A stretch of DNA of 40,079 nt, from contig PFDQ01000041.1 of the NCBI GenBank assembly GCA_002772815.1, positions 1 through 40,079 on the forward strand, in the 5' to 3' direction. The notes under the pieces were generated by a model. It was not told the origin of the DNA, searched no databases, and saw nothing but the letters and a program-made list of their open reading frames with translations. This DNA is from Candidatus Peregrinibacteria bacterium CG10_big_fil_rev_8_21_14_0_10_42_8. GTDB lineage: Bacteria > Patescibacteriota > Gracilibacteria > Peribacterales > Peribacteraceae. Of the stretch, positions 1 to 40,079 are shown in pieces. The position numbers were made by a program, and so were the translations under genes. The stretch's first letter is position 1; each line of letters begins with the position of its first letter.

Positions 1-453
1 ACCTTCTTCACAGACAACCGTAGGGCGGGAATCTGCCTTTACCATTCTGTAGAGGGATGCAAGTACAGCTTCGTTTTCTTTTGCTCGTAGCTTTGCTTCT
101 ATTACTGCAAAATCCATACCTCCCTGAACAGTGTAGCCGTCCTTTTTCCTATCGTCTGCACTCTTACTAAATTCTGATTTCAGAGCAGCAATCGCCTCAT
201 CAGCCATTTCAGGTGTCATATCAAGAGCGTCTGGCTGAGCGACATTGCCAAGAAGTTCACCTATCAGTTCACGTCTTTCTGTCTGAATTCTTGCGAATTC
301 TGCTTTAACCTCTTCAAGTGCTTCTACAACAACACGTTCCTGTTTATCAAGATCAGCTAGTTCATCTCCAATCTCCTCTCTGCGCTCATCGGAGACCACA
401 GGAGTAGTAGTATCATCAGTAACCTTTGCTTCAGCTTCGGTGGCAGTATTCAT
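1..453 (-). CDS. Hypothetical protein, possibly DUF4256-like (3' end runs off the window)
   Basis: Not in the ORF track because it is open at the edge. ATG at 453, 151 open codons: MNTATEAEAKVTDD...MTPEMADEAIAALKSEFSKS...MDFAVIEAKLRAKENEAVLASLYRMVKADSRPTVVCEEG. Acidic coiled-coil N-terminus; the later part recalls the start of DUF4256 (from memory). Confidence 0.6.
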   Translation of the reverse strand, partial: MNTATEAEAKVTDDTTTPVVSDERREEIGDELADLDKQERVVVEALEEVKAEFARIQTERRELIGELLGNVAQPDALDMTPEMADEAIAALKSEFSKSADDRKKDGYTVQGGMDFAVIEAKLRAKENEAVLASLYRMVKADSRPTVVCEEG

Positions 454-564
454 AGGAAATATGGGTAATGTTAAGGCAAATATACATATGTTTGTTACCA
501 TGTCAAACCGAACGCCGCATGCGAACGAATTTTGCACTCAAAGTAGTGTTTATACTATGATTTT

Positions 565-639
<75 letters not shown>

Positions 640-688
640 ATAACGTAGTGCCCCAGATAGTAGCAGATCTTCTTGGATAAAATCACAA

Positions 689-1249
689 TTATTTCTTTTC
701 TTCTACAGGTGCTGTAAAGAAAAGATTTTCAAGTATCAACATCATGTCATTTTCAAGATCATTTGTAATAGATACAGGAGAAACAGCTGTAGCAGTAAAC
801 CCTGTATCATCGATTGCTGTACTCACTTGAAAGAAGCGTCGACGTGGCTCTCCTTCAATTGGCTGTGCTGTAAAAATATGTAAAGAAACATCCTCTCCTG
901 CTACCCTGAAATCTTTAGAATCAACAAGTTCATACCCCTCCATGACTTCAACTGAACGAATACTTGCTAAGCTATAATCCTGAGGAGAAACAGGGTATGG
1001 CAAGCGCTCTTTTGTTATAGCAACAGTTGGAAACTGTCCTGATACCGACTCTTCAATCTGAAATGCCACAATAGTCTCTTCAGGGACTCCTCTCTGAAGA
1101 AGAGTTTCTTGGTCAATAATATTCCAACCCTCTGGTAAACATGTACCAACAGTGCCATCCCAGTAATCAACATCACAGACAGTATCGGCAGAACCTCCAC
1201 CGCAAGCGATTAGAAGAAGGCAGGTGGATAATAGAAAGAGTCGTCTCAC
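689..1249 (-). CDS. Putative lipoprotein, PsbP/DcrB-like fold possible
   Basis: GTG start, signal MRRLFLLSTCLLLIA-C with a lipobox-like Cys followed by GGGS; a 'lPEGW' motif and beta-rich body as in PsbP/DcrB-like proteins. Confidence 0.7.
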   Translation of the reverse strand: MRRLFLLSTCLLLIACGGGSADTVCDVDYWDGTVGTCLPEGWNIIDQETLLQRGVPEETIVAFQIEESVSGQFPTVAITKERLPYPVSPQDYSLASIRSVEVMEGYELVDSKDFRVAGEDVSLHIFTAQPIEGEPRRRFFQVSTAIDDTGFTATAVSPVSITNDLENDMMLILENLFFTAPVEEKK

Positions 1250-1360
1250 GGGAAGGTATGGTACTATAGAAATGGTGAAATTGGGAAATGTGACTTCTCT
1301 CTCCCTCGAGAAAGGATATGGACAAAAAAATAAGACTATGCTGCAGTAATACTATGTTGA

Positions 1361-1389
1361 TTGAGCAAAACCTTGTTCAATGCTAAAAT
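1361..1389 (+). promoter_or_regulatory. Sigma70-type promoter with an overlapping inverted repeat
   Basis: TTGAGC(1361-66)-17 nt-TAAAAT(1384-89) with extended TGn; ATG 10 nt downstream; IR TTGAGCAA-AACC-TTGTTCAA at 1361-1380. Confidence 0.6.
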
Positions 1390-1399
1390 AGTATGATTT

Positions 1400-3838
1400 A
1401 TGAACAAATACACACACACACTTTTTGTCGTCGCTCTCTTTGCACTTCCAACAAGTGCACATGCTCTCACCATTGATGCAATGGATACCGTTGCAGGACT
1501 TGCAACAGAAATTGTTGTTTCAGATGCGTTGCCAGGAGAAAAACTAGACCTCTCTATCCAGTCTCCACTAGGAGATATATTTAGTCACACAGTAAACATA
1601 GATGATAATGGAACGGCACAGACATGGATCGCTGGATCTGATTTAGAGGTTGCAGGAAAATATGAACTACACTCTGGCAATCATGCCTCCTCTCTTAATG
1701 TCCATCCAGATAGCATTGATACACGTCAAAGCTACATTGATATTCCATCAGAACATATTTCGCTTGGTGATGAAATGCTTGTCACCGTTATCCTGGTAGA
1801 CCGATTTGGTAATCCCCTTTCTGGTCGAATGGTAGAACTTATTTCAAGTAGGTCATCAGACCTTATTCATGCAGTAGACCGCGAAACAAACCCTTACGGG
1901 GAGCAGCAATTCATTATTCGTGCATCGACACAGGGAGTTATTACTCTTCGTGCAATGGATATTATCAGTGCACAAATTATTGATGACACTGTCAGTATTG
2001 CTGCAGGAAATATTGCAGATAGTATTGGAGGTCCAACACAAGTTGCATACACCGCGCCAACGACAAAGCAAAGATTCTACTCAGATACAAATGCATTTGG
2101 AGCAAGTCTTCTAGGACAAGTTGCTGGGTTCCAAGAGCTGGATCATTTTGAAATTCAAATAGGAGATCAGCCAACATCGGACCTTCAACGACTACGTTTA
2201 AACGAAGCAGAAGATATTCAAATTACTGCTATTGATCAAAATGGAAATATTTTTCAAGACTATGAAGGTACGGTGTATATGGCATCAACAGATCCAACAG
2301 CAGAACTTCCAAAAGACGGAGTCGTCACATTCGGATTTACAAACCAAGGAGTTCGAAGTTTCCCTCTTGTTCTTAAGTTCGGTACTGCAGGGTCTCACAT
2401 GGTGATCATTACAGAGAATCCAAATGCAGCACCAGAAGACCCACGAGATGCTCTTGGATACGCTGAAATTGAAGTAGTTGGCCAACAGATAATTAAGCAG
2501 CCAGACATTAAAGTAAACATATACGAACCAAAAGCGAACGCTATATTTAATGAAACAGAAATCACTGTTACAGGAAACGGACCTGCATTCATTAACCTTA
2601 CTGTTATGGGTGGAACAGAAGATGTTATCGGTGAAACAGATCGTGATGGTAACTTTGCAATTCCAGTAACACTCGACCCAACAAAAGAAGAACAGACACT
2701 CACTGTAAAAGACGCTGATGGCAGATACGAATCAAATCCAAGAAATTTTTCTATTGATATCACTCCTCCATCTATAGAGAGTATTACATTGAGCCCAGAG
2801 AACCCAATCGAAGAAACAGACGTTCTTCTTGTTGTACAAACAGAACCAGGAACGCCAAGTGTCTCTGCAGTGTTTAACGGTGAAACATACACCCTCACAA
2901 GTACAGACCCATCAACAGGTAAATATCAAATGCTTCTTCAAACACCACGAGGAGGTGGTACACACGATGTTGTCGTTAGTGCAACAGACGCTATTGGTAA
3001 CACTGCAGAAGGATCTGCATCACTCAATGTAAATCTCCGTGGTCTGCCACAGGTTCAAAATGTTATTGCAGAAGCTCAGATCAATGCAATTGCACTGAGG
3101 TGGGACCCTGTTGAAGAGCGCGAAGAGATTGATGGGTATCGTATCTATGTAGGAACCGACCCAAATGAATTCCTCTATACACTCGACACAGACCGCCCAA
3201 CAGCCGCCGCAACTGTTGCGGGACTACGACCAGGAACAACATACTACTTCGGTATAACCGCCCTACAAGAAGACCGTGAAAGCGAACAGAAAAGTGAAGT
3301 AACATCCGCTATTGTGCTTGGGCTAAAGCTTGAAACAACACCAGGTGATGGGTCTATCTTTATTGAATGGAGCGCTCTGACTGCTGATGTTCCTCTCTCC
3401 TCTTTCCTCTTGGAATACGGAGTAGAGCCTGATGAGTTTACAGAAAAAAGAACACTCAACGGTGAATTACGTGCATACACACTCCGTGATCTTATTAATG
3501 GAATCTCGTACTACATGAAACTCACTCCTATTACGACTACTGGAGAACTCCTCGAAGAACTCTCTGCAACTGGACAGGGCACACCAATTGGAGGTGGATA
3601 TACAGCAGCACCTGGAGACCCAATTCCAAATGGCTTCCATGGATCTGCAAGAGGGTATGAACCCGCTCCACAAACTCCTGACATTCCTATTCTCGATGAC
3701 ACAGGACTTCCTGCTTGGATGCTTTGGACAATCCTTGGAACAAGTATCGCACTATTCCAATGGCACCTACGAAAGAAAAAGAACATGCAAATGCATTCTG
3801 CATTTATGCAAGCAATGCAATCACGGTATAATCAATAA
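1400..3838 (+). CDS. Secreted surface protein with Ig-like and fibronectin type III domains and a C-terminal anchor
   Basis: Signal peptide ending AHA; invasin/Big-like segment (VILVDRFGNPLSG); two Fn3 repeats (LRWDP..GYRIYVG..GLRPGTTYYFGITA; IEWS..LEYG..DLINGISYYMKLTP); Pro-rich linker, LDDTG, hydrophobic helix, RKKK. Confidence 0.85.
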   Translation: MNKYTHTLFVVALFALPTSAHALTIDAMDTVAGLATEIVVSDALPGEKLDLSIQSPLGDIFSHTVNIDDNGTAQTWIAGSDLEVAGKYELHSGNHASSLNVHPDSIDTRQSYIDIPSEHISLGDEMLVTVILVDRFGNPLSGRMVELISSRSSDLIHAVDRETNPYGEQQFIIRASTQGVITLRAMDIISAQIIDDTVSIAAGNIADSIGGPTQVAYTAPTTKQRFYSDTNAFGASLLGQVAGFQELDHFEIQIGDQPTSDLQRLRLNEAEDIQITAIDQNGNIFQDYEGTVYMASTDPTAELPKDGVVTFGFTNQGVRSFPLVLKFGTAGSHMVIITENPNAAPEDPRDALGYAEIEVVGQQIIKQPDIKVNIYEPKANAIFNETEITVTGNGPAFINLTVMGGTEDVIGETDRDGNFAIPVTLDPTKEEQTLTVKDADGRYESNPRNFSIDITPPSIESITLSPENPIEETDVLLVVQTEPGTPSVSAVFNGETYTLTSTDPSTGKYQMLLQTPRGGGTHDVVVSATDAIGNTAEGSASLNVNLRGLPQVQNVIAEAQINAIALRWDPVEEREEIDGYRIYVGTDPNEFLYTLDTDRPTAAATVAGLRPGTTYYFGITALQEDRESEQKSEVTSAIVLGLKLETTPGDGSIFIEWSALTADVPLSSFLLEYGVEPDEFTEKRTLNGELRAYTLRDLINGISYYMKLTPITTTGELLEELSATGQGTPIGGGYTAAPGDPIPNGFHGSARGYEPAPQTPDIPILDDTGLPAWMLWTILGTSIALFQWHLRKKKNMQMHSAFMQAMQSRYNQ

Positions 3839-3841
3839 TAT

Positions 3842-4831
3842 ATGGGACACAGAACGCTTTCCATTGGAGGCGCTACGTACGACCTTTTCGTACGATTGCC
3901 ACATAATGCTATAACAGAGTGTAAAGACACGAAATCTTTTACATTACCACTTGGCGCAAAAATCCCTGTAGAGAAACTCATCGAGGCATGTGGAGGCGGA
4001 GCAAGTAACACTTCTGTCGGATTAGCGAGACTTGGTTGCAATGCATATTTTGAAGGTGTGATAGGCTCCGACCAATGGGGAGAAGCAATTCTCCAAAACC
4101 TCAAACAAGAAGGAGTTGGTACAGACTGTATAATTATTGTTGAAAACGAAGTGAGTAGCTACTCAATTATCCTATCTGGAAAAAGTGGTGAGCGAGTCAT
4201 CTTGTATGAAGCAGGTACAAACATCCACTTGCATGACGCGAACTTTGATAAAGAAATGTTCTCAAAAATGGATTGGGTATACCTCAACCATATTCAAGAA
4301 AACAGTTGTATCATCCAAGATGATATCTATGAAATGCTATGCTCAGAAATTGCACCAAAGCTCACGTGGAATCCAGGTGGCTGCCAAATTAATGCAGGAA
4401 TGGAAGAATGTAAGGAGCTTCTCGACAACACTGATCTCTTACTCCTCAATAAAGAAGAGGCACTTGCATTCACAAAAACAAAAACAATAGAAGAAGCTAT
4501 TTCTAATATACTCTCCTCAGGTGTCGACAATGTGTGTATCACCGATGGGGGCAATGGAACTGTTGCTTCTGACGGCACATATATCTATCACTGCCCAGTT
4601 CTCGAAAACACCAATATTGTTGACACAACAGGCGCAGGGGATGCCTTTGGAACAGGTGTAACATGGGGTCTTATGGAAGGGATGATCTTGCCAGATGCAC
4701 TAAAAACAGGTACTATAAATGCAGCAAGTGTCGTGGCGTCAATCGGCGCACAAACTGCACTTCTTACAGACACAGAGATCACTAAACGGCTTGCAGATTG
4801 TGCTCTTACTGTCTCTATTTATCCCCTATAA
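3842..4831 (+). CDS. PfkB/ribokinase-family carbohydrate kinase
   Basis: GGGASNTSVGLARLG (PfkB signature 1), NKEEA, DTTGAGDAFGTG (signature 2). Confidence 0.93.
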   Translation: MGHRTLSIGGATYDLFVRLPHNAITECKDTKSFTLPLGAKIPVEKLIEACGGGASNTSVGLARLGCNAYFEGVIGSDQWGEAILQNLKQEGVGTDCIIIVENEVSSYSIILSGKSGERVILYEAGTNIHLHDANFDKEMFSKMDWVYLNHIQENSCIIQDDIYEMLCSEIAPKLTWNPGGCQINAGMEECKELLDNTDLLLLNKEEALAFTKTKTIEEAISNILSSGVDNVCITDGGNGTVASDGTYIYHCPVLENTNIVDTTGAGDAFGTGVTWGLMEGMILPDALKTGTINAASVVASIGAQTALLTDTEITKRLADCALTVSIYPL

Positions 4832-4836
4832 ATCTC

Positions 4837-5448
4837 ATGTCTGACGACAAAATTCTCCATATTCAAGAGCTCATTGATAGCGCATCATCTGCACTCAAAA
4901 CAGCGAATGCTCTTTTACGAGCAATTACTGGCGTCATTGATACTGGAAAAGAAAGAAATATTCTTCGTGCATCACACACTGCACCTGCATCAGTTGGTGA
5001 AAGTGGAAAAGTGGTTGAAGGTATTTTTGACGGACAAAATATGGTGGATAGCGAAGGAAATGAATATCCAATTCCTGCCAACTATGCATCGAAAAGCAAG
5101 CTCGTTGAAGGAGATGGTATGAAACTCACGATTACCGATGAAGGAAAGTTTATTTATAAACAGATTCTTCCTATCAAAAGAAAAACTGTCTTTGGAATTC
5201 TTATCCAGGAAGATGGTCAGTACAAGATTCTCTGTGAGGGGAAAGCCTACAGAGTACTTCTTGCGTCTGTGACATTTTACAGAGCAGAAGTTGGCGACCA
5301 AGTAACCATCCTTCTTCCAGAAGAAGGCGATGCTGTCTGGGGTGCTATCGATGCAGTGATTCCCAAAAATATTGCAGAAGCACAAGCACGTGAAACGGTA
5401 AGTAATGCCTCATTAGAAGATGGTGAACTCAGTCCCTCAATAGAGTAA
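4837..5448 (+). CDS. Conserved hypothetical protein (CPR-type VEGxFDG..YPxPANYASKSKLVEGD family)
   Basis: Start moved to ATG 4837, just after the pfkB stop; motif KVVEGIFDGQNMVDSEGNEYPIPANYASKSKLVEGD recalled from CPR genomes. Confidence 0.8.
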   Translation: MSDDKILHIQELIDSASSALKTANALLRAITGVIDTGKERNILRASHTAPASVGESGKVVEGIFDGQNMVDSEGNEYPIPANYASKSKLVEGDGMKLTITDEGKFIYKQILPIKRKTVFGILIQEDGQYKILCEGKAYRVLLASVTFYRAEVGDQVTILLPEEGDAVWGAIDAVIPKNIAEAQARETVSNASLEDGELSPSIE

Positions 5449-5465
5449 GACTCGCACATTTTTTT

Positions 5466-6785
5466 ATGGTACTCTTTCCTGCGATGAAGATCGCTCCAAA
5501 GATTGCGGCACCTGTTCTCCTTGCAACACTCTGCGCAGTAATGTTAATGGGATTTTTGTGGCTACAATTAACTGAATCCACAAAACTTTTACAAGGCAAG
5601 CGTTTCAATGATACAGACCTCTTTACAACACCATCAAACGGTGTATCAGACCAAATTATTGATACAGATGACATCTCCCTACTCCACCTTAGAGAAGGTG
5701 ATATTTTTGCAATGCGTGGAGAATGGGAAGACGCACAAGCAGAATACGAACTCTCTGTAAAAACAAACGGCGGACTACCTGCACTACGTAAACTTGCAAC
5801 CGCACAAATGCAACGACGAGACATGAAAGGAGTACGATCAACACTAAAGAAAATGAAAAATGCAGGAGCACGAGAAGAAGACGTACTGCTTCTCGAAACA
5901 ATCATTCAGTTACGTTCAGGCGAACTTATCGATGCACAAAAAACATTAGAAGCTGCAGAAGACTCACCACAACAACATTACGGACTTGCTCTATTGTCTA
6001 TTATCCAAGGAAACCATAAGCAAGCAGCTGACGAACTTGCCCTTACCACCGAGGGGTGGGATCCTGTCCTTCGGTCTTACGCACGAACACTTCAATCTGC
6101 GTATGACGAATTTATGCTATTCCCTGAGGGGTCTGACTTGCACCTTATAACACTTCTTGCGCGTGCACTTGCTCAGGTACAAGAATGCGAACTTGCCTTA
6201 CCTCTGCTTATTCAGGTTACCTCTGTCAAGAATGATTACCGTGATGCATGGGTTGTACAGGGCTACTGCGAGCTTGTTACAGAACGGTCTGAACAATCAC
6301 TTGCCTCTCTCGAACATGCATACTCTCTCGACCCACAAAAACCAGAAATACAATACTTCCTCGCCCGCGCATACGGCTCACTTCATGAATATCAAAATGC
6401 AATTACCTTCTTTGAATACTCACTGAGCAACGGGTTTCAGCCACAAGCAGAAATACGCAGACTCATCGCAAAAAATGCACTCGAGATTGGTAACGCAGGT
6501 CTCGCACTCGACCAGTACGATGCACTCACCTTAGAGCCAAACGCTACATTCGAAATATTTGAAGGATATATCTCTGCAGCTATTGCACTCGGAAGAGTAG
6601 AAGAAGCATATACAAAAGCAAACCTTGCAACTACTCGGTGGTCAGATGACGCACGAACGTACGACCTCCTTGCAGGAGTCGCTATTCAACTCAATAAAAA
6701 AGATGATGCGCGAAAGGCTTTGCAAAAAGCACTCGACATTAATCCAAACCTTGAAAGTGCAAAGCAGAAGATGGAGTCTCTCTAA
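5466..6785 (+). CDS. Membrane-anchored tetratricopeptide-repeat protein
   Basis: N-terminal TM helix; several TPR-like helix pairs (AYSLDPQKPEIQYFLARAY, ALQKALDINPN). Start could be 5484. Confidence 0.85.
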   Translation: MVLFPAMKIAPKIAAPVLLATLCAVMLMGFLWLQLTESTKLLQGKRFNDTDLFTTPSNGVSDQIIDTDDISLLHLREGDIFAMRGEWEDAQAEYELSVKTNGGLPALRKLATAQMQRRDMKGVRSTLKKMKNAGAREEDVLLLETIIQLRSGELIDAQKTLEAAEDSPQQHYGLALLSIIQGNHKQAADELALTTEGWDPVLRSYARTLQSAYDEFMLFPEGSDLHLITLLARALAQVQECELALPLLIQVTSVKNDYRDAWVVQGYCELVTERSEQSLASLEHAYSLDPQKPEIQYFLARAYGSLHEYQNAITFFEYSLSNGFQPQAEIRRLIAKNALEIGNAGLALDQYDALTLEPNATFEIFEGYISAAIALGRVEEAYTKANLATTRWSDDARTYDLLAGVAIQLNKKDDARKALQKALDINPNLESAKQKMESL

Positions 6786-6835
6786 TAACAAAGGGGTTCT
6801 GTTGGGAACATCTACGGTTTTCCCATGTGAATAGC

Positions 6836-6866
6836 AAAAAAGACCAGAATCAAGTGTCTCTGGCCT
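6836..6866 (-). terminator. Intrinsic terminator (minus strand)
   Basis: Minus strand AGGCCAGA-10 nt loop-TCTGGTCT then TTTTT; the stem has a G-U pair on the minus strand that is an A-C mismatch on plus. Confidence 0.7.
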
Positions 6867-7234
6867 TCTTTGTTGTGTTAATGCTTCCGAGCTATCTGCA
6901 ACTATTCTGATGAAGGGAGTTGCGAGCCTATGGAAACCACAGTGAGGTGAGGTGACCCCGATTCCCTGCCTTGCTACGGTATCTCGTTTATTCTCGCTAC
7001 CGGACGAGTCCTTCGACCAGAATCCAAGACGAGGCAAAATGCCAAGGGACTCATGAAGAATTAGTGGGATGCACGCTGTAGAGCGACCTCTCATCAACAG
7101 AGCGTCATCGCAGAGCAGAGAGGGCGATAGGCACGTTCTGTGCACATCGCCCTCTCCGTGTTCCTCTTTTTGTGTGTGTATTGGTGTTGTGAAAGTGTAT
7201 ATTTTTGTGTCAGATCCGCTTCAGTAAGCAAATC
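6836..7234 (-). ncRNA. Candidate structured non-coding RNA (~400 nt), family not recognised
   Basis: Bounded by a promoter (7240-7268) and a terminator (6836-6866); at least seven hairpins; 127 of 240 nt are G/C in 6901-7140; no credible ORF. Confidence 0.55.
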
Positions 7235-7239
7235 AGATT

Positions 7240-7268
7240 ATTATACGTGTATTAGTATGGTATAGCAA
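7240..7268 (-). promoter_or_regulatory. Sigma70-type promoter pointing into the 6836-7234 element
   Basis: Minus strand TTGCTA(7268-63)-17 nt-TATAAT(7245-40). Confidence 0.7.
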
Positions 7269-7363
7269 CTGATTAAGCTAGACGGATAGCAAGAACATGC
7301 TATGAATACATTTGTTACTCATGAAGCTCTATACAGTGCTGATATTCGCTATAAGCTAGGTAT

Positions 7364-8695
7364 ATGCCACACCTGCTCCGCACCACTATTATGATCGTTT
7401 CTGCCATGATTGGCAGCGCTATTGTTCTCGCAGGGCTCATCATTGTTGTAGGAAACCTTACAACGTACGGCAGTATTCCTGCAGATTTCCTACCATCAGA
7501 ACACACCGTTGCCATCTTTCATAATACGAATCAAGAGACACTCTCAAAGTGGTCGAGCCACTTCCCTGCCCTATCAGAGGCTTCTTATGGCGAAGAAGCA
7601 ATTATTGGAATTATACAAAATTCAGATAGCACATTTAGCGCCGCAATTTTCCAAAAATCAGGCACGGGAACACTTGGACAATACAACCTACAATTCACAG
7701 ATTCAAAAATACAATCTCTCATTGGTAAGCAACAATTTCCAGTGAGTAAAAATCGCTCCTATAAACTACTCGCTGAACATCACGGTCTTCACTCATGGAT
7801 ATATATGAAAGTATCAGCGCTACCTGCGCCTCACGGCCTTCGTAATACTATCGAGCATGCACTCCTCTATAGAGATAGCAACTACATTGGTATTCAAGAA
7901 GAAATTGACCACATCCAAATATCACAAGAGACGGATCAAACCTTCATCAGTGCACCTCTTCAGGATGCCACATTGTCAGGTACAATCTTTAGAGCAAGTA
8001 TTGGAGAACCAACAGTAGTCTGGAAAAGCGTTCATCAACTCCTTTCAAAGGAGAATACCATCATCGTCGACGGCATCATTCAAGAAAAACTTACTGACTG
8101 GGGAAACGACATCAGTCTAGAACATGACATCATGTCACTACTGAGTGAACCATCCACGCTTCACATCACTGAATCTGGTGGAGTAATAAACATCCTTATT
8201 GAAGGCTCTGTGAAAAACACACAAGATCGTGACCGCATTTTAGATAGGATACATTCAAGCTACGCATCAATATTACCTACAAGCACGATTACTCGACGCG
8301 TTCTTGATAAACGATTTTCATCGGTAGATATCAGGCATGATGAATCCCAAATTACCAATTCCCAGTTCCGCAATGGAAACTGGACAATCAGAGAAACCCT
8401 TTTCCAGAAAAATACACACGGTATGATAACAGCAACTCATAAAAATAATTACCTTCTCAGTAATAATCTACACACGATAGAAGAAGCAATTACCTCAATA
8501 TCGACCACGTCACCACAATCCACAGCAGGTTTTATAGTAAACCAAGGCCTAATAGATCTCTCAAAAGTACAGGTTCTTCTTACTCCCATATTAGCACCGA
8601 AAGACCGCAAAACATCATTAGAAGACTTCGCAAATACGCTACAATGGGATACGATAATCAACGGATTAATCATGCAAAAAGATCTATTTTTCTAG
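7364..8695 (+). CDS. Hypothetical membrane-anchored protein
   Basis: 443-aa ORF with an N-terminal hydrophobic helix; no family motif recognised. Confidence 0.75.
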   Translation: MPHLLRTTIMIVSAMIGSAIVLAGLIIVVGNLTTYGSIPADFLPSEHTVAIFHNTNQETLSKWSSHFPALSEASYGEEAIIGIIQNSDSTFSAAIFQKSGTGTLGQYNLQFTDSKIQSLIGKQQFPVSKNRSYKLLAEHHGLHSWIYMKVSALPAPHGLRNTIEHALLYRDSNYIGIQEEIDHIQISQETDQTFISAPLQDATLSGTIFRASIGEPTVVWKSVHQLLSKENTIIVDGIIQEKLTDWGNDISLEHDIMSLLSEPSTLHITESGGVINILIEGSVKNTQDRDRILDRIHSSYASILPTSTITRRVLDKRFSSVDIRHDESQITNSQFRNGNWTIRETLFQKNTHGMITATHKNNYLLSNNLHTIEEAITSISTTSPQSTAGFIVNQGLIDLSKVQVLLTPILAPKDRKTSLEDFANTLQWDTIINGLIMQKDLFF

Positions 8696-8731
8696 ATTCT
8701 CATCAGGAAAACCATTACTCTCCCCCTCGAT

Positions 8732-9625
8732 ATGTCACTCCTCAAACCAGCCAAATTTTTTCTCGGCCTCTCATCAGCACTTGTTATAGTGAGCATTACT
8801 CTCTTTATTGTGCCAGGTCCACGCCTTAGTATCGATTTTACTGGTGGAACAATGATGGAAGTCCGCATTCCAGCAAATACAACAAAAGAGCAGTTTGAAG
8901 ATGCAATAAACACTTTTGAATCCGAAAAAGAGCTCGGTAATGTCACCCTAACCATGACAAAGGATAGCAGCGTGCTACTTCGAATGAGAGATATGAGTAA
9001 CGAGGAGCACATTGCACTCCAGCGTCACCTACAAACTGAACTTGGACAAATTAAGGAACTACAATTTACAACAATTGGACCGACAGTTGGAGCAACACTG
9101 AAGAAAAGGTCATTCTGGGCACTTGGAATCGCATCACTAGCTATTGTTCTCTACATTGCCTTTGTGTTCCGCAAAATCCCTCGCAAACTCAGTCCTTGGA
9201 GATTCGGTATCATTGCAGTGATTACCCTATTACATGATGTCATTATCACCATGGGTATCTTTGTTATCATTAGCCAAACAACAACCTTCGAGTTTGATAC
9301 GCTCTTTATTACAGCCCTTCTCACAATTCTTGGATATTCCGTAAACGATACTATTGTTATCTTCGACCGTATTCGTGATAATCTGGCTGACATTGGGCGA
9401 AAGGAAGACTTTGCAACTGTTGCAGACCGAAGTCTTAGTGATAGCGTTACACGCTCCATTAATACATCTGTATCCACTCTCATTATGCTTTGTAGCCTCT
9501 TTGTTCTCGGATCAGAGAGTATTCGATGGTTTGTACTAACGCTCATTGTAGGAAGCATTATTGGTACCTATTCATCACTCTTCCTTGCAACACCACTTCT
9601 CGTGTATTGGAAGAAAAAGGCATAA
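8732..9625 (+). CDS. secF: Protein translocase subunit SecF
   Basis: SIDFTGGT, TIGPTVG, LLHDV, LTILGYSVNDTIVIFDRIRDN, RSINTS, GTYSSLFLATP. Confidence 0.96.
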   Translation: MSLLKPAKFFLGLSSALVIVSITLFIVPGPRLSIDFTGGTMMEVRIPANTTKEQFEDAINTFESEKELGNVTLTMTKDSSVLLRMRDMSNEEHIALQRHLQTELGQIKELQFTTIGPTVGATLKKRSFWALGIASLAIVLYIAFVFRKIPRKLSPWRFGIIAVITLLHDVIITMGIFVIISQTTTFEFDTLFITALLTILGYSVNDTIVIFDRIRDNLADIGRKEDFATVADRSLSDSVTRSINTSVSTLIMLCSLFVLGSESIRWFVLTLIVGSIIGTYSSLFLATPLLVYWKKKA

Positions 9626-9630
9626 TCACT

Positions 9631-10908
9631 ATGACAAGCGCACCAATCATCAAACGGCTCAAAGGAGGACGAGTAGAATGTACTGTAACGTATACAGAGA
9701 CAGAGGTCGCACCAGCAGAAGAAAAAGCTCTTCACGAGCTTTCTCGCAATATTGAAATTCAAGGATTCCGCAAAGGAAACGCTCCAATGGATAAAGTTCG
9801 TGAAAAAGTAAATAGCGACAAGCTCTTTCAGCAGACAATTCACCACCTACTACCAACAACATTTGAGAAGATTGTCGAAACAGAGAATATCAAGCCAATC
9901 ATCCATCCTCGTGTAGAGGCTGTGAGCAAGTCTCCTCTTACCGTAAAAATAATCTTCATTGAAAAGCCAGAGGTAAAGCTAAAGGGTATCGATAAAATCA
10001 AAATTGAAAAGAAAGAGCCAAAAGCAGAAGAAAAAGAGGTGCAAAAAATGATTGATTACATCTTATCAAAACACAGAACTGTTACACCGGTAGATCGCGT
10101 CGCACAGTCTGGTGACGAAATAACCATGGATTTCTGGGGTTCAGATAAAGAAGGTAAAGAAATTGATGGCATTCGTACAGAAGGACACGTTGTAGAAATT
10201 GGTTCAAAAGTACTCATCCCAGGCTTTGAAGACGCTCTTATTGGAATGAAAAAAGGAGAGGAGAAAGAGTTCACACTCACCTTCCCTGAGAAGTATCACG
10301 CTGAACAACTACAAAACCAGCCTGTAACATTCCATGTTACCGTGAAGGACATTGCAGAGGTAAAGATGCCAGAACTCACTGACGAGTTTGCACAGAAAGA
10401 ACTACAGTCAAAAGACGTTGCTGATTTTAAGAAGCAAATCGAAGATTCTATGCTCCAACAGGAAATAACCCTAGAGCATCAGCGTCGCGAGCGTATTTTG
10501 ATGGATGAAATCGCAAAGTGTACATCTGTCGATCTTTCACAAGAGCTTATTGATGAAGAGACAAAACAAATGGTTGGTGAATTCTCTCAGCAGTTACAAC
10601 AACAAGGAATGACAATCGAGTCATGGATGACTCATAGTGGAAAAACTGCTGACCAGCTTATGGATGAAATGAAAGAACAAAGTATTACTCGTCTTAAGCT
10701 TCGTCTTGGTATGCAAAAGCTTATCGAAGAGAAGAAAATGGATATCTCTGACGAGGAAATGGATATGGTTATTGAAGACTTCCTTGCACAAGCAACTCCT
10801 GATCAAAAAGTAGAGGTAGAGGCAGCATACAAAAAAGGAGCACAGGCGTACGAGCAGCTAAAGTGGCAAAAAAACGTAGAGAAGGCTCTTGCAGAAATGT
10901 TGAAGTAA
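9631..10908 (+). CDS. tig: Trigger factor
   Basis: GFRKGNAP ribosome-binding motif; FKBP domain (LIPGFEDALIGMKKGEEKEFTLTFPEKYHA); start set at ATG 9631, after the secF stop. Confidence 0.96.
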   Translation: MTSAPIIKRLKGGRVECTVTYTETEVAPAEEKALHELSRNIEIQGFRKGNAPMDKVREKVNSDKLFQQTIHHLLPTTFEKIVETENIKPIIHPRVEAVSKSPLTVKIIFIEKPEVKLKGIDKIKIEKKEPKAEEKEVQKMIDYILSKHRTVTPVDRVAQSGDEITMDFWGSDKEGKEIDGIRTEGHVVEIGSKVLIPGFEDALIGMKKGEEKEFTLTFPEKYHAEQLQNQPVTFHVTVKDIAEVKMPELTDEFAQKELQSKDVADFKKQIEDSMLQQEITLEHQRRERILMDEIAKCTSVDLSQELIDEETKQMVGEFSQQLQQQGMTIESWMTHSGKTADQLMDEMKEQSITRLKLRLGMQKLIEEKKMDISDEEMDMVIEDFLAQATPDQKVEVEAAYKKGAQAYEQLKWQKNVEKALAEMLK

Positions 10909-12819
10909 TTACGATTTCCACTCTACATGTACCCGACGATCCGGATTGGTATTCTGGAACATTTTACAATGACTGCGGTGTACCATTACCTCGCCTGATC
11001 GGTTGATGTTACCCACAATATTTTCCGCTCCATCCTGAGGAGTACAACACTTTGCATATCGTAAAGGCATACTAAAGTTTCCTTCAACCTGAATTTGAGA
11101 ATCCTTGCGTTGCATACGACCAACGCATTCATCATTCTTTTCTTTCTTAGGTGGCTTAATTCCAAAACCAGTATCAATATGCGATAACGCATCAAGACGT
11201 GAAAGTAGTGTGGAACCGCGCTCAGCGCCTTGTCCTATCTTCATTAATATATCTTCCCTTTGATGAAGATTCAGAGTCTCTCCGTCACATTTCCTTAGCA
11301 AAGATAAGTCTGTTGTGAGAGGTGGCAGATTTCTTTTGCGTAAATCCTCATTCACATATTCCCTCCCAAGAGCGATAAGCTGTGGACGCTCCTGTGCATA
11401 CAAATACCGACGAAGCTTACTTCGTGACGATGCCATACGAAGAAGTTGCATCCAATGAGTGGATGGCTGAGGAGTTGAGTGCTTCTGTACATCGACAACA
11501 TCGCCATTCTCAAGCTCGTAATCAAGCGAGACAATAGAGCCATTAACTTTTGCACTACGGAACGATAGACCCAAATCTGTATGAATCTGAAATGCAAAAT
11601 CGAGTGGTGTCGCATTTTCTGGAAGCTCCACAATATCACCACAAGGTGTCAAAACGAAAATGTGATCTGAAAACGACTGTTCCTCTTCATCATACACTGC
11701 TTCTTGCCCAATAAGAACAGACCGAAGCTGAAGCCTTTCCATGGCTCGTTCAGTTGCCCCATGCTCTTTATAACTCCAATGGGCAGCAACACCATACTGA
11801 GCTTTTCTATTCATTTTTTCTGTTCGTACCTGAATTTCAAGAAAACACCCCTCAGGCAAATCTGCAAAACCTGCAAGTGTTGTATGCAAACTCTGATAAC
11901 CATTCGGTTTTGGGAAAGCAATATAATCCTTAAACCTATTCGTAAGCGGTCGACCAAGCTGATGAAGCAAGCCAAGTACTTGGTAACATTCAGCCTCTGT
12001 ATTCACAACAACTCGTAATGAAAAAAGGTCATGAACATTATCAATATGTGTTAATGACTTTGTATTCATCTTCTGAAAAATACTAAAGAGTTGCTTCTCA
12101 CGACCATCAACGACTGCGTGAATATTATGAAATTTCAAAAAATCTTCGACAGCTTTTTGCGCCTTACTTAAAAAGTACGGATGTTCTATATGGACATGCT
12201 CCAACTGCTCGGCAATACGCCCTGCATCATCAGGGTACACAAAAGGGAATGTCGATGTTTCCAATTTCTGTTTTAAGGAATAAATACCAAGTCGTGCAGC
12301 AACTGGTGCAAATAACTGTAATACATCCTGACTCAATCGTTTTGCGTACTCAGTATTCATCGTACCTAAAAACTGTAAACATCGTGCGCGGTCACACAAC
12401 GTCACAAGCAAGATACGAATATCATCCGATACAGAGAGAAGCATAAGTCGAAGATCCTCAATAGACCGCCTCCTTCCTTCAAGGGTGACATGTGATAACA
12501 AGTGAATTCCACTCACAAGGCCACGTACCTTTGGACCAAATTGGTCTTCAAGTTCAAGAAGTGTCATAATCTTCATCTCAAGGACATGAGACAAGATCGT
12601 AGCAATAACAGTATCTTCATCTGGCTGAAATAGTGCAAGTTCTTCAAGAATACCAAGAACATGAGGAAGAACACTTTCCCCTGTCCAATGTTTCGTATCT
12701 CCATAGAAATCTTCAACAATAGCAAAAGCCTGCTCTATACGCTTCGTGTCATACGATGCTCCGGACTGAGCGAGTCGGTCTAAGACTGGCGCCAACTGAA
12801 GTGAGGCAACGGTGCTCAT
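10909..12819 (-). CDS. rel: Long RelA/SpoT homologue, (p)ppGpp synthetase with degenerate hydrolase motif and no ACT domain
   Basis: Synthetase motifs RFKDYIAFPKPNGYQSLHT, EIQVRT, AAHWSYKE; TGS (TPLDFAFQIHTDLG); Zn-finger region AKCCTP..HRSHC; the HD site reads ILSHVLEM. Confidence 0.92.
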   Translation of the reverse strand: MSTVASLQLAPVLDRLAQSGASYDTKRIEQAFAIVEDFYGDTKHWTGESVLPHVLGILEELALFQPDEDTVIATILSHVLEMKIMTLLELEDQFGPKVRGLVSGIHLLSHVTLEGRRRSIEDLRLMLLSVSDDIRILLVTLCDRARCLQFLGTMNTEYAKRLSQDVLQLFAPVAARLGIYSLKQKLETSTFPFVYPDDAGRIAEQLEHVHIEHPYFLSKAQKAVEDFLKFHNIHAVVDGREKQLFSIFQKMNTKSLTHIDNVHDLFSLRVVVNTEAECYQVLGLLHQLGRPLTNRFKDYIAFPKPNGYQSLHTTLAGFADLPEGCFLEIQVRTEKMNRKAQYGVAAHWSYKEHGATERAMERLQLRSVLIGQEAVYDEEEQSFSDHIFVLTPCGDIVELPENATPLDFAFQIHTDLGLSFRSAKVNGSIVSLDYELENGDVVDVQKHSTPQPSTHWMQLLRMASSRSKLRRYLYAQERPQLIALGREYVNEDLRKRNLPPLTTDLSLLRKCDGETLNLHQREDILMKIGQGAERGSTLLSRLDALSHIDTGFGIKPPKKEKNDECVGRMQRKDSQIQVEGNFSMPLRYAKCCTPQDGAENIVGNINRSGEVMVHRSHCKMFQNTNPDRRVHVEWKS

Positions 12820-12917
12820 TATGAAAATATCATACGACGAAGAGAGGTTCTACACTAGGGCTATCGATCACATTTTTTGGCCTAAATAAGCCAATATTAG
12901 CCAGTTTTAGCGACAAA

Positions 12918-13361
12918 TCAACGGTCTAAAACAAGAGTGACAGGACCATCATTTATAAGACTAACGTCCATGTATGCTCCAAACTCACCTGTTTTTACTG
13001 TTAAGACATCATACTCAGAAAGCTTTCGAACAAAGTATTCATACAGAATCATGGCATCAGAAGGCGCTTCTGCAGCACTGTAATCTGGTCTATTCCCCTT
13101 TTTGGTACTTCCTGCAAGAGTGAACTGTGATACAACCAAGATTTCACCCTTAATATCAACAATTGAATTGTCATTAATTTTCCCAGATTCCGAATCAAAT
13201 AAGCGTAATTTCGCAATTTTCTCTGCCAGCAGGGCAGCCTGCGCAGATGTATCTCCGCGTATAATGCCAATAAACAGCACGTATCCCTTGCCTATCTGTC
13301 CAATGATTTCTCCGTCGACTGCAACAGAAGCTTCAGTAACTTTTTGAAGGAGGACTTTCAT
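12918..13361 (-). CDS. dtd: D-aminoacyl-tRNA deacylase
   Basis: LLQKVTEASV, SQFTL, GNRPDYS, GEFGAYM, NDGPVT. Confidence 0.97.
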   Translation of the reverse strand: MKVLLQKVTEASVAVDGEIIGQIGKGYVLFIGIIRGDTSAQAALLAEKIAKLRLFDSESGKINDNSIVDIKGEILVVSQFTLAGSTKKGNRPDYSAAEAPSDAMILYEYFVRKLSEYDVLTVKTGEFGAYMDVSLINDGPVTLVLDR

Positions 13362-13388
13362 ACTGCAATTCTATACTAAATCATGCTA

Positions 13389-16300
13389 TTACTCATCTTT
13401 TCTCAATCCTATCATATTCTGTATTCTCGTTCTTTGTGCAGCTCCCTGTAAAGCAGTAACAGCATTCCAACCACGTATCCCAGGTATAACACCTCTTTCA
13501 GACCAACTTCTAATTTGAGCAGGCTGGCCAGTATTCATACTCTCACCAGGACTAGAGAAATAATTCAAATAATTCGAATCCCAAGACCGACCATTAGATC
13601 TCTCAATAAAAGAAATCCCTGGAGCTACTGGAATATGGAAATGATACAAAAGATCATCGAAATTAGCTGGCTTCATTTTAGGAAGAAGATCATCTGCATT
13701 CTCATGAAAGTCTTTCAAGAAACGTGAAATACCTTCGTGATCTTTACCATCAAAATATACACAAAGCTTATTAGAGCTTCTTACTGATGGGTTGGTTACC
13801 TCTGGTCCAATGGAATCTGTATAAATTTTTATTTGAGCATTCTGATTTTTCAACATGTTATCAAGAGAGCGAGCAACATGAGGTATTTCTGCAAGCTGAG
13901 GATTGATATAAAAAACAGTGTGAGGATGATTGGAATCGAGAGTATTCAGACCATTACCATAGTCTAACACTGCGCCACCATTATGAAATCCTCCATCTTT
14001 TCCATGTAAAGAAGGATCTTTTGTAAAATTCTTAAAAAAGGTTACCGCTTCTGCATCAGTCGAGTATGGCATCTTTTTTTCACCAAATTTTTTCTGATAA
14101 TCTGTTTCTATGGCAGTAACTCTCTTATTGTATGCATCTTTTTGGGAAAAAAGATCATGATATTCCATTCCTGAAAGATCTTTGCGTACTTCTGTATAAC
14201 TTCGATCTGAAAATTGATCAAGTAGTGAAAAATCTTGAAAAGATGTCTTAGCTTCAGGAATATTTTTTAGTGTAGGTCGTAAAGGTGGCGTTATCGGCGG
14301 GGCACCTTTTGGTATGGTAACACCAGAGGGATTATTTTTAGAGGGAGGTTTATGAGGTGGTGATGGAGATGGTAGTATTCCTACAATACCAGCCTCCATA
14401 AGCACACGACGCTGATCTTTGGAAATGCCTGCTTTATCTAATATCACTGCCTTACGATGCAATTGCTCCACTGTATAATTTCCTTTGCAAGCAGGTGTAC
14501 CGTCTTTACCCATTTCCCCCTCTCCTACAAGATGCGCTTCCTCAATAGCATTATGTTGATCTTTCGACAATGATGTACCAGGTTCCAACGTACCCTTCTG
14601 TTGTAAAATTTGCTCCACAGACAATGACTGTAACGATGTCTTAAAGACATCTTTCAGTTCTTGTAAACTTGCTACGTTCTTCAAAATTGCATCTGCATCA
14701 GCTTTCGAGAGTGCTCCCAGCATGGCTCGAGGGTCTACCGCCTGCATTAATGCCATCGGATCAATATCCGCTCCTCTACAAAGCTCATGAAGATTAGTAC
14801 GCTTCAGTGTTGCACTCTGTACAACCTGTGCAATGCCATGCAGATCTTCCGCTGGAAGGCCGCGTAATGCGCGCAAGGAAGCACTAGATAAGTCTGCATA
14901 TCCAAGACCCATAAACAGTGCATTACTTTTGAGGTTATCTAAAAATTCTCCTCCTGTAATAGCAGTATCGAGAGTCGTACCAATAATGACATCTGCACTG
15001 CCTTCTAGTGTTGCACCTGTGAGTCTTGTTCCTATATGTGCTGCATCATCAAAAGAATTCACCAACCTTAGTCCACCTTTTTTGGTAGCTATTTTAAACA
15101 ATTCGCGCGTACCACCAGCTTCGGCAAGCATACCAGACCGGCTGAGCTGATACGCAGCACGACCAGCAGTAAGGTATCGTGCAGTACCCATCGTTAGTGT
15201 ATTTACTGTCATATCTTTCCCGTACACACTTGCAGCATCACCCAAAGAATCAAAACCTTGTTGATTCATGGCAGCATTGGTAACAGTCATTGCTGCTCCA
15301 CCAGCAAGGGAACCTGCGACAAGACCAAGTCCACCTGTTGCCACTCCTACAGCAATACCCGCTGCAACCATTGCCGCAATTTTTGCCCCCGCCCCTACGT
15401 AACTCCACGTCTTATCGCCAACGTCATACCCATATCCCTGAATATCAGCCAATAATTGCCATGATTCAATCTGCTGCTTTGAAAGACCTTTACCACCAAC
15501 AGAAGTATTAATTTCTTCTAGTGTTGCTGCACCCGTTAAATAGTCTCCATCCAGAAACGTTTCAAACTTCTCCATAGCTACTTCTAGTTGCGGCATCAGT
15601 TTTTCATTGATCTCTTCTCCAACATTTGGATAACCTTCTCCTCCCATAAACATGTGTTCAAGATTACGTATAATAGTATATTGTTGGATAATTGCCTGAA
15701 GAGAATGTGGCGTGCTCTTTATGGTAGATTCCATCTCTTGAACAGCTGGATGTTCATGAAGCCCTGGACTGTTTTCCAATTGTTGTAATACATAATCACG
15801 TTTCTCATCTATATACTCTTTCAGTGGGTTCTGTTTTTGCAATGTCTGCTCCATGTATTGCAAAGTAAGTTCCTCAAACCCCAATGCATCCTTTGCCATA
15901 CTCACGGCAAAATCAATATTGGTAAGATTACTATCAATCGGGCTTCCTCTCCCCGAGAATAGCTTCGCAAGATCCATAGCATGTCGATAGAAATCTGGTG
16001 CCTTTGTAGGATCCTGAACAAGAAGTGTTTTCTCTTGGGCAATTTTACCCGAAAGAGATTGCTGTAATGTATTAGTAAGAACTCCAAATGTTTCTGCAAG
16101 GCCTTTGCTTTGCCAATCATTCATATCAATCATAGCAAGAACTTGCTTCGTCCAATCTACTGCTTCTTCCAGGGTCATATGTGTCATTGTTTTCTGCGCC
16201 TGTTCAACAGCCATTGTTGCACTACGCAATTCGACATTTTCCATTTCCTCATCGGCACTACTCACAAGCTCTGTTAACCGACTGCGGCGATCAACGTACA

Positions 16301-16709
16301 ACAATCGTAACTTTTCATACTCCCGACTCTCTGGTGACATCTGCTCTAGTACTATTGCCATTGCGTCTAAATTACTACTTACCGCACTCGCTGCGTTTTG
16401 AAGTATACGCTTTTCTTTCGCTGTTTCATCGGCACTATCTCCGAACCACTCATCACTATCTTTCATTTCTGTAAGAATATTCTCTAAGCACGACACATAC
16501 CCCAAAGATGTACCAACACTACTAAACCTATTTTCGATATTGTCTACTGAAGTATTTGCTGCACGCTTTTCATTATTAATGTACGAAGAATACACCTCTC
16601 GCAATTTTGTGGATTCTACACTTGCCTCAGAAGGAGGTTTTTTTTCTCCTGATTTATCGACATTAATTGCTTCAGGACTACCCTGTGATGACAAATGCTC
16701 TAATCCCAT
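13389..16709 (-). CDS. Large orphan protein: coiled coil, Gly/Ala hydrophobic hairpin, Pro-rich linker, C-terminal HopA1-like domain
   Basis: 1106-aa ORF; AAMVAAGIAVGVATGGLGLVAGSLAGGAAM hydrophobic segment; PSPSPPHKPP..PPITPP linker; C-terminal FYINP..IKIY..RSSNKLCVYFD..FHIPVAPGISFIE..GRSW. Confidence 0.8.
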   Translation of the reverse strand: MGLEHLSSQGSPEAINVDKSGEKKPPSEASVESTKLREVYSSYINNEKRAANTSVDNIENRFSSVGTSLGYVSCLENILTEMKDSDEWFGDSADETAKEKRILQNAASAVSSNLDAMAIVLEQMSPESREYEKLRLLYVDRRSRLTELVSSADEEMENVELRSATMAVEQAQKTMTHMTLEEAVDWTKQVLAMIDMNDWQSKGLAETFGVLTNTLQQSLSGKIAQEKTLLVQDPTKAPDFYRHAMDLAKLFSGRGSPIDSNLTNIDFAVSMAKDALGFEELTLQYMEQTLQKQNPLKEYIDEKRDYVLQQLENSPGLHEHPAVQEMESTIKSTPHSLQAIIQQYTIIRNLEHMFMGGEGYPNVGEEINEKLMPQLEVAMEKFETFLDGDYLTGAATLEEINTSVGGKGLSKQQIESWQLLADIQGYGYDVGDKTWSYVGAGAKIAAMVAAGIAVGVATGGLGLVAGSLAGGAAMTVTNAAMNQQGFDSLGDAASVYGKDMTVNTLTMGTARYLTAGRAAYQLSRSGMLAEAGGTRELFKIATKKGGLRLVNSFDDAAHIGTRLTGATLEGSADVIIGTTLDTAITGGEFLDNLKSNALFMGLGYADLSSASLRALRGLPAEDLHGIAQVVQSATLKRTNLHELCRGADIDPMALMQAVDPRAMLGALSKADADAILKNVASLQELKDVFKTSLQSLSVEQILQQKGTLEPGTSLSKDQHNAIEEAHLVGEGEMGKDGTPACKGNYTVEQLHRKAVILDKAGISKDQRRVLMEAGIVGILPSPSPPHKPPSKNNPSGVTIPKGAPPITPPLRPTLKNIPEAKTSFQDFSLLDQFSDRSYTEVRKDLSGMEYHDLFSQKDAYNKRVTAIETDYQKKFGEKKMPYSTDAEAVTFFKNFTKDPSLHGKDGGFHNGGAVLDYGNGLNTLDSNHPHTVFYINPQLAEIPHVARSLDNMLKNQNAQIKIYTDSIGPEVTNPSVRSSNKLCVYFDGKDHEGISRFLKDFHENADDLLPKMKPANFDDLLYHFHIPVAPGISFIERSNGRSWDSNYLNYFSSPGESMNTGQPAQIRSWSERGVIPGIRGWNAVTALQGAAQRTRIQNMIGLRKDE

Positions 16710-16808
16710 ATTTTGTGTTTATTTTGATATATCACATCATGATAGCATATTTCCTTCACATTGTTAATGTGCAAATTAAGAACAACTACCAAAATATAAG
16801 CCATTTTC

Positions 16809-16836
16809 TTGACCTGAGCATGTATATGAATAGAAT
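16809..16836 (+). promoter_or_regulatory. Promoter of rplJL
   Basis: TTGACC(16809-14)-16 nt-TAGAAT(16831-36), directly before the leader. Confidence 0.6.
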
Positions 16837-16841
16837 TGCAC

Positions 16842-16981
16842 ACGACCGAAGACCGAGAGCACAGGGCTGATGGCCTTAAATTAGTCTCTCCGAGGTATAC
16901 AGCATCGTCCACTCGGCTTACGCTTGGTGAATCGTGTCGTGTACCTTGCTGGTCTCCCGGTCGTCCAGGAGACTTTTTTTT
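16842..16981 (+). promoter_or_regulatory. Ribosomal protein L10 leader with attenuator-type terminator
   Basis: CCGAAGACCG..GGCCTTAAA..CTCCGAGGTA core typical of L10 leaders, directly 5' of rplJ; terminator GTCTCC(16952-57)..GGAGAC(16968-73) followed by T8. Confidence 0.85.
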
Positions 16982-17007
16982 AACCCAAATCATTCCAGAC
17001 CACTATC

Positions 17008-17634
17008 ATGGCACTTACGAAAGATCAAAAAATCGACCAAGTAGCAAAGCTCACAGCTCAACTAAAAGATGCACAATCTGTCATGTTCAGTAACTATATT
17101 GGAATGAACGTTGCAGATGTTTCAGAATTCCGAAACAAGCTACGCGAAGGAAATTCTGAAATGAAAGTAGCAAAAAAGACGCTTATCCAGCGTGCATGTA
17201 AAGAGGCTGGTTACCCAGATATTTCACCAGACGACCTTGAAGGACCAGTTGCATGTATCTTCAGCTTTGAAGATCCACTATCTGGAGCACAAATTGCTTT
17301 CAAGTTTGCAAAGAAGCACAAGCAAGTCGTTCTTGTCGGAGGTGTATATGACGGAAAGATTCTTTCAAAAGAAGAAGCATTGGAGCTCGCAAAGATGCCA
17401 AGCCGAGACCAACTTCTTGCGAAGTTTGTTTCTATGCTACAAGCACCGCTCAACAGCTTTGCAAGCATCTGTACTTCTCCACTTGGAGGATTCGCACGTG
17501 CTCTTGACCAGATGGCTGAAAAAGGAGGATTTGTAAAAGATGAACCACAACCTGAAGCTGCACCTGCAGCGGAAGAAGTTAGTACTACTCCTGACGCTCC
17601 TGAAGAGGAAAAGAAGGAAGAGTCAGAATCCTAA
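17008..17634 (+). CDS. rplJ: 50S ribosomal protein L10 with an acidic C-terminal tail
   Basis: KVAKKTL, LEGPVACIFSFEDP, LAKMPSRDQLLA; tail EPQPEAAPAAEE... Confidence 0.97.
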   Translation: MALTKDQKIDQVAKLTAQLKDAQSVMFSNYIGMNVADVSEFRNKLREGNSEMKVAKKTLIQRACKEAGYPDISPDDLEGPVACIFSFEDPLSGAQIAFKFAKKHKQVVLVGGVYDGKILSKEEALELAKMPSRDQLLAKFVSMLQAPLNSFASICTSPLGGFARALDQMAEKGGFVKDEPQPEAAPAAEEVSTTPDAPEEEKKEESES

Positions 17635-17664
17635 TTTGTTTTTATTTCTATTCCCCTAATCCAC

Positions 17665-18078
17665 ATGGCTGACGATACAGCAACAACCGTAAAACTCTCT
17701 AAGGAAGAGCAGTCAGTAATCGACGCAGTCGAGAAGCTGAACGTTGTACAGTTGAACAACGTCGTAAAATTCATGGAGGAAGAGTACGGCATTTCTGCAG
17801 CTGCTCCGGTCGCTGTGGCAGCAGGCGCCCCAGCAGGAGCTGGTGACGAAGGCGGTGCGGCTGAAAAGAGCAACTTCGATGTTGAACTCACCTCTGCGGG
17901 AGACCAAAAGATCGCTGTTATTAAAGCGGTTCGAGAAATCACTGGTCTTGCACTCGGCGAAGCTAAAGCAATGGTTGATGGAGCACCAAAGGTAATCAAA
18001 GAAGGTGTACCAAAAGACGATGCTGAAACGCTGAAGAAGCAACTTGAAGACGCTGGAGCAACAGTTACGCTCAAATAA
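17665..18078 (+). CDS. rplL: 50S ribosomal protein L7/L12
   Basis: [44 protein letters not shown]. Confidence 0.98.
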
Positions 18079-18100
18079 TTACGGTATAGAAATACGATAC

Positions 18101-18129
18101 AGAGCTGCATAATATGCAGCTCTTTCGTT
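18101..18129 (+). terminator. Terminator after rplL
   Basis: Perfect 10-bp stem AGAGCTGCAT-AAT-ATGCAGCTCT followed by TTCGTT. Confidence 0.7.
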
Positions 18130-18177
18130 ATGCATAGAGTTTCGTCTACAATAGGCCTAACCCTCCCCTCTTCTATT

Positions 18178-19545
18178 ATGCGAAAATTCATTCTCTGTAT
18201 GATGTTTGTGTTTCCAACGCATGTATTTGCTGCGATAACAACACCAGCTGACATACTGCTAAATACCGCTTTTACTGGCAGTCCACGTAACTTTAAAATA
18301 CAGGCACATAATCAAAAAAATGATGTGTACTACTCGACGTGGATTCATGGTGCTGAAGAAGGAAAAGGTGAATGGTATAAAGTAAAAATGGATGTCGTAA
18401 CACACATTCAAAATGGTGCGCAAAGTACAAAAATGAACACTCGATTAATTGTATATCAAGGAATGCTATTCGTAGCAATTATGAATGACGATCCTCAGTG
18501 GACATCTGTACCACTCGGAAGTATGGAGTTATCACATGGCTTCTCTGTACTTCAACTGCTTTCAAAAGCAGGAATTGATGCTGTAAATCTCAATAAAGGA
18601 ATAGAAGATGCACTAAGTCATACAGAAAGACTTACTGTCACTCATGAGGGATACGCAACAGGCATTGCCTATTCACTAAAAACTCCGAAGATTGAAAATA
18701 ATACGCATATAAAAGTAAATACCGATAAGGCAAACCAATTTGGTTACTTAAAAATTTATACAACAAATGGGAATTTTGTTGCAGAAGGAACAGTGCAGCC
18801 ACAGGCAAGTGCTGTATATATTGATGTTCCTACATCAACAGTGTCTTTTGATGAATTTAAAATGCAGCTCGGGCAATTTCGTGTACAAACAGTTGTAGAA
18901 AAACCAGCAGAAAAAATGGTAACTATCCAAAATAAGAGAGCAGTAACATCAAGAACAAACCGAATCATCAATGCAGATCGAAGCAGAGCAGCTCCAAAAA
19001 ATATTCCAACAACATGTGTAGAAACAGGAGATATTAATCGTATCGAACTTGAGCGAAAGGGCTTCTGCCCAGCAGAACGATTTCATAAACGCATTATTCA
19101 TGGAAGCAATGAGCCAGGGAGAGATGGGCGAAAAGTATGGCAGGAACGTGTCAGTGCAGAAAAACTCATTGAAGGTTACAATGATGTATCTGTAGAAATT
19201 GAAGAGTTCGCACGACGCAAGAATCTCCATAAAGTAAAAGCGTCAATTAGCCGTAAAAATCTAGAAGCATCTGGCTCAGATGCCATTAACACATGGATCA
19301 CAAATGAAATTATTCCATTTTTTGTACCAACAAATAGAAGCTGGGTGGTGGAATCTATATTAATAGAAGATGAATATGGACATAATGGCGTAGTACTTCA
19401 AAAGAGCGCTACAACAGCTACAGGAAAGCGGAAAAATTTCGTTATTTTTCTTCTAGAAGAAAATAAAGGAGATCAGCCAGTAATGACAGATATTTACCTT
19501 AATACACGCCTGAGCGACCTTCAGGCGGAAGGTCTAATCGATTGA
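18178..19545 (+). CDS. Secreted hypothetical protein
   Basis: Signal peptide MRKFILCMMFVFPTHVFA from ATG 18178; 455 aa; no family recognised. Confidence 0.75.
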   Translation: MRKFILCMMFVFPTHVFAAITTPADILLNTAFTGSPRNFKIQAHNQKNDVYYSTWIHGAEEGKGEWYKVKMDVVTHIQNGAQSTKMNTRLIVYQGMLFVAIMNDDPQWTSVPLGSMELSHGFSVLQLLSKAGIDAVNLNKGIEDALSHTERLTVTHEGYATGIAYSLKTPKIENNTHIKVNTDKANQFGYLKIYTTNGNFVAEGTVQPQASAVYIDVPTSTVSFDEFKMQLGQFRVQTVVEKPAEKMVTIQNKRAVTSRTNRIINADRSRAAPKNIPTTCVETGDINRIELERKGFCPAERFHKRIIHGSNEPGRDGRKVWQERVSAEKLIEGYNDVSVEIEEFARRKNLHKVKASISRKNLEASGSDAINTWITNEIIPFFVPTNRSWVVESILIEDEYGHNGVVLQKSATTATGKRKNFVIFLLEENKGDQPVMTDIYLNTRLSDLQAEGLID

Positions 19546-19570
19546 ACCAAAGCCATAATCTTGCTATAAT
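19542..19570 (+). promoter_or_regulatory. Sigma70 promoter, near-leaderless
   Basis: TTGAAC-17 nt-TATAAT with TGn; ATG 8 nt downstream. Confidence 0.75.
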
Positions 19571-19578
19571 AGACGCAT

Positions 19579-19797
19579 ATGAAAGATCTACTTCAGTCCC
19601 CTTGGCTCACCGTTACTCTCGCGATTGTGGTCATGACAATTGGATACGTAATGTTCATTAATAAAGATGGAAGTATTGCATCTGCAGGGGTATATTCATG
19701 CCCTGCTAGTGCTTGTGCTAGTGAAGAATGCATGAGTGACAATTGCCCATTTGCAGATAAGTGCAAACACTGCCCTGGGTGTAATAAAGCGTCATAA
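19579..19797 (+). CDS. Small membrane protein with a Cys-rich tail
   Basis: One TM helix, then CPASACASEECMSDNCPFADKCKHCPGC (7 Cys, 1 His); has its own promoter. Confidence 0.75.
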   Translation: MKDLLQSPWLTVTLAIVVMTIGYVMFINKDGSIASAGVYSCPASACASEECMSDNCPFADKCKHCPGCNKAS

Positions 19798-19798
19798 T

Positions 19799-20233
19799 AT
19801 GTTCTTCACAGAAAAAAACTTCTGGCGACCTGCTGTTCTAACGGCAATTGGTCTCATAGCTTTTTTTGCATGGGAACTTGGGTACATGGGAGACCTCCTC
19901 CCTCGTTTACCTCGTCCAGAGCCAACATCATTTGAAATCTATTATACAATCGTACTCATTGCTCTTCTGACGCTAGATAGTGGCCTTGTATTCTTTCGGA
20001 TAAAGAATGGGACATGCCCTATTGGTGCCTCTCGTGCATCTACCATTGCAGGTGGACTTGGTATTGTCACACTGCTTTGCCCTGCATGTCTGCTATTACC
20101 AATATCTATTTTTGGAATAGGTCTTAGCCTTTCTTTGCTTGCACCATACTTACCGCTACTCAGGGCAATCGTGCTTCTTTTACTCATAGTGAGTACACTG
20201 ATGCTATGGCCAAAGAACGTATCATTGAAATAG
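19799..20233 (+). CDS. 4-TM membrane protein with TCP and CPAC motifs
   Basis: ATG 1 nt after the previous stop; four hydrophobic helices; GTCPIG and LLCPACLL. Confidence 0.8.
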   Translation: MFFTEKNFWRPAVLTAIGLIAFFAWELGYMGDLLPRLPRPEPTSFEIYYTIVLIALLTLDSGLVFFRIKNGTCPIGASRASTIAGGLGIVTLLCPACLLLPISIFGIGLSLSLLAPYLPLLRAIVLLLLIVSTLMLWPKNVSLK

Positions 20234-20850
20234 ATCTATTACGATCAATCGCTATTGTGATGATGGTCATTTATCATACAGCATTTGATTTACTGTCTTT
20301 CTACAACTGGAATATCGATCTTTACAGTCCACAATGGGAAGTGTTTCGCATTATCACTGTTAGTCTATTTCTATTATGCTCTGGAATGAGCTCTCAACTC
20401 TCCAGCCATCCTCTTCGTCGCGCAAGTACGATCCTTGGATCAGCAGGGTTTATTACGCTGGCAACATACATTTACGACCCCAATACCTTTATTTACTTTG
20501 GTATTCTCCACTGTATTGGCCTAGGTATGCTTCTCCTCATCCCATTAAAAAAACTGAAAGAATGGAATATTGTTCTCGGAATCATCATCATTCTTTTTCC
20601 ATTTTCCTCTTACTACTTTCCACTTCCCATTCGCCCAACCCTAGATTTTTATCCCATCATCCCTTGGTTTGGAATAATGCTCATTGGCGCTGGCATCAGC
20701 CATTTTCTCTATGTTCGAAACAGCATTATTCTTATTCGCCCCCTAGTCCTAACCCCAGCTCTGACCCTCATCAGTCGACATGCCCTACTTATTTATATGA
20801 CCCATCAGCCTATACTATTAGCGCTTCTGTACCTTTTGTACGCCAGGTAG
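20206..20850 (+). CDS. DUF1624 / heparan-alpha-glucosaminide N-acetyltransferase-like membrane protein
   Basis: RIIEIDLLRSIAIVMMVIYH..D, FGILHCIG, DFYPIIPW, SRHALLIYMTHQP. Confidence 0.88.
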   Translation: MAKERIIEIDLLRSIAIVMMVIYHTAFDLLSFYNWNIDLYSPQWEVFRIITVSLFLLCSGMSSQLSSHPLRRASTILGSAGFITLATYIYDPNTFIYFGILHCIGLGMLLLIPLKKLKEWNIVLGIIIILFPFSSYYFPLPIRPTLDFYPIIPWFGIMLIGAGISHFLYVRNSIILIRPLVLTPALTLISRHALLIYMTHQPILLALLYLLYAR

Positions 20851-21807
20851 ATCACATATCACTGTAGGTGGATGCACAGTGTGTGCAGGCTCTTTACCAG
20901 ACTGATATTCATCAATGGAATCGAAACAGTCATCGTACATATTTCGCATGCTCTCTTCTGCATAAAAGGCAATGTGTGGTGTTGTCACCACATTTTTATG
21001 AAAAATAAGCTCCTTATTCTCCTCAAAATTATGTTCGTGCTCAAGAACATCCAGAAGTGCATATTTCACCTTACCCATATTTAAAACATCAAGGAGTGCA
21101 CCAGAGTCTATAAGCTCTCCTCTTGCAGTGTTCACAAGAACAACACCATCTTTCATAAGAGAAAAAGCATGAGCATTAATCATATGATGTGTGTCTTCTA
21201 ATGCGGGCAAATGCAGCGTAATAATATCACTCTCAGTAAGAAGTTGATCAAGTTCCATATAACGAACATGCAATAAATCTTCGAGTTCTACTGTACGACA
21301 TTTATCAACTGCCACGATATTCATACCAAAACCTGCAGCAATTTGCGCAGTCTTCCGGCCAATCTTTCCAGTGCCAACAATACCAATCGTCTTTCCTCGA
21401 AGCGACACCCCACGAAGCCCATGATAGTCGAACTCTCCACGTTCAACTTTTCTATCTGCTTCTGGAATATGCCGAAGCGTTGAAAGGAGTAATGCAAAAA
21501 CATGCTCTGCAATAACATGCGAACCGTAGTCAGGTACGTGACACACAGTAATACCCTTCTTATTACAATATTCAAGATCAATATGATTACACCCTACACT
21601 ACGCGTGCACAGTAATCGCAAAGAAGGAATTGTCGATAGCAATTCTGCACTCCAATCAATACCAATAAATGAAGAGATCACTGTTGCATTCTGACAGACC
21701 TCAGCAATGTCATCTGGTACACCAGACACAATAGATGCATCAGGAAACCGTGATACAACAGAAGAAATATCTTCCTGATCGACCTGCAGAAACACAATAT
21801 CTGACAT
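20818..21807 (-). CDS. D-2-hydroxyacid dehydrogenase (D-lactate dehydrogenase-like)
   Basis: RSVGCNHID, GIVGTGKIG, NTARG, DVLEHE, TPHIAFY; start set at MSDIV (21807), downstream of TGnTACCAT. Confidence 0.92.
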   Translation of the reverse strand: MSDIVFLQVDQEDISSVVSRFPDASIVSGVPDDIAEVCQNATVISSFIGIDWSAELLSTIPSLRLLCTRSVGCNHIDLEYCNKKGITVCHVPDYGSHVIAEHVFALLLSTLRHIPEADRKVERGEFDYHGLRGVSLRGKTIGIVGTGKIGRKTAQIAAGFGMNIVAVDKCRTVELEDLLHVRYMELDQLLTESDIITLHLPALEDTHHMINAHAFSLMKDGVVLVNTARGELIDSGALLDVLNMGKVKYALLDVLEHEHNFEENKELIFHKNVVTTPHIAFYAEESMRNMYDDCFDSIDEYQSGKEPAHTVHPPTVICDLPGVQKVQKR

Positions 21808-21890
21808 AGTAACATGCATGGTAACACGAGTTGCAACGCTCGTACACCAAAGGGTTGTACGAAAATACACTATACAGGTAAACTATCTCT

Positions 21891-23435
21891 ATGTCTTTTA
21901 CAGTACGAAAAATAAACGATAAGCCGAGTGGTAAAAAAGTATGGCTCACGCGCATTGCAGCAATCCTAACTATTGCCCAACCACTCCTGCAAATTGCAGG
22001 AAAGCTCAAAGCACATGTTGATGGGGAAAAGAAAAAGCGTGCACGCATTAGTATCTTAAAAAGATCGCTACTCATTATGATTGCAGTGCTTATTTCACTG
22101 ATGCTTCTTGCGAGTATTGGTAAAGCAATGATGTCTGTTCGGAATCTTGGTATGAGTAATATTATTTCCATTGCAGGAGCAGATCTTCCAAAAGACAAGA
22201 ATGGATACACAAACTTCCTTCTTATGGGACAGGGTGATGCCGACCACGACGGACAAAACCTTACCGATACCATAATGATTGCTAGCCTCGATCCAAAGGG
22301 AACAAAGAGTACTATCTTGCTCTCACTTCCTCGTGATCTCTATCTTCTTGATACAGAAAAAATGGGAAAAGGGAAACTGAACACCATGTATCGAGACTTC
22401 CGTAGCTACCTGATTTATCAAAAAGGCATGGAGGCCGAAGCAGCTTCTATTGAAGCACTAAAAGAAGTTGCCCGTGAAATTGGTAATAAGGTCGGTATCG
22501 AAATTCACCATACTGTAAAAGTAGATTTCATTGCATTTACAAGAGCCGTCGATACTCTTGGTGGAATAGATGTTGATATTCCTTACGACATTGAAGACCG
22601 TGAGTACCCAAATGAAACACACGGCTTCGAACCATTTATTATTAAGGCAGGCCTCAGGCACCTCGATGGTGCAACGGCACTAAAATATGCACGGAGCAGG
22701 CATACTACAAGTGACTTCGGTCGCAGTGCCCGCCAACAGCAAATCCTTGGTATCATGGCGCACAAAGCAAAAGAAACAGGTGTTCTCAAAGATCCTGCAG
22801 CCATCACATCATTCATGAAGATCATGTCTGAAAATGTCGAAACAACTATGACACTTCGTGAACTCATTGGTGCAGCTGAAATTGCGCAAGATCTCGACCG
22901 AGAGAAAATAGTCGCAATGCAATTAAACGATCGCAATGCTCTGTACGATTACACCATCGAGCCAGGTGGCTTCCTCTACACACCGCCACGATCACTCTTC
23001 CAAGGTGCTTCTGTGCTTCTTCCTGTGTCTATTCCAGAATTCCCTGTGACATGGAGGCAGCCGCGCGCTTTCGCAGAACTCATCTTTAGACACAGAGACC
23101 TCTACCTCGAGAAGCCGACCATCTCTATTCTTAATGCTGGAGGCCCTCCTGGAACTGCGAGAAAGCTTGGCACAGAACTCACACGATATGGCTTTACCGT
23201 CGAAACTATTGAGAATGCTGAAACCGAGAAAATGAATACATCAATGATTATTGGAAATCCTGAGCCAGACCCAGTGATACAGACAGTAGCAAAAATGCTT
23301 GGAATGCCTTTAAATCCATCTCCTGCTGATTTACCAGTAAAACAGAAAAAGCGGATTACCATTATTTTAGGGCGTGATTATCGGTATACTCCTCTACAGA
23401 ATCTTGTATTAAACCTTATAGATAATGACTCCTAG
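21891..23435 (+). CDS. LCP (LytR-CpsA-Psr) cell-wall polymer ligase with LytR C-terminal domain
   Basis: TM anchor; TDTIMIA, LSLPRDL, ALKYARSRH..SDFGRSARQQQ; C-terminal ISILNAG..G.A..ITIILGRDY. Confidence 0.93.
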   Translation: MSFTVRKINDKPSGKKVWLTRIAAILTIAQPLLQIAGKLKAHVDGEKKKRARISILKRSLLIMIAVLISLMLLASIGKAMMSVRNLGMSNIISIAGADLPKDKNGYTNFLLMGQGDADHDGQNLTDTIMIASLDPKGTKSTILLSLPRDLYLLDTEKMGKGKLNTMYRDFRSYLIYQKGMEAEAASIEALKEVAREIGNKVGIEIHHTVKVDFIAFTRAVDTLGGIDVDIPYDIEDREYPNETHGFEPFIIKAGLRHLDGATALKYARSRHTTSDFGRSARQQQILGIMAHKAKETGVLKDPAAITSFMKIMSENVETTMTLRELIGAAEIAQDLDREKIVAMQLNDRNALYDYTIEPGGFLYTPPRSLFQGASVLLPVSIPEFPVTWRQPRAFAELIFRHRDLYLEKPTISILNAGGPPGTARKLGTELTRYGFTVETIENAETEKMNTSMIIGNPEPDPVIQTVAKMLGMPLNPSPADLPVKQKKRITIILGRDYRYTPLQNLVLNLIDNDS

Positions 23436-24351
23436 AGAGATCATCGCAAAAGCGTGGGCAATGACCAAAAAAGAAAAGCTTCTTCGACGATGGGGTTTTT
23501 CTTCTGCTCTTCTTGAAACATTGCTCAATGTAAAACTACTGATTTATCAGTCATGGTTTTTCTACCTCTATGTCATCAAAGGAGAAACTATCAGCTTCTT
23601 TGCTATGGAAGAACTCTTCCTTAAGTATATGCCTGCCAGTGTTGCATGGTCACTCATTATTTTCATCTTTACCCTTGTTGCCGTCGAACTTATCTTCCCA
23701 CACTTTGCTCGTGGCGCAGTTATTGGGCTTGCTGCAAAAGCACATACTAAGCAAGAAGTAAAAGGAGGGCTTGTTCTCGCACTGTATAACTGTGTTCCAA
23801 TTTTTATTGTCCATGAGCTCTTCGTTCTTGGTGGAATCTCGACTGTTATTACTATTGGGTCTCTCATGATTCGATACGGACCTCCAGGAGATTTTCTCCT
23901 TCTCCCTCTCGGACTTCTTGTCTTCTTCTGGCTATTTTCAAATGCTCTACACTTCTTTGCAGCCTTTGCAGAAGAAGCAATTGTTATTCATAAAATGGGT
24001 CCTTTTGAAGCAATCGGAAAAAGTATGAAGCTCATTATTAGCCACCTAGGACACATCGTGTTCCTACTTATTCTTCTCTTTGTTATTAGCCTTCGTATCC
24101 TTATAAACATTGTGATGATCCTCCTCATTCCAGGAATTGTCATGGGTATTGGGCTACTACTCGCTCAGGTATTTTCTCCAGTACTTAGCTACAGCATTGG
24201 AAGCTTTGTTGGACTCATCTTGGTCATTGCTGCGAGCTACTTCTTTGCATACGTCACAGTCTTTAAGCAAACCGTATGGACGATTACCTACCTCGAACTA
24301 AGCCAGCTCAAAGATCTCGATGTCATCACGCATGACGACGACTCGATCTAG
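23425..24351 (+). CDS. Polytopic membrane protein of unknown function
   Basis: About six TM helices; IIAKAW..K, EAIGKSMKLI and WTITYLEL pattern; overlaps the LCP stop. Confidence 0.8.
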   Translation: MTPREIIAKAWAMTKKEKLLRRWGFSSALLETLLNVKLLIYQSWFFYLYVIKGETISFFAMEELFLKYMPASVAWSLIIFIFTLVAVELIFPHFARGAVIGLAAKAHTKQEVKGGLVLALYNCVPIFIVHELFVLGGISTVITIGSLMIRYGPPGDFLLLPLGLLVFFWLFSNALHFFAAFAEEAIVIHKMGPFEAIGKSMKLIISHLGHIVFLLILLFVISLRILINIVMILLIPGIVMGIGLLLAQVFSPVLSYSIGSFVGLILVIAASYFFAYVTVFKQTVWTITYLELSQLKDLDVITHDDDSI

Positions 24352-24359
24352 TGTAAACT

Positions 24360-25559
24360 ATGTCCATGGAGGACTATCAAAAAGCATTGAAGGCAAATAT
24401 ATGGAAACTCTACATCCTCGATTTTTTAAGTGGATCAATGTTTTTTATTCCGATCATTATCCCTTTCATTCTAAGTACAGGACTCAGCCTTCAGCACATA
24501 TTTATTCTACAAGGAATCTTTACACTCACATCTGTCATCCTCGAAATCCCCTCTGGATATGCATCAGATAAGTGGGGTCGAAAAAATACAACAATTATTG
24601 CAGCCATAACATCATTTATTGGCGTGCTCTTCTTTTCTATAAGCAATGACTTTTGGTCATTTATGACGGCAGAAATTTTTCTAGGAGTAGGCATGAGTTT
24701 TTATTCAGGGACAACTGAAGCGCTCGTCTATGATACATTGCTTGAGCTAAAAGAAACAAAATCCTATAAACGCATCAATGGGAACCTAGCTCTATCCACT
24801 TTTGGTGCAGAGGCAATCATGAGTGTTATTGGAGGTGCTCTTGTCATATACAGCTTGCGCCTACCGGTGATACTCACCATGATTCCCTTTGGACTAGCCT
24901 GCTTTCTTTCAGTCACCCTAAAAGAGCCAAAAAGGCACAAAATACAAGAGGGGCGACACCTTGAAATTATGTGGAAAATAACAAAACAGAGCATTATTCA
25001 CGATAGACCTCTCCGTAGTATTATCCTGCTTCATAGCATTGTTTCTCTAATGACTATGTCACTTTTTTGGTATACGCAACCATATCAAACAAGCGTAGGC
25101 CTACCACTGGTTTACTTTGGTATAACACATGGAGTCATCGTTCTCATCGGGGCCATTGCATCAAAGTACACACATACAATGGAGCAGCTCATTGATGACC
25201 GACTTCTTCTTACAAGCATTGCACTTACTGTCTTCGTATCATTTATGGCACTGGGATATTTAAGTTCTTTATGGGCACTCGTCTTCTTTGGATTTACGCG
25301 TATTGCTTGGGGAATACTTTCCCCACTAACAAGCAACATCATTAACCGGATGACAACATCTGATATACGAGCAACTGTTCTCTCTATTCGTTCATTTTTC
25401 TTTCGTGGAATGTTCACTCTTGCCTCTCCACTACTCGGATACATGGCAGACGTTCTTACCATTAACCAAGCAATTTTAATTACAGGAATAGTCGGCGGGA
25501 CTCTTATCAGTATCACATTTTTTAGTATGAGTTTTGTGTGGGACAAGATTCCAAAATAA
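24360..25559 (+). CDS. MFS transporter
   Basis: EIPSGYASDKWGRK (motif A), SGTTEALVYDTL, SDIRATVLS; about 12 TM helices. Start may be 24366. Confidence 0.93.
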   Translation: MSMEDYQKALKANIWKLYILDFLSGSMFFIPIIIPFILSTGLSLQHIFILQGIFTLTSVILEIPSGYASDKWGRKNTTIIAAITSFIGVLFFSISNDFWSFMTAEIFLGVGMSFYSGTTEALVYDTLLELKETKSYKRINGNLALSTFGAEAIMSVIGGALVIYSLRLPVILTMIPFGLACFLSVTLKEPKRHKIQEGRHLEIMWKITKQSIIHDRPLRSIILLHSIVSLMTMSLFWYTQPYQTSVGLPLVYFGITHGVIVLIGAIASKYTHTMEQLIDDRLLLTSIALTVFVSFMALGYLSSLWALVFFGFTRIAWGILSPLTSNIINRMTTSDIRATVLSIRSFFFRGMFTLASPLLGYMADVLTINQAILITGIVGGTLISITFFSMSFVWDKIPK

Positions 25560-25566
25560 AAAATAG

Positions 25567-25610
25567 TTGACAGTGAACACCCGTACACCTATTATGGTGT
25601 ACGACCGTTC
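25567..25610 (+). promoter_or_regulatory. lexA promoter with two putative SOS boxes
   Basis: TTGACA(25567-72)-17 nt-TATTAT(25590-95); GAAC-ACCC-GTAC (25575-86) and GTAC-GACC-GTTC (25599-610) flank the -10. Confidence 0.85.
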
Positions 25611-25621
25611 CAACAATACTT

Positions 25622-26230
25622 ATGAGCCTTACACCACATCAGCGTACTGTGCTGAATTACATCGGAGAGTTCCAACGAAAGAGAGGGTACTCCCCATCTC
25701 TGAGCGATCTCGCTCTTGCCTTTGGTGTTAGTAGTAAAAATGCTGTCGCAAAAGTCGTAAATGTTTTAGTACGTGAAGCACATCTTGAAAAAGATCCAAA
25801 AGGTCGTATTAAAATTATGGAAAACGGAAACGAAACAGAAAACGTCGCACAACCGATGATGCTTCCTCTCTTTGGTCCAATCTCTGCAGGGTTCGCAGCA
25901 CCAGTAGAAGAGCAAGCAGAAGAAATGATCACACTTGATAACTATCTTATTGGTGACAAATCCTCCACCTTCCTCTTGCGCGTCAAAGGAGACAGTATGA
26001 TGGATGCAGGTATCTATGAAGGAGATATTGTCGTTGTTAATAGAAAACGAACACCAAAGCTCAACGACATCGTCGTCGGCGTACTTGATGGAGAGTTCAC
26101 CTTAAAGCGCCTCAAGCGCGATAAAGGGAAATACTATCTGCAAGCAGAGAATGCTTCATATCCTGATATGTACGCTGTAGAAGAACTACAAACAGCAGGT
26201 GTCATAGAAGGAATAATGAGAAAGTACTAA
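25622..26230 (+). CDS. lexA: LexA repressor (winged HTH plus S24 autopeptidase with UmuD-like C-domain)
   Basis: LTPHQ..GYSPSLSDLA HTH; Ala-Gly cleavage site (SAGF); VKGDSM catalytic Ser; FTLKRL catalytic Lys. Confidence 0.92.
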   Translation: MSLTPHQRTVLNYIGEFQRKRGYSPSLSDLALAFGVSSKNAVAKVVNVLVREAHLEKDPKGRIKIMENGNETENVAQPMMLPLFGPISAGFAAPVEEQAEEMITLDNYLIGDKSSTFLLRVKGDSMMDAGIYEGDIVVVNRKRTPKLNDIVVGVLDGEFTLKRLKRDKGKYYLQAENASYPDMYAVEELQTAGVIEGIMRKY

Positions 26231-26264
26231 CACGTATTTTACGAACGTTTTACAACGCTTTTTA

Positions 26265-27491
26265 ATGATCGCGCATATTGATGCGGATGCTTTTTTCGCC
26301 TCTGCCCTCCAACGCAAACGGCCAGACCTAAAAGGCAAACCCCTGCTTGCTCTTGGTATGGGAGGAGGATGCGTTATCGCTGCCAGCTACGAAGCAAAAG
26401 CATGTGGCGTAAAGACTGGCATGCGTCTTGGTGATGCGAGACGCCTCTGTCCAAAAGCGATCGCACTGCCATCAGACTTCGACGAGGCACTCCTCGCCTC
26501 TCGTCAGATAGAACAAATTCTCCAGAACCGTTGTCCAATCATAGAGCGGTACTCTGTTGATGAATGGTTCCTTGATGTCCGCGCACTTCCAGGAGGTATA
26601 CCCGAAGATCTGCTTGAATGGGCTACAGAACTAAAAAATACTATTAGTCGTTCTGTCGGCCTTACTGTTTCTATTGGCGTAGGGCCTAGTAAGTTACTTG
26701 CAAAGATGTCGAGCGAATACCAAAAGCCTTTTGGGGCAACCGTCGTGTCCCCCTCCCCCCTCGGGGGAGGGGCTAGGGGTGGGGGCATTTCCATAGAAGA
26801 CTTTTTACAAGACCGAGTAGCCTCTGCAATCCCTGGCATTGGAACAAGACGCGCAGTGCATGCTGAAGCACAGGGATGGAACACAGCATGGGATATCGCC
26901 AATGCAGACAAAGAAAAAATTCAACAACTCTTCGGAAGACCAGGGCTCGATATGCAACGAGAGTTACTCGGAGAAGCTCTTACAAAAGTAGAAACCGAAA
27001 ATGCTCCACCAAAATCGATCTCTCGTACACGAAGCTTCGCACCGGTCAAAAACCGGGACATGGTGTACGCACATCTTTTGCATCATTTGACCTACACAAT
27101 GCTAAAGATGAGACGTGAAGGACTTGCATGTACGTCGGTAAGTGTGTGGCTACGCAATGGCGAGTACACCTTTGACCAAAAGCTATACAAACTCCCCTGT
27201 CCCACAGACACGGAAGAACAAGTGCTTCCCTACATGCACCGTTGTTTTGAAAAATTATTTGAATATGGAACAGCGTACACCCAAGTTGGACTTGGCCTTT
27301 ATGGTCTCAACCCAAAAGGTGGTACGCAGTATTCCTTATTTGAGAATATCAAGAAGCTAGACGAGGCAGAAGACATCCAAAAAGCACTCGATATTCTGCA
27401 TAAACGCTACGGCAGAGAAGCACTCAAGCGTGGTAGTGCAATGGCTATCTCCAGTGCTAAAAAACCACATCTAGGAGTAGTAAATGAATAA
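26265..27491 (+). CDS. Y-family translesion DNA polymerase (DinB/UmuC-like)
   Basis: HIDADAFFAS, ASYEAK, YSVDE, PKSISRTRSF, clamp-binding-like QYSLF. Confidence 0.93.
   Translation: MIAHIDADAFFASALQRKRPDLKGKPLLALGMGGGCVIAASYEAKACGVKTGMRLGDARRLCPKAIALPSDFDEALLASRQIEQILQNRCPIIERYSVDEWFLDVRALPGGIPEDLLEWATELKNTISRSVGLTVSIGVGPSKLLAKMSSEYQKPFGATVVSPSPLGGGARGGGISIEDFLQDRVASAIPGIGTRRAVHAEAQGWNTAWDIANADKEKIQQLFGRPGLDMQRELLGEALTKVETENAPPKSISRTRSFAPVKNRDMVYAHLLHHLTYTMLKMRREGLACTSVSVWLRNGEYTFDQKLYKLPCPTDTEEQVLPYMHRCFEKLFEYGTAYTQVGLGLYGLNPKGGTQYSLFENIKKLDEAEDIQKALDILHKRYGREALKRGSAMAISSAKKPHLGVVNE
26748..26786 (+). repeat. In-frame GC-rich palindromic element inside the polymerase gene
   Basis: CCCCTCCCCC-CTC-GGGGGAGGGG perfect 10-bp stem plus CTAGGGGTGGGGG; encodes SPSPLGGGARGGG. 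Confidence 0.75.
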
Positions 27492-27497
27492 CAAAAA

Positions 27498-30194
27498 CTA
27501 ACCGAGGCTCTCAAGCCTCTCAAGAACCTTTTGAAGCTTCTCTTTAGCAGTCGTAAGCTTCTCTCTTTCAAGAGCCACTACCTCTTCTGCTGCATTCTCT
27601 ACAAACTTCTCATTACCAAGCTTTGCGTTAATACCTTTGAGAAATCCTTCGAGCTTTGCCTTTTCTCCAGTAAGCTTTTCAATCTCTTTCTCTTTATCAA
27701 TAAGTCCATCAAGCGGCATGTGAATCTCAACGTCCTTCAAGAATACAGATGCTGCATTCTCAGGCTTCACTAGATCTGGATTTGTATTAATCGTTAAACT
27801 TTCTACTCTAGCAATACTCTTAATATGCGCATGTTGAACTTCAAGCAATTCACCATGAGACTTTGTAACCAAAATAATGTCTACCTTTGTAGCAGGTTCA
27901 ATTCCTTGGTCGCTACGCAGACTTCGAATCGAAGAAATAACATCAATCAATATCTGCAAATCATCCTGAGCATCTTGATCATTTAAACTTGCATCAACCT
28001 CAGGCCACGATTGTTTTATAAGCATTCCAGCATCTGTAGGCTTTATGCTATCCCACAACTCCTCTGTGACAAATGGACAGTAAGGATGAAGGAGTGTGAC
28101 AAGTGTACGAAGCACGTGAATAAGTACTGCAGGGTTTGCCTCGCCTTTGGAGAGTTCTAGGTACCAGTCACAGAAGAAATCCCATGTGAAGCTGTAGAGC
28201 CGCTCTCCTGTGTCACTGAGACGATACTCTGTAAGCCCATCCGTAACATCTATTATCAAATATTGAAGCGCACTCAGTAGTGCCTTGTCTGCAAGTGATA
28301 ATTCCTCATTCACATTAATAGCACTATGTGGATCAAACTTTGCGTCCTCGCACTGCATCAGCACAAAACGAGATGCATTCCACAGCTTATTTATGAAGTT
28401 TCTATACCCTGCGATTTTTTCCTCAAACAGCTTCTGGTCGTTTCCTGGGCTTTGTCCAACAATCATCGACATACGAAGAGCATCTGCACCGTACGTTGGG
28501 ATAATATCCAATGGGTCGATCATTGTTTCTGGCTTACTTTTACTCATTTTTTGACCATCACGTGCGCGAACCATTCCATGGAGGTACACCTTCTCAAAAG
28601 GAATCTCTCCTGTTGCGTATGTTGTCATGAGGATCATACGTGCAACCCAAAAGAAGATGATATCATACCCTGTTTCCATCACCTGTGTCGGGTGGAACTT
28701 CTGGAAGTCTGGGCTCTTCTCCAAGATTTCTTTAAGGGTCAGTGAATAATCTTCTGTAAGACGCGGGTCTACAAGCGTACTCCACGTCCAGAGTGCAGAA
28801 CTAAACCATGTATCGAGAGTATCTGGATCTTGTTCCCAACCCTCTCCTTCAGGCGGACGAACTCCAGCAAATTCTTCAGCTCCTTTGTACCAAATAGGGA
28901 TACGGTGTCCCCACCAGATCTGACGAGAGATACACCAGTCTCGAAGGTTATCAACCCAGCTGAAATATGTCTTTTCAAAGCGCTCTGGAATGATTTCAAT
29001 TTTTCCGCTACGAACAACCTCTTGCATTACCTGTTTCAAGCTCATCTTTTTTTGTTTTTCACCCTCCGTAGCCTTGGCGTAGGGGGGCCAGTTCACTGCT
29101 TCTTTATTAACGTTTATAAACCATTGAAGCTTGATCTGTGGCTCTATCATTCCTCCTCCACGACTATTAAGAGCAACTGAGTGCATGTACTGCTCATCTG
29201 TTTTGACGAGTAAACCTTTCTTATCGAGCTTCTCGACAATTTTTGCACGAGCATCCGCAATCTTCATTCCCTCAAACTCCCCTGCAATAGGAAGAAGTTT
29301 TCCATCGAAGTCTATGACCTGTTCTTTATCAAGTCCATGACGCTCTGCGATCTCGAAGTCGACTGTGCTATGCCATGGCGTAATAGTCATCACTCCTGTA
29401 CCCATTTCTGGATCAGCTGCCTCATCCTTAATAATCATTGCAGTAATTGGCCCATTGATCCACTCACAATCAAACGTATCGCCATGCTTGTACTGAGCGT
29501 AACGCTCATCATCCGGGTGCATAACAACGTACTTATCACCAAACTTTGTCTCTGGGCGTACTGTTCCAATTTCAAACGGGCCATACTGGAATGTATAGAA
29601 TGGATCTGTCTGATCTTTATGATCAACTTCATCATCAGACACATTCGTTTGAAGTTTCGGGTCCCAGTTCACGGTTCTATGCCCTCTATAAATAAGGTCA
29701 TCGGCAAACATCTTACAAAAGACTTCGTTCACACAACGGTTTAATGCCGAGTCCATTGTATAACGTTCGCGACTCCAGTCGCAGCTACTTCCCATCTTAC
29801 GGATTTGTCCTCGAATAGTATCTTGGCTTCCTGCGACAAATTCCTTGATAGCATCGACAAGTTTTTCTCGACCCATTTCTTCTCGCGGATCCTTCATCCC
29901 TTCTTTCTGAAGATTCTTAATGACCACATTTTCCGTTGCAATCGCTGCATGGTCTGTCCCTGGTACCCACAACGCTTCTTTTCCTTGCATACGTGCATAC
30001 CGAATAAAGATATCTTCAAGTGCAAGCATCACTGCGTGTCCAAGGTGAAGCTGCCCCGTTGCATTTGGCGGCGGCATACTAATGGTGAATGGTTCTTTAT
30101 CTGACGTGACATCTGCAATAAATGCACCGCTTTCTTCCCACATCTTGTAAATGCGGTCTTCTGTTCCCTGTGGATCGTAGGCTTTATCGAGCAT
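27498..30194 (-). CDS. valS: Valine--tRNA ligase
   Basis: PPPNATGQLHLGH, GTDHAAIAT, DWCISRQIWWGHRIP, KMSKS, C-terminal coiled coil. Confidence 0.98.
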   Translation of the reverse strand: MLDKAYDPQGTEDRIYKMWEESGAFIADVTSDKEPFTISMPPPNATGQLHLGHAVMLALEDIFIRYARMQGKEALWVPGTDHAAIATENVVIKNLQKEGMKDPREEMGREKLVDAIKEFVAGSQDTIRGQIRKMGSSCDWSRERYTMDSALNRCVNEVFCKMFADDLIYRGHRTVNWDPKLQTNVSDDEVDHKDQTDPFYTFQYGPFEIGTVRPETKFGDKYVVMHPDDERYAQYKHGDTFDCEWINGPITAMIIKDEAADPEMGTGVMTITPWHSTVDFEIAERHGLDKEQVIDFDGKLLPIAGEFEGMKIADARAKIVEKLDKKGLLVKTDEQYMHSVALNSRGGGMIEPQIKLQWFINVNKEAVNWPPYAKATEGEKQKKMSLKQVMQEVVRSGKIEIIPERFEKTYFSWVDNLRDWCISRQIWWGHRIPIWYKGAEEFAGVRPPEGEGWEQDPDTLDTWFSSALWTWSTLVDPRLTEDYSLTLKEILEKSPDFQKFHPTQVMETGYDIIFFWVARMILMTTYATGEIPFEKVYLHGMVRARDGQKMSKSKPETMIDPLDIIPTYGADALRMSMIVGQSPGNDQKLFEEKIAGYRNFINKLWNASRFVLMQCEDAKFDPHSAINVNEELSLADKALLSALQYLIIDVTDGLTEYRLSDTGERLYSFTWDFFCDWYLELSKGEANPAVLIHVLRTLVTLLHPYCPFVTEELWDSIKPTDAGMLIKQSWPEVDASLNDQDAQDDLQILIDVISSIRSLRSDQGIEPATKVDIILVTKSHGELLEVQHAHIKSIARVESLTINTNPDLVKPENAASVFLKDVEIHMPLDGLIDKEKEIEKLTGEKAKLEGFLKGINAKLGNEKFVENAAEEVVALEREKLTTAKEKLQKVLERLESLG
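29062..29087. repeat. In-frame palindromic element inside valS
   Basis: CCCTCC-GTA-GCC-TT-GGC-GTA-GGGGGG, encoding PPYAKATEG on the minus strand. Confidence 0.6.
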
Positions 30195-30269
30195 TCTAAA
30201 TAGATTGTAGCGTAGCGTTGCAAATTATGAATGTTGAATTTTGAATTAATTGCATCAAATATATGAAGT

Positions 30270-30350
30270 ACCCATTCGACTCGTCCGCAATGGCAGACTC
30301 TCTCAGGGTTATTTGTACTTCGACTCATTCCATTCGCTCTCGTACAAATA
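30270..30350. repeat. Two adjacent TTCGACTC-core palindromic repeat units
   Basis: ACCC-ATTCGACTC-GTCCGC.AATG.GCAGAC-TCTCTCA-GGGT and TATTTGTAC-TTCGACTC-ATTCCATTC-GCTCTC-GTACAAATA. Confidence 0.6.
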
Positions 30351-30376
30351 AAAAAACCGCCGGTAGAAGGCGGTTT
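30350..30376 (-). terminator. Intrinsic terminator
   Basis: Minus strand AAACCGCC-TTCTACC-GGCGG followed by T7. Confidence 0.7.
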
Positions 30377-30469
30377 CAAATGGTGTAAAGAGCGAATAGC
30401 TTTCGTAAAAAAGCCGCCAAAGATTACCGATAGGAGTATTCCATTGCAAGTAATTTATAGTACAAATGA

Positions 30470-30495
30470 GGCAGGGAGTCCGAAGACTCCCCGCC
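30470..30495 (-). terminator. cUUCGg-capped hairpin just after the 30508-30780 ORF
   Basis: Minus strand GGCGGGGAGTC-TTCG-GACTCCCTGCC, 11 bp with one G-U; the U tail is weak. Confidence 0.55.
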
Positions 30496-30507
30496 GACCT
30501 TCACAAG

Positions 30508-30780
30508 TCACTCGAATGTCCGGTCGCCGTAAGGGCGACTGTATTTGATGTCAGACTTTTCGGAGATAAACTCAAGAAAAGTTTGAAGATGTTTGCGATT
30601 TACAAATCGCAAAACCACTTCCTGAGCAGTATCAAACGTGTCAGGATCAATTGCTTCTCTGATGCTATTACGCACCATGTGAATGTACAGCCAGTTATAG
30701 GCCAAATCATTCATCAGTCGAAACACGTGATCCGACAAGTCAGTACGCACTTCAACAGCAGTCGCCATGGAAGAATCCAT
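30508..30780 (-). CDS. Small orphan protein
   Basis: 90 aa from ATG 30780 with GAGGA upstream; promoter-like TTGCTT-16-TATAGT with TGn (30873-30846); stable hairpin after the stop. Confidence 0.5.
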   Translation of the reverse strand: MDSSMATAVEVRTDLSDHVFRLMNDLAYNWLYIHMVRNSIREAIDPDTFDTAQEVVLRFVNRKHLQTFLEFISEKSDIKYSRPYGDRTFE

Positions 30781-30880
30781 TCTCTCAGTCCTCAAAAAAA
30801 GTGTGAAAGGTCAATCTGCACTACACAACATAGTGAGATATTATTACTATAACATCTACTCATGATAAAGCAATATCTAC

Positions 30881-30909
30881 CTTGCCATTTACTATCAGAG
30901 GTATACAAT
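30881..30909 (+). promoter_or_regulatory. Sigma70 promoter, leaderless configuration
   Basis: TTGCCA-17 nt-TACAAT; ATG 6 nt downstream. Confidence 0.7.
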
Positions 30910-30915
30910 CGAGAT

Positions 30916-31287
30916 ATGAAAGAAGCACGCCTTATTCACTATACAAGCCACATGGACAGGTTTATTGGCACAGCAAGAGATTACGACTACAAGGATCCTT
31001 TGCAAGCCATGGCAGGTGCAACACACGTTGTCACCTCTGGTTTTGGATTAGATCCAGCCATCCGCCAAGGGCTTGGTACTATCGATGGATCTGCAAAAGA
31101 AGGCGTAAAGCCATATAATGGACTCTTTGGCATGTATGGAAAAACAACAGAAAACACAGTAGGAACTGTTGGAAATCTACTCAGATTGCGATTTGGAGCA
31201 GCTATTGGTGGTCTTATCAATATCCCAGGAGATGCCATATCTGATACCGCAGATCTCTTAGCAGGAGTGCGTCATAACCAAAATTAA
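30916..31287 (+). CDS. Small Gly-rich hypothetical protein
   Basis: 123 aa from ATG 30916, chosen from promoter position; amphipathic Gly-rich C-terminus. Confidence 0.65.
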   Translation: MKEARLIHYTSHMDRFIGTARDYDYKDPLQAMAGATHVVTSGFGLDPAIRQGLGTIDGSAKEGVKPYNGLFGMYGKTTENTVGTVGNLLRLRFGAAIGGLINIPGDAISDTADLLAGVRHNQN

Positions 31288-31304
31288 GACTAAATACGCC
31301 TATA

Positions 31305-31333
31305 TTGCTAAAATACTCATTTTGTAGTATAAT
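31305..31333 (+). promoter_or_regulatory. Sigma70 promoter of the channel gene
   Basis: TTGCTA-17 nt-TATAAT; ATG 10 nt downstream. Confidence 0.7.
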
Positions 31334-31343
31334 AACTACACAA

Positions 31344-32216
31344 ATGAGTCTCATGAAAAACAAACAATCACACAGCTCAAACCTTGCGTTTGCCTTCATC
31401 GAATGGCTAACGGGGCTGTCGTATACAACACTCTTTACCATCTGGATGATTATGGCCCTCGGTTTTGGTGCTGCATACTTTGGTATGAGCTATGTAGGGG
31501 AAAGCTCCCACTCACCGACCGATCTTGCAGAGATTGCAGATCCGCTCTATAGGTTTGCCAATGCAATGTACTACAGCATTATTACAGCAACCTCTACAGG
31601 ATATGGTGACATTACCCCTCAAGGATTTTCAAAGTTGCTGGCAGCTGTGCAGAGCATCTCTGCCCTTTTGGTATTTGCGATCTTCGTAACAAAGCTTGTA
31701 TCACACCAGCAAGAACTTACCCTAACAGAAGTCCACAGGCTTACATTTGAAGATGTTTTTCATAACACACGTGAAGGTTTTTACATCTGTCGAAAAGACT
31801 TCGACCATGCTATTGCCCATGCAGAAAAACACGAAAATCTTGATATCGAACATTGGGAAAACATCGTCATTGCATACAGGCACTTACAAACTCTGTTTGA
31901 AGAAATACCAGACTTCTACGAAAACGATACTCACCGATACACGATCGATGTGAAACGTGAGCAGCTACTTGTCGAAAGTGCCCACCGAACACTCCACCGT
32001 ATTAATGTGATGCTCGATACATTTAGTACACACAACATCGACTGGGCAAACCACGAGCGAAGCATGAAAGAGCTACAAGAACTTGTCGATGTCATTACAG
32101 TTGTTACACCTCTTTGGGAAAAGCGAAGTCCCTACGATAATACACTTGAGTCATTTGCAGACATTCTACAAATGAAAGATCGTATGCACTTGAAGATTAT
32201 ACAAGCCATAGATTAA
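31344..32216 (+). CDS. 2-TM potassium channel with an unrecognised helical C-terminal domain
   Basis: TM helix, pore helix and filter YYSIITATSTGYGDITP, second TM helix; then about 170 aa of helical soluble tail. Confidence 0.9.
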   Translation: MSLMKNKQSHSSNLAFAFIEWLTGLSYTTLFTIWMIMALGFGAAYFGMSYVGESSHSPTDLAEIADPLYRFANAMYYSIITATSTGYGDITPQGFSKLLAAVQSISALLVFAIFVTKLVSHQQELTLTEVHRLTFEDVFHNTREGFYICRKDFDHAIAHAEKHENLDIEHWENIVIAYRHLQTLFEEIPDFYENDTHRYTIDVKREQLLVESAHRTLHRINVMLDTFSTHNIDWANHERSMKELQELVDVITVVTPLWEKRSPYDNTLESFADILQMKDRMHLKIIQAID

Positions 32217-32290
32217 ATTTCAAAAAAATACATATTTCGTAGAGACGTCACGCCGTGACGTCTCTACATGAAATGGTTTTTTGAAATTTA
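32214..32290. repeat. Nested inverted repeat with a GTAG REP-like core; likely bidirectional terminator
   Basis: Core GTAGAGACGTCACG-C-CGTGACGTCTCTAC (32239-67); outer arms TAAATTTCAAAAAA (32214-27) and TTTTTTGAAATTTA (32277-90). Confidence 0.85.
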
Positions 32291-34522
32291 TCGTCGTGGA
32301 GGCCCTCTTCGGTCACCTCCACTTCGTGGTGGACGAGGCCGGTCTGGTGCCATACCTTCTGGACGAGGAGTTGTCTGCTTGATAGAAAGACGAGTCTTTC
32401 CATCTGCTGCATTGTACTCAACACACTTTGCTTTTACCTCGTCTCCGACATTAACAATATCTTCAACGTGTTCGGTACGCTTCCACTGAAGTTCAGAGAT
32501 ATGAATCATACCGTCTTTACCCCCAAGGAACTCAGCGATTGCTCCAATACCATCGATAATACGAACGATCTTACAATCGTAAATTGTATCAACGACTGGC
32601 TTTGCAACAATGTTTTGAATTCGTGCAGATGCACCCGCCATAGACTCACCATCTGGAGCAGTAACGAATACTAGTCCACTATCATCGATATCAATATCAA
32701 CACCGAATTCTTTCGTGATTCCCTGGATAGTTTCTCCGCCCTTACCAATAACCAAACGAATATCATCTGGGTTAATGTTAATTGTTTCGATACGTGGAGC
32801 GTACTTGCTAAGCTCTTTTCGTACTTCAGGAATAGCTGAAAGCATTTCCTTGAGGATAGCTGCACGTCCAATTCTTGCCTTTTCAAGAGCTTCCTTAAAC
32901 ACATCGTCTGGAAGACCCTTTACTTTGATATCCATTTGAATAGCAGTAACACCTACTGATGTACCTGTAACCTTAAAGTCCATGTCGCCTCCGAAGTCTT
33001 CTTCATCTTGAAGGTCTGAAAGAACAACGAACTTTCCTGAAGGCTCAGACATTAGTCCCATCGCAATACCAGATACTGGAGAGCTAATCGGTACACCTGC
33101 AGCCATAAGGGCAAGTGTAGAACCACATGTAGCCGCCATAGAAGACGATCCATTACTTTCCAAAATTTCTGTCACTGTACGGATGGTGTATGGGAATACT
33201 TCCTCACTTGGAAGAACTGGTTCAAGAGCCTTTTGTGCCAAGTAACCATGTCCAATTTCACGGTTTCCAGTGAAGAGACGGTTTGATGTTTCTCCAACAG
33301 AGAATGGTGGGAAGTTGTAGTGATGGAAGTATCGGTCTTCCTTTTCACCCATCATTCCTTCTGTCATAAGCTTGTCCCCAGGTGAACCAAGAGTACATGT
33401 TGTAAGCCCTTGTGTTTCACCTCTCTGGAAAAGAGCTGAACCATGAACGCGTGCTGGGAGAATATCGACCATACATCCAACTGGACGAATCTCGTCTGGA
33501 GTACGTCCGCTCATGCGCTTTCCTTCTTCAAGAACCAAACGACGAACCTCACCTGTAACAACTTTGTTCATCAAATCTGATGCATTAGCGTAAAGCTCTG
33601 CAAGTTCTTCGTTGTCATCTGCTGGTCCGTATTTCTCTTCAAGAACAGCTGCAGCGTTATCTGCTAGTTCACCAAAGAACGCACGACGTGCAAGCTTATC
33701 TATAGGAGTAAGGATTGCCTTATTGATCTCTGCGAGTGCACTAGTCTTTAGTACTTCGAGAGCTTCTGGGTGCTCGAATACAGCAGGAGCTTCCCACTTT
33801 TCAGAACCAATTTCTTTCTGAATCTTTGCAAACTCAGTAGCAATCTTCTGGGCTGCTGCCTGACCAAACTGGATAGCCTCAAGCATCTTTGCTTCAGGAA
33901 CCTGATTCGCTTCTGCATCGATCATAATCACACGATCCTGTGTCGCAGTAACAATCATGTCCAATTCACATTTCTTTCGGTCTTCATGGCTTGGGTTTAG
34001 TACCAACTCTCCATCGAGAAGGCCAACACGTACTGTTCCAACAGGAGAATCTGAAGGACAATCTGAAAGTGCAACAGCTAAGCTCGCTGCATTTGCAGAA
34101 ACGATATCGTGCTCTGCAATGAAGTCGTAACTAAGCACTGTACAGAAAACTTGGATATCGTTATGAACCGTCTTTGGGAACATTGGACGAAGTCCGCGGT
34201 CGATAACACGAGCAGTAAGCACGAAGCTATCTGCAGGGCGGCCTTCACGCTTACGGAAACGACTACCTGCTACTTTACCAGCAGCGTAAAACTTCTCTTG
34301 GTATACAACCTGAAGAGGAAGAAACCCAACACCTGGGCGAGCTGTACGGCTTGTTGTGCAGTTAGCCATACATACAGTGTCGCCCAACTGGCCAACAACT
34401 GTAGCGTTTGCTTGCTGAGCAAGCATACCCGTCTTAAAGACGAATTTTTGACCGCCAACATCGACGGTATATTCCTTATTAGGAGCAATAGCACTATTGC
34501 CCTTTTTACCTAAACCTAACAT
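32288..34522 (-). CDS. pnp: Polyribonucleotide nucleotidyltransferase (PNPase)
   Basis: Two RNase PH domains (HGSALFQRGETQ, ESNGSSSMA, DFGGDMDFKVTG), KH (VIGKGGETI), S1 (DGMIHISEL). Confidence 0.98.
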   Translation of the reverse strand: MLGLGKKGNSAIAPNKEYTVDVGGQKFVFKTGMLAQQANATVVGQLGDTVCMANCTTSRTARPGVGFLPLQVVYQEKFYAAGKVAGSRFRKREGRPADSFVLTARVIDRGLRPMFPKTVHNDIQVFCTVLSYDFIAEHDIVSANAASLAVALSDCPSDSPVGTVRVGLLDGELVLNPSHEDRKKCELDMIVTATQDRVIMIDAEANQVPEAKMLEAIQFGQAAAQKIATEFAKIQKEIGSEKWEAPAVFEHPEALEVLKTSALAEINKAILTPIDKLARRAFFGELADNAAAVLEEKYGPADDNEELAELYANASDLMNKVVTGEVRRLVLEEGKRMSGRTPDEIRPVGCMVDILPARVHGSALFQRGETQGLTTCTLGSPGDKLMTEGMMGEKEDRYFHHYNFPPFSVGETSNRLFTGNREIGHGYLAQKALEPVLPSEEVFPYTIRTVTEILESNGSSSMAATCGSTLALMAAGVPISSPVSGIAMGLMSEPSGKFVVLSDLQDEEDFGGDMDFKVTGTSVGVTAIQMDIKVKGLPDDVFKEALEKARIGRAAILKEMLSAIPEVRKELSKYAPRIETININPDDIRLVIGKGGETIQGITKEFGVDIDIDDSGLVFVTAPDGESMAGASARIQNIVAKPVVDTIYDCKIVRIIDGIGAIAEFLGGKDGMIHISELQWKRTEHVEDIVNVGDEVKAKCVEYNAADGKTRLSIKQTTPRPEGMAPDRPRPPRSGGDRRGPPRR

Positions 34523-34551
34523 AGTAATTAAGAGAAAAAGATAGAATTATC

Positions 34552-34661
34552 TCTTTCCTCCAACGCTTTTCTATTACTGATTTGGATTCACATACGAAAC
34601 CTCAAGACATTAAGAATTCATACGTAAACCCAGCAAAGCAAAGCGGCGACGGAAGGAAAGA
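34552..34661 (-). promoter_or_regulatory. Long hairpin in the rpsO-pnp intergenic region (putative RNase III site)
   Basis: Minus-strand nested pairings TCTTTCCT/AGGAAAGA, CGCTTT/AAAGCG, TTGCTG/CAGTAA, ACGTATGAA/TTCGTATGT, CTTAA/TTGAG, several needing G-U on this strand. Confidence 0.65.
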
Positions 34662-34699
34662 TCTGGGAGTAGTATACCCTTATTCTTAGAGATACAAAC

Positions 34700-34969
34700 C
34701 TATTTCTTGAGCTTGTTTGCTTCAAGAACTTCCTGATAATCCTTAGGAAGGTTCATCTTTAGGTAATTAAGAAGCTTTCGACGACGTGCAACTTTACCGA
34801 GAAGACCTTTACGAGCAGAGAAATCACCCTTGTGCTCCTGAAGGTGTGTTGTCAGAAGTGTAATTTCCTTTGAAAGGATAGCGATTTGAACATTTGGAGA
34901 ACCAGTATCTTTCTTGTGAGTCTGGTGCTTCGTGATGAGTTTCTTCTTAGAAGATCGGGCGATAGACAT
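34700..34969 (-). CDS. rpsO: 30S ribosomal protein S15
   Basis: HKKDTGSPNVQIAILS, HLQEHKGDFSARKGLL, RRRKLLNYL; 89 aa from ATG 34969. Confidence 0.97.
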   Translation of the reverse strand: MSIARSSKKKLITKHQTHKKDTGSPNVQIAILSKEITLLTTHLQEHKGDFSARKGLLGKVARRRKLLNYLKMNLPKDYQEVLEANKLKK

Positions 34970-35138
34970 AGGAGTAATATTGTTACAAACAAAAGAGGTT
35001 TGAGCCGCGCCAGCTAGGGCAAGAGCGCCAAAGCGAGCGAGAACAGAGTTATTATAAGAAAAACACGATTTAGTGCAAGAAAATGGATCATATTTACAGG
35101 TGGACAGGCGTTCACCGCATGATACAATGCCCCTTACT

Positions 35139-36293
35139 ATGATAGAAACACTTCTCGCACTCACACTAATCGGAATTTGCTTTATCGGCTTCATGCAATG
35201 GAAATCTCAAACTGATGGAGATCCTCGCTTGAAAGCAGAAGTTGAACGAAAAAACCAAGAGATTGGCGAGCTAAAGAACCAACTCATTGAATCAAAATCA
35301 GAAAAAGATAAGCTTTCAGGCCAAGGAAAAGAACTTTATGACAGATATAAAAGCTTAGAATCAGACCTCAAAGTCGTCATGAAAGAACGAGACTCCTCTA
35401 CTGCGCGAAATACGAAATACGAAACGCAAGAAGAGCAAAAGCAAATGAAGCACGAAGAAATGGTGTCAAAACTTGAAGAAGCAAAAGTAACCCTCGAAGA
35501 CGAACGCATGCGTATTCGCAGAGAAGATGAAGAACGTCAACAAAAAGCACTTGAAGAACGAGACCGCATGTGGGCAGAGCATGAGATTACGGTAAACGCT
35601 CTCCTTGGAGACCTCGTGAAGAAGCCTCAGTACAGCTTCACAGGATACGACAATACCAACCTTCCAGAAGGTTTTGATGGAAGTCTAAAGCCAGACTTTA
35701 TGATTGGATTCCTTGAACAATATGTCATCTTCGACTCAAAAGTATCGAAGTCACAAGATCTTCAAAATTACATTTCAGATGCAGTGAAGAAAACTGCAAA
35801 AAAAGTAAAAGGAAATGATGCAATCTACTCCACTATCTTCCTTGTTGTGCCAACAGATGCTGTCGCCACATTAAAGAAGCTCTCATTCTACGAAGAAGGT
35901 TTCACATTCTACGTTGTCTCTCCAGAAAGCTTGGAACCGATTCTTGCTTCTCTAAAGAGAATCGAGACATACGAATTTGCACAAGAGATGGACCCTCAGG
36001 AACGAGAAAACATTATTGATATGATCGCTCAATTTGATTTCCATATCTCTACCAGAAACGCAGTAGACTTCCACTTGCTAGAGCATGGTATCGAAACTCT
36101 CAACAAACTACGGTCAACAAATTCTGAATTTACAAAAGAAGTAATGATCAAAAGACAAAAGATTCGAAACGTGAACCTCAACACTGCAGATGTAAAACAA
36201 ATGACATCTGATCCTGAAGTTGTTCATCAAAAACTTATTGAGCTTACAAATCCGAAAGCAAAGTTAGCTGCGCAGGACAGAAAAATTGGATAA
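35139..36293 (+). CDS. rmuC: RmuC-like protein (TM, coiled coil, PD-(D/E)xK nuclease-like domain)
   Basis: N-terminal TM, long coiled coil, LKPDFMI..VIFDSK, FLVVP, VVSPESL; start chosen after TGnTACAAT (35120-28). Confidence 0.75.
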   Translation: MIETLLALTLIGICFIGFMQWKSQTDGDPRLKAEVERKNQEIGELKNQLIESKSEKDKLSGQGKELYDRYKSLESDLKVVMKERDSSTARNTKYETQEEQKQMKHEEMVSKLEEAKVTLEDERMRIRREDEERQQKALEERDRMWAEHEITVNALLGDLVKKPQYSFTGYDNTNLPEGFDGSLKPDFMIGFLEQYVIFDSKVSKSQDLQNYISDAVKKTAKKVKGNDAIYSTIFLVVPTDAVATLKKLSFYEEGFTFYVVSPESLEPILASLKRIETYEFAQEMDPQERENIIDMIAQFDFHISTRNAVDFHLLEHGIETLNKLRSTNSEFTKEVMIKRQKIRNVNLNTADVKQMTSDPEVVHQKLIELTNPKAKLAAQDRKIG

Positions 36294-36304
36294 GATAGCT
36301 CCCC

Positions 36305-38569
36305 ATGTCTACAAAGCAAGAGATCATTACGGCGAACTTAAATGACCCGCAAAAAGCCGCTGTTCTCCATGGAGATGGGCCACTACTCATTCTTGCAGGT
36401 GCAGGTAGCGGAAAGACAAAAGCACTCACCCATCGTATTGCAAAGCTTATCGCTGAGGGTGTTCCACCTTGGCAGATCTTGTCTGTGACGTTTACAAACA
36501 AAGCAGCTCTAGAGATGAAAGAGCGTATTGAGAAACTCCTAGAAGTAACCGAAGGAAGTGGTCTCAATAACCAATGGGAAACAACCACCGGAACAATGCC
36601 AACGATGGGAACGTTCCACAGTATCTGCGCACGTATCTTACGGCGAGATATTGATAAGATTGGCCGAGACCGTAGCTACGTTATTTACGACACAGACGAC
36701 CAGCAACGCCTCATGAAAATGATCCTTAAAGAAATGGGATTGGAAGATGAAGACCTCAAGCCAAAAGCAGCACTTGGCTACATCAGTCGTTTTAAAAGCG
36801 AAGCACTTACACCAAAGCAAGCCGAGTCTGAGGCTTCAACTGCTCGCATGCAGCACGTTGTAAGCGCATATAAGAAATATCAAAAAGCACTCTTTGAGGC
36901 AAATGCACTAGACTTCGATGATATCCTACTCGAAACCGTTCGGCTCTTTACAGAAGTTCCAGCAGTACTCGAAAAATACCAGAACACATGGAAGTACTTA
37001 CACGTTGATGAGTATCAAGATACAAACCACGTGCAGTATCTTTTCATTACATTGCTTGCAAAGAAATATGGAAACCTTTGTGTTATTGGAGACCCAGACC
37101 AATCTATCTATGCATTCCGTGGAGCAGATATTCGAAATATTCTTGAATTTGAAAAAGAGTACAAAGAAGCAGCACACATCAAGCTTGAACAAAACTACCG
37201 CTCTACCCAAGTCATCCTTGATGCTGCTGACTGTATTATTTCAGTAAACCCTGGACGACCAGAAAAGAAAATGTGGTCAGAGAAAAAAGAAGGCCCAAAA
37301 GTCATTATCCAAGAAGTGGCAGATGAAAAAAAAGAGGCTATGGAAGCAATACGTGCAGTGGAAAACATCCAAGGGAAAGGTGTGAAGCTGAGCGACCAAG
37401 TAATCCTCTACCGTACCAATGCGCAGTCGCGCCTATTTGAAGAAGCATGCCTAAGGCGAGCAATCCCCTACCGTATTGTTGGTGGAATGAAATTCTACGC
37501 ACGACGCGAAGTAAAAGACATGCTTGGGTACTTGCACGCAATCTTAAACCCAAACGATAGCGTCGCACTGCTTCGCATTATTAATGTTCCATCACGAAAG
37601 ATTGGACTTACCACTCTTGGAAGATTGCAGGCATACAGTACGGACAATAACATCTCTTTATGGGATGCTATCCAGCAAATCGATTTTATTCCAGACATTA
37701 ATGCACCTACAAAGGAACGCATTGCAAAATTTGCAGACCTCATTTTGAAGTACCAAGAGAAAGCAAAGACAGAAGTCGTGTCAGAGCTCATGGGGCACCT
37801 TATGCATGCGATAGACATCGAGCATTGGTTACGAGATGGCAGCGAAGAAGGAGAAGCCAGATGGGAAAACGTACAGGAACTTAAAAGCGTCATGCACAAA
37901 TATGACGGACTAGAGCCAATATCGAGCCTTACAAGCTTCCTCGAAGAAGTCGCACTTGTTTCTGAAGTTGATAAACTCCAAGACGACAGTGACGCACTAA
38001 CCCTTATGACCCTTCATCTCTGCAAAGGACTGGAATTTAAACACGTTGTTATTGCAGGCTGTGAAGAAGGAATCTTCCCACATGCAAACTGCGCATTCGA
38101 CAGAGAGCAGTTAGAAGAAGAGCGTCGCATTATGTACGTTGGCATGACACGAGCACGAACATATCTACAACTGATGCATGCAAATTCTCGTATGCTCTGG
38201 GGTCAGACACAGGCAAATGTTCCTAGTCGGTTCCTGGAAGACATCCCTGAAAGCTGCGTAGAAAGGCGAACAGATAATGTTTTAAGTGCATTCGCACATG
38301 CTAGCCAAAGAGGTGCCGACGCCATTGGTACAGGTACCCATCAAAGCAGGCACAGTGATAACCTCAAAGTGGAATTCAACCAAGATATCGATTACTCAAA
38401 TGATGGCTTTAACCAAGAGGCAGAACTGACAGTTGGGTGCCGTGTATCACATAAAACATTTGGCAACGGAACAGTGAAATCCCTCCGTGGAGACCTTGTC
38501 GAAATCTCTTTTGATAATGGACAACTAAAGACACTTGCGATGAGCATCGCACCACTTCGTCTTATCTAG
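36305..38569 (+). CDS. pcrA: ATP-dependent DNA helicase PcrA/UvrD
   Basis: AGAGSGKT, TFTNKAA, VDEYQDTN, GDPDQSIYAFRGA, QNYRS, KGLEF, EERRIMYVGMTRA, C-terminal Tudor-like VSHKTFGNG. Confidence 0.96.
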   Translation: MSTKQEIITANLNDPQKAAVLHGDGPLLILAGAGSGKTKALTHRIAKLIAEGVPPWQILSVTFTNKAALEMKERIEKLLEVTEGSGLNNQWETTTGTMPTMGTFHSICARILRRDIDKIGRDRSYVIYDTDDQQRLMKMILKEMGLEDEDLKPKAALGYISRFKSEALTPKQAESEASTARMQHVVSAYKKYQKALFEANALDFDDILLETVRLFTEVPAVLEKYQNTWKYLHVDEYQDTNHVQYLFITLLAKKYGNLCVIGDPDQSIYAFRGADIRNILEFEKEYKEAAHIKLEQNYRSTQVILDAADCIISVNPGRPEKKMWSEKKEGPKVIIQEVADEKKEAMEAIRAVENIQGKGVKLSDQVILYRTNAQSRLFEEACLRRAIPYRIVGGMKFYARREVKDMLGYLHAILNPNDSVALLRIINVPSRKIGLTTLGRLQAYSTDNNISLWDAIQQIDFIPDINAPTKERIAKFADLILKYQEKAKTEVVSELMGHLMHAIDIEHWLRDGSEEGEARWENVQELKSVMHKYDGLEPISSLTSFLEEVALVSEVDKLQDDSDALTLMTLHLCKGLEFKHVVIAGCEEGIFPHANCAFDREQLEEERRIMYVGMTRARTYLQLMHANSRMLWGQTQANVPSRFLEDIPESCVERRTDNVLSAFAHASQRGADAIGTGTHQSRHSDNLKVEFNQDIDYSNDGFNQEAELTVGCRVSHKTFGNGTVKSLRGDLVEISFDNGQLKTLAMSIAPLRLI

Positions 38570-40079
38570 AGTAGTACGTACCTCGTGCAATAGGAGTGGC
38601 ATTCATATCTATCCATGTGAATGTTGTCACGCCATCAGACCACGAAATTGACCCTGCACTACTAATAGTTCCTGGGTCGTTAATAGTAAGTCTCAATGCT
38701 GCCTTTTGTGAGGCCTCTGGCACAGATACATCTGCAAAAAGACGGAGTGTCCGTGGACCATCATCCAAACGACCGAAGCTATCTGGTAGACCACTACACG
38801 TAAGCTGATCACCCGAAACACTACACGCTAAGCGCTCCGTACTACCATCCACCTTCATACCAACATTTGAAATCGTCACATTACCAAGCTGTTCTATCTG
38901 AAACACAATAGACATGAGCTTTACCTGCGCAGCACTATGGCCAGTAACACCCTCAAAAGAAAACGCTCCGATCTCTGTATCATTTGAACTAAAGAGCACG
39001 TCATTTGCGACTCCTGCATTACGAATACTGGTAATACCAGACTGTGCAACGGTCGAAGCTGCAAATACATCGGTACTACTCGTAAACACCTGATAATCAT
39101 TAGAGCTCCAAAAACCAACTCCTTCGATACCCATTTGGTCTATCTGTAACGATCCACCACTGATGCCCCCTGCATCCTGATCTTTCAAAACTGCACGAAT
39201 ATAAATGCTGTACGGCTCACGGCGCTCAAGAATGATATCTTTATTTTTCACATTGATCGAATACCGCGTATTTCCAGAAACAGAAGCATCAACAGAAGCG
39301 CGTCCAATCAAAGCACCATCATGGTCGTACACATTAAGAACGCTAATAGAAGAATTCGCAGCAACAAGATCAATGATAAATTTATGTGCAATAATCCCCT
39401 CTGCATTTGGGAAAAATTCTGCAGCGCCAAGAACATGCGTTACCTTTCCAAGGATAAGAACGGAGTCGTTACTCGTCACGTCATGAATAAAAGGATCGTA
39501 TGCGATAGAAGAATAGGAAGACTGCGAAGACTGCGAAGACTGCGAAGAAGATGAAGGTGGATCAAAGACGACGCGGACAGGAATATCTGGGTGAGCTTCT
39601 GCATAACGAAGATCTTCAAGTTCACCTTTAGAATGCGCCAAAAACGCAACAACCAATCGTGCCATTTGCCCGCGTGTTAATGCAGAACCTGGAGAAGAAT
39701 CATCTAAATCTAAACCCATAGACTGCACTGTGCTTGTGTATTTTTCATACCACTGCCCATCGACTGACTGTAATGGGATATCATAAATATTCGACAGAAT
39801 CTTTACTGCTTCTTCATATTTTACAGATCGTACTGGCTGAAATTCCCACAAGTTAGAATCGACATTGGCAATGGCATTACCACTCACAATGCCAAGCGAC
39901 TTTGCCCTGCATACTGATTCTGCAAACCAAATATTAGGATCGACATCAGGGAAACATCGTGTATCCCCAACAGTTGTAAGAGAAGGTAAAAGCCCCATCG
40001 CAATCTTCATAAATTCTGCTCTATTAATTGGAGTACTCGACTTAAACGTTCCATCAGGATTTCCTTTTACAATACCAAG
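38562..40079 (-). CDS. S-layer homology (SLH) domain protein (5' end outside the window)
   Basis: Frame is open to the edge: LGIVKGNPDGTFKSSTPINRAEFMKI, FPDVDPNIWFA..GIVSG, LTRGQMA; Ser-rich linker then beta-rich domains. Confidence 0.9.
   Translation of the reverse strand, partial: LGIVKGNPDGTFKSSTPINRAEFMKIAMGLLPSLTTVGDTRCFPDVDPNIWFAESVCRAKSLGIVSGNAIANVDSNLWEFQPVRSVKYEEAVKILSNIYDIPLQSVDGQWYEKYTSTVQSMGLDLDDSSPGSALTRGQMARLVVAFLAHSKGELEDLRYAEAHPDIPVRVVFDPPSSSSQSSQSSQSSYSSIAYDPFIHDVTSNDSVLILGKVTHVLGAAEFFPNAEGIIAHKFIIDLVAANSSISVLNVYDHDGALIGRASVDASVSGNTRYSINVKNKDIILERREPYSIYIRAVLKDQDAGGISGGSLQIDQMGIEGVGFWSSNDYQVFTSSTDVFAASTVAQSGITSIRNAGVANDVLFSSNDTEIGAFSFEGVTGHSAAQVKLMSIVFQIEQLGNVTISNVGMKVDGSTERLACSVSGDQLTCSGLPDSFGRLDDGPRTLRLFADVSVPEASQKAALRLTINDPGTISSAGSISWSDGVTTFTWIDMNATPIARGTYYSR
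39517..39548. repeat. 9-bp tandem repeat (GAAGACTGC x3.5) coding the Ser/Gln linker
   Basis: GAAGACTGC GAAGACTGC GAAGACTGC GAAGA; translates as SSQSSQSSQSS. Confidence 0.85.

Follow-up and report, generated by a model that had tools for sequence, protein, structure and literature searches.

Among described bacterial RNAs, the OLE, GOLLD, ROOL and raiA-motif RNAs come closest to the RNA reported here, being likewise transcribed from stand-alone genes, restricted to particular lineages, unusually large and elaborately folded, showing conserved tertiary contacts and strong covariation while lacking coding potential and an obvious regulatory target. Formation of homo-oligomers has been reported for the ROOL, GOLLD and OLE RNAs. 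The RNA studied here is unlike these "ornate" RNAs in that it has no sequence or structure homology to them (Rfam 15 offers no match), is smaller (about 400 nt here and, by promoter prediction, about 530-570 nt in other genera), and is confined to Peribacterales, usually duplicated and absent from the phage and viral sequences searched. 6S RNA provides a parallel as a stable, abundant-looking, trans-acting RNA of the housekeeping type that can occur as two paralogues per genome (Bacillus), but it is rod-shaped, measures about 160-200 nt and has a central bubble, whereas our RNA is roughly twice as long and has a branched, pseudoknotted core. RNase P RNA and tmRNA are similar in size, contain pseudoknots and are encoded by stand-alone genes with a promoter and a terminator; their models (RF00010 and RF00023) nevertheless do not match the new RNA, and its congeners possess both of them in addition to it. 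Finally, SRP RNA is brought to mind by the purine-rich AAGGCAG strand in which the closing helix of our RNA ends, and by the context, as about half of the loci have the gene next to the secF operon, in a lineage without a recognisable SRP RNA. In contrast to SRP RNA, it is matched by no SRP model and has no SRP-type tetraloop hairpin in its core, and this genome lacks the obligatory partner Ffh as well as the receptor FtsY.

The gene, its limits and its surroundings

The window analysed here is a stretch of 40,079 nt at the start of contig PFDQ01000041.1 from Candidatus Peregrinibacteria bacterium CG10_big_fil_rev_8_21_14_0_10_42_8. A preceding reading of the letters alone (the sequence-only reading) had proposed a structured RNA gene on the minus strand at 7234-6836, and our analyses confirm a genuine stand-alone RNA gene of about 400 nt with its own promoter and terminator; the near-consensus promoter, the 5' hairpin, the A/C-rich linkers, the structured core and the U-tailed terminator are all present (table 1). 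A promoter match by itself would be within chance, with three promoter-like sites in a scan of the region versus 2.4 +/- 1.4 in shuffles. The proposed promoter was found, and its layout (TTGCnn-17-TAnnAT, at an equal distance to the start GATTTGC) is kept in 6/6 congeners with aligned upstream sequence, the GATTTGC at the RNA 5' end being invariant in 7/7 genus sequences. The terminator, which a simple terminator scan did not list, is recovered in both the MFE and the consensus folds, and a T-run of at least five begins 62-101 nt past the core in 87 of the 92 family members.

The assignment to the minus strand also stands. The MFE z-score is -4.34 on this strand (0/100 shuffles as stable) as opposed to -1.03 on the plus strand (14/100), and conserved U.G/G.U pairs occur family-wide (12/310 in 88/92 sequences, 25/69 in 60/92 and 207/284 in 51/92), which favours the minus strand because they would become C.A mismatches on the plus strand. 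The GC content of 53% given for positions 6901-7140 (127/240) proved exact and does exceed that of the two flanking ORFs (44.5% and 41.1%).

Contigs assembled from RNA libraries matched the locus in four of four runs from four studies, and all six of them (85-288 nt) lie within 6865-7113, none reaching into the flanking ORFs; such contigs do not display strand, ends or level, and RNA libraries can contain DNA. Parts of the window free of contig cover do not indicate silence.

The neighbours of the gene are a TPR protein on one side and, on the other, an ORF of 443 aa that has no Pfam match and precedes SecF. Among the 107 loci retrieved with a sequence pattern (see below), 53 have a SecF homologue upstream in divergent orientation (84 have enough flank), and 53 likewise have a homologue of the TPR gene downstream in convergent orientation (75 with enough flank). 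Viral contigs and phage records returned no match to the RNA, on which ground a phage or mobile origin was rejected; the RNA gene is chromosomal, not mobile.

Structure and covariation

Table 1. Predicted features of the RNA gene and their positions in the window (MFE, minimum-energy fold of this sequence; helix numbers as in the text).
Feature	Position	Strand	Evidence
Sigma-70-type promoter	TTGCTA 7268-7263, 17-nt spacer, TATAAT 7245-7240	-	10/12 consensus matches
P1, 5'-terminal hairpin beginning at the predicted transcript start	7213-7234	-	MFE; genus consensus fold: 9 pairs, 1 compensatory
5' linker, A/C-rich, unpaired	7157-7212	-	Unpaired in MFE and genus folds
P2 hairpin GGAGAGGGCGAUG...UAUCGCCCUCUC, contains start of non-conserved 17-aa ORF	7118-7156	-	MFE; compensatory changes at 4 pairs
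Conserved core	6934-7125	-	End-to-end match of covariance models R1 (137.5 bits) and R2 (146 bits)
Core closing helix, 5' strand UCUCUGCUCUGC, partner 6974-6963	7110-7121	-	Helix 1: 95.7% paired, both-side change at 5/11 pairs
Hairpin 7104-7097/7079-7072, loop exposes GAGGU (7090-7086)	7072-7104	-	Helix 2: both-side change in 8/8 pairs
Branched arm: 7059-7055/7014-7010, 7052-7047/7026-7020, variable tip 7045-7041/7035-7030	7010-7059	-	Helices 4-7
H-type pseudoknot: stem 1 7009-7004/6997-6992, stem 2 7001-6998/6981-6978	6978-7009	-	Helices 8 and 9
A-rich third strand of pseudoknot, AUAAACGAGA	6991-6982	-	Conserved
Core closing helix, 3' strand GCAAGGCAGGGA	6963-6974	-	Helix 1
Hairpin 6959-6956/6947-6944, loop exposes ACCUC (6953-6949)	6944-6959	-	Helix 10: 92.2% paired
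3' domain: UUUCC/GGAAG closing pairs enclosing GGCUCGCAACU...AGUUGCAGAUAGCU	6884-6936	-	Genus fold, compensatory pairs
3' A/C-rich single strand, family consensus ACACAAACACAAAAAGG	6867-6883	-	Several columns at least 90% conserved
Intrinsic terminator: GGCCAGA/UCUGGUC stem and six U	6836-6866	-	MFE and genus consensus folds

Comparison of homologous sequences shows a predicted core of about 190 nt in which a closing helix encloses a junction of several helices, and which contains an H-type pseudoknot and a loop-loop contact between GAGG and CCUC, with compensatory changes for all of these elements. In an alignment of 92 distinct sequences, 92.8% of the cells of 54 pairs are paired, compared with 79.6 +/- 0.3% in shuffled alignments (0/500 reach the observed value) and 37.5-53.3% in slid controls. 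Changes on both sides are seen in 45 of the 54 pairs (27.0 +/- 2.0 shuffled, 15-26 slid), the covariation score is 0.399 as against 0.066-0.083 in the slid controls, and none of 500 shuffles matches the observed value on any of five measures. Base pairs are thus kept by compensatory substitution beyond the controls, as is generally expected of a structured non-coding RNA. As 61 of 99 alignment sequences were gathered by a pattern fixing 21 nt of the closing helix, and as the 92-sequence alignment was fitted to the nested structure, the pairing of the nested and closing helices is inflated; stem 2 of the pseudoknot and the loop-loop contact lie outside the model used for the alignment. Of these two elements, stem 2 (helix 9) is 95.6% paired with three of its four pairs covarying, and the contact between GAGGU and ACCUC (helix 3), the weakest of the helices, is 83.6% paired with both-side changes at four of five pairs, the fifth pair being unpaired in 30/92 sequences. 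Stem 1 of the pseudoknot (helix 8) is 96.2% paired (5/6 pairs covary), and in the branched arm (helices 4-7: 99.6, 89.7, 81.6 and 89.9% paired) all 16 pairs covary.

The eight stems of the sequence-only reading can be compared with this structure. Two of them had to be re-paired, and neither the pseudoknot nor the loop-loop contact had been foreseen. The 5' hairpin (7234-7213), found in the MFE and genus consensus folds with one compensatory pair, the A/C-rich linker after it, the stem at 7156-7118, with compensatory changes at four pairs among seven genus sequences, and the long hairpin at 7109-7068, all eight pairs of which (helix 2) covary across the 92 sequences, were correctly recognized. 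Of the proposed GAGTCC/GGACTC stem enclosing GGCA-TTT-TGCC, the inner hairpin is retained, but GAGUCC (7052-7047) pairs with UGGAUUC (7026-7020); GGACTC (7011-7006) does exist, yet the comparative data assign its GGA and CUCGU to two different helices, 7059-7055/7014-7010 and 7009-7004/6997-6992. Similarly, the GGUA/UACC pairing (7001-6998/6981-6978) of the stem placed at 7002-6977 is real, but it constitutes the second stem of the pseudoknot rather than a plain hairpin. Further downstream, the stem at 6923-6898 appears in the genus fold, and family-wide the corresponding GGCUCA...GAUAGCC stem of the 3' domain has eight pairs, seven of them compensatory. The hairpin suggested at 6942-6928, in contrast, is complementary in this genome alone and not kept in congeners; in its place the genus fold pairs UUUCC (6936-6932) with GGAAG (6888-6884). 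Altogether the genus alignment has 112 pairs, of which 25 are compensatory. The linker varies in length and sequence across this alignment, and other genera have a longer 5' part with a further structured domain at the linker position.

Distribution, paralogues and relation to known RNA families

By blastn, the RNA was detected in 7/7 congeners and in 17/24 genomes of the family. The covariance model R1, representing the 195-nt core, matches 15/15 family genomes in a sample of the class, and within the order Peribacterales it matches 40 of 41 genomes, with two copies in 31, one copy in nine and none in one. Scanning one genome per species with a sequence pattern yielded 107 stretches, of which 100 are genuine; the titles of 80 among the matches listed nearly all name Peribacteria or Peregrinibacteria. 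Outside the order, R1 gives weak matches in two of 135 other genomes of the class, and the rebuilt model R2 in three of 135, two of the three having been in its training set. The family is essentially restricted to this single order of the candidate phyla radiation.

Where two paralogues are present, they lie 20-33 kb from each other and in convergent orientation. In a tree inferred from 190 aligned core positions the paralogues are not cleanly separated: in three genera the second copies group with the first copy of their own genus, and elsewhere they cluster apart. Genes for an SLH protein and a TrhO-like rhodanese were seen beside the second copy; neither these nor the neighbours of the first copy hint at a function, and comparison of second-copy neighbours across genera brought out no common context. 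A weak IS200-like match was noticed beside one second copy. In the genome of Peregrinibacteria bacterium studied here, the second copy is a remnant-like match of 18 bits at about 58.3 kb on contig C52, and one complete-looking genome of the order (98% complete) gave no match to the RNA; the RNA, or at least one of its copies, may therefore be dispensable.

The new RNA could not be assigned to any known family. None of the 4227 families of Rfam 15 matches the locus at gathering scores, and a search of 901 bases at E<=10 gave only chance-level similarities, namely AniS at 18.3 bits (cut-off 50) and a fragment of a human lncRNA at 13.3 bits (cut-off 40). Eighteen homologous loci searched at E<=0.1 likewise had nothing on the RNA, the four matches to miRNA families all falling on hairpins outside it, and five further loci had no match at E<=1. 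The Rfam check that had been proposed thus identifies no known family at the locus or its homologues.

The earlier failure to recognize tmRNA, RNase P, SRP or 6S signatures is borne out in that no respective model matches the locus, and the suggestion to look for these RNAs elsewhere proved informative, as RNase P RNA and tmRNA were found in congeners and a 6S-like RNA in the family. RF00010 matches neither the locus (E<=10) nor the whole genome; in six of seven congeners it scores over the cut-off (131-153 bits) at a site away from the homologue of our RNA. RF00023 does not match the locus either, its only matches in this genome being tRNAs, and all seven congeners have a tmRNA over the cut-off (75-92 bits) at other loci. 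Neither RNase P RNA nor tmRNA was found in the present assembly, although rnpA and smpB are present, and both RNA genes are probably unassembled. As congeners carry both RNAs at other loci besides this RNA, a divergent RNase P RNA or tmRNA was rejected. RF00013 (6S RNA) does not match the RNA, and sub-threshold, full-length 6S-like matches occur elsewhere in 9/18 genomes of the family; these matches, together with the branched and pseudoknotted structure, led us to reject 6S RNA as well.

SRP RNA was considered for the purine-rich closing strand and for the lack of a detectable SRP RNA in the class and phylum. The models RF00169 and RF01854 match neither the locus nor the genome, neither of them matches any of 31 relatives, and the small model has no match in 121 genomes of the phylum. 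The proteins appear to be gone as well: this genome has no match to PF02978 (Ffh M domain), PF00448 (SRP54-type GTPase) or TIGR00959, and its six-frame translation contains no SRP-GTPase motif string. In 41 genomes of the class, SRP54 gives only weak partial matches in six genomes (18-23 bits, one just above the cut-off of 22.7 bits), and at E<=1e-10 it gives none in 101 genomes of the phylum. This genome thus lacks Ffh and FtsY, neither of which was found in the relatives either, and because of their absence SRP RNA was rejected. PMC8080830 already reports the absence of Ffh/FtsY for many CPR bacteria, and PMC10768705 mentions SRP genes with APY09_ locus tags, discussed relative to XH001n, which are here taken as host genes. 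With RNase P RNA, tmRNA and 6S-like RNA located elsewhere and the protein partner of SRP RNA missing, the second of the three original interpretations, a very divergent housekeeping RNA, has been abandoned.

Possible mode of action

We have little doubt that the locus represents a real and new family of structured non-coding RNAs. The first of the original interpretations, an undescribed large non-coding RNA, accordingly gains support from the lack of an Rfam match, the covariation, the order-wide conservation and the confinement of the RNA-library contigs to the core. Taking all the evidence together, the locus is probably best explained as a stand-alone gene whose product, a stable non-coding RNA of about 400 nt, acts in trans and depends on its fold for function. 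The 5' hairpin and the terminator hairpin would cap the transcript, with the A/C-rich linkers setting the core apart. The nucleotides of junctions and loops equal the helices in conservation, CUCCCCAGUG, CCGGUACGGGGA and GAGAAACAAG being near-invariant in 74 sequences, and neither a long single-stranded seed nor a reading frame is conserved, so that action through the three-dimensional fold seems most likely. The RNA may serve as the RNA part of a ribonucleoprotein, either as a protein-binding scaffold or as a sequestering RNA, and its action would then resemble that of lineage-restricted housekeeping RNAs and not that of a leader, an mRNA or an antisense regulator; this ribonucleoprotein step we put forward as a tentative proposal about which we remain somewhat doubtful. 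A candidate site for protein binding is the conserved A/C-rich strand that precedes the terminator. Hfq is the commonest binder of such 3' modules, and since it was not found in this genome, this usual partner is removed from consideration.

Alternatively, the GAGG/CCUC pairing might join separate molecules into homo-oligomers, making the RNA a self-assembling ornate RNA with no obligatory protein partner. The compact, pseudoknotted core and the covarying loop-loop contact would suit such a role, given that covariation alone cannot separate an intramolecular contact from one between identical molecules. In three of four congeners compared, the paralogues carry different matched loop pairs, GAGGU/ACCUC-type versus AGGC/GCCU (L194/196, L195/197 and L193/198), which would keep two assemblies separate; in the fourth (G007) the second copy has no loop-loop partner hairpin. 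However, both copies share GAGG/CCUC in most other genera (e.g. L165/L180, L164/L189 and L166/L190), so separation of the paralogues by their loops is not general. No palindromic loop is conserved family-wide, the core of about 190 nt is far smaller than the ROOL, GOLLD and OLE RNAs, and none of their Rfam models matches it, all of which makes oligomerization unlikely. A broader idea, which we regard as distinctly unlikely, is that the two paralogues form the catalytic or organising core of a machine found only in Peribacterales, be it a natural ribozyme of a new kind or an RNA particle that assembles itself. In one speculative version of it, the RNA would have taken over part of co-translational membrane targeting after the loss of Ffh, FtsY and SRP RNA, which would fit the conserved head-to-head position with the secF operon.

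A new ribozyme, with an active site formed by the invariant junction nucleotides together with the pseudoknot and the A-rich strand and processing some RNA or the RNA itself, is improbable. The architecture, with a pseudoknot and a tertiary contact in the core, is typical of catalytic RNAs, and the strong conservation of the junction and loop nucleotides is also what such an active site would entail. Against this, no ribozyme family of Rfam matches, and there is no exon, intron, repeat or mobile-element context. One of the RNA-library contigs, moreover, has sequencing adapters at both ends and spans 6865-7107 unbroken, and hence gives no sign of cleavage within this stretch.

It is quite improbable, too, that we are dealing with a base-pairing sRNA or sponge whose A/C-rich strands, or C/U-rich loops resembling the 16S end, base-pair with mRNAs or titrate a regulator. 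Such an RNA could well have what is found here: its own gene ending in a terminator, a conserved A/C-rich strand directly before that terminator, and CCUC and GAGG loops in the core. The 5' linker, however, is not conserved even inside the genus, covariation links the CCUC loop to the GAGG loop, so that both are occupied, Hfq was not found in this genome, and in size and conserved tertiary structure the RNA does not resemble known antisense sRNAs.

A protein-coding or cis-acting role has hardly any probability left. The 17-aa ORF (MCTERAYRPLCSAMTLC) pointed out earlier does exist, with its start within the P2 hairpin, but its ATG is kept in only 3/7 genus sequences. A 167-aa ORF of this genome, which has no Pfam match, is reduced to 78 aa in the closest relative, while the rest have at most 60 aa, in other frames; within the core, any given frame is open in at most 39/92 sequences. 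The third original interpretation, a translationally locked mRNA for a small peptide, was rejected because no frame is conserved, that of the 17-aa ORF included. The region does lie upstream of the 443-aa ORF and secF on the plus strand and could be imagined as their leader, but the plus-strand fold is no better than shuffles, the many conserved G.U pairs would be mismatched there, and the coding and plus-strand leader readings are thus already contradicted. On the minus strand, which bears the promoter and the terminator, the next gene past the RNA 3' end (5466-6785) is on the opposite strand, the next minus-strand feature being the antisense of this convergent gene; with the RNA closed by its terminator and no same-strand gene following, it does not qualify as a riboswitch or cis-acting leader. 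Lastly, a very divergent universal RNA (RNase P RNA, tmRNA, SRP RNA or 6S RNA), which the size (for RNase P RNA or tmRNA), the gaps in this assembly and the undetected SRP RNA might have recommended, is virtually inconceivable given the counterparts at other loci in congeners (6/7 and 7/7) and family members (9/18), the absence of SRP proteins here and of SRP RNA matches in 31 relatives, and the occurrence of this RNA twice per genome.

The favoured explanation, a stable trans-acting RNA working through its fold, would add a new family to the known structured RNAs, as judged from the absence of any detectable relation to the 4227 families of Rfam 15 and from our failure to find it in print: a literature search found no publication on this RNA, and the bioRxiv preprint 10.64898/2026.10.21.760802 contains none of five lineage terms. 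The core was found almost order-wide, usually in two copies at a conserved spacing and with a defined pseudoknot and loop-loop contact, and it is present in environmental RNA libraries, which makes it a concrete target for structure determination and for a search for partners. To our knowledge, large bacterial RNAs with a conserved tertiary structure are rare, and almost all of those studied have turned out to be ribozymes, ribonucleoprotein cores or self-assembling particles. Genomes of the candidate phyla radiation measure about 1 Mb, and little non-essential DNA survives in them. The RNA described here belongs to the core features of an entire order within this radiation, and it may also be useful as a marker RNA for Peribacterales in metatranscriptomes.

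A stand-alone locus and its coding potential

The RNA candidate lies on the minus strand (7234-6836), inside a 578-bp gap separating two plus-strand ORFs, the one on its 5' side being, going by its position, what should be SecD; homologues of this 443-aa ORF adjoin the RNA in 32 of the 107 loci retrieved by a pattern scan. The promoter that the sequence-only reading had seen on the minus strand, TTGCTA-17-TATAAT, is present in a consensus scan and ends at 7240. The folding energy of 7234-6836 is -132.8 kcal/mol; relative to dinucleotide shuffles this is z = -4.34, and the reverse complement gets no lower than z = -1.03. The GC count reported for 6901-7140 (127 of 240) is exact, the flanking ORFs having 44.5% and 41.1%. 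U.G/G.U pairs are conserved at three core pairs (in 88, 60 and 51 of 92 sequences), and these would be mismatches if the plus strand were read.

The same reading had also considered an mRNA for a small peptide. The 17-aa ORF behind this idea does exist in the sequence, its ATG being kept in just three of the seven sequences from the genus, and the idea has to be abandoned. At most 39 of the 92 sequences have any one frame open across the core. A 167-aa ORF that starts within the RNA has no Pfam match; the closest relative has it at 78 aa, and elsewhere it reaches 60 aa at most, in other frames.

Genomic and structural features of the locus and of the second copy
Feature	Position	Strand	Basis or remark
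tRNA gene	568-639	-	RF00005, 62.7 bits
TPR-protein ORF	5466-6785	+	ORF listing, Pfam
443-aa ORF	7364-8695	+	directly upstream of SecF; no Pfam match at E<=0.001
SecF	8732-9625	+	after 443-aa ORF
Closing helix	7121-7110 with 6974-6963	-	covariation
Hairpin, loop GAGGU (7090-7086)	7104-7097/7079-7072	-	covariation
Branched arm with variable tip	7059-7055/7014-7010, 7052-7047/7026-7020	-	covariation
H-type pseudoknot, stem 1	7009-7004/6997-6992	-	covariation
Pseudoknot stem 2, made by the loop of stem 1	7001-6998/6981-6978	-	covariation
Hairpin, loop ACCUC (6953-6949)	6959-6956/6947-6944	-	covariation
Second copy or remnant, same genome	C52:58298-58419 (= L200:1501-1622)	+	18.3 bits, model positions 22-150

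A conserved fold with a pseudoknot and a loop-loop contact

An alignment of seven sequences from the genus (mean column identity 75%) gives a consensus fold of 112 pairs, 25 of them with compensatory changes, which takes in the 5' hairpin, the hairpin at 7156-7118, the core, a 3' domain and the terminator. Both hairpins and the terminator had been proposed from the sequence and are upheld by this fold; two further proposed stems fail the comparison, GAGUCC pairing with UGGAUUC instead of GGACUC, and the 6942-6928 hairpin being private to the genome studied.

For the core, 99 matches (92 distinct) were fitted to a covariance model, and the structure counted was that of the model with two elements added from outside it (54 pairs in 10 helices). 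Paired cells amount to 92.8%; shuffles give 79.6 ± 0.3 (none of 500 gets to 92.8%), and sliding the 3' partners by one to three columns gives 37.5-53.3%. Covariation among homologues, a kind of check proposed in the sequence-only reading, bears out the fold: 45 of the 54 pairs change on both sides (27.0 ± 2.0 in shuffles, 15-26 when slid), with a covariation score of 0.399 against 0.066-0.083 when slid. It has to be considered that 61 of the 99 sequences were gathered with a pattern fixing 21 nt of the closing helix, and that the nested helices belonged to the model used for fitting the alignment; since relatedness alone may lift sequences above shuffles even where nothing folds, the slid controls and both helices from outside the model give the fairer comparison.

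Stem 2 of the pseudoknot is 95.6% paired, its fourth pair varying between C-G (35 sequences), U-A (33) and A-U (8), and a conserved A-rich strand lies between the pseudoknot stems. The contact between the GAGGU and ACCUC loops is 83.6% paired, four of its five pairs having changed on both sides; variants include AAGG/CCUU as well as AGGC/GCCU, the latter carried by three of four second copies compared from the genus. The 3' domain (GGCUCA...GAUAGCC) occurs family-wide with seven of eight pairs compensatory; after it come a conserved A/C-rich strand and the terminator, and 87 of the 92 sequences have a T-run beginning 62-101 nt past the core. Promoters predicted by consensus scan only lie about 200-300 nt ahead of the core in other genera and 114 nt ahead of it here; other genera appear to have an extra 5' domain.

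Distribution and genomic context

The pattern scan retrieved 107 stretches, of which seven were set aside on reading as chance matches and 100 are genuine. With blastn the RNA was found in all seven congeners and in 17 of 24 family genomes. A covariance model built from 74 sequences for the core (195 positions) detected it in all 15 family genomes that a class sample contained and in 40 of the order's 41 genomes, the order comprising one family only. Two copies occur in 31 of these 41 genomes, one in nine and none in one (G008). Of 13 pairs of copies sharing a contig, 11 have a spacing of 20-33 kb, and these 11 are all convergent. Outside the order, weak matches were obtained in two of 135 genomes, or in three with a rebuilt model, two of these three being in its training set. 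The family was not found in viral contigs and phage records.

Among the 107 pattern loci the first copy is syntenic, with a SecF homologue upstream and divergent from the RNA in 53 (84 having enough flank) and a TPR-gene homologue downstream and convergent with it, likewise in 53 (75 having enough flank). Within the genus, the second copy sits between genes for an SLH-domain protein and a TrhO-like rhodanese, a context not common to other genera. The genome studied has this locus at the end of contig C52, where the match is partial and much more divergent, with the pseudoknot module kept. Its TrhO gene is split across the ends of contigs C52 and C40. In one relative (G007), a long and almost perfect inverted repeat (about 125 nt) lies just downstream of the RNA copy (L004:1866-1993); three microRNA-precursor families of plants or animals match it spuriously, at 33-41 bits and thus well short of their cut-offs. 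In another (G017), a 179-aa ORF beside the second copy (L181:911-1450, plus strand) weakly matches an IS200-like Y1 transposase (E = 5.9e-5; 23.6 bits, cut-off 23). The neighbouring genes do not point to a function of the RNA.

Identity, expression and possible role

At gathering scores, the 4227 families of Rfam 15 match the window only at a tRNA away from the RNA locus; at E<=10 the locus itself draws two matches, both at chance level. Nothing was found on the RNA in 18 homologous loci, nor in five further loci that include distant and second-copy ones. The RNA gene stands alone, does not code for protein, is strongly structured and belongs to a family absent from Rfam; the proposal of an undescribed RNA is upheld.

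The rival proposal of a very divergent housekeeping RNA was also suggested by the genome assembly (1.01 Mb, 60 contigs, 97.95% complete), which yields no RNase P RNA, tmRNA, 6S or SRP RNA while having rnpA (C26:7048-7392) and smpB (C24:2848-3261). The RNase P RNA and tmRNA genes were probably lost in assembly gaps. Both identities are ruled out by separate genes over threshold in congeners, RNase P RNA in six of seven at loci other than their copy of the RNA, and tmRNA in seven of seven. Against 6S RNA speak full-length, sub-threshold 6S-like matches at yet other loci in nine of 18 family genomes.

These 6S-like matches score 22.8-44.2 bits (cut-off 46.4; e.g. G009:C3:65318-65477 and G017:C3:168894-169043) and occur also in five of 12 other class genomes and in none of seven from the genus itself; the lineage may have a divergent 6S RNA.

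An SRP RNA is rejected as well: SRP RNA models match none of 31 relatives and none of 121 genomes of the phylum, and the protein partner is missing too. FtsY is undetectable in the genome, its class or phylum; the genome has no match to the Ffh M domain, the SRP54 GTPase domain or TIGR00959, and its six-frame translation lacks the SRP-type GTPase motif string. Among 41 class genomes the SRP54 domain gives only weak partial matches in six (18-23 bits), and across the phylum none of 101 genomes matches at E<=1e-10. The absence is already known: according to Moreira et al. 2021 (PMC8080830), many CPR bacteria lack two SRP subunits. Our literature searches found no paper linking Peregrinibacteria with SRP RNA or structured RNA, or Peribacteria with the signal recognition particle, and broader ones gave nothing relevant.

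As to expression, 15 runs were listed with small word shares of a 701-nt stretch, 13 of them recorded as RNA. Four runs, each from a different study (metatranscriptomes of marine, salt-marsh and seawater origin), were compared with 6500-7600. Six contigs of 85-288 nt fit, with identity from at least 99% to 90-95%, all inside 6865-7113 and none touching the flanking ORFs; one carries a 243-nt insert flanked on both sides by adapter sequence. This fits an RNA far more abundant than the mRNAs of its neighbours. Contigs, however, reveal neither strand nor ends nor level; recovery from a relative's RNA would likewise be of its most conserved part, and DNA can be present in RNA libraries.

The RNA would act through its fold, because conservation is as high at nucleotides of junctions and loops as in helices, the parts that vary are linkers and the tips of helices, and a long single-stranded seed is missing. 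We tentatively favour an RNA-protein particle, with the RNA as a scaffold or a sequestering RNA, followed by a self-assembling RNA, a catalytic RNA and, lastly, an antisense regulator, against which the missing seed also counts; Hfq was not found in the genome. The family is new in sequence and structure, the level to which our claim of novelty is limited, and the RNA is a core feature of Peribacterales, usually duplicated.

Follow-up and report, generated by a model that had tools for sequence, protein, structure and literature searches.

What does a Peribacteria (CPR) cell do with a protein of 1106 residues whose gene is missing, at the same place, from three other genomes of its genus? The question is raised by a large open reading frame in a DNA stretch of 40,079 nt (hereafter the window). 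An earlier note, made from the letters alone, had proposed for it a toxin-like effector with a swappable, HopA1-like lyase-type tip.

The gene and its insertion site

The predicted ORF is present, in a single copy in the genome (1.01 Mb, 98% complete), and its start codon is supported by the homologues, which align from residue 1. The features of the locus are listed below.

13389..16709, minus strand: whole ORF (stop included), modular effector-like protein of 1106 aa, from the ORF list
13362..16800, no strand: segment of this genome missing between dtd and rplJ in 3/3 same-genus genomes, from comparison with congeners
16739..16767, minus strand: site resembling a promoter (TTAACA-17-TATCAT with TG), some 30 nt before the ATG and within the inserted segment (consensus match only)

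In all three same-genus genomes dtd and rplJ are adjacent, separated by 232-246 nt, so that the gene represents an insertion of about 3.4 kb. The right limit of the inserted segment is approximate, being set by eye at ~16800, and similarity to the congeners is found again from ~16839-16844. Promoter-like sites were not enriched (13 observed, versus 10.8 +/- 3.7 in shuffles). A Pfam scan of 29 window ORFs gave dtd, relA/spoT and rplJL as neighbours, and no phage or transposase genes near the ORF. The dtd gene (Tyr_Deacylase, 181 bits) lies on the same strand and starts 27 nt past the stop of the ORF, with no terminator-like site between the two on that strand.

A remnant of a phage or mobile element, for instance a tape-measure-like protein with an enzymatic end, might look much like this: the insertion is clean, and the protein is long and helical, has a hydrophobic segment and finishes in an enzymatic C-terminus. 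This origin is extremely improbable, given the absence of phage and transposase genes nearby and the results of the searches: none of six family proteins matched a PHROG, and tblastn with the tip gave a single match, at E=9, among 50,697 phage records and none among 72,556 plasmids.

The distribution of the gene is narrow: among the 301 class genomes, 6 have the full carrier and only one the tip. The lower GC content noticed earlier in the tip was borne out: at 0.364, the segment 13392-14252 is the minimum among all 861-bp windows of the 40-kb stretch (mean 0.425, sd 0.022; 0.25% of windows at or below the tip value), yet GC is also low, at 0.404, over the 5'-terminal third of the gene (15501-16709). 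GC3 is 0.226 in the tip versus 0.32 for residues 1-700. Horizontal acquisition of the gene is part of the explanation that we favour below, and is judged probable jointly with it.

Carrier, junction module and exchange of tips

The protein consists of a conserved carrier, joined via a junction module of about 70 aa and a proline-rich linker to an exchangeable C-terminal domain. Its parts upstream of the tip are as follows.

15435..16622, minus strand: residues 30-425, all-helical repeat-like N-terminal domain (AF2 blocks, pLDDT mostly 66-94)
14883..15431, minus strand: residues 427-609, where conservation of the carrier is strongest, rich in Gly/Ala/Thr and with numerous invariant Gly (the invariant columns of alignments A1 and A3 cluster there)
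15270..15401, minus strand: residues 437-480, Gly/Ala helical hairpin, sole hydrophobic segment of the protein (Kyte-Doolittle scan)
14610..14882, minus strand: residues 610-700, helices that close the conserved carrier (homologue alignment, AF2)
14385..14576, minus strand: residues ~712-775, junction (adaptor) module, consensus A-H...G...L..K...L...G(F/I)(S/T)...R.L.E.G(I/V).G (A3 profile, local HMM)
14265..14375, minus strand: residues 779-815, Pro-rich linker at the swap boundary (composition)

The long helical N-terminus anticipated by the note is recovered in the AF2 model, where residues 30-425 match only generic or designed helical repeats (Z<=11.6). For residues 427-609 the model has a pLDDT of just 30-50, and the few leads are weak: DUF637, with E 0.4, and a PT-TG cluster, with a score of 0.87. 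The hairpin, formerly placed at ~15285-15395, extends slightly beyond these limits; 19-residue Kyte-Doolittle windows above 1.2 are confined to residues 435-481, and AF2 helices lie at 430-458 and 462-481. In agreement with the claim that the protein lacks a signal peptide, the Kyte-Doolittle scan revealed no hydrophobic segment at its N-terminus. No signal peptide was found, nor did Pfam/NCBIfam scans of the protein give an LXG/WXG, PAAR, TPS or different trafficking domain; the only hints were weak ones (WXG100 in 2/15, E 0.013; DUF637 in 2/15, E 0.2-0.4). No trace of a T7SS was seen in the genome (one FtsK, zero WXG100), whose lone VirB4/TraC-like ATPase is unlinked to the gene. No T3SS component turned up among the scans run, none of which is dedicated to T3SS.

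A single hairpin and no signal peptide imply, by default, a topology in which both ends are in the cytoplasm of the producer. The protein could then be a resident, membrane-anchored one, its tip acting on the cell's own phosphoproteins or peptides, and the position of the gene, which closely precedes dtd and relA/spoT in the same orientation, is compatible with such a role, as is the one weak Pkinase-like ORF that the genome has (29.3 bits, short of the cut-off). A housekeeping role is however hard to reconcile with the absence of the gene at this site in 3/3 congeners, the absence of the carrier from 295 of 301 class genomes, the exchange of tips between close relatives and the deviant GC3 of the tip. 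We therefore consider a resident protein distinctly improbable.

Residues ~1-700/800 are common to all 14 homologues, at 41-52% identity (33% for one), whereas the tip is shared by only one of them; the remaining tips are calpain-like (L024, 38.1 bits; L023, 24.2 bits for a cut-off of 23.8) or of other kinds. The C-terminus is not invariant, as the proposal of a swappable tip required. In three related MAGs (L003, L004 and L005), flanks are 85-94% identical at the nucleotide level and the 5' part of the gene 73-81%, whereas the 3' part is without similarity, indicating that a cassette has been replaced between conserved flanks. Between L003 and L005, nucleotide similarity stops just past the junction module and the proline run. 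Proteins of flanking genes are 95-99% identical between close relatives whose tips differ. The HopA1-type tip was also found on two other carrier types, and twice within one protein of more than 2288 aa.

The part of the A3 profile that covers the junction module (model positions ~700-890) matches large ORFs in another 21 class genomes, TGA-recoded ones included, which have no clear full carrier (a partial carrier match was found in one). The local HMM of the junction module matches P0023, P0027 (twice), L014, L015, L017-L019 and L023, and module and proline linker recur together in giant proteins of the 21 genomes. The module matches no Pfam pre-toxin domain. As for the linker, the hinge that the note had set at ~14270-14378 coincides with it to within a few nucleotides, and proline makes up 15% of residues 800-845.

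Polymorphic toxins (LXG/Rhs/CdiA-type) and MARTX-like effector strings have a conserved N-terminal part and variable C-terminal domains. The present family resembles them by its conserved N-terminus followed by unrelated C-terminal domains, the cassette replacement between conserved flanks, the junction module at the swap point, the giants with several tips and the candidate immunity ORFs after some tips. It differs in that the carrier has no detectable relation to known trafficking domains, the junction module falls outside the Pfam pre-toxin domains and the HopA1-type tip has no immunity gene downstream.

The last point bears on whether the protein could serve in competition against rival bacteria, in the classical toxin-immunity manner, rather than as an effector aimed at a host. 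Small homologous ORFs (39% identity; one weakly similar to HEAT repeats) follow calpain-type tips in 2/3 loci, the cassette swapped in L003 contains a PP2C-like ORF, and replacement between conserved flanks is typical of toxin-immunity systems. However, no immunity ORF follows the HopA1-type tip in either of the two judgeable loci: in the window the 27 nt before dtd leave no such ORF, as the note had remarked, and in L006 the ORFs after the tip look ribosomal or housekeeping by eye. Nor was a known trafficking domain of such systems found. We consider a competition toxin rather unlikely.

Fold and putative active site of the tip

The tip and its two candidate catalytic residues are located as follows.

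13392..14252, minus strand: residues 820-1106, HopA1/LanY-fold tip, putative pSer/pThr lyase (AF2 model, structure searches, profile alignment)
13827..13829, minus strand: codon of K961 (domain K142), putative catalytic base (invariant in 17/17 family members; aligns to the invariant Lys of A5)
13755..13757, minus strand: codon of Y985 (domain Y166) (conserved in 16/17; aligns to the invariant Tyr of A5)

A HopA1-like lyase-type fold, without which the note's proposal would have been refuted, was found. Residues 820-1106 were modelled by AF2 with a pLDDT of 91.4 and a pTM of 0.91, and the best 16 Foldseek matches in the PDB all belong to the lyase superfamily. With VIA-align, the tip scored Z 10.7 against HopA1 4rsx (199 of 257 residues, rmsd 4.8), 10.2 against 4rsw, 10.5 against LxmY 9dk3_B, 8.9 against CuvL and 5.4-6.2 against SpvC/OspF/VirA, the first unrelated chain being at 5.0. 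An unbiased search of 48,161 PDB chains, independent of Foldseek, gave a Z of at least 5 for six chains, all six of the pSer/pThr lyase superfamily (LxmY 9.9, HopA1 9.9, CuvL 8.7, SalKC 7.3, ThurKC 7.1, SpvC 5.9). The fold is the same as that of HopA1 (4rsx/4rsw), with a structure-aligned identity of 8-10%. The tip therefore belongs to the HopA1/LanY pSer/pThr-lyase superfamily, as a distant member.

This distance is reflected in sequence searches. The Pfam model of HopA1, PF17914 (gathering score 22.7 bits), did not match the window protein even at E<=10 nor anything in a six-frame search of the genome, and reached 3 of 16 tip-family proteins below threshold (20.4, 18.9 and 13.6 bits); the tip-family profile matches no PDB sequence. 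In a comparison of profiles, hhalign of the tip family (A2) with six Patescibacteria HopA1-domain proteins (A5), five of them above the PF17914 cut-off, gave 94.7% and E 6.1e-8 over 101 columns. This alignment pairs Y934, N936, K961, Y985 and G1031 with invariant Y, N, K, Y and G. The C-terminal motifs pointed out earlier, FYINP (13899-13913), NAQIK, NKLCVYFD, HIPVAPGISFIE and GRSW (13581-13592), are present and fall on the columns that the tip family conserves best. The six Patescibacteria proteins bear out the HopA1 motif given by the note (R before x-Y-x-N, K, R-x-D, Y, G-I-G..E), and the A2/A5 alignment confirms the two deviations it had named, N in place of D and the lack of an Arg ahead of FY.

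FHA domains read phosphothreonine, and one CPR protein has an FHA domain fused to a HopA1 domain. Such a fusion fits a phosphoprotein substrate for the HopA1 domain in this phylum.

The roles and numbering of CaoY and SpvC residues used here are those given in PMC9486802. K961 is equated with CaoY K219 and SpvC K136 by spacing pattern, not by superposition, and Y985 is the equivalent of CaoY Y236 and SpvC Y158, the Tyr paired with the base. The Arg of R-x-Y-x-N (CaoY R187 = SpvC K104, carbonyl-activating), whose alanine mutant in CaoY is almost without elimination according to the same article, is replaced by V932, in a column that reads T8 V3 S3 C1 R1 A1 in the tip family, with Arg in 1 of 17. 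The column of the phosphate-binding CaoY R229 (SpvC R148) holds S978, preceded by R977 (R in 8/17). The Asp of R-x-D, invariant in true HopA1 proteins, is N980 here (family column N10 D6 G1). The window copy moreover has three private deviations, Q938 (R/H/K in 16/17), H1025 (R/K in 15/17) and I1100 (P in 16/17). Basic residues invariant in the family are R842, R1037 and R1095. Since the tip family lacks the Arg required in LanY, its chemistry may use R1037, R1095 and positions 938 and 1025, or be altered. The missing Arg makes lyase chemistry less certain than the fold. The predicted lyase activity of the tip is, on these residue patterns, uncertain.

HopA1 itself is not known to have been shown to act as a lyase. 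The same modular effector could carry a HopA1-fold tip that is not a lyase; it would bind a phosphoprotein or a kinase, or act as a decoy for one, or perform another chemistry. The missing R187 equivalent (16/17 members), the Asn in place of the canonical Asp and the three private deviations speak for it, as do the consulted passages of PMC9486802, which name targets of HopA1 (EDS1, kinases) and in which no lyase assay of HopA1 appears. Conservation of Lys961 (17/17) and Tyr985 (16/17) at the positions of the catalytic pair argues in the opposite direction, and the invariant R842, R1037 and R1095 could substitute for the missing Arg. We give a non-lyase tip a modest chance.

With respect to LanY of class V lanthipeptide and thioamitide pathways (LxmY 9dk1-3, CaoY), the tip has the fold (Z 9.9-10.5) and keeps the catalytic Lys and Tyr positions, as judged from the pattern and the alignment to the HopA1-domain set (residues from PMC9486802); it lacks the R187 equivalent, and its R229 equivalent may be offset by one residue. 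LxmY being structurally as close as HopA1, the tip might be a LanY-type dehydratase subunit for a lanthipeptide or a thioamitide-like RiPP. This is very improbable. No APH/LanK-type kinase was found in the 98%-complete genome (PF01636, 0 matches; the control matched in 13/14 genomes), and the Pfam scan of the 29 window ORFs, in which dtd, relA/spoT and rplJL are the neighbours, contains no RiPP-type family; no LanK or precursor peptide gene lies in the window. The domain is moreover joined to the end of an 800-aa carrier, and homologues have proteases in its place.

The class III synthetases (CuvL at Z 8.7-8.9, others at 6.1-7.5) and SpvC/OspF/VirA (5.4-6.2) have the same superfamily fold and the same proposed chemistry, beta-elimination of phosphate, but are farther from the tip than HopA1 and LanY. 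HopA1 of Pseudomonas syringae, a type III effector (4rsx, 4rsw; PF17914), shares with the tip the fold over its whole length, homology at the profile level and the status of an effector-type domain without partner kinase. The differences are that its Pfam model fails to reach the present protein, that the Arg of R-x-Y-x-N is absent from the tip, and that HopA1 is a small T3SS substrate whereas the tip ends an 800-aa carrier of a CPR bacterium.

A proposed modular effector

The explanation that we favour, and consider probable, is that the protein is a horizontally acquired modular effector of a Peribacteria cell, following the logic of polymorphic toxins and ending in a putative lyase tip. The Gly/Ala core would insert into a membrane and carry or expose the tip to another cell, which might be the host on which the bacterium lives or a competitor. 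There, the tip would strip phosphate from phospho-Ser/Thr by beta-elimination, with K961 as the base together with Y985, and phospho-signalling proteins would be irreversibly disabled.

A more ambitious version, which we hold to be unlikely, would make of the carrier, junction module and proline linker a class-specific delivery platform, one that inserts through its Gly/Ala core and needs no dedicated secretion machine. Ultra-small, host-dependent bacteria would thereby shuffle warheads (pSer/pThr lyase, calpain-like proteases, other domains) into host cells, and the present tip would be an active lyase without the canonical Arg, irreversibly erasing host Ser/Thr phosphorylation. As it stands, the protein looks like a new effector-delivery design. 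Full-text searches found no literature linking 'polymorphic toxin' with 'phosphothreonine lyase' or 'HopA1', and HopA1 was mentioned in none of the best 15 of 478 papers that matched HopA1 in combination with CPR terms.

Little is understood of the means by which CPR/Patescibacteria influence the cells that sustain them, and the gene is a concrete, testable candidate. Its junction module offers a handle for finding and cataloguing tips across the class. The HopA1/LanY/OspF superfamily is extended to a tip fused to a large carrier, in an uncultured lineage and without a partner kinase, and a sub-family devoid of the Arg thought essential in LanY bears on the ways in which such chemistry can be built.

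The gene and its insertion between dtd and rplJ

The 1106-aa ORF at 13389..16709 (minus strand) is present as the earlier note had described it, and its start codon is sound, since homologous proteins align from the first residues of the ORF. It is single-copy in the genome of origin. Downstream lie dtd, which begins 27 nt past the stop as reported before, and then relA/spoT; upstream lie rplJ-rplL, on the other strand. The N-terminus is devoid of hydrophobic stretches in a Kyte-Doolittle scan, and therefore of a classical signal peptide, as had been claimed. In the same scan, the sole hydrophobic stretch of the protein is residues 435–481, where a Gly/Ala hairpin had been noticed. The parts of the protein, all encoded on the minus strand, are as follows.

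Residues ~1–700: carrier
Residues 437–480 (window 15270–15401): Gly/Ala hairpin, within the carrier
Residues ~712–775: junction module, consensus A-H..G..L..K..L..GF(S/T)..R.L..G(I/V)CG
Residues 779–815 (window 14265–14375): Pro-rich linker, also located by the earlier note
Residues 820–1106: tip

The tip (13392–14252) has a GC content of 0.364, which is the minimum over all 861-bp windows of the 40 kb (mean 0.425, sd 0.022) and bears out the low G/C content suspected from spot counts. Its GC3 is 0.226, versus 0.32 for residues 1–700. Pfam and NCBIfam searches with the whole 1106-aa protein gave no recognised family, and the two marginal matches, XPC-binding (E 0.009) and a radical-SAM family (E 0.41), were taken as chance. 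Likewise, phmmer of the protein and of protein P0024 against PDB sequences returned chance matches only.

In all three congeners (genomes of the same genus), dtd and rplJ are direct neighbours, 232–246 nt apart, and similarity to the window resumes at 13351–13367 and about 16839–16844. The gene, together with about 90 nt upstream of it, thus makes up an inserted segment of about 3.4 kb, inside which there is a promoter-like site (consensus match only). The full carrier was found in 6 of the 301 genomes sampled in the class, and a TGA-recoded genome has a partial match in addition; the tip was found in one of the 301, the genome studied here. A phage origin was rejected, as none of six proteins matched a PHROG. 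Tblastn of the tip gave one match in phages (E=9) and none in plasmids, and no synteny was found between the loci of homologues and the neighbours in the window.

Several other features of the window were recorded. An element of ~125 nt lies at 16845–16990 (+), upstream of rplJ. Four genomes of the genus share it at about 90% identity, so that it is better conserved than the adjoining coding DNA (70–76%). Its fold is a long structure of several stems, after which come a hairpin and a U-run; compensatory change is seen in only 3 of 48 pairs. A search of 13300–17100 with Rfam, this element included, gave nothing at E<=0.01, and the element could be a CPR attenuator of the L10-leader type that is not yet on record. 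Four ORFs of 406–482 aa (7364–8695, 18130–19545, 35073–36293 and 38562–40010) match no Pfam family at E<=1e-5; that at 18130–19545 comes directly after rplL and has, by eye, a hydrophobic segment at its start. At 25622–27491, a repressor gene of the LexA type (Peptidase_S24 with a LexA DNA-binding domain) adjoins the gene of a Y-family polymerase (IMS); the two form an SOS-type pair within a CPR genome of 1 Mb.

The fold of the tip and its putative active site

A full HMMER pass with residues 820–1106 over 1.84 billion representative proteins detected only 18 clusters (E<=1e-3); one, a TPR/CHAT protein, was evidently spurious. Relatives are 27–40% identical to the tip, and are either short proteins or the C-terminus of proteins of 848–1632 aa. 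The Pfam HopA1 family (PF17914, cut-off 22.7 bits) was matched below threshold in 3 of 16 relatives (20.4, 18.9 and 13.6 bits). The profile of the 17-sequence tip alignment had no match among PDB sequences, and recovered only one family member in the homologous-protein search. The C-terminal motifs quoted by the earlier note are present and coincide with the most conserved columns of the family.

The AF2 model of the tip, built from the 17-sequence alignment, had a pLDDT of 91.4 and a pTM of 0.91. The best 16 Foldseek matches in the PDB all belong to one superfamily: they are HopA1, the phosphothreonine lyases VirA/SpvC/OspF, the CuvL lyase domain and LxmY, a part of the lexapeptide dehydratase LxmKY, with E<=1e-3 in only one of these 16 and TM-scores of 0.3–0.45. 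By VIA-align, the best Z score was 10.7, against HopA1 (4rsx, 199 residues, rmsd 4.8), followed by LxmY (10.5), CuvL (8.9), other class III synthetases (6.1–7.5) and SpvC/OspF/VirA (5.4–6.2); the top unrelated chain scored 5.0. The crystal structure of HopA1 is reportedly that of Park et al. 2015, cited in PMC8306789. A search independent of Foldseek, over 48,161 chains, gave Z>=5 for six, all from the lyase superfamily, the next chain scoring 4.8. HopA1-named clusters of the ESM Atlas scored 0.89 for the tip, which is a lead only. The lyase-type fold predicted by the earlier note is thus borne out by the model, by both structural comparisons and by the unbiased chain search. The conserved R-x-x-x-M-P-G-L at the C-terminus is no sorting tail: it forms the final strand of the fold (280–284 in the model), and structural alignments reach residues 286–287.

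A bridge to HopA1 was also found at the sequence level. Among 401 Patescibacteria genomes, PF17914 had matches in six, five of them over the cut-off. Invariant among the six proteins are R-x-Y-x-N, K, (R)-x-D, Y and G, in agreement with the HopA1 motif given in the earlier note. Hhalign aligned the tip family to this set with 94.7% probability (E 6.1e-8, 101 columns), matching Y934, N936, K961, Y985 and G1031 to the invariant Y, N, K, Y and G. Opposite the invariant Arg stands V932 (family column T8 V3 S3 C1 R1 A1), and opposite the invariant Asp N980 (N10 D6 G1). The Arg seven residues ahead of the Tyr falls opposite S978, which R977 adjoins.

By spacing (R-31/32-K-17/18-Y, Arg at Y-7), the HopA1-set columns correspond to R187, K219, R229 and Y236 of the LanY lyase CaoY. 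The account of phosphate elimination in the CaoY paper (PMC9486802) reports that activity was abolished by K219A, nearly abolished by R187A and impaired by R229Q, and equates K219 and Y236 with K136 and Y158 of SpvC. The base Lys and the Tyr are accordingly retained in the tip, and the carbonyl-activating Arg is absent from the whole sub-family, as judged from these alignments. Its place may be taken by R842, R1037 or R1095, which are basic and family-invariant, or by the basic side chains found at 938 and 1025. The window copy alone deviates at Q938 (R/H/K in 16 of 17 sequences), H1025 (R/K in 15 of 17) and I1100 (P in 16 of 17).

Fold of the tip and homology to the HopA1/LanY superfamily are therefore established, whereas lyase activity is rated lower, given that Lys and Tyr are kept, the Arg is absent and the window copy has deviations of its own: on residue conservation, the tip would have somewhat less than an even chance of being an active lyase. 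Within the pSer/pThr-lyase superfamily, the tip is most like the HopA1/LanY branch, to which it belongs as a distant member, but it lies below the Pfam threshold and misses one catalytic Arg.

Elsewhere in Patescibacteria, the ORF at 1–2028 of a locus in another genome (L029, G610:C8) encodes a fusion of an FHA domain (26.3 bits) with a genuine HopA1 domain (63.1 bits). FHA domains are readers of phospho-Thr, so that this fusion joins a reader to a putative phospho-Thr lyase, which fits with phosphoprotein substrates for the HopA1 domain in the phylum.

Carrier, junction module and exchangeable tips

Homologues number 14 (839–1866 aa; the named source among them is Candidatus Peribacteraceae), and all align over residues ~1–700/800, with 41–52% identity (33% for one). 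Their C-termini vary: only one, P0002, has the tip in common. In the AF2 model, residues 30–425 form a helical domain, most of its blocks having a pLDDT of 66–94, and residues 427–609, the most conserved part of the carrier, with many invariant Gly, reach only 30–50. The model of residues 1–780 (pLDDT 66.8; 427–609 poorly modelled) had no Foldseek match at E<=1e-3, and its VIA-align matches to designed or generic helical repeats (Z<=11.6) were discarded as below a meaningful level for helical proteins. Foldseek, VIA-align, profile searches and PHROG thus gave no specific known fold or family for the carrier. Weak hints were DUF637 (E 0.4, residues 466–598), WXG100 in 2 of 15 proteins and, as a lead only, matches of residues 420–700 to unnamed ESM Atlas clusters and to one PT-TG cluster at 0.87. 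In two genomes, homologous small ORFs (L024:1358–1744 and L025:1488–1814; 29% identical, coiled-coil-like) run into the beginning of the big gene, and may encode a chaperone or adaptor; the window has no counterpart.

In three related Peribacteria MAG loci (L003–L005), the flanking genes are 95–99% identical in protein and 85–94% in DNA. The 5' part of their big gene has 73–81% DNA identity, and the 3' part no detectable similarity. Between L003 and L005, similarity stops directly past a ~70-aa module and a proline run. That module is the counterpart of the junction module at residues ~712–775 of the window protein, and it also has matches in ORFs of 800–2500 aa from 21 further genomes of the 301 sampled in the class, none with a clear full carrier (partial match in one). 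A local HMM placed it on other carrier types, in P0023 and, twice, in P0027; this HMM includes non-homologous columns from P0005, P0006, P0009 and P0012, and matches to those four were discounted. In several class genomes (e.g. G271, G117, G140 and G286), ORFs with the module are broken by TGA only, up to 12 times, which fits with TGA-recoded lineages bearing the same module.

A metagenome scan with a smaller tip alignment gave two loci. On a metagenome contig of 57 kb, a giant ORF (L006:1–6867, protein P0032, >2288 aa) combines a carrier of another type, also with a hairpin, and two HopA1-like domains in tandem. By eye, it also has an HExxH motif and several junction-module-like stretches with poly-Pro runs, which the local HMM did not match. 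Taken together, the swaps at L003–L005, the recurring module and the multi-domain P0032 define an architecture of carrier, junction and exchangeable warhead, the latter at times in series.

Among the other tips are cysteine proteases of the calpain type (L024, 38.1 bits; L023, 24.2 bits; cut-off 23.8), with two more just below the cut-off; at L026 the calpain-type domain is a separate downstream ORF. Several further tips are domains of no known family. Small ORFs directly follow the calpain-type tips at two of three loci (L023:6274–6777 and L026:2565–3101; 167–178 aa, 39% identity, that of L026 weakly HEAT-repeat-like), and are candidate inhibitor or immunity proteins. Within the swapped cassette of L003, the ORF of a PP2C-like phosphatase (10820–11797; PP2C_2 23.5 bits, cut-off 24) immediately follows a tip that belongs to no known family; its product could serve for immunity or as a partner, phospho-signalling being the theme.

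The observation made on 13389..16709 is confirmed. Its interpretation is supported on the two tests that the earlier note had set: neither a tip without the lyase fold nor an invariant C-terminus among homologues was found.

Delivery and cellular role

The whole protein resembles a polymorphic toxin or multi-effector toxin. Two features set it apart, however: neither the carrier nor the junction has a match among known families of trafficking or pre-toxin domains, and the HopA1-type tip lacks an immunity gene. A full-text literature search, subscription journals being outside its scope, gave no paper pairing 'polymorphic toxin' with 'phosphothreonine lyase' or 'HopA1'.

The genome (98% complete) encodes three T2SS/T4P-type ATPases over the cut-off and no APH-type kinase. 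The published account of Peribacteria genomes (PMC4736985) mentions type II secretion and type IV pili, and reports that variation between strains is concentrated in exported proteins of large size. A T7SS route, raised by the weak WXG100 and PT-TG hints, was rejected, as the genome has one FtsK-type ATPase and no WXG100. A T4SS route was also rejected: the lone VirB4/TraC-like ATPase (G000:C42:511–2745; P-loop_TraG, 109 bits) lies among housekeeping genes (argS, cell-wall genes) and is unlinked to 13389..16709; nothing else on its 14-kb contig is recognisable as a T4SS gene.

Given its single hairpin and the lack of a signal peptide, the product could possibly be a resident protein of the producer, facing its cytoplasm. 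Patchy distribution, cassette exchange and deviant composition speak for an accessory, conflict-related role of the product of 13389..16709, for which export can at most be inferred.
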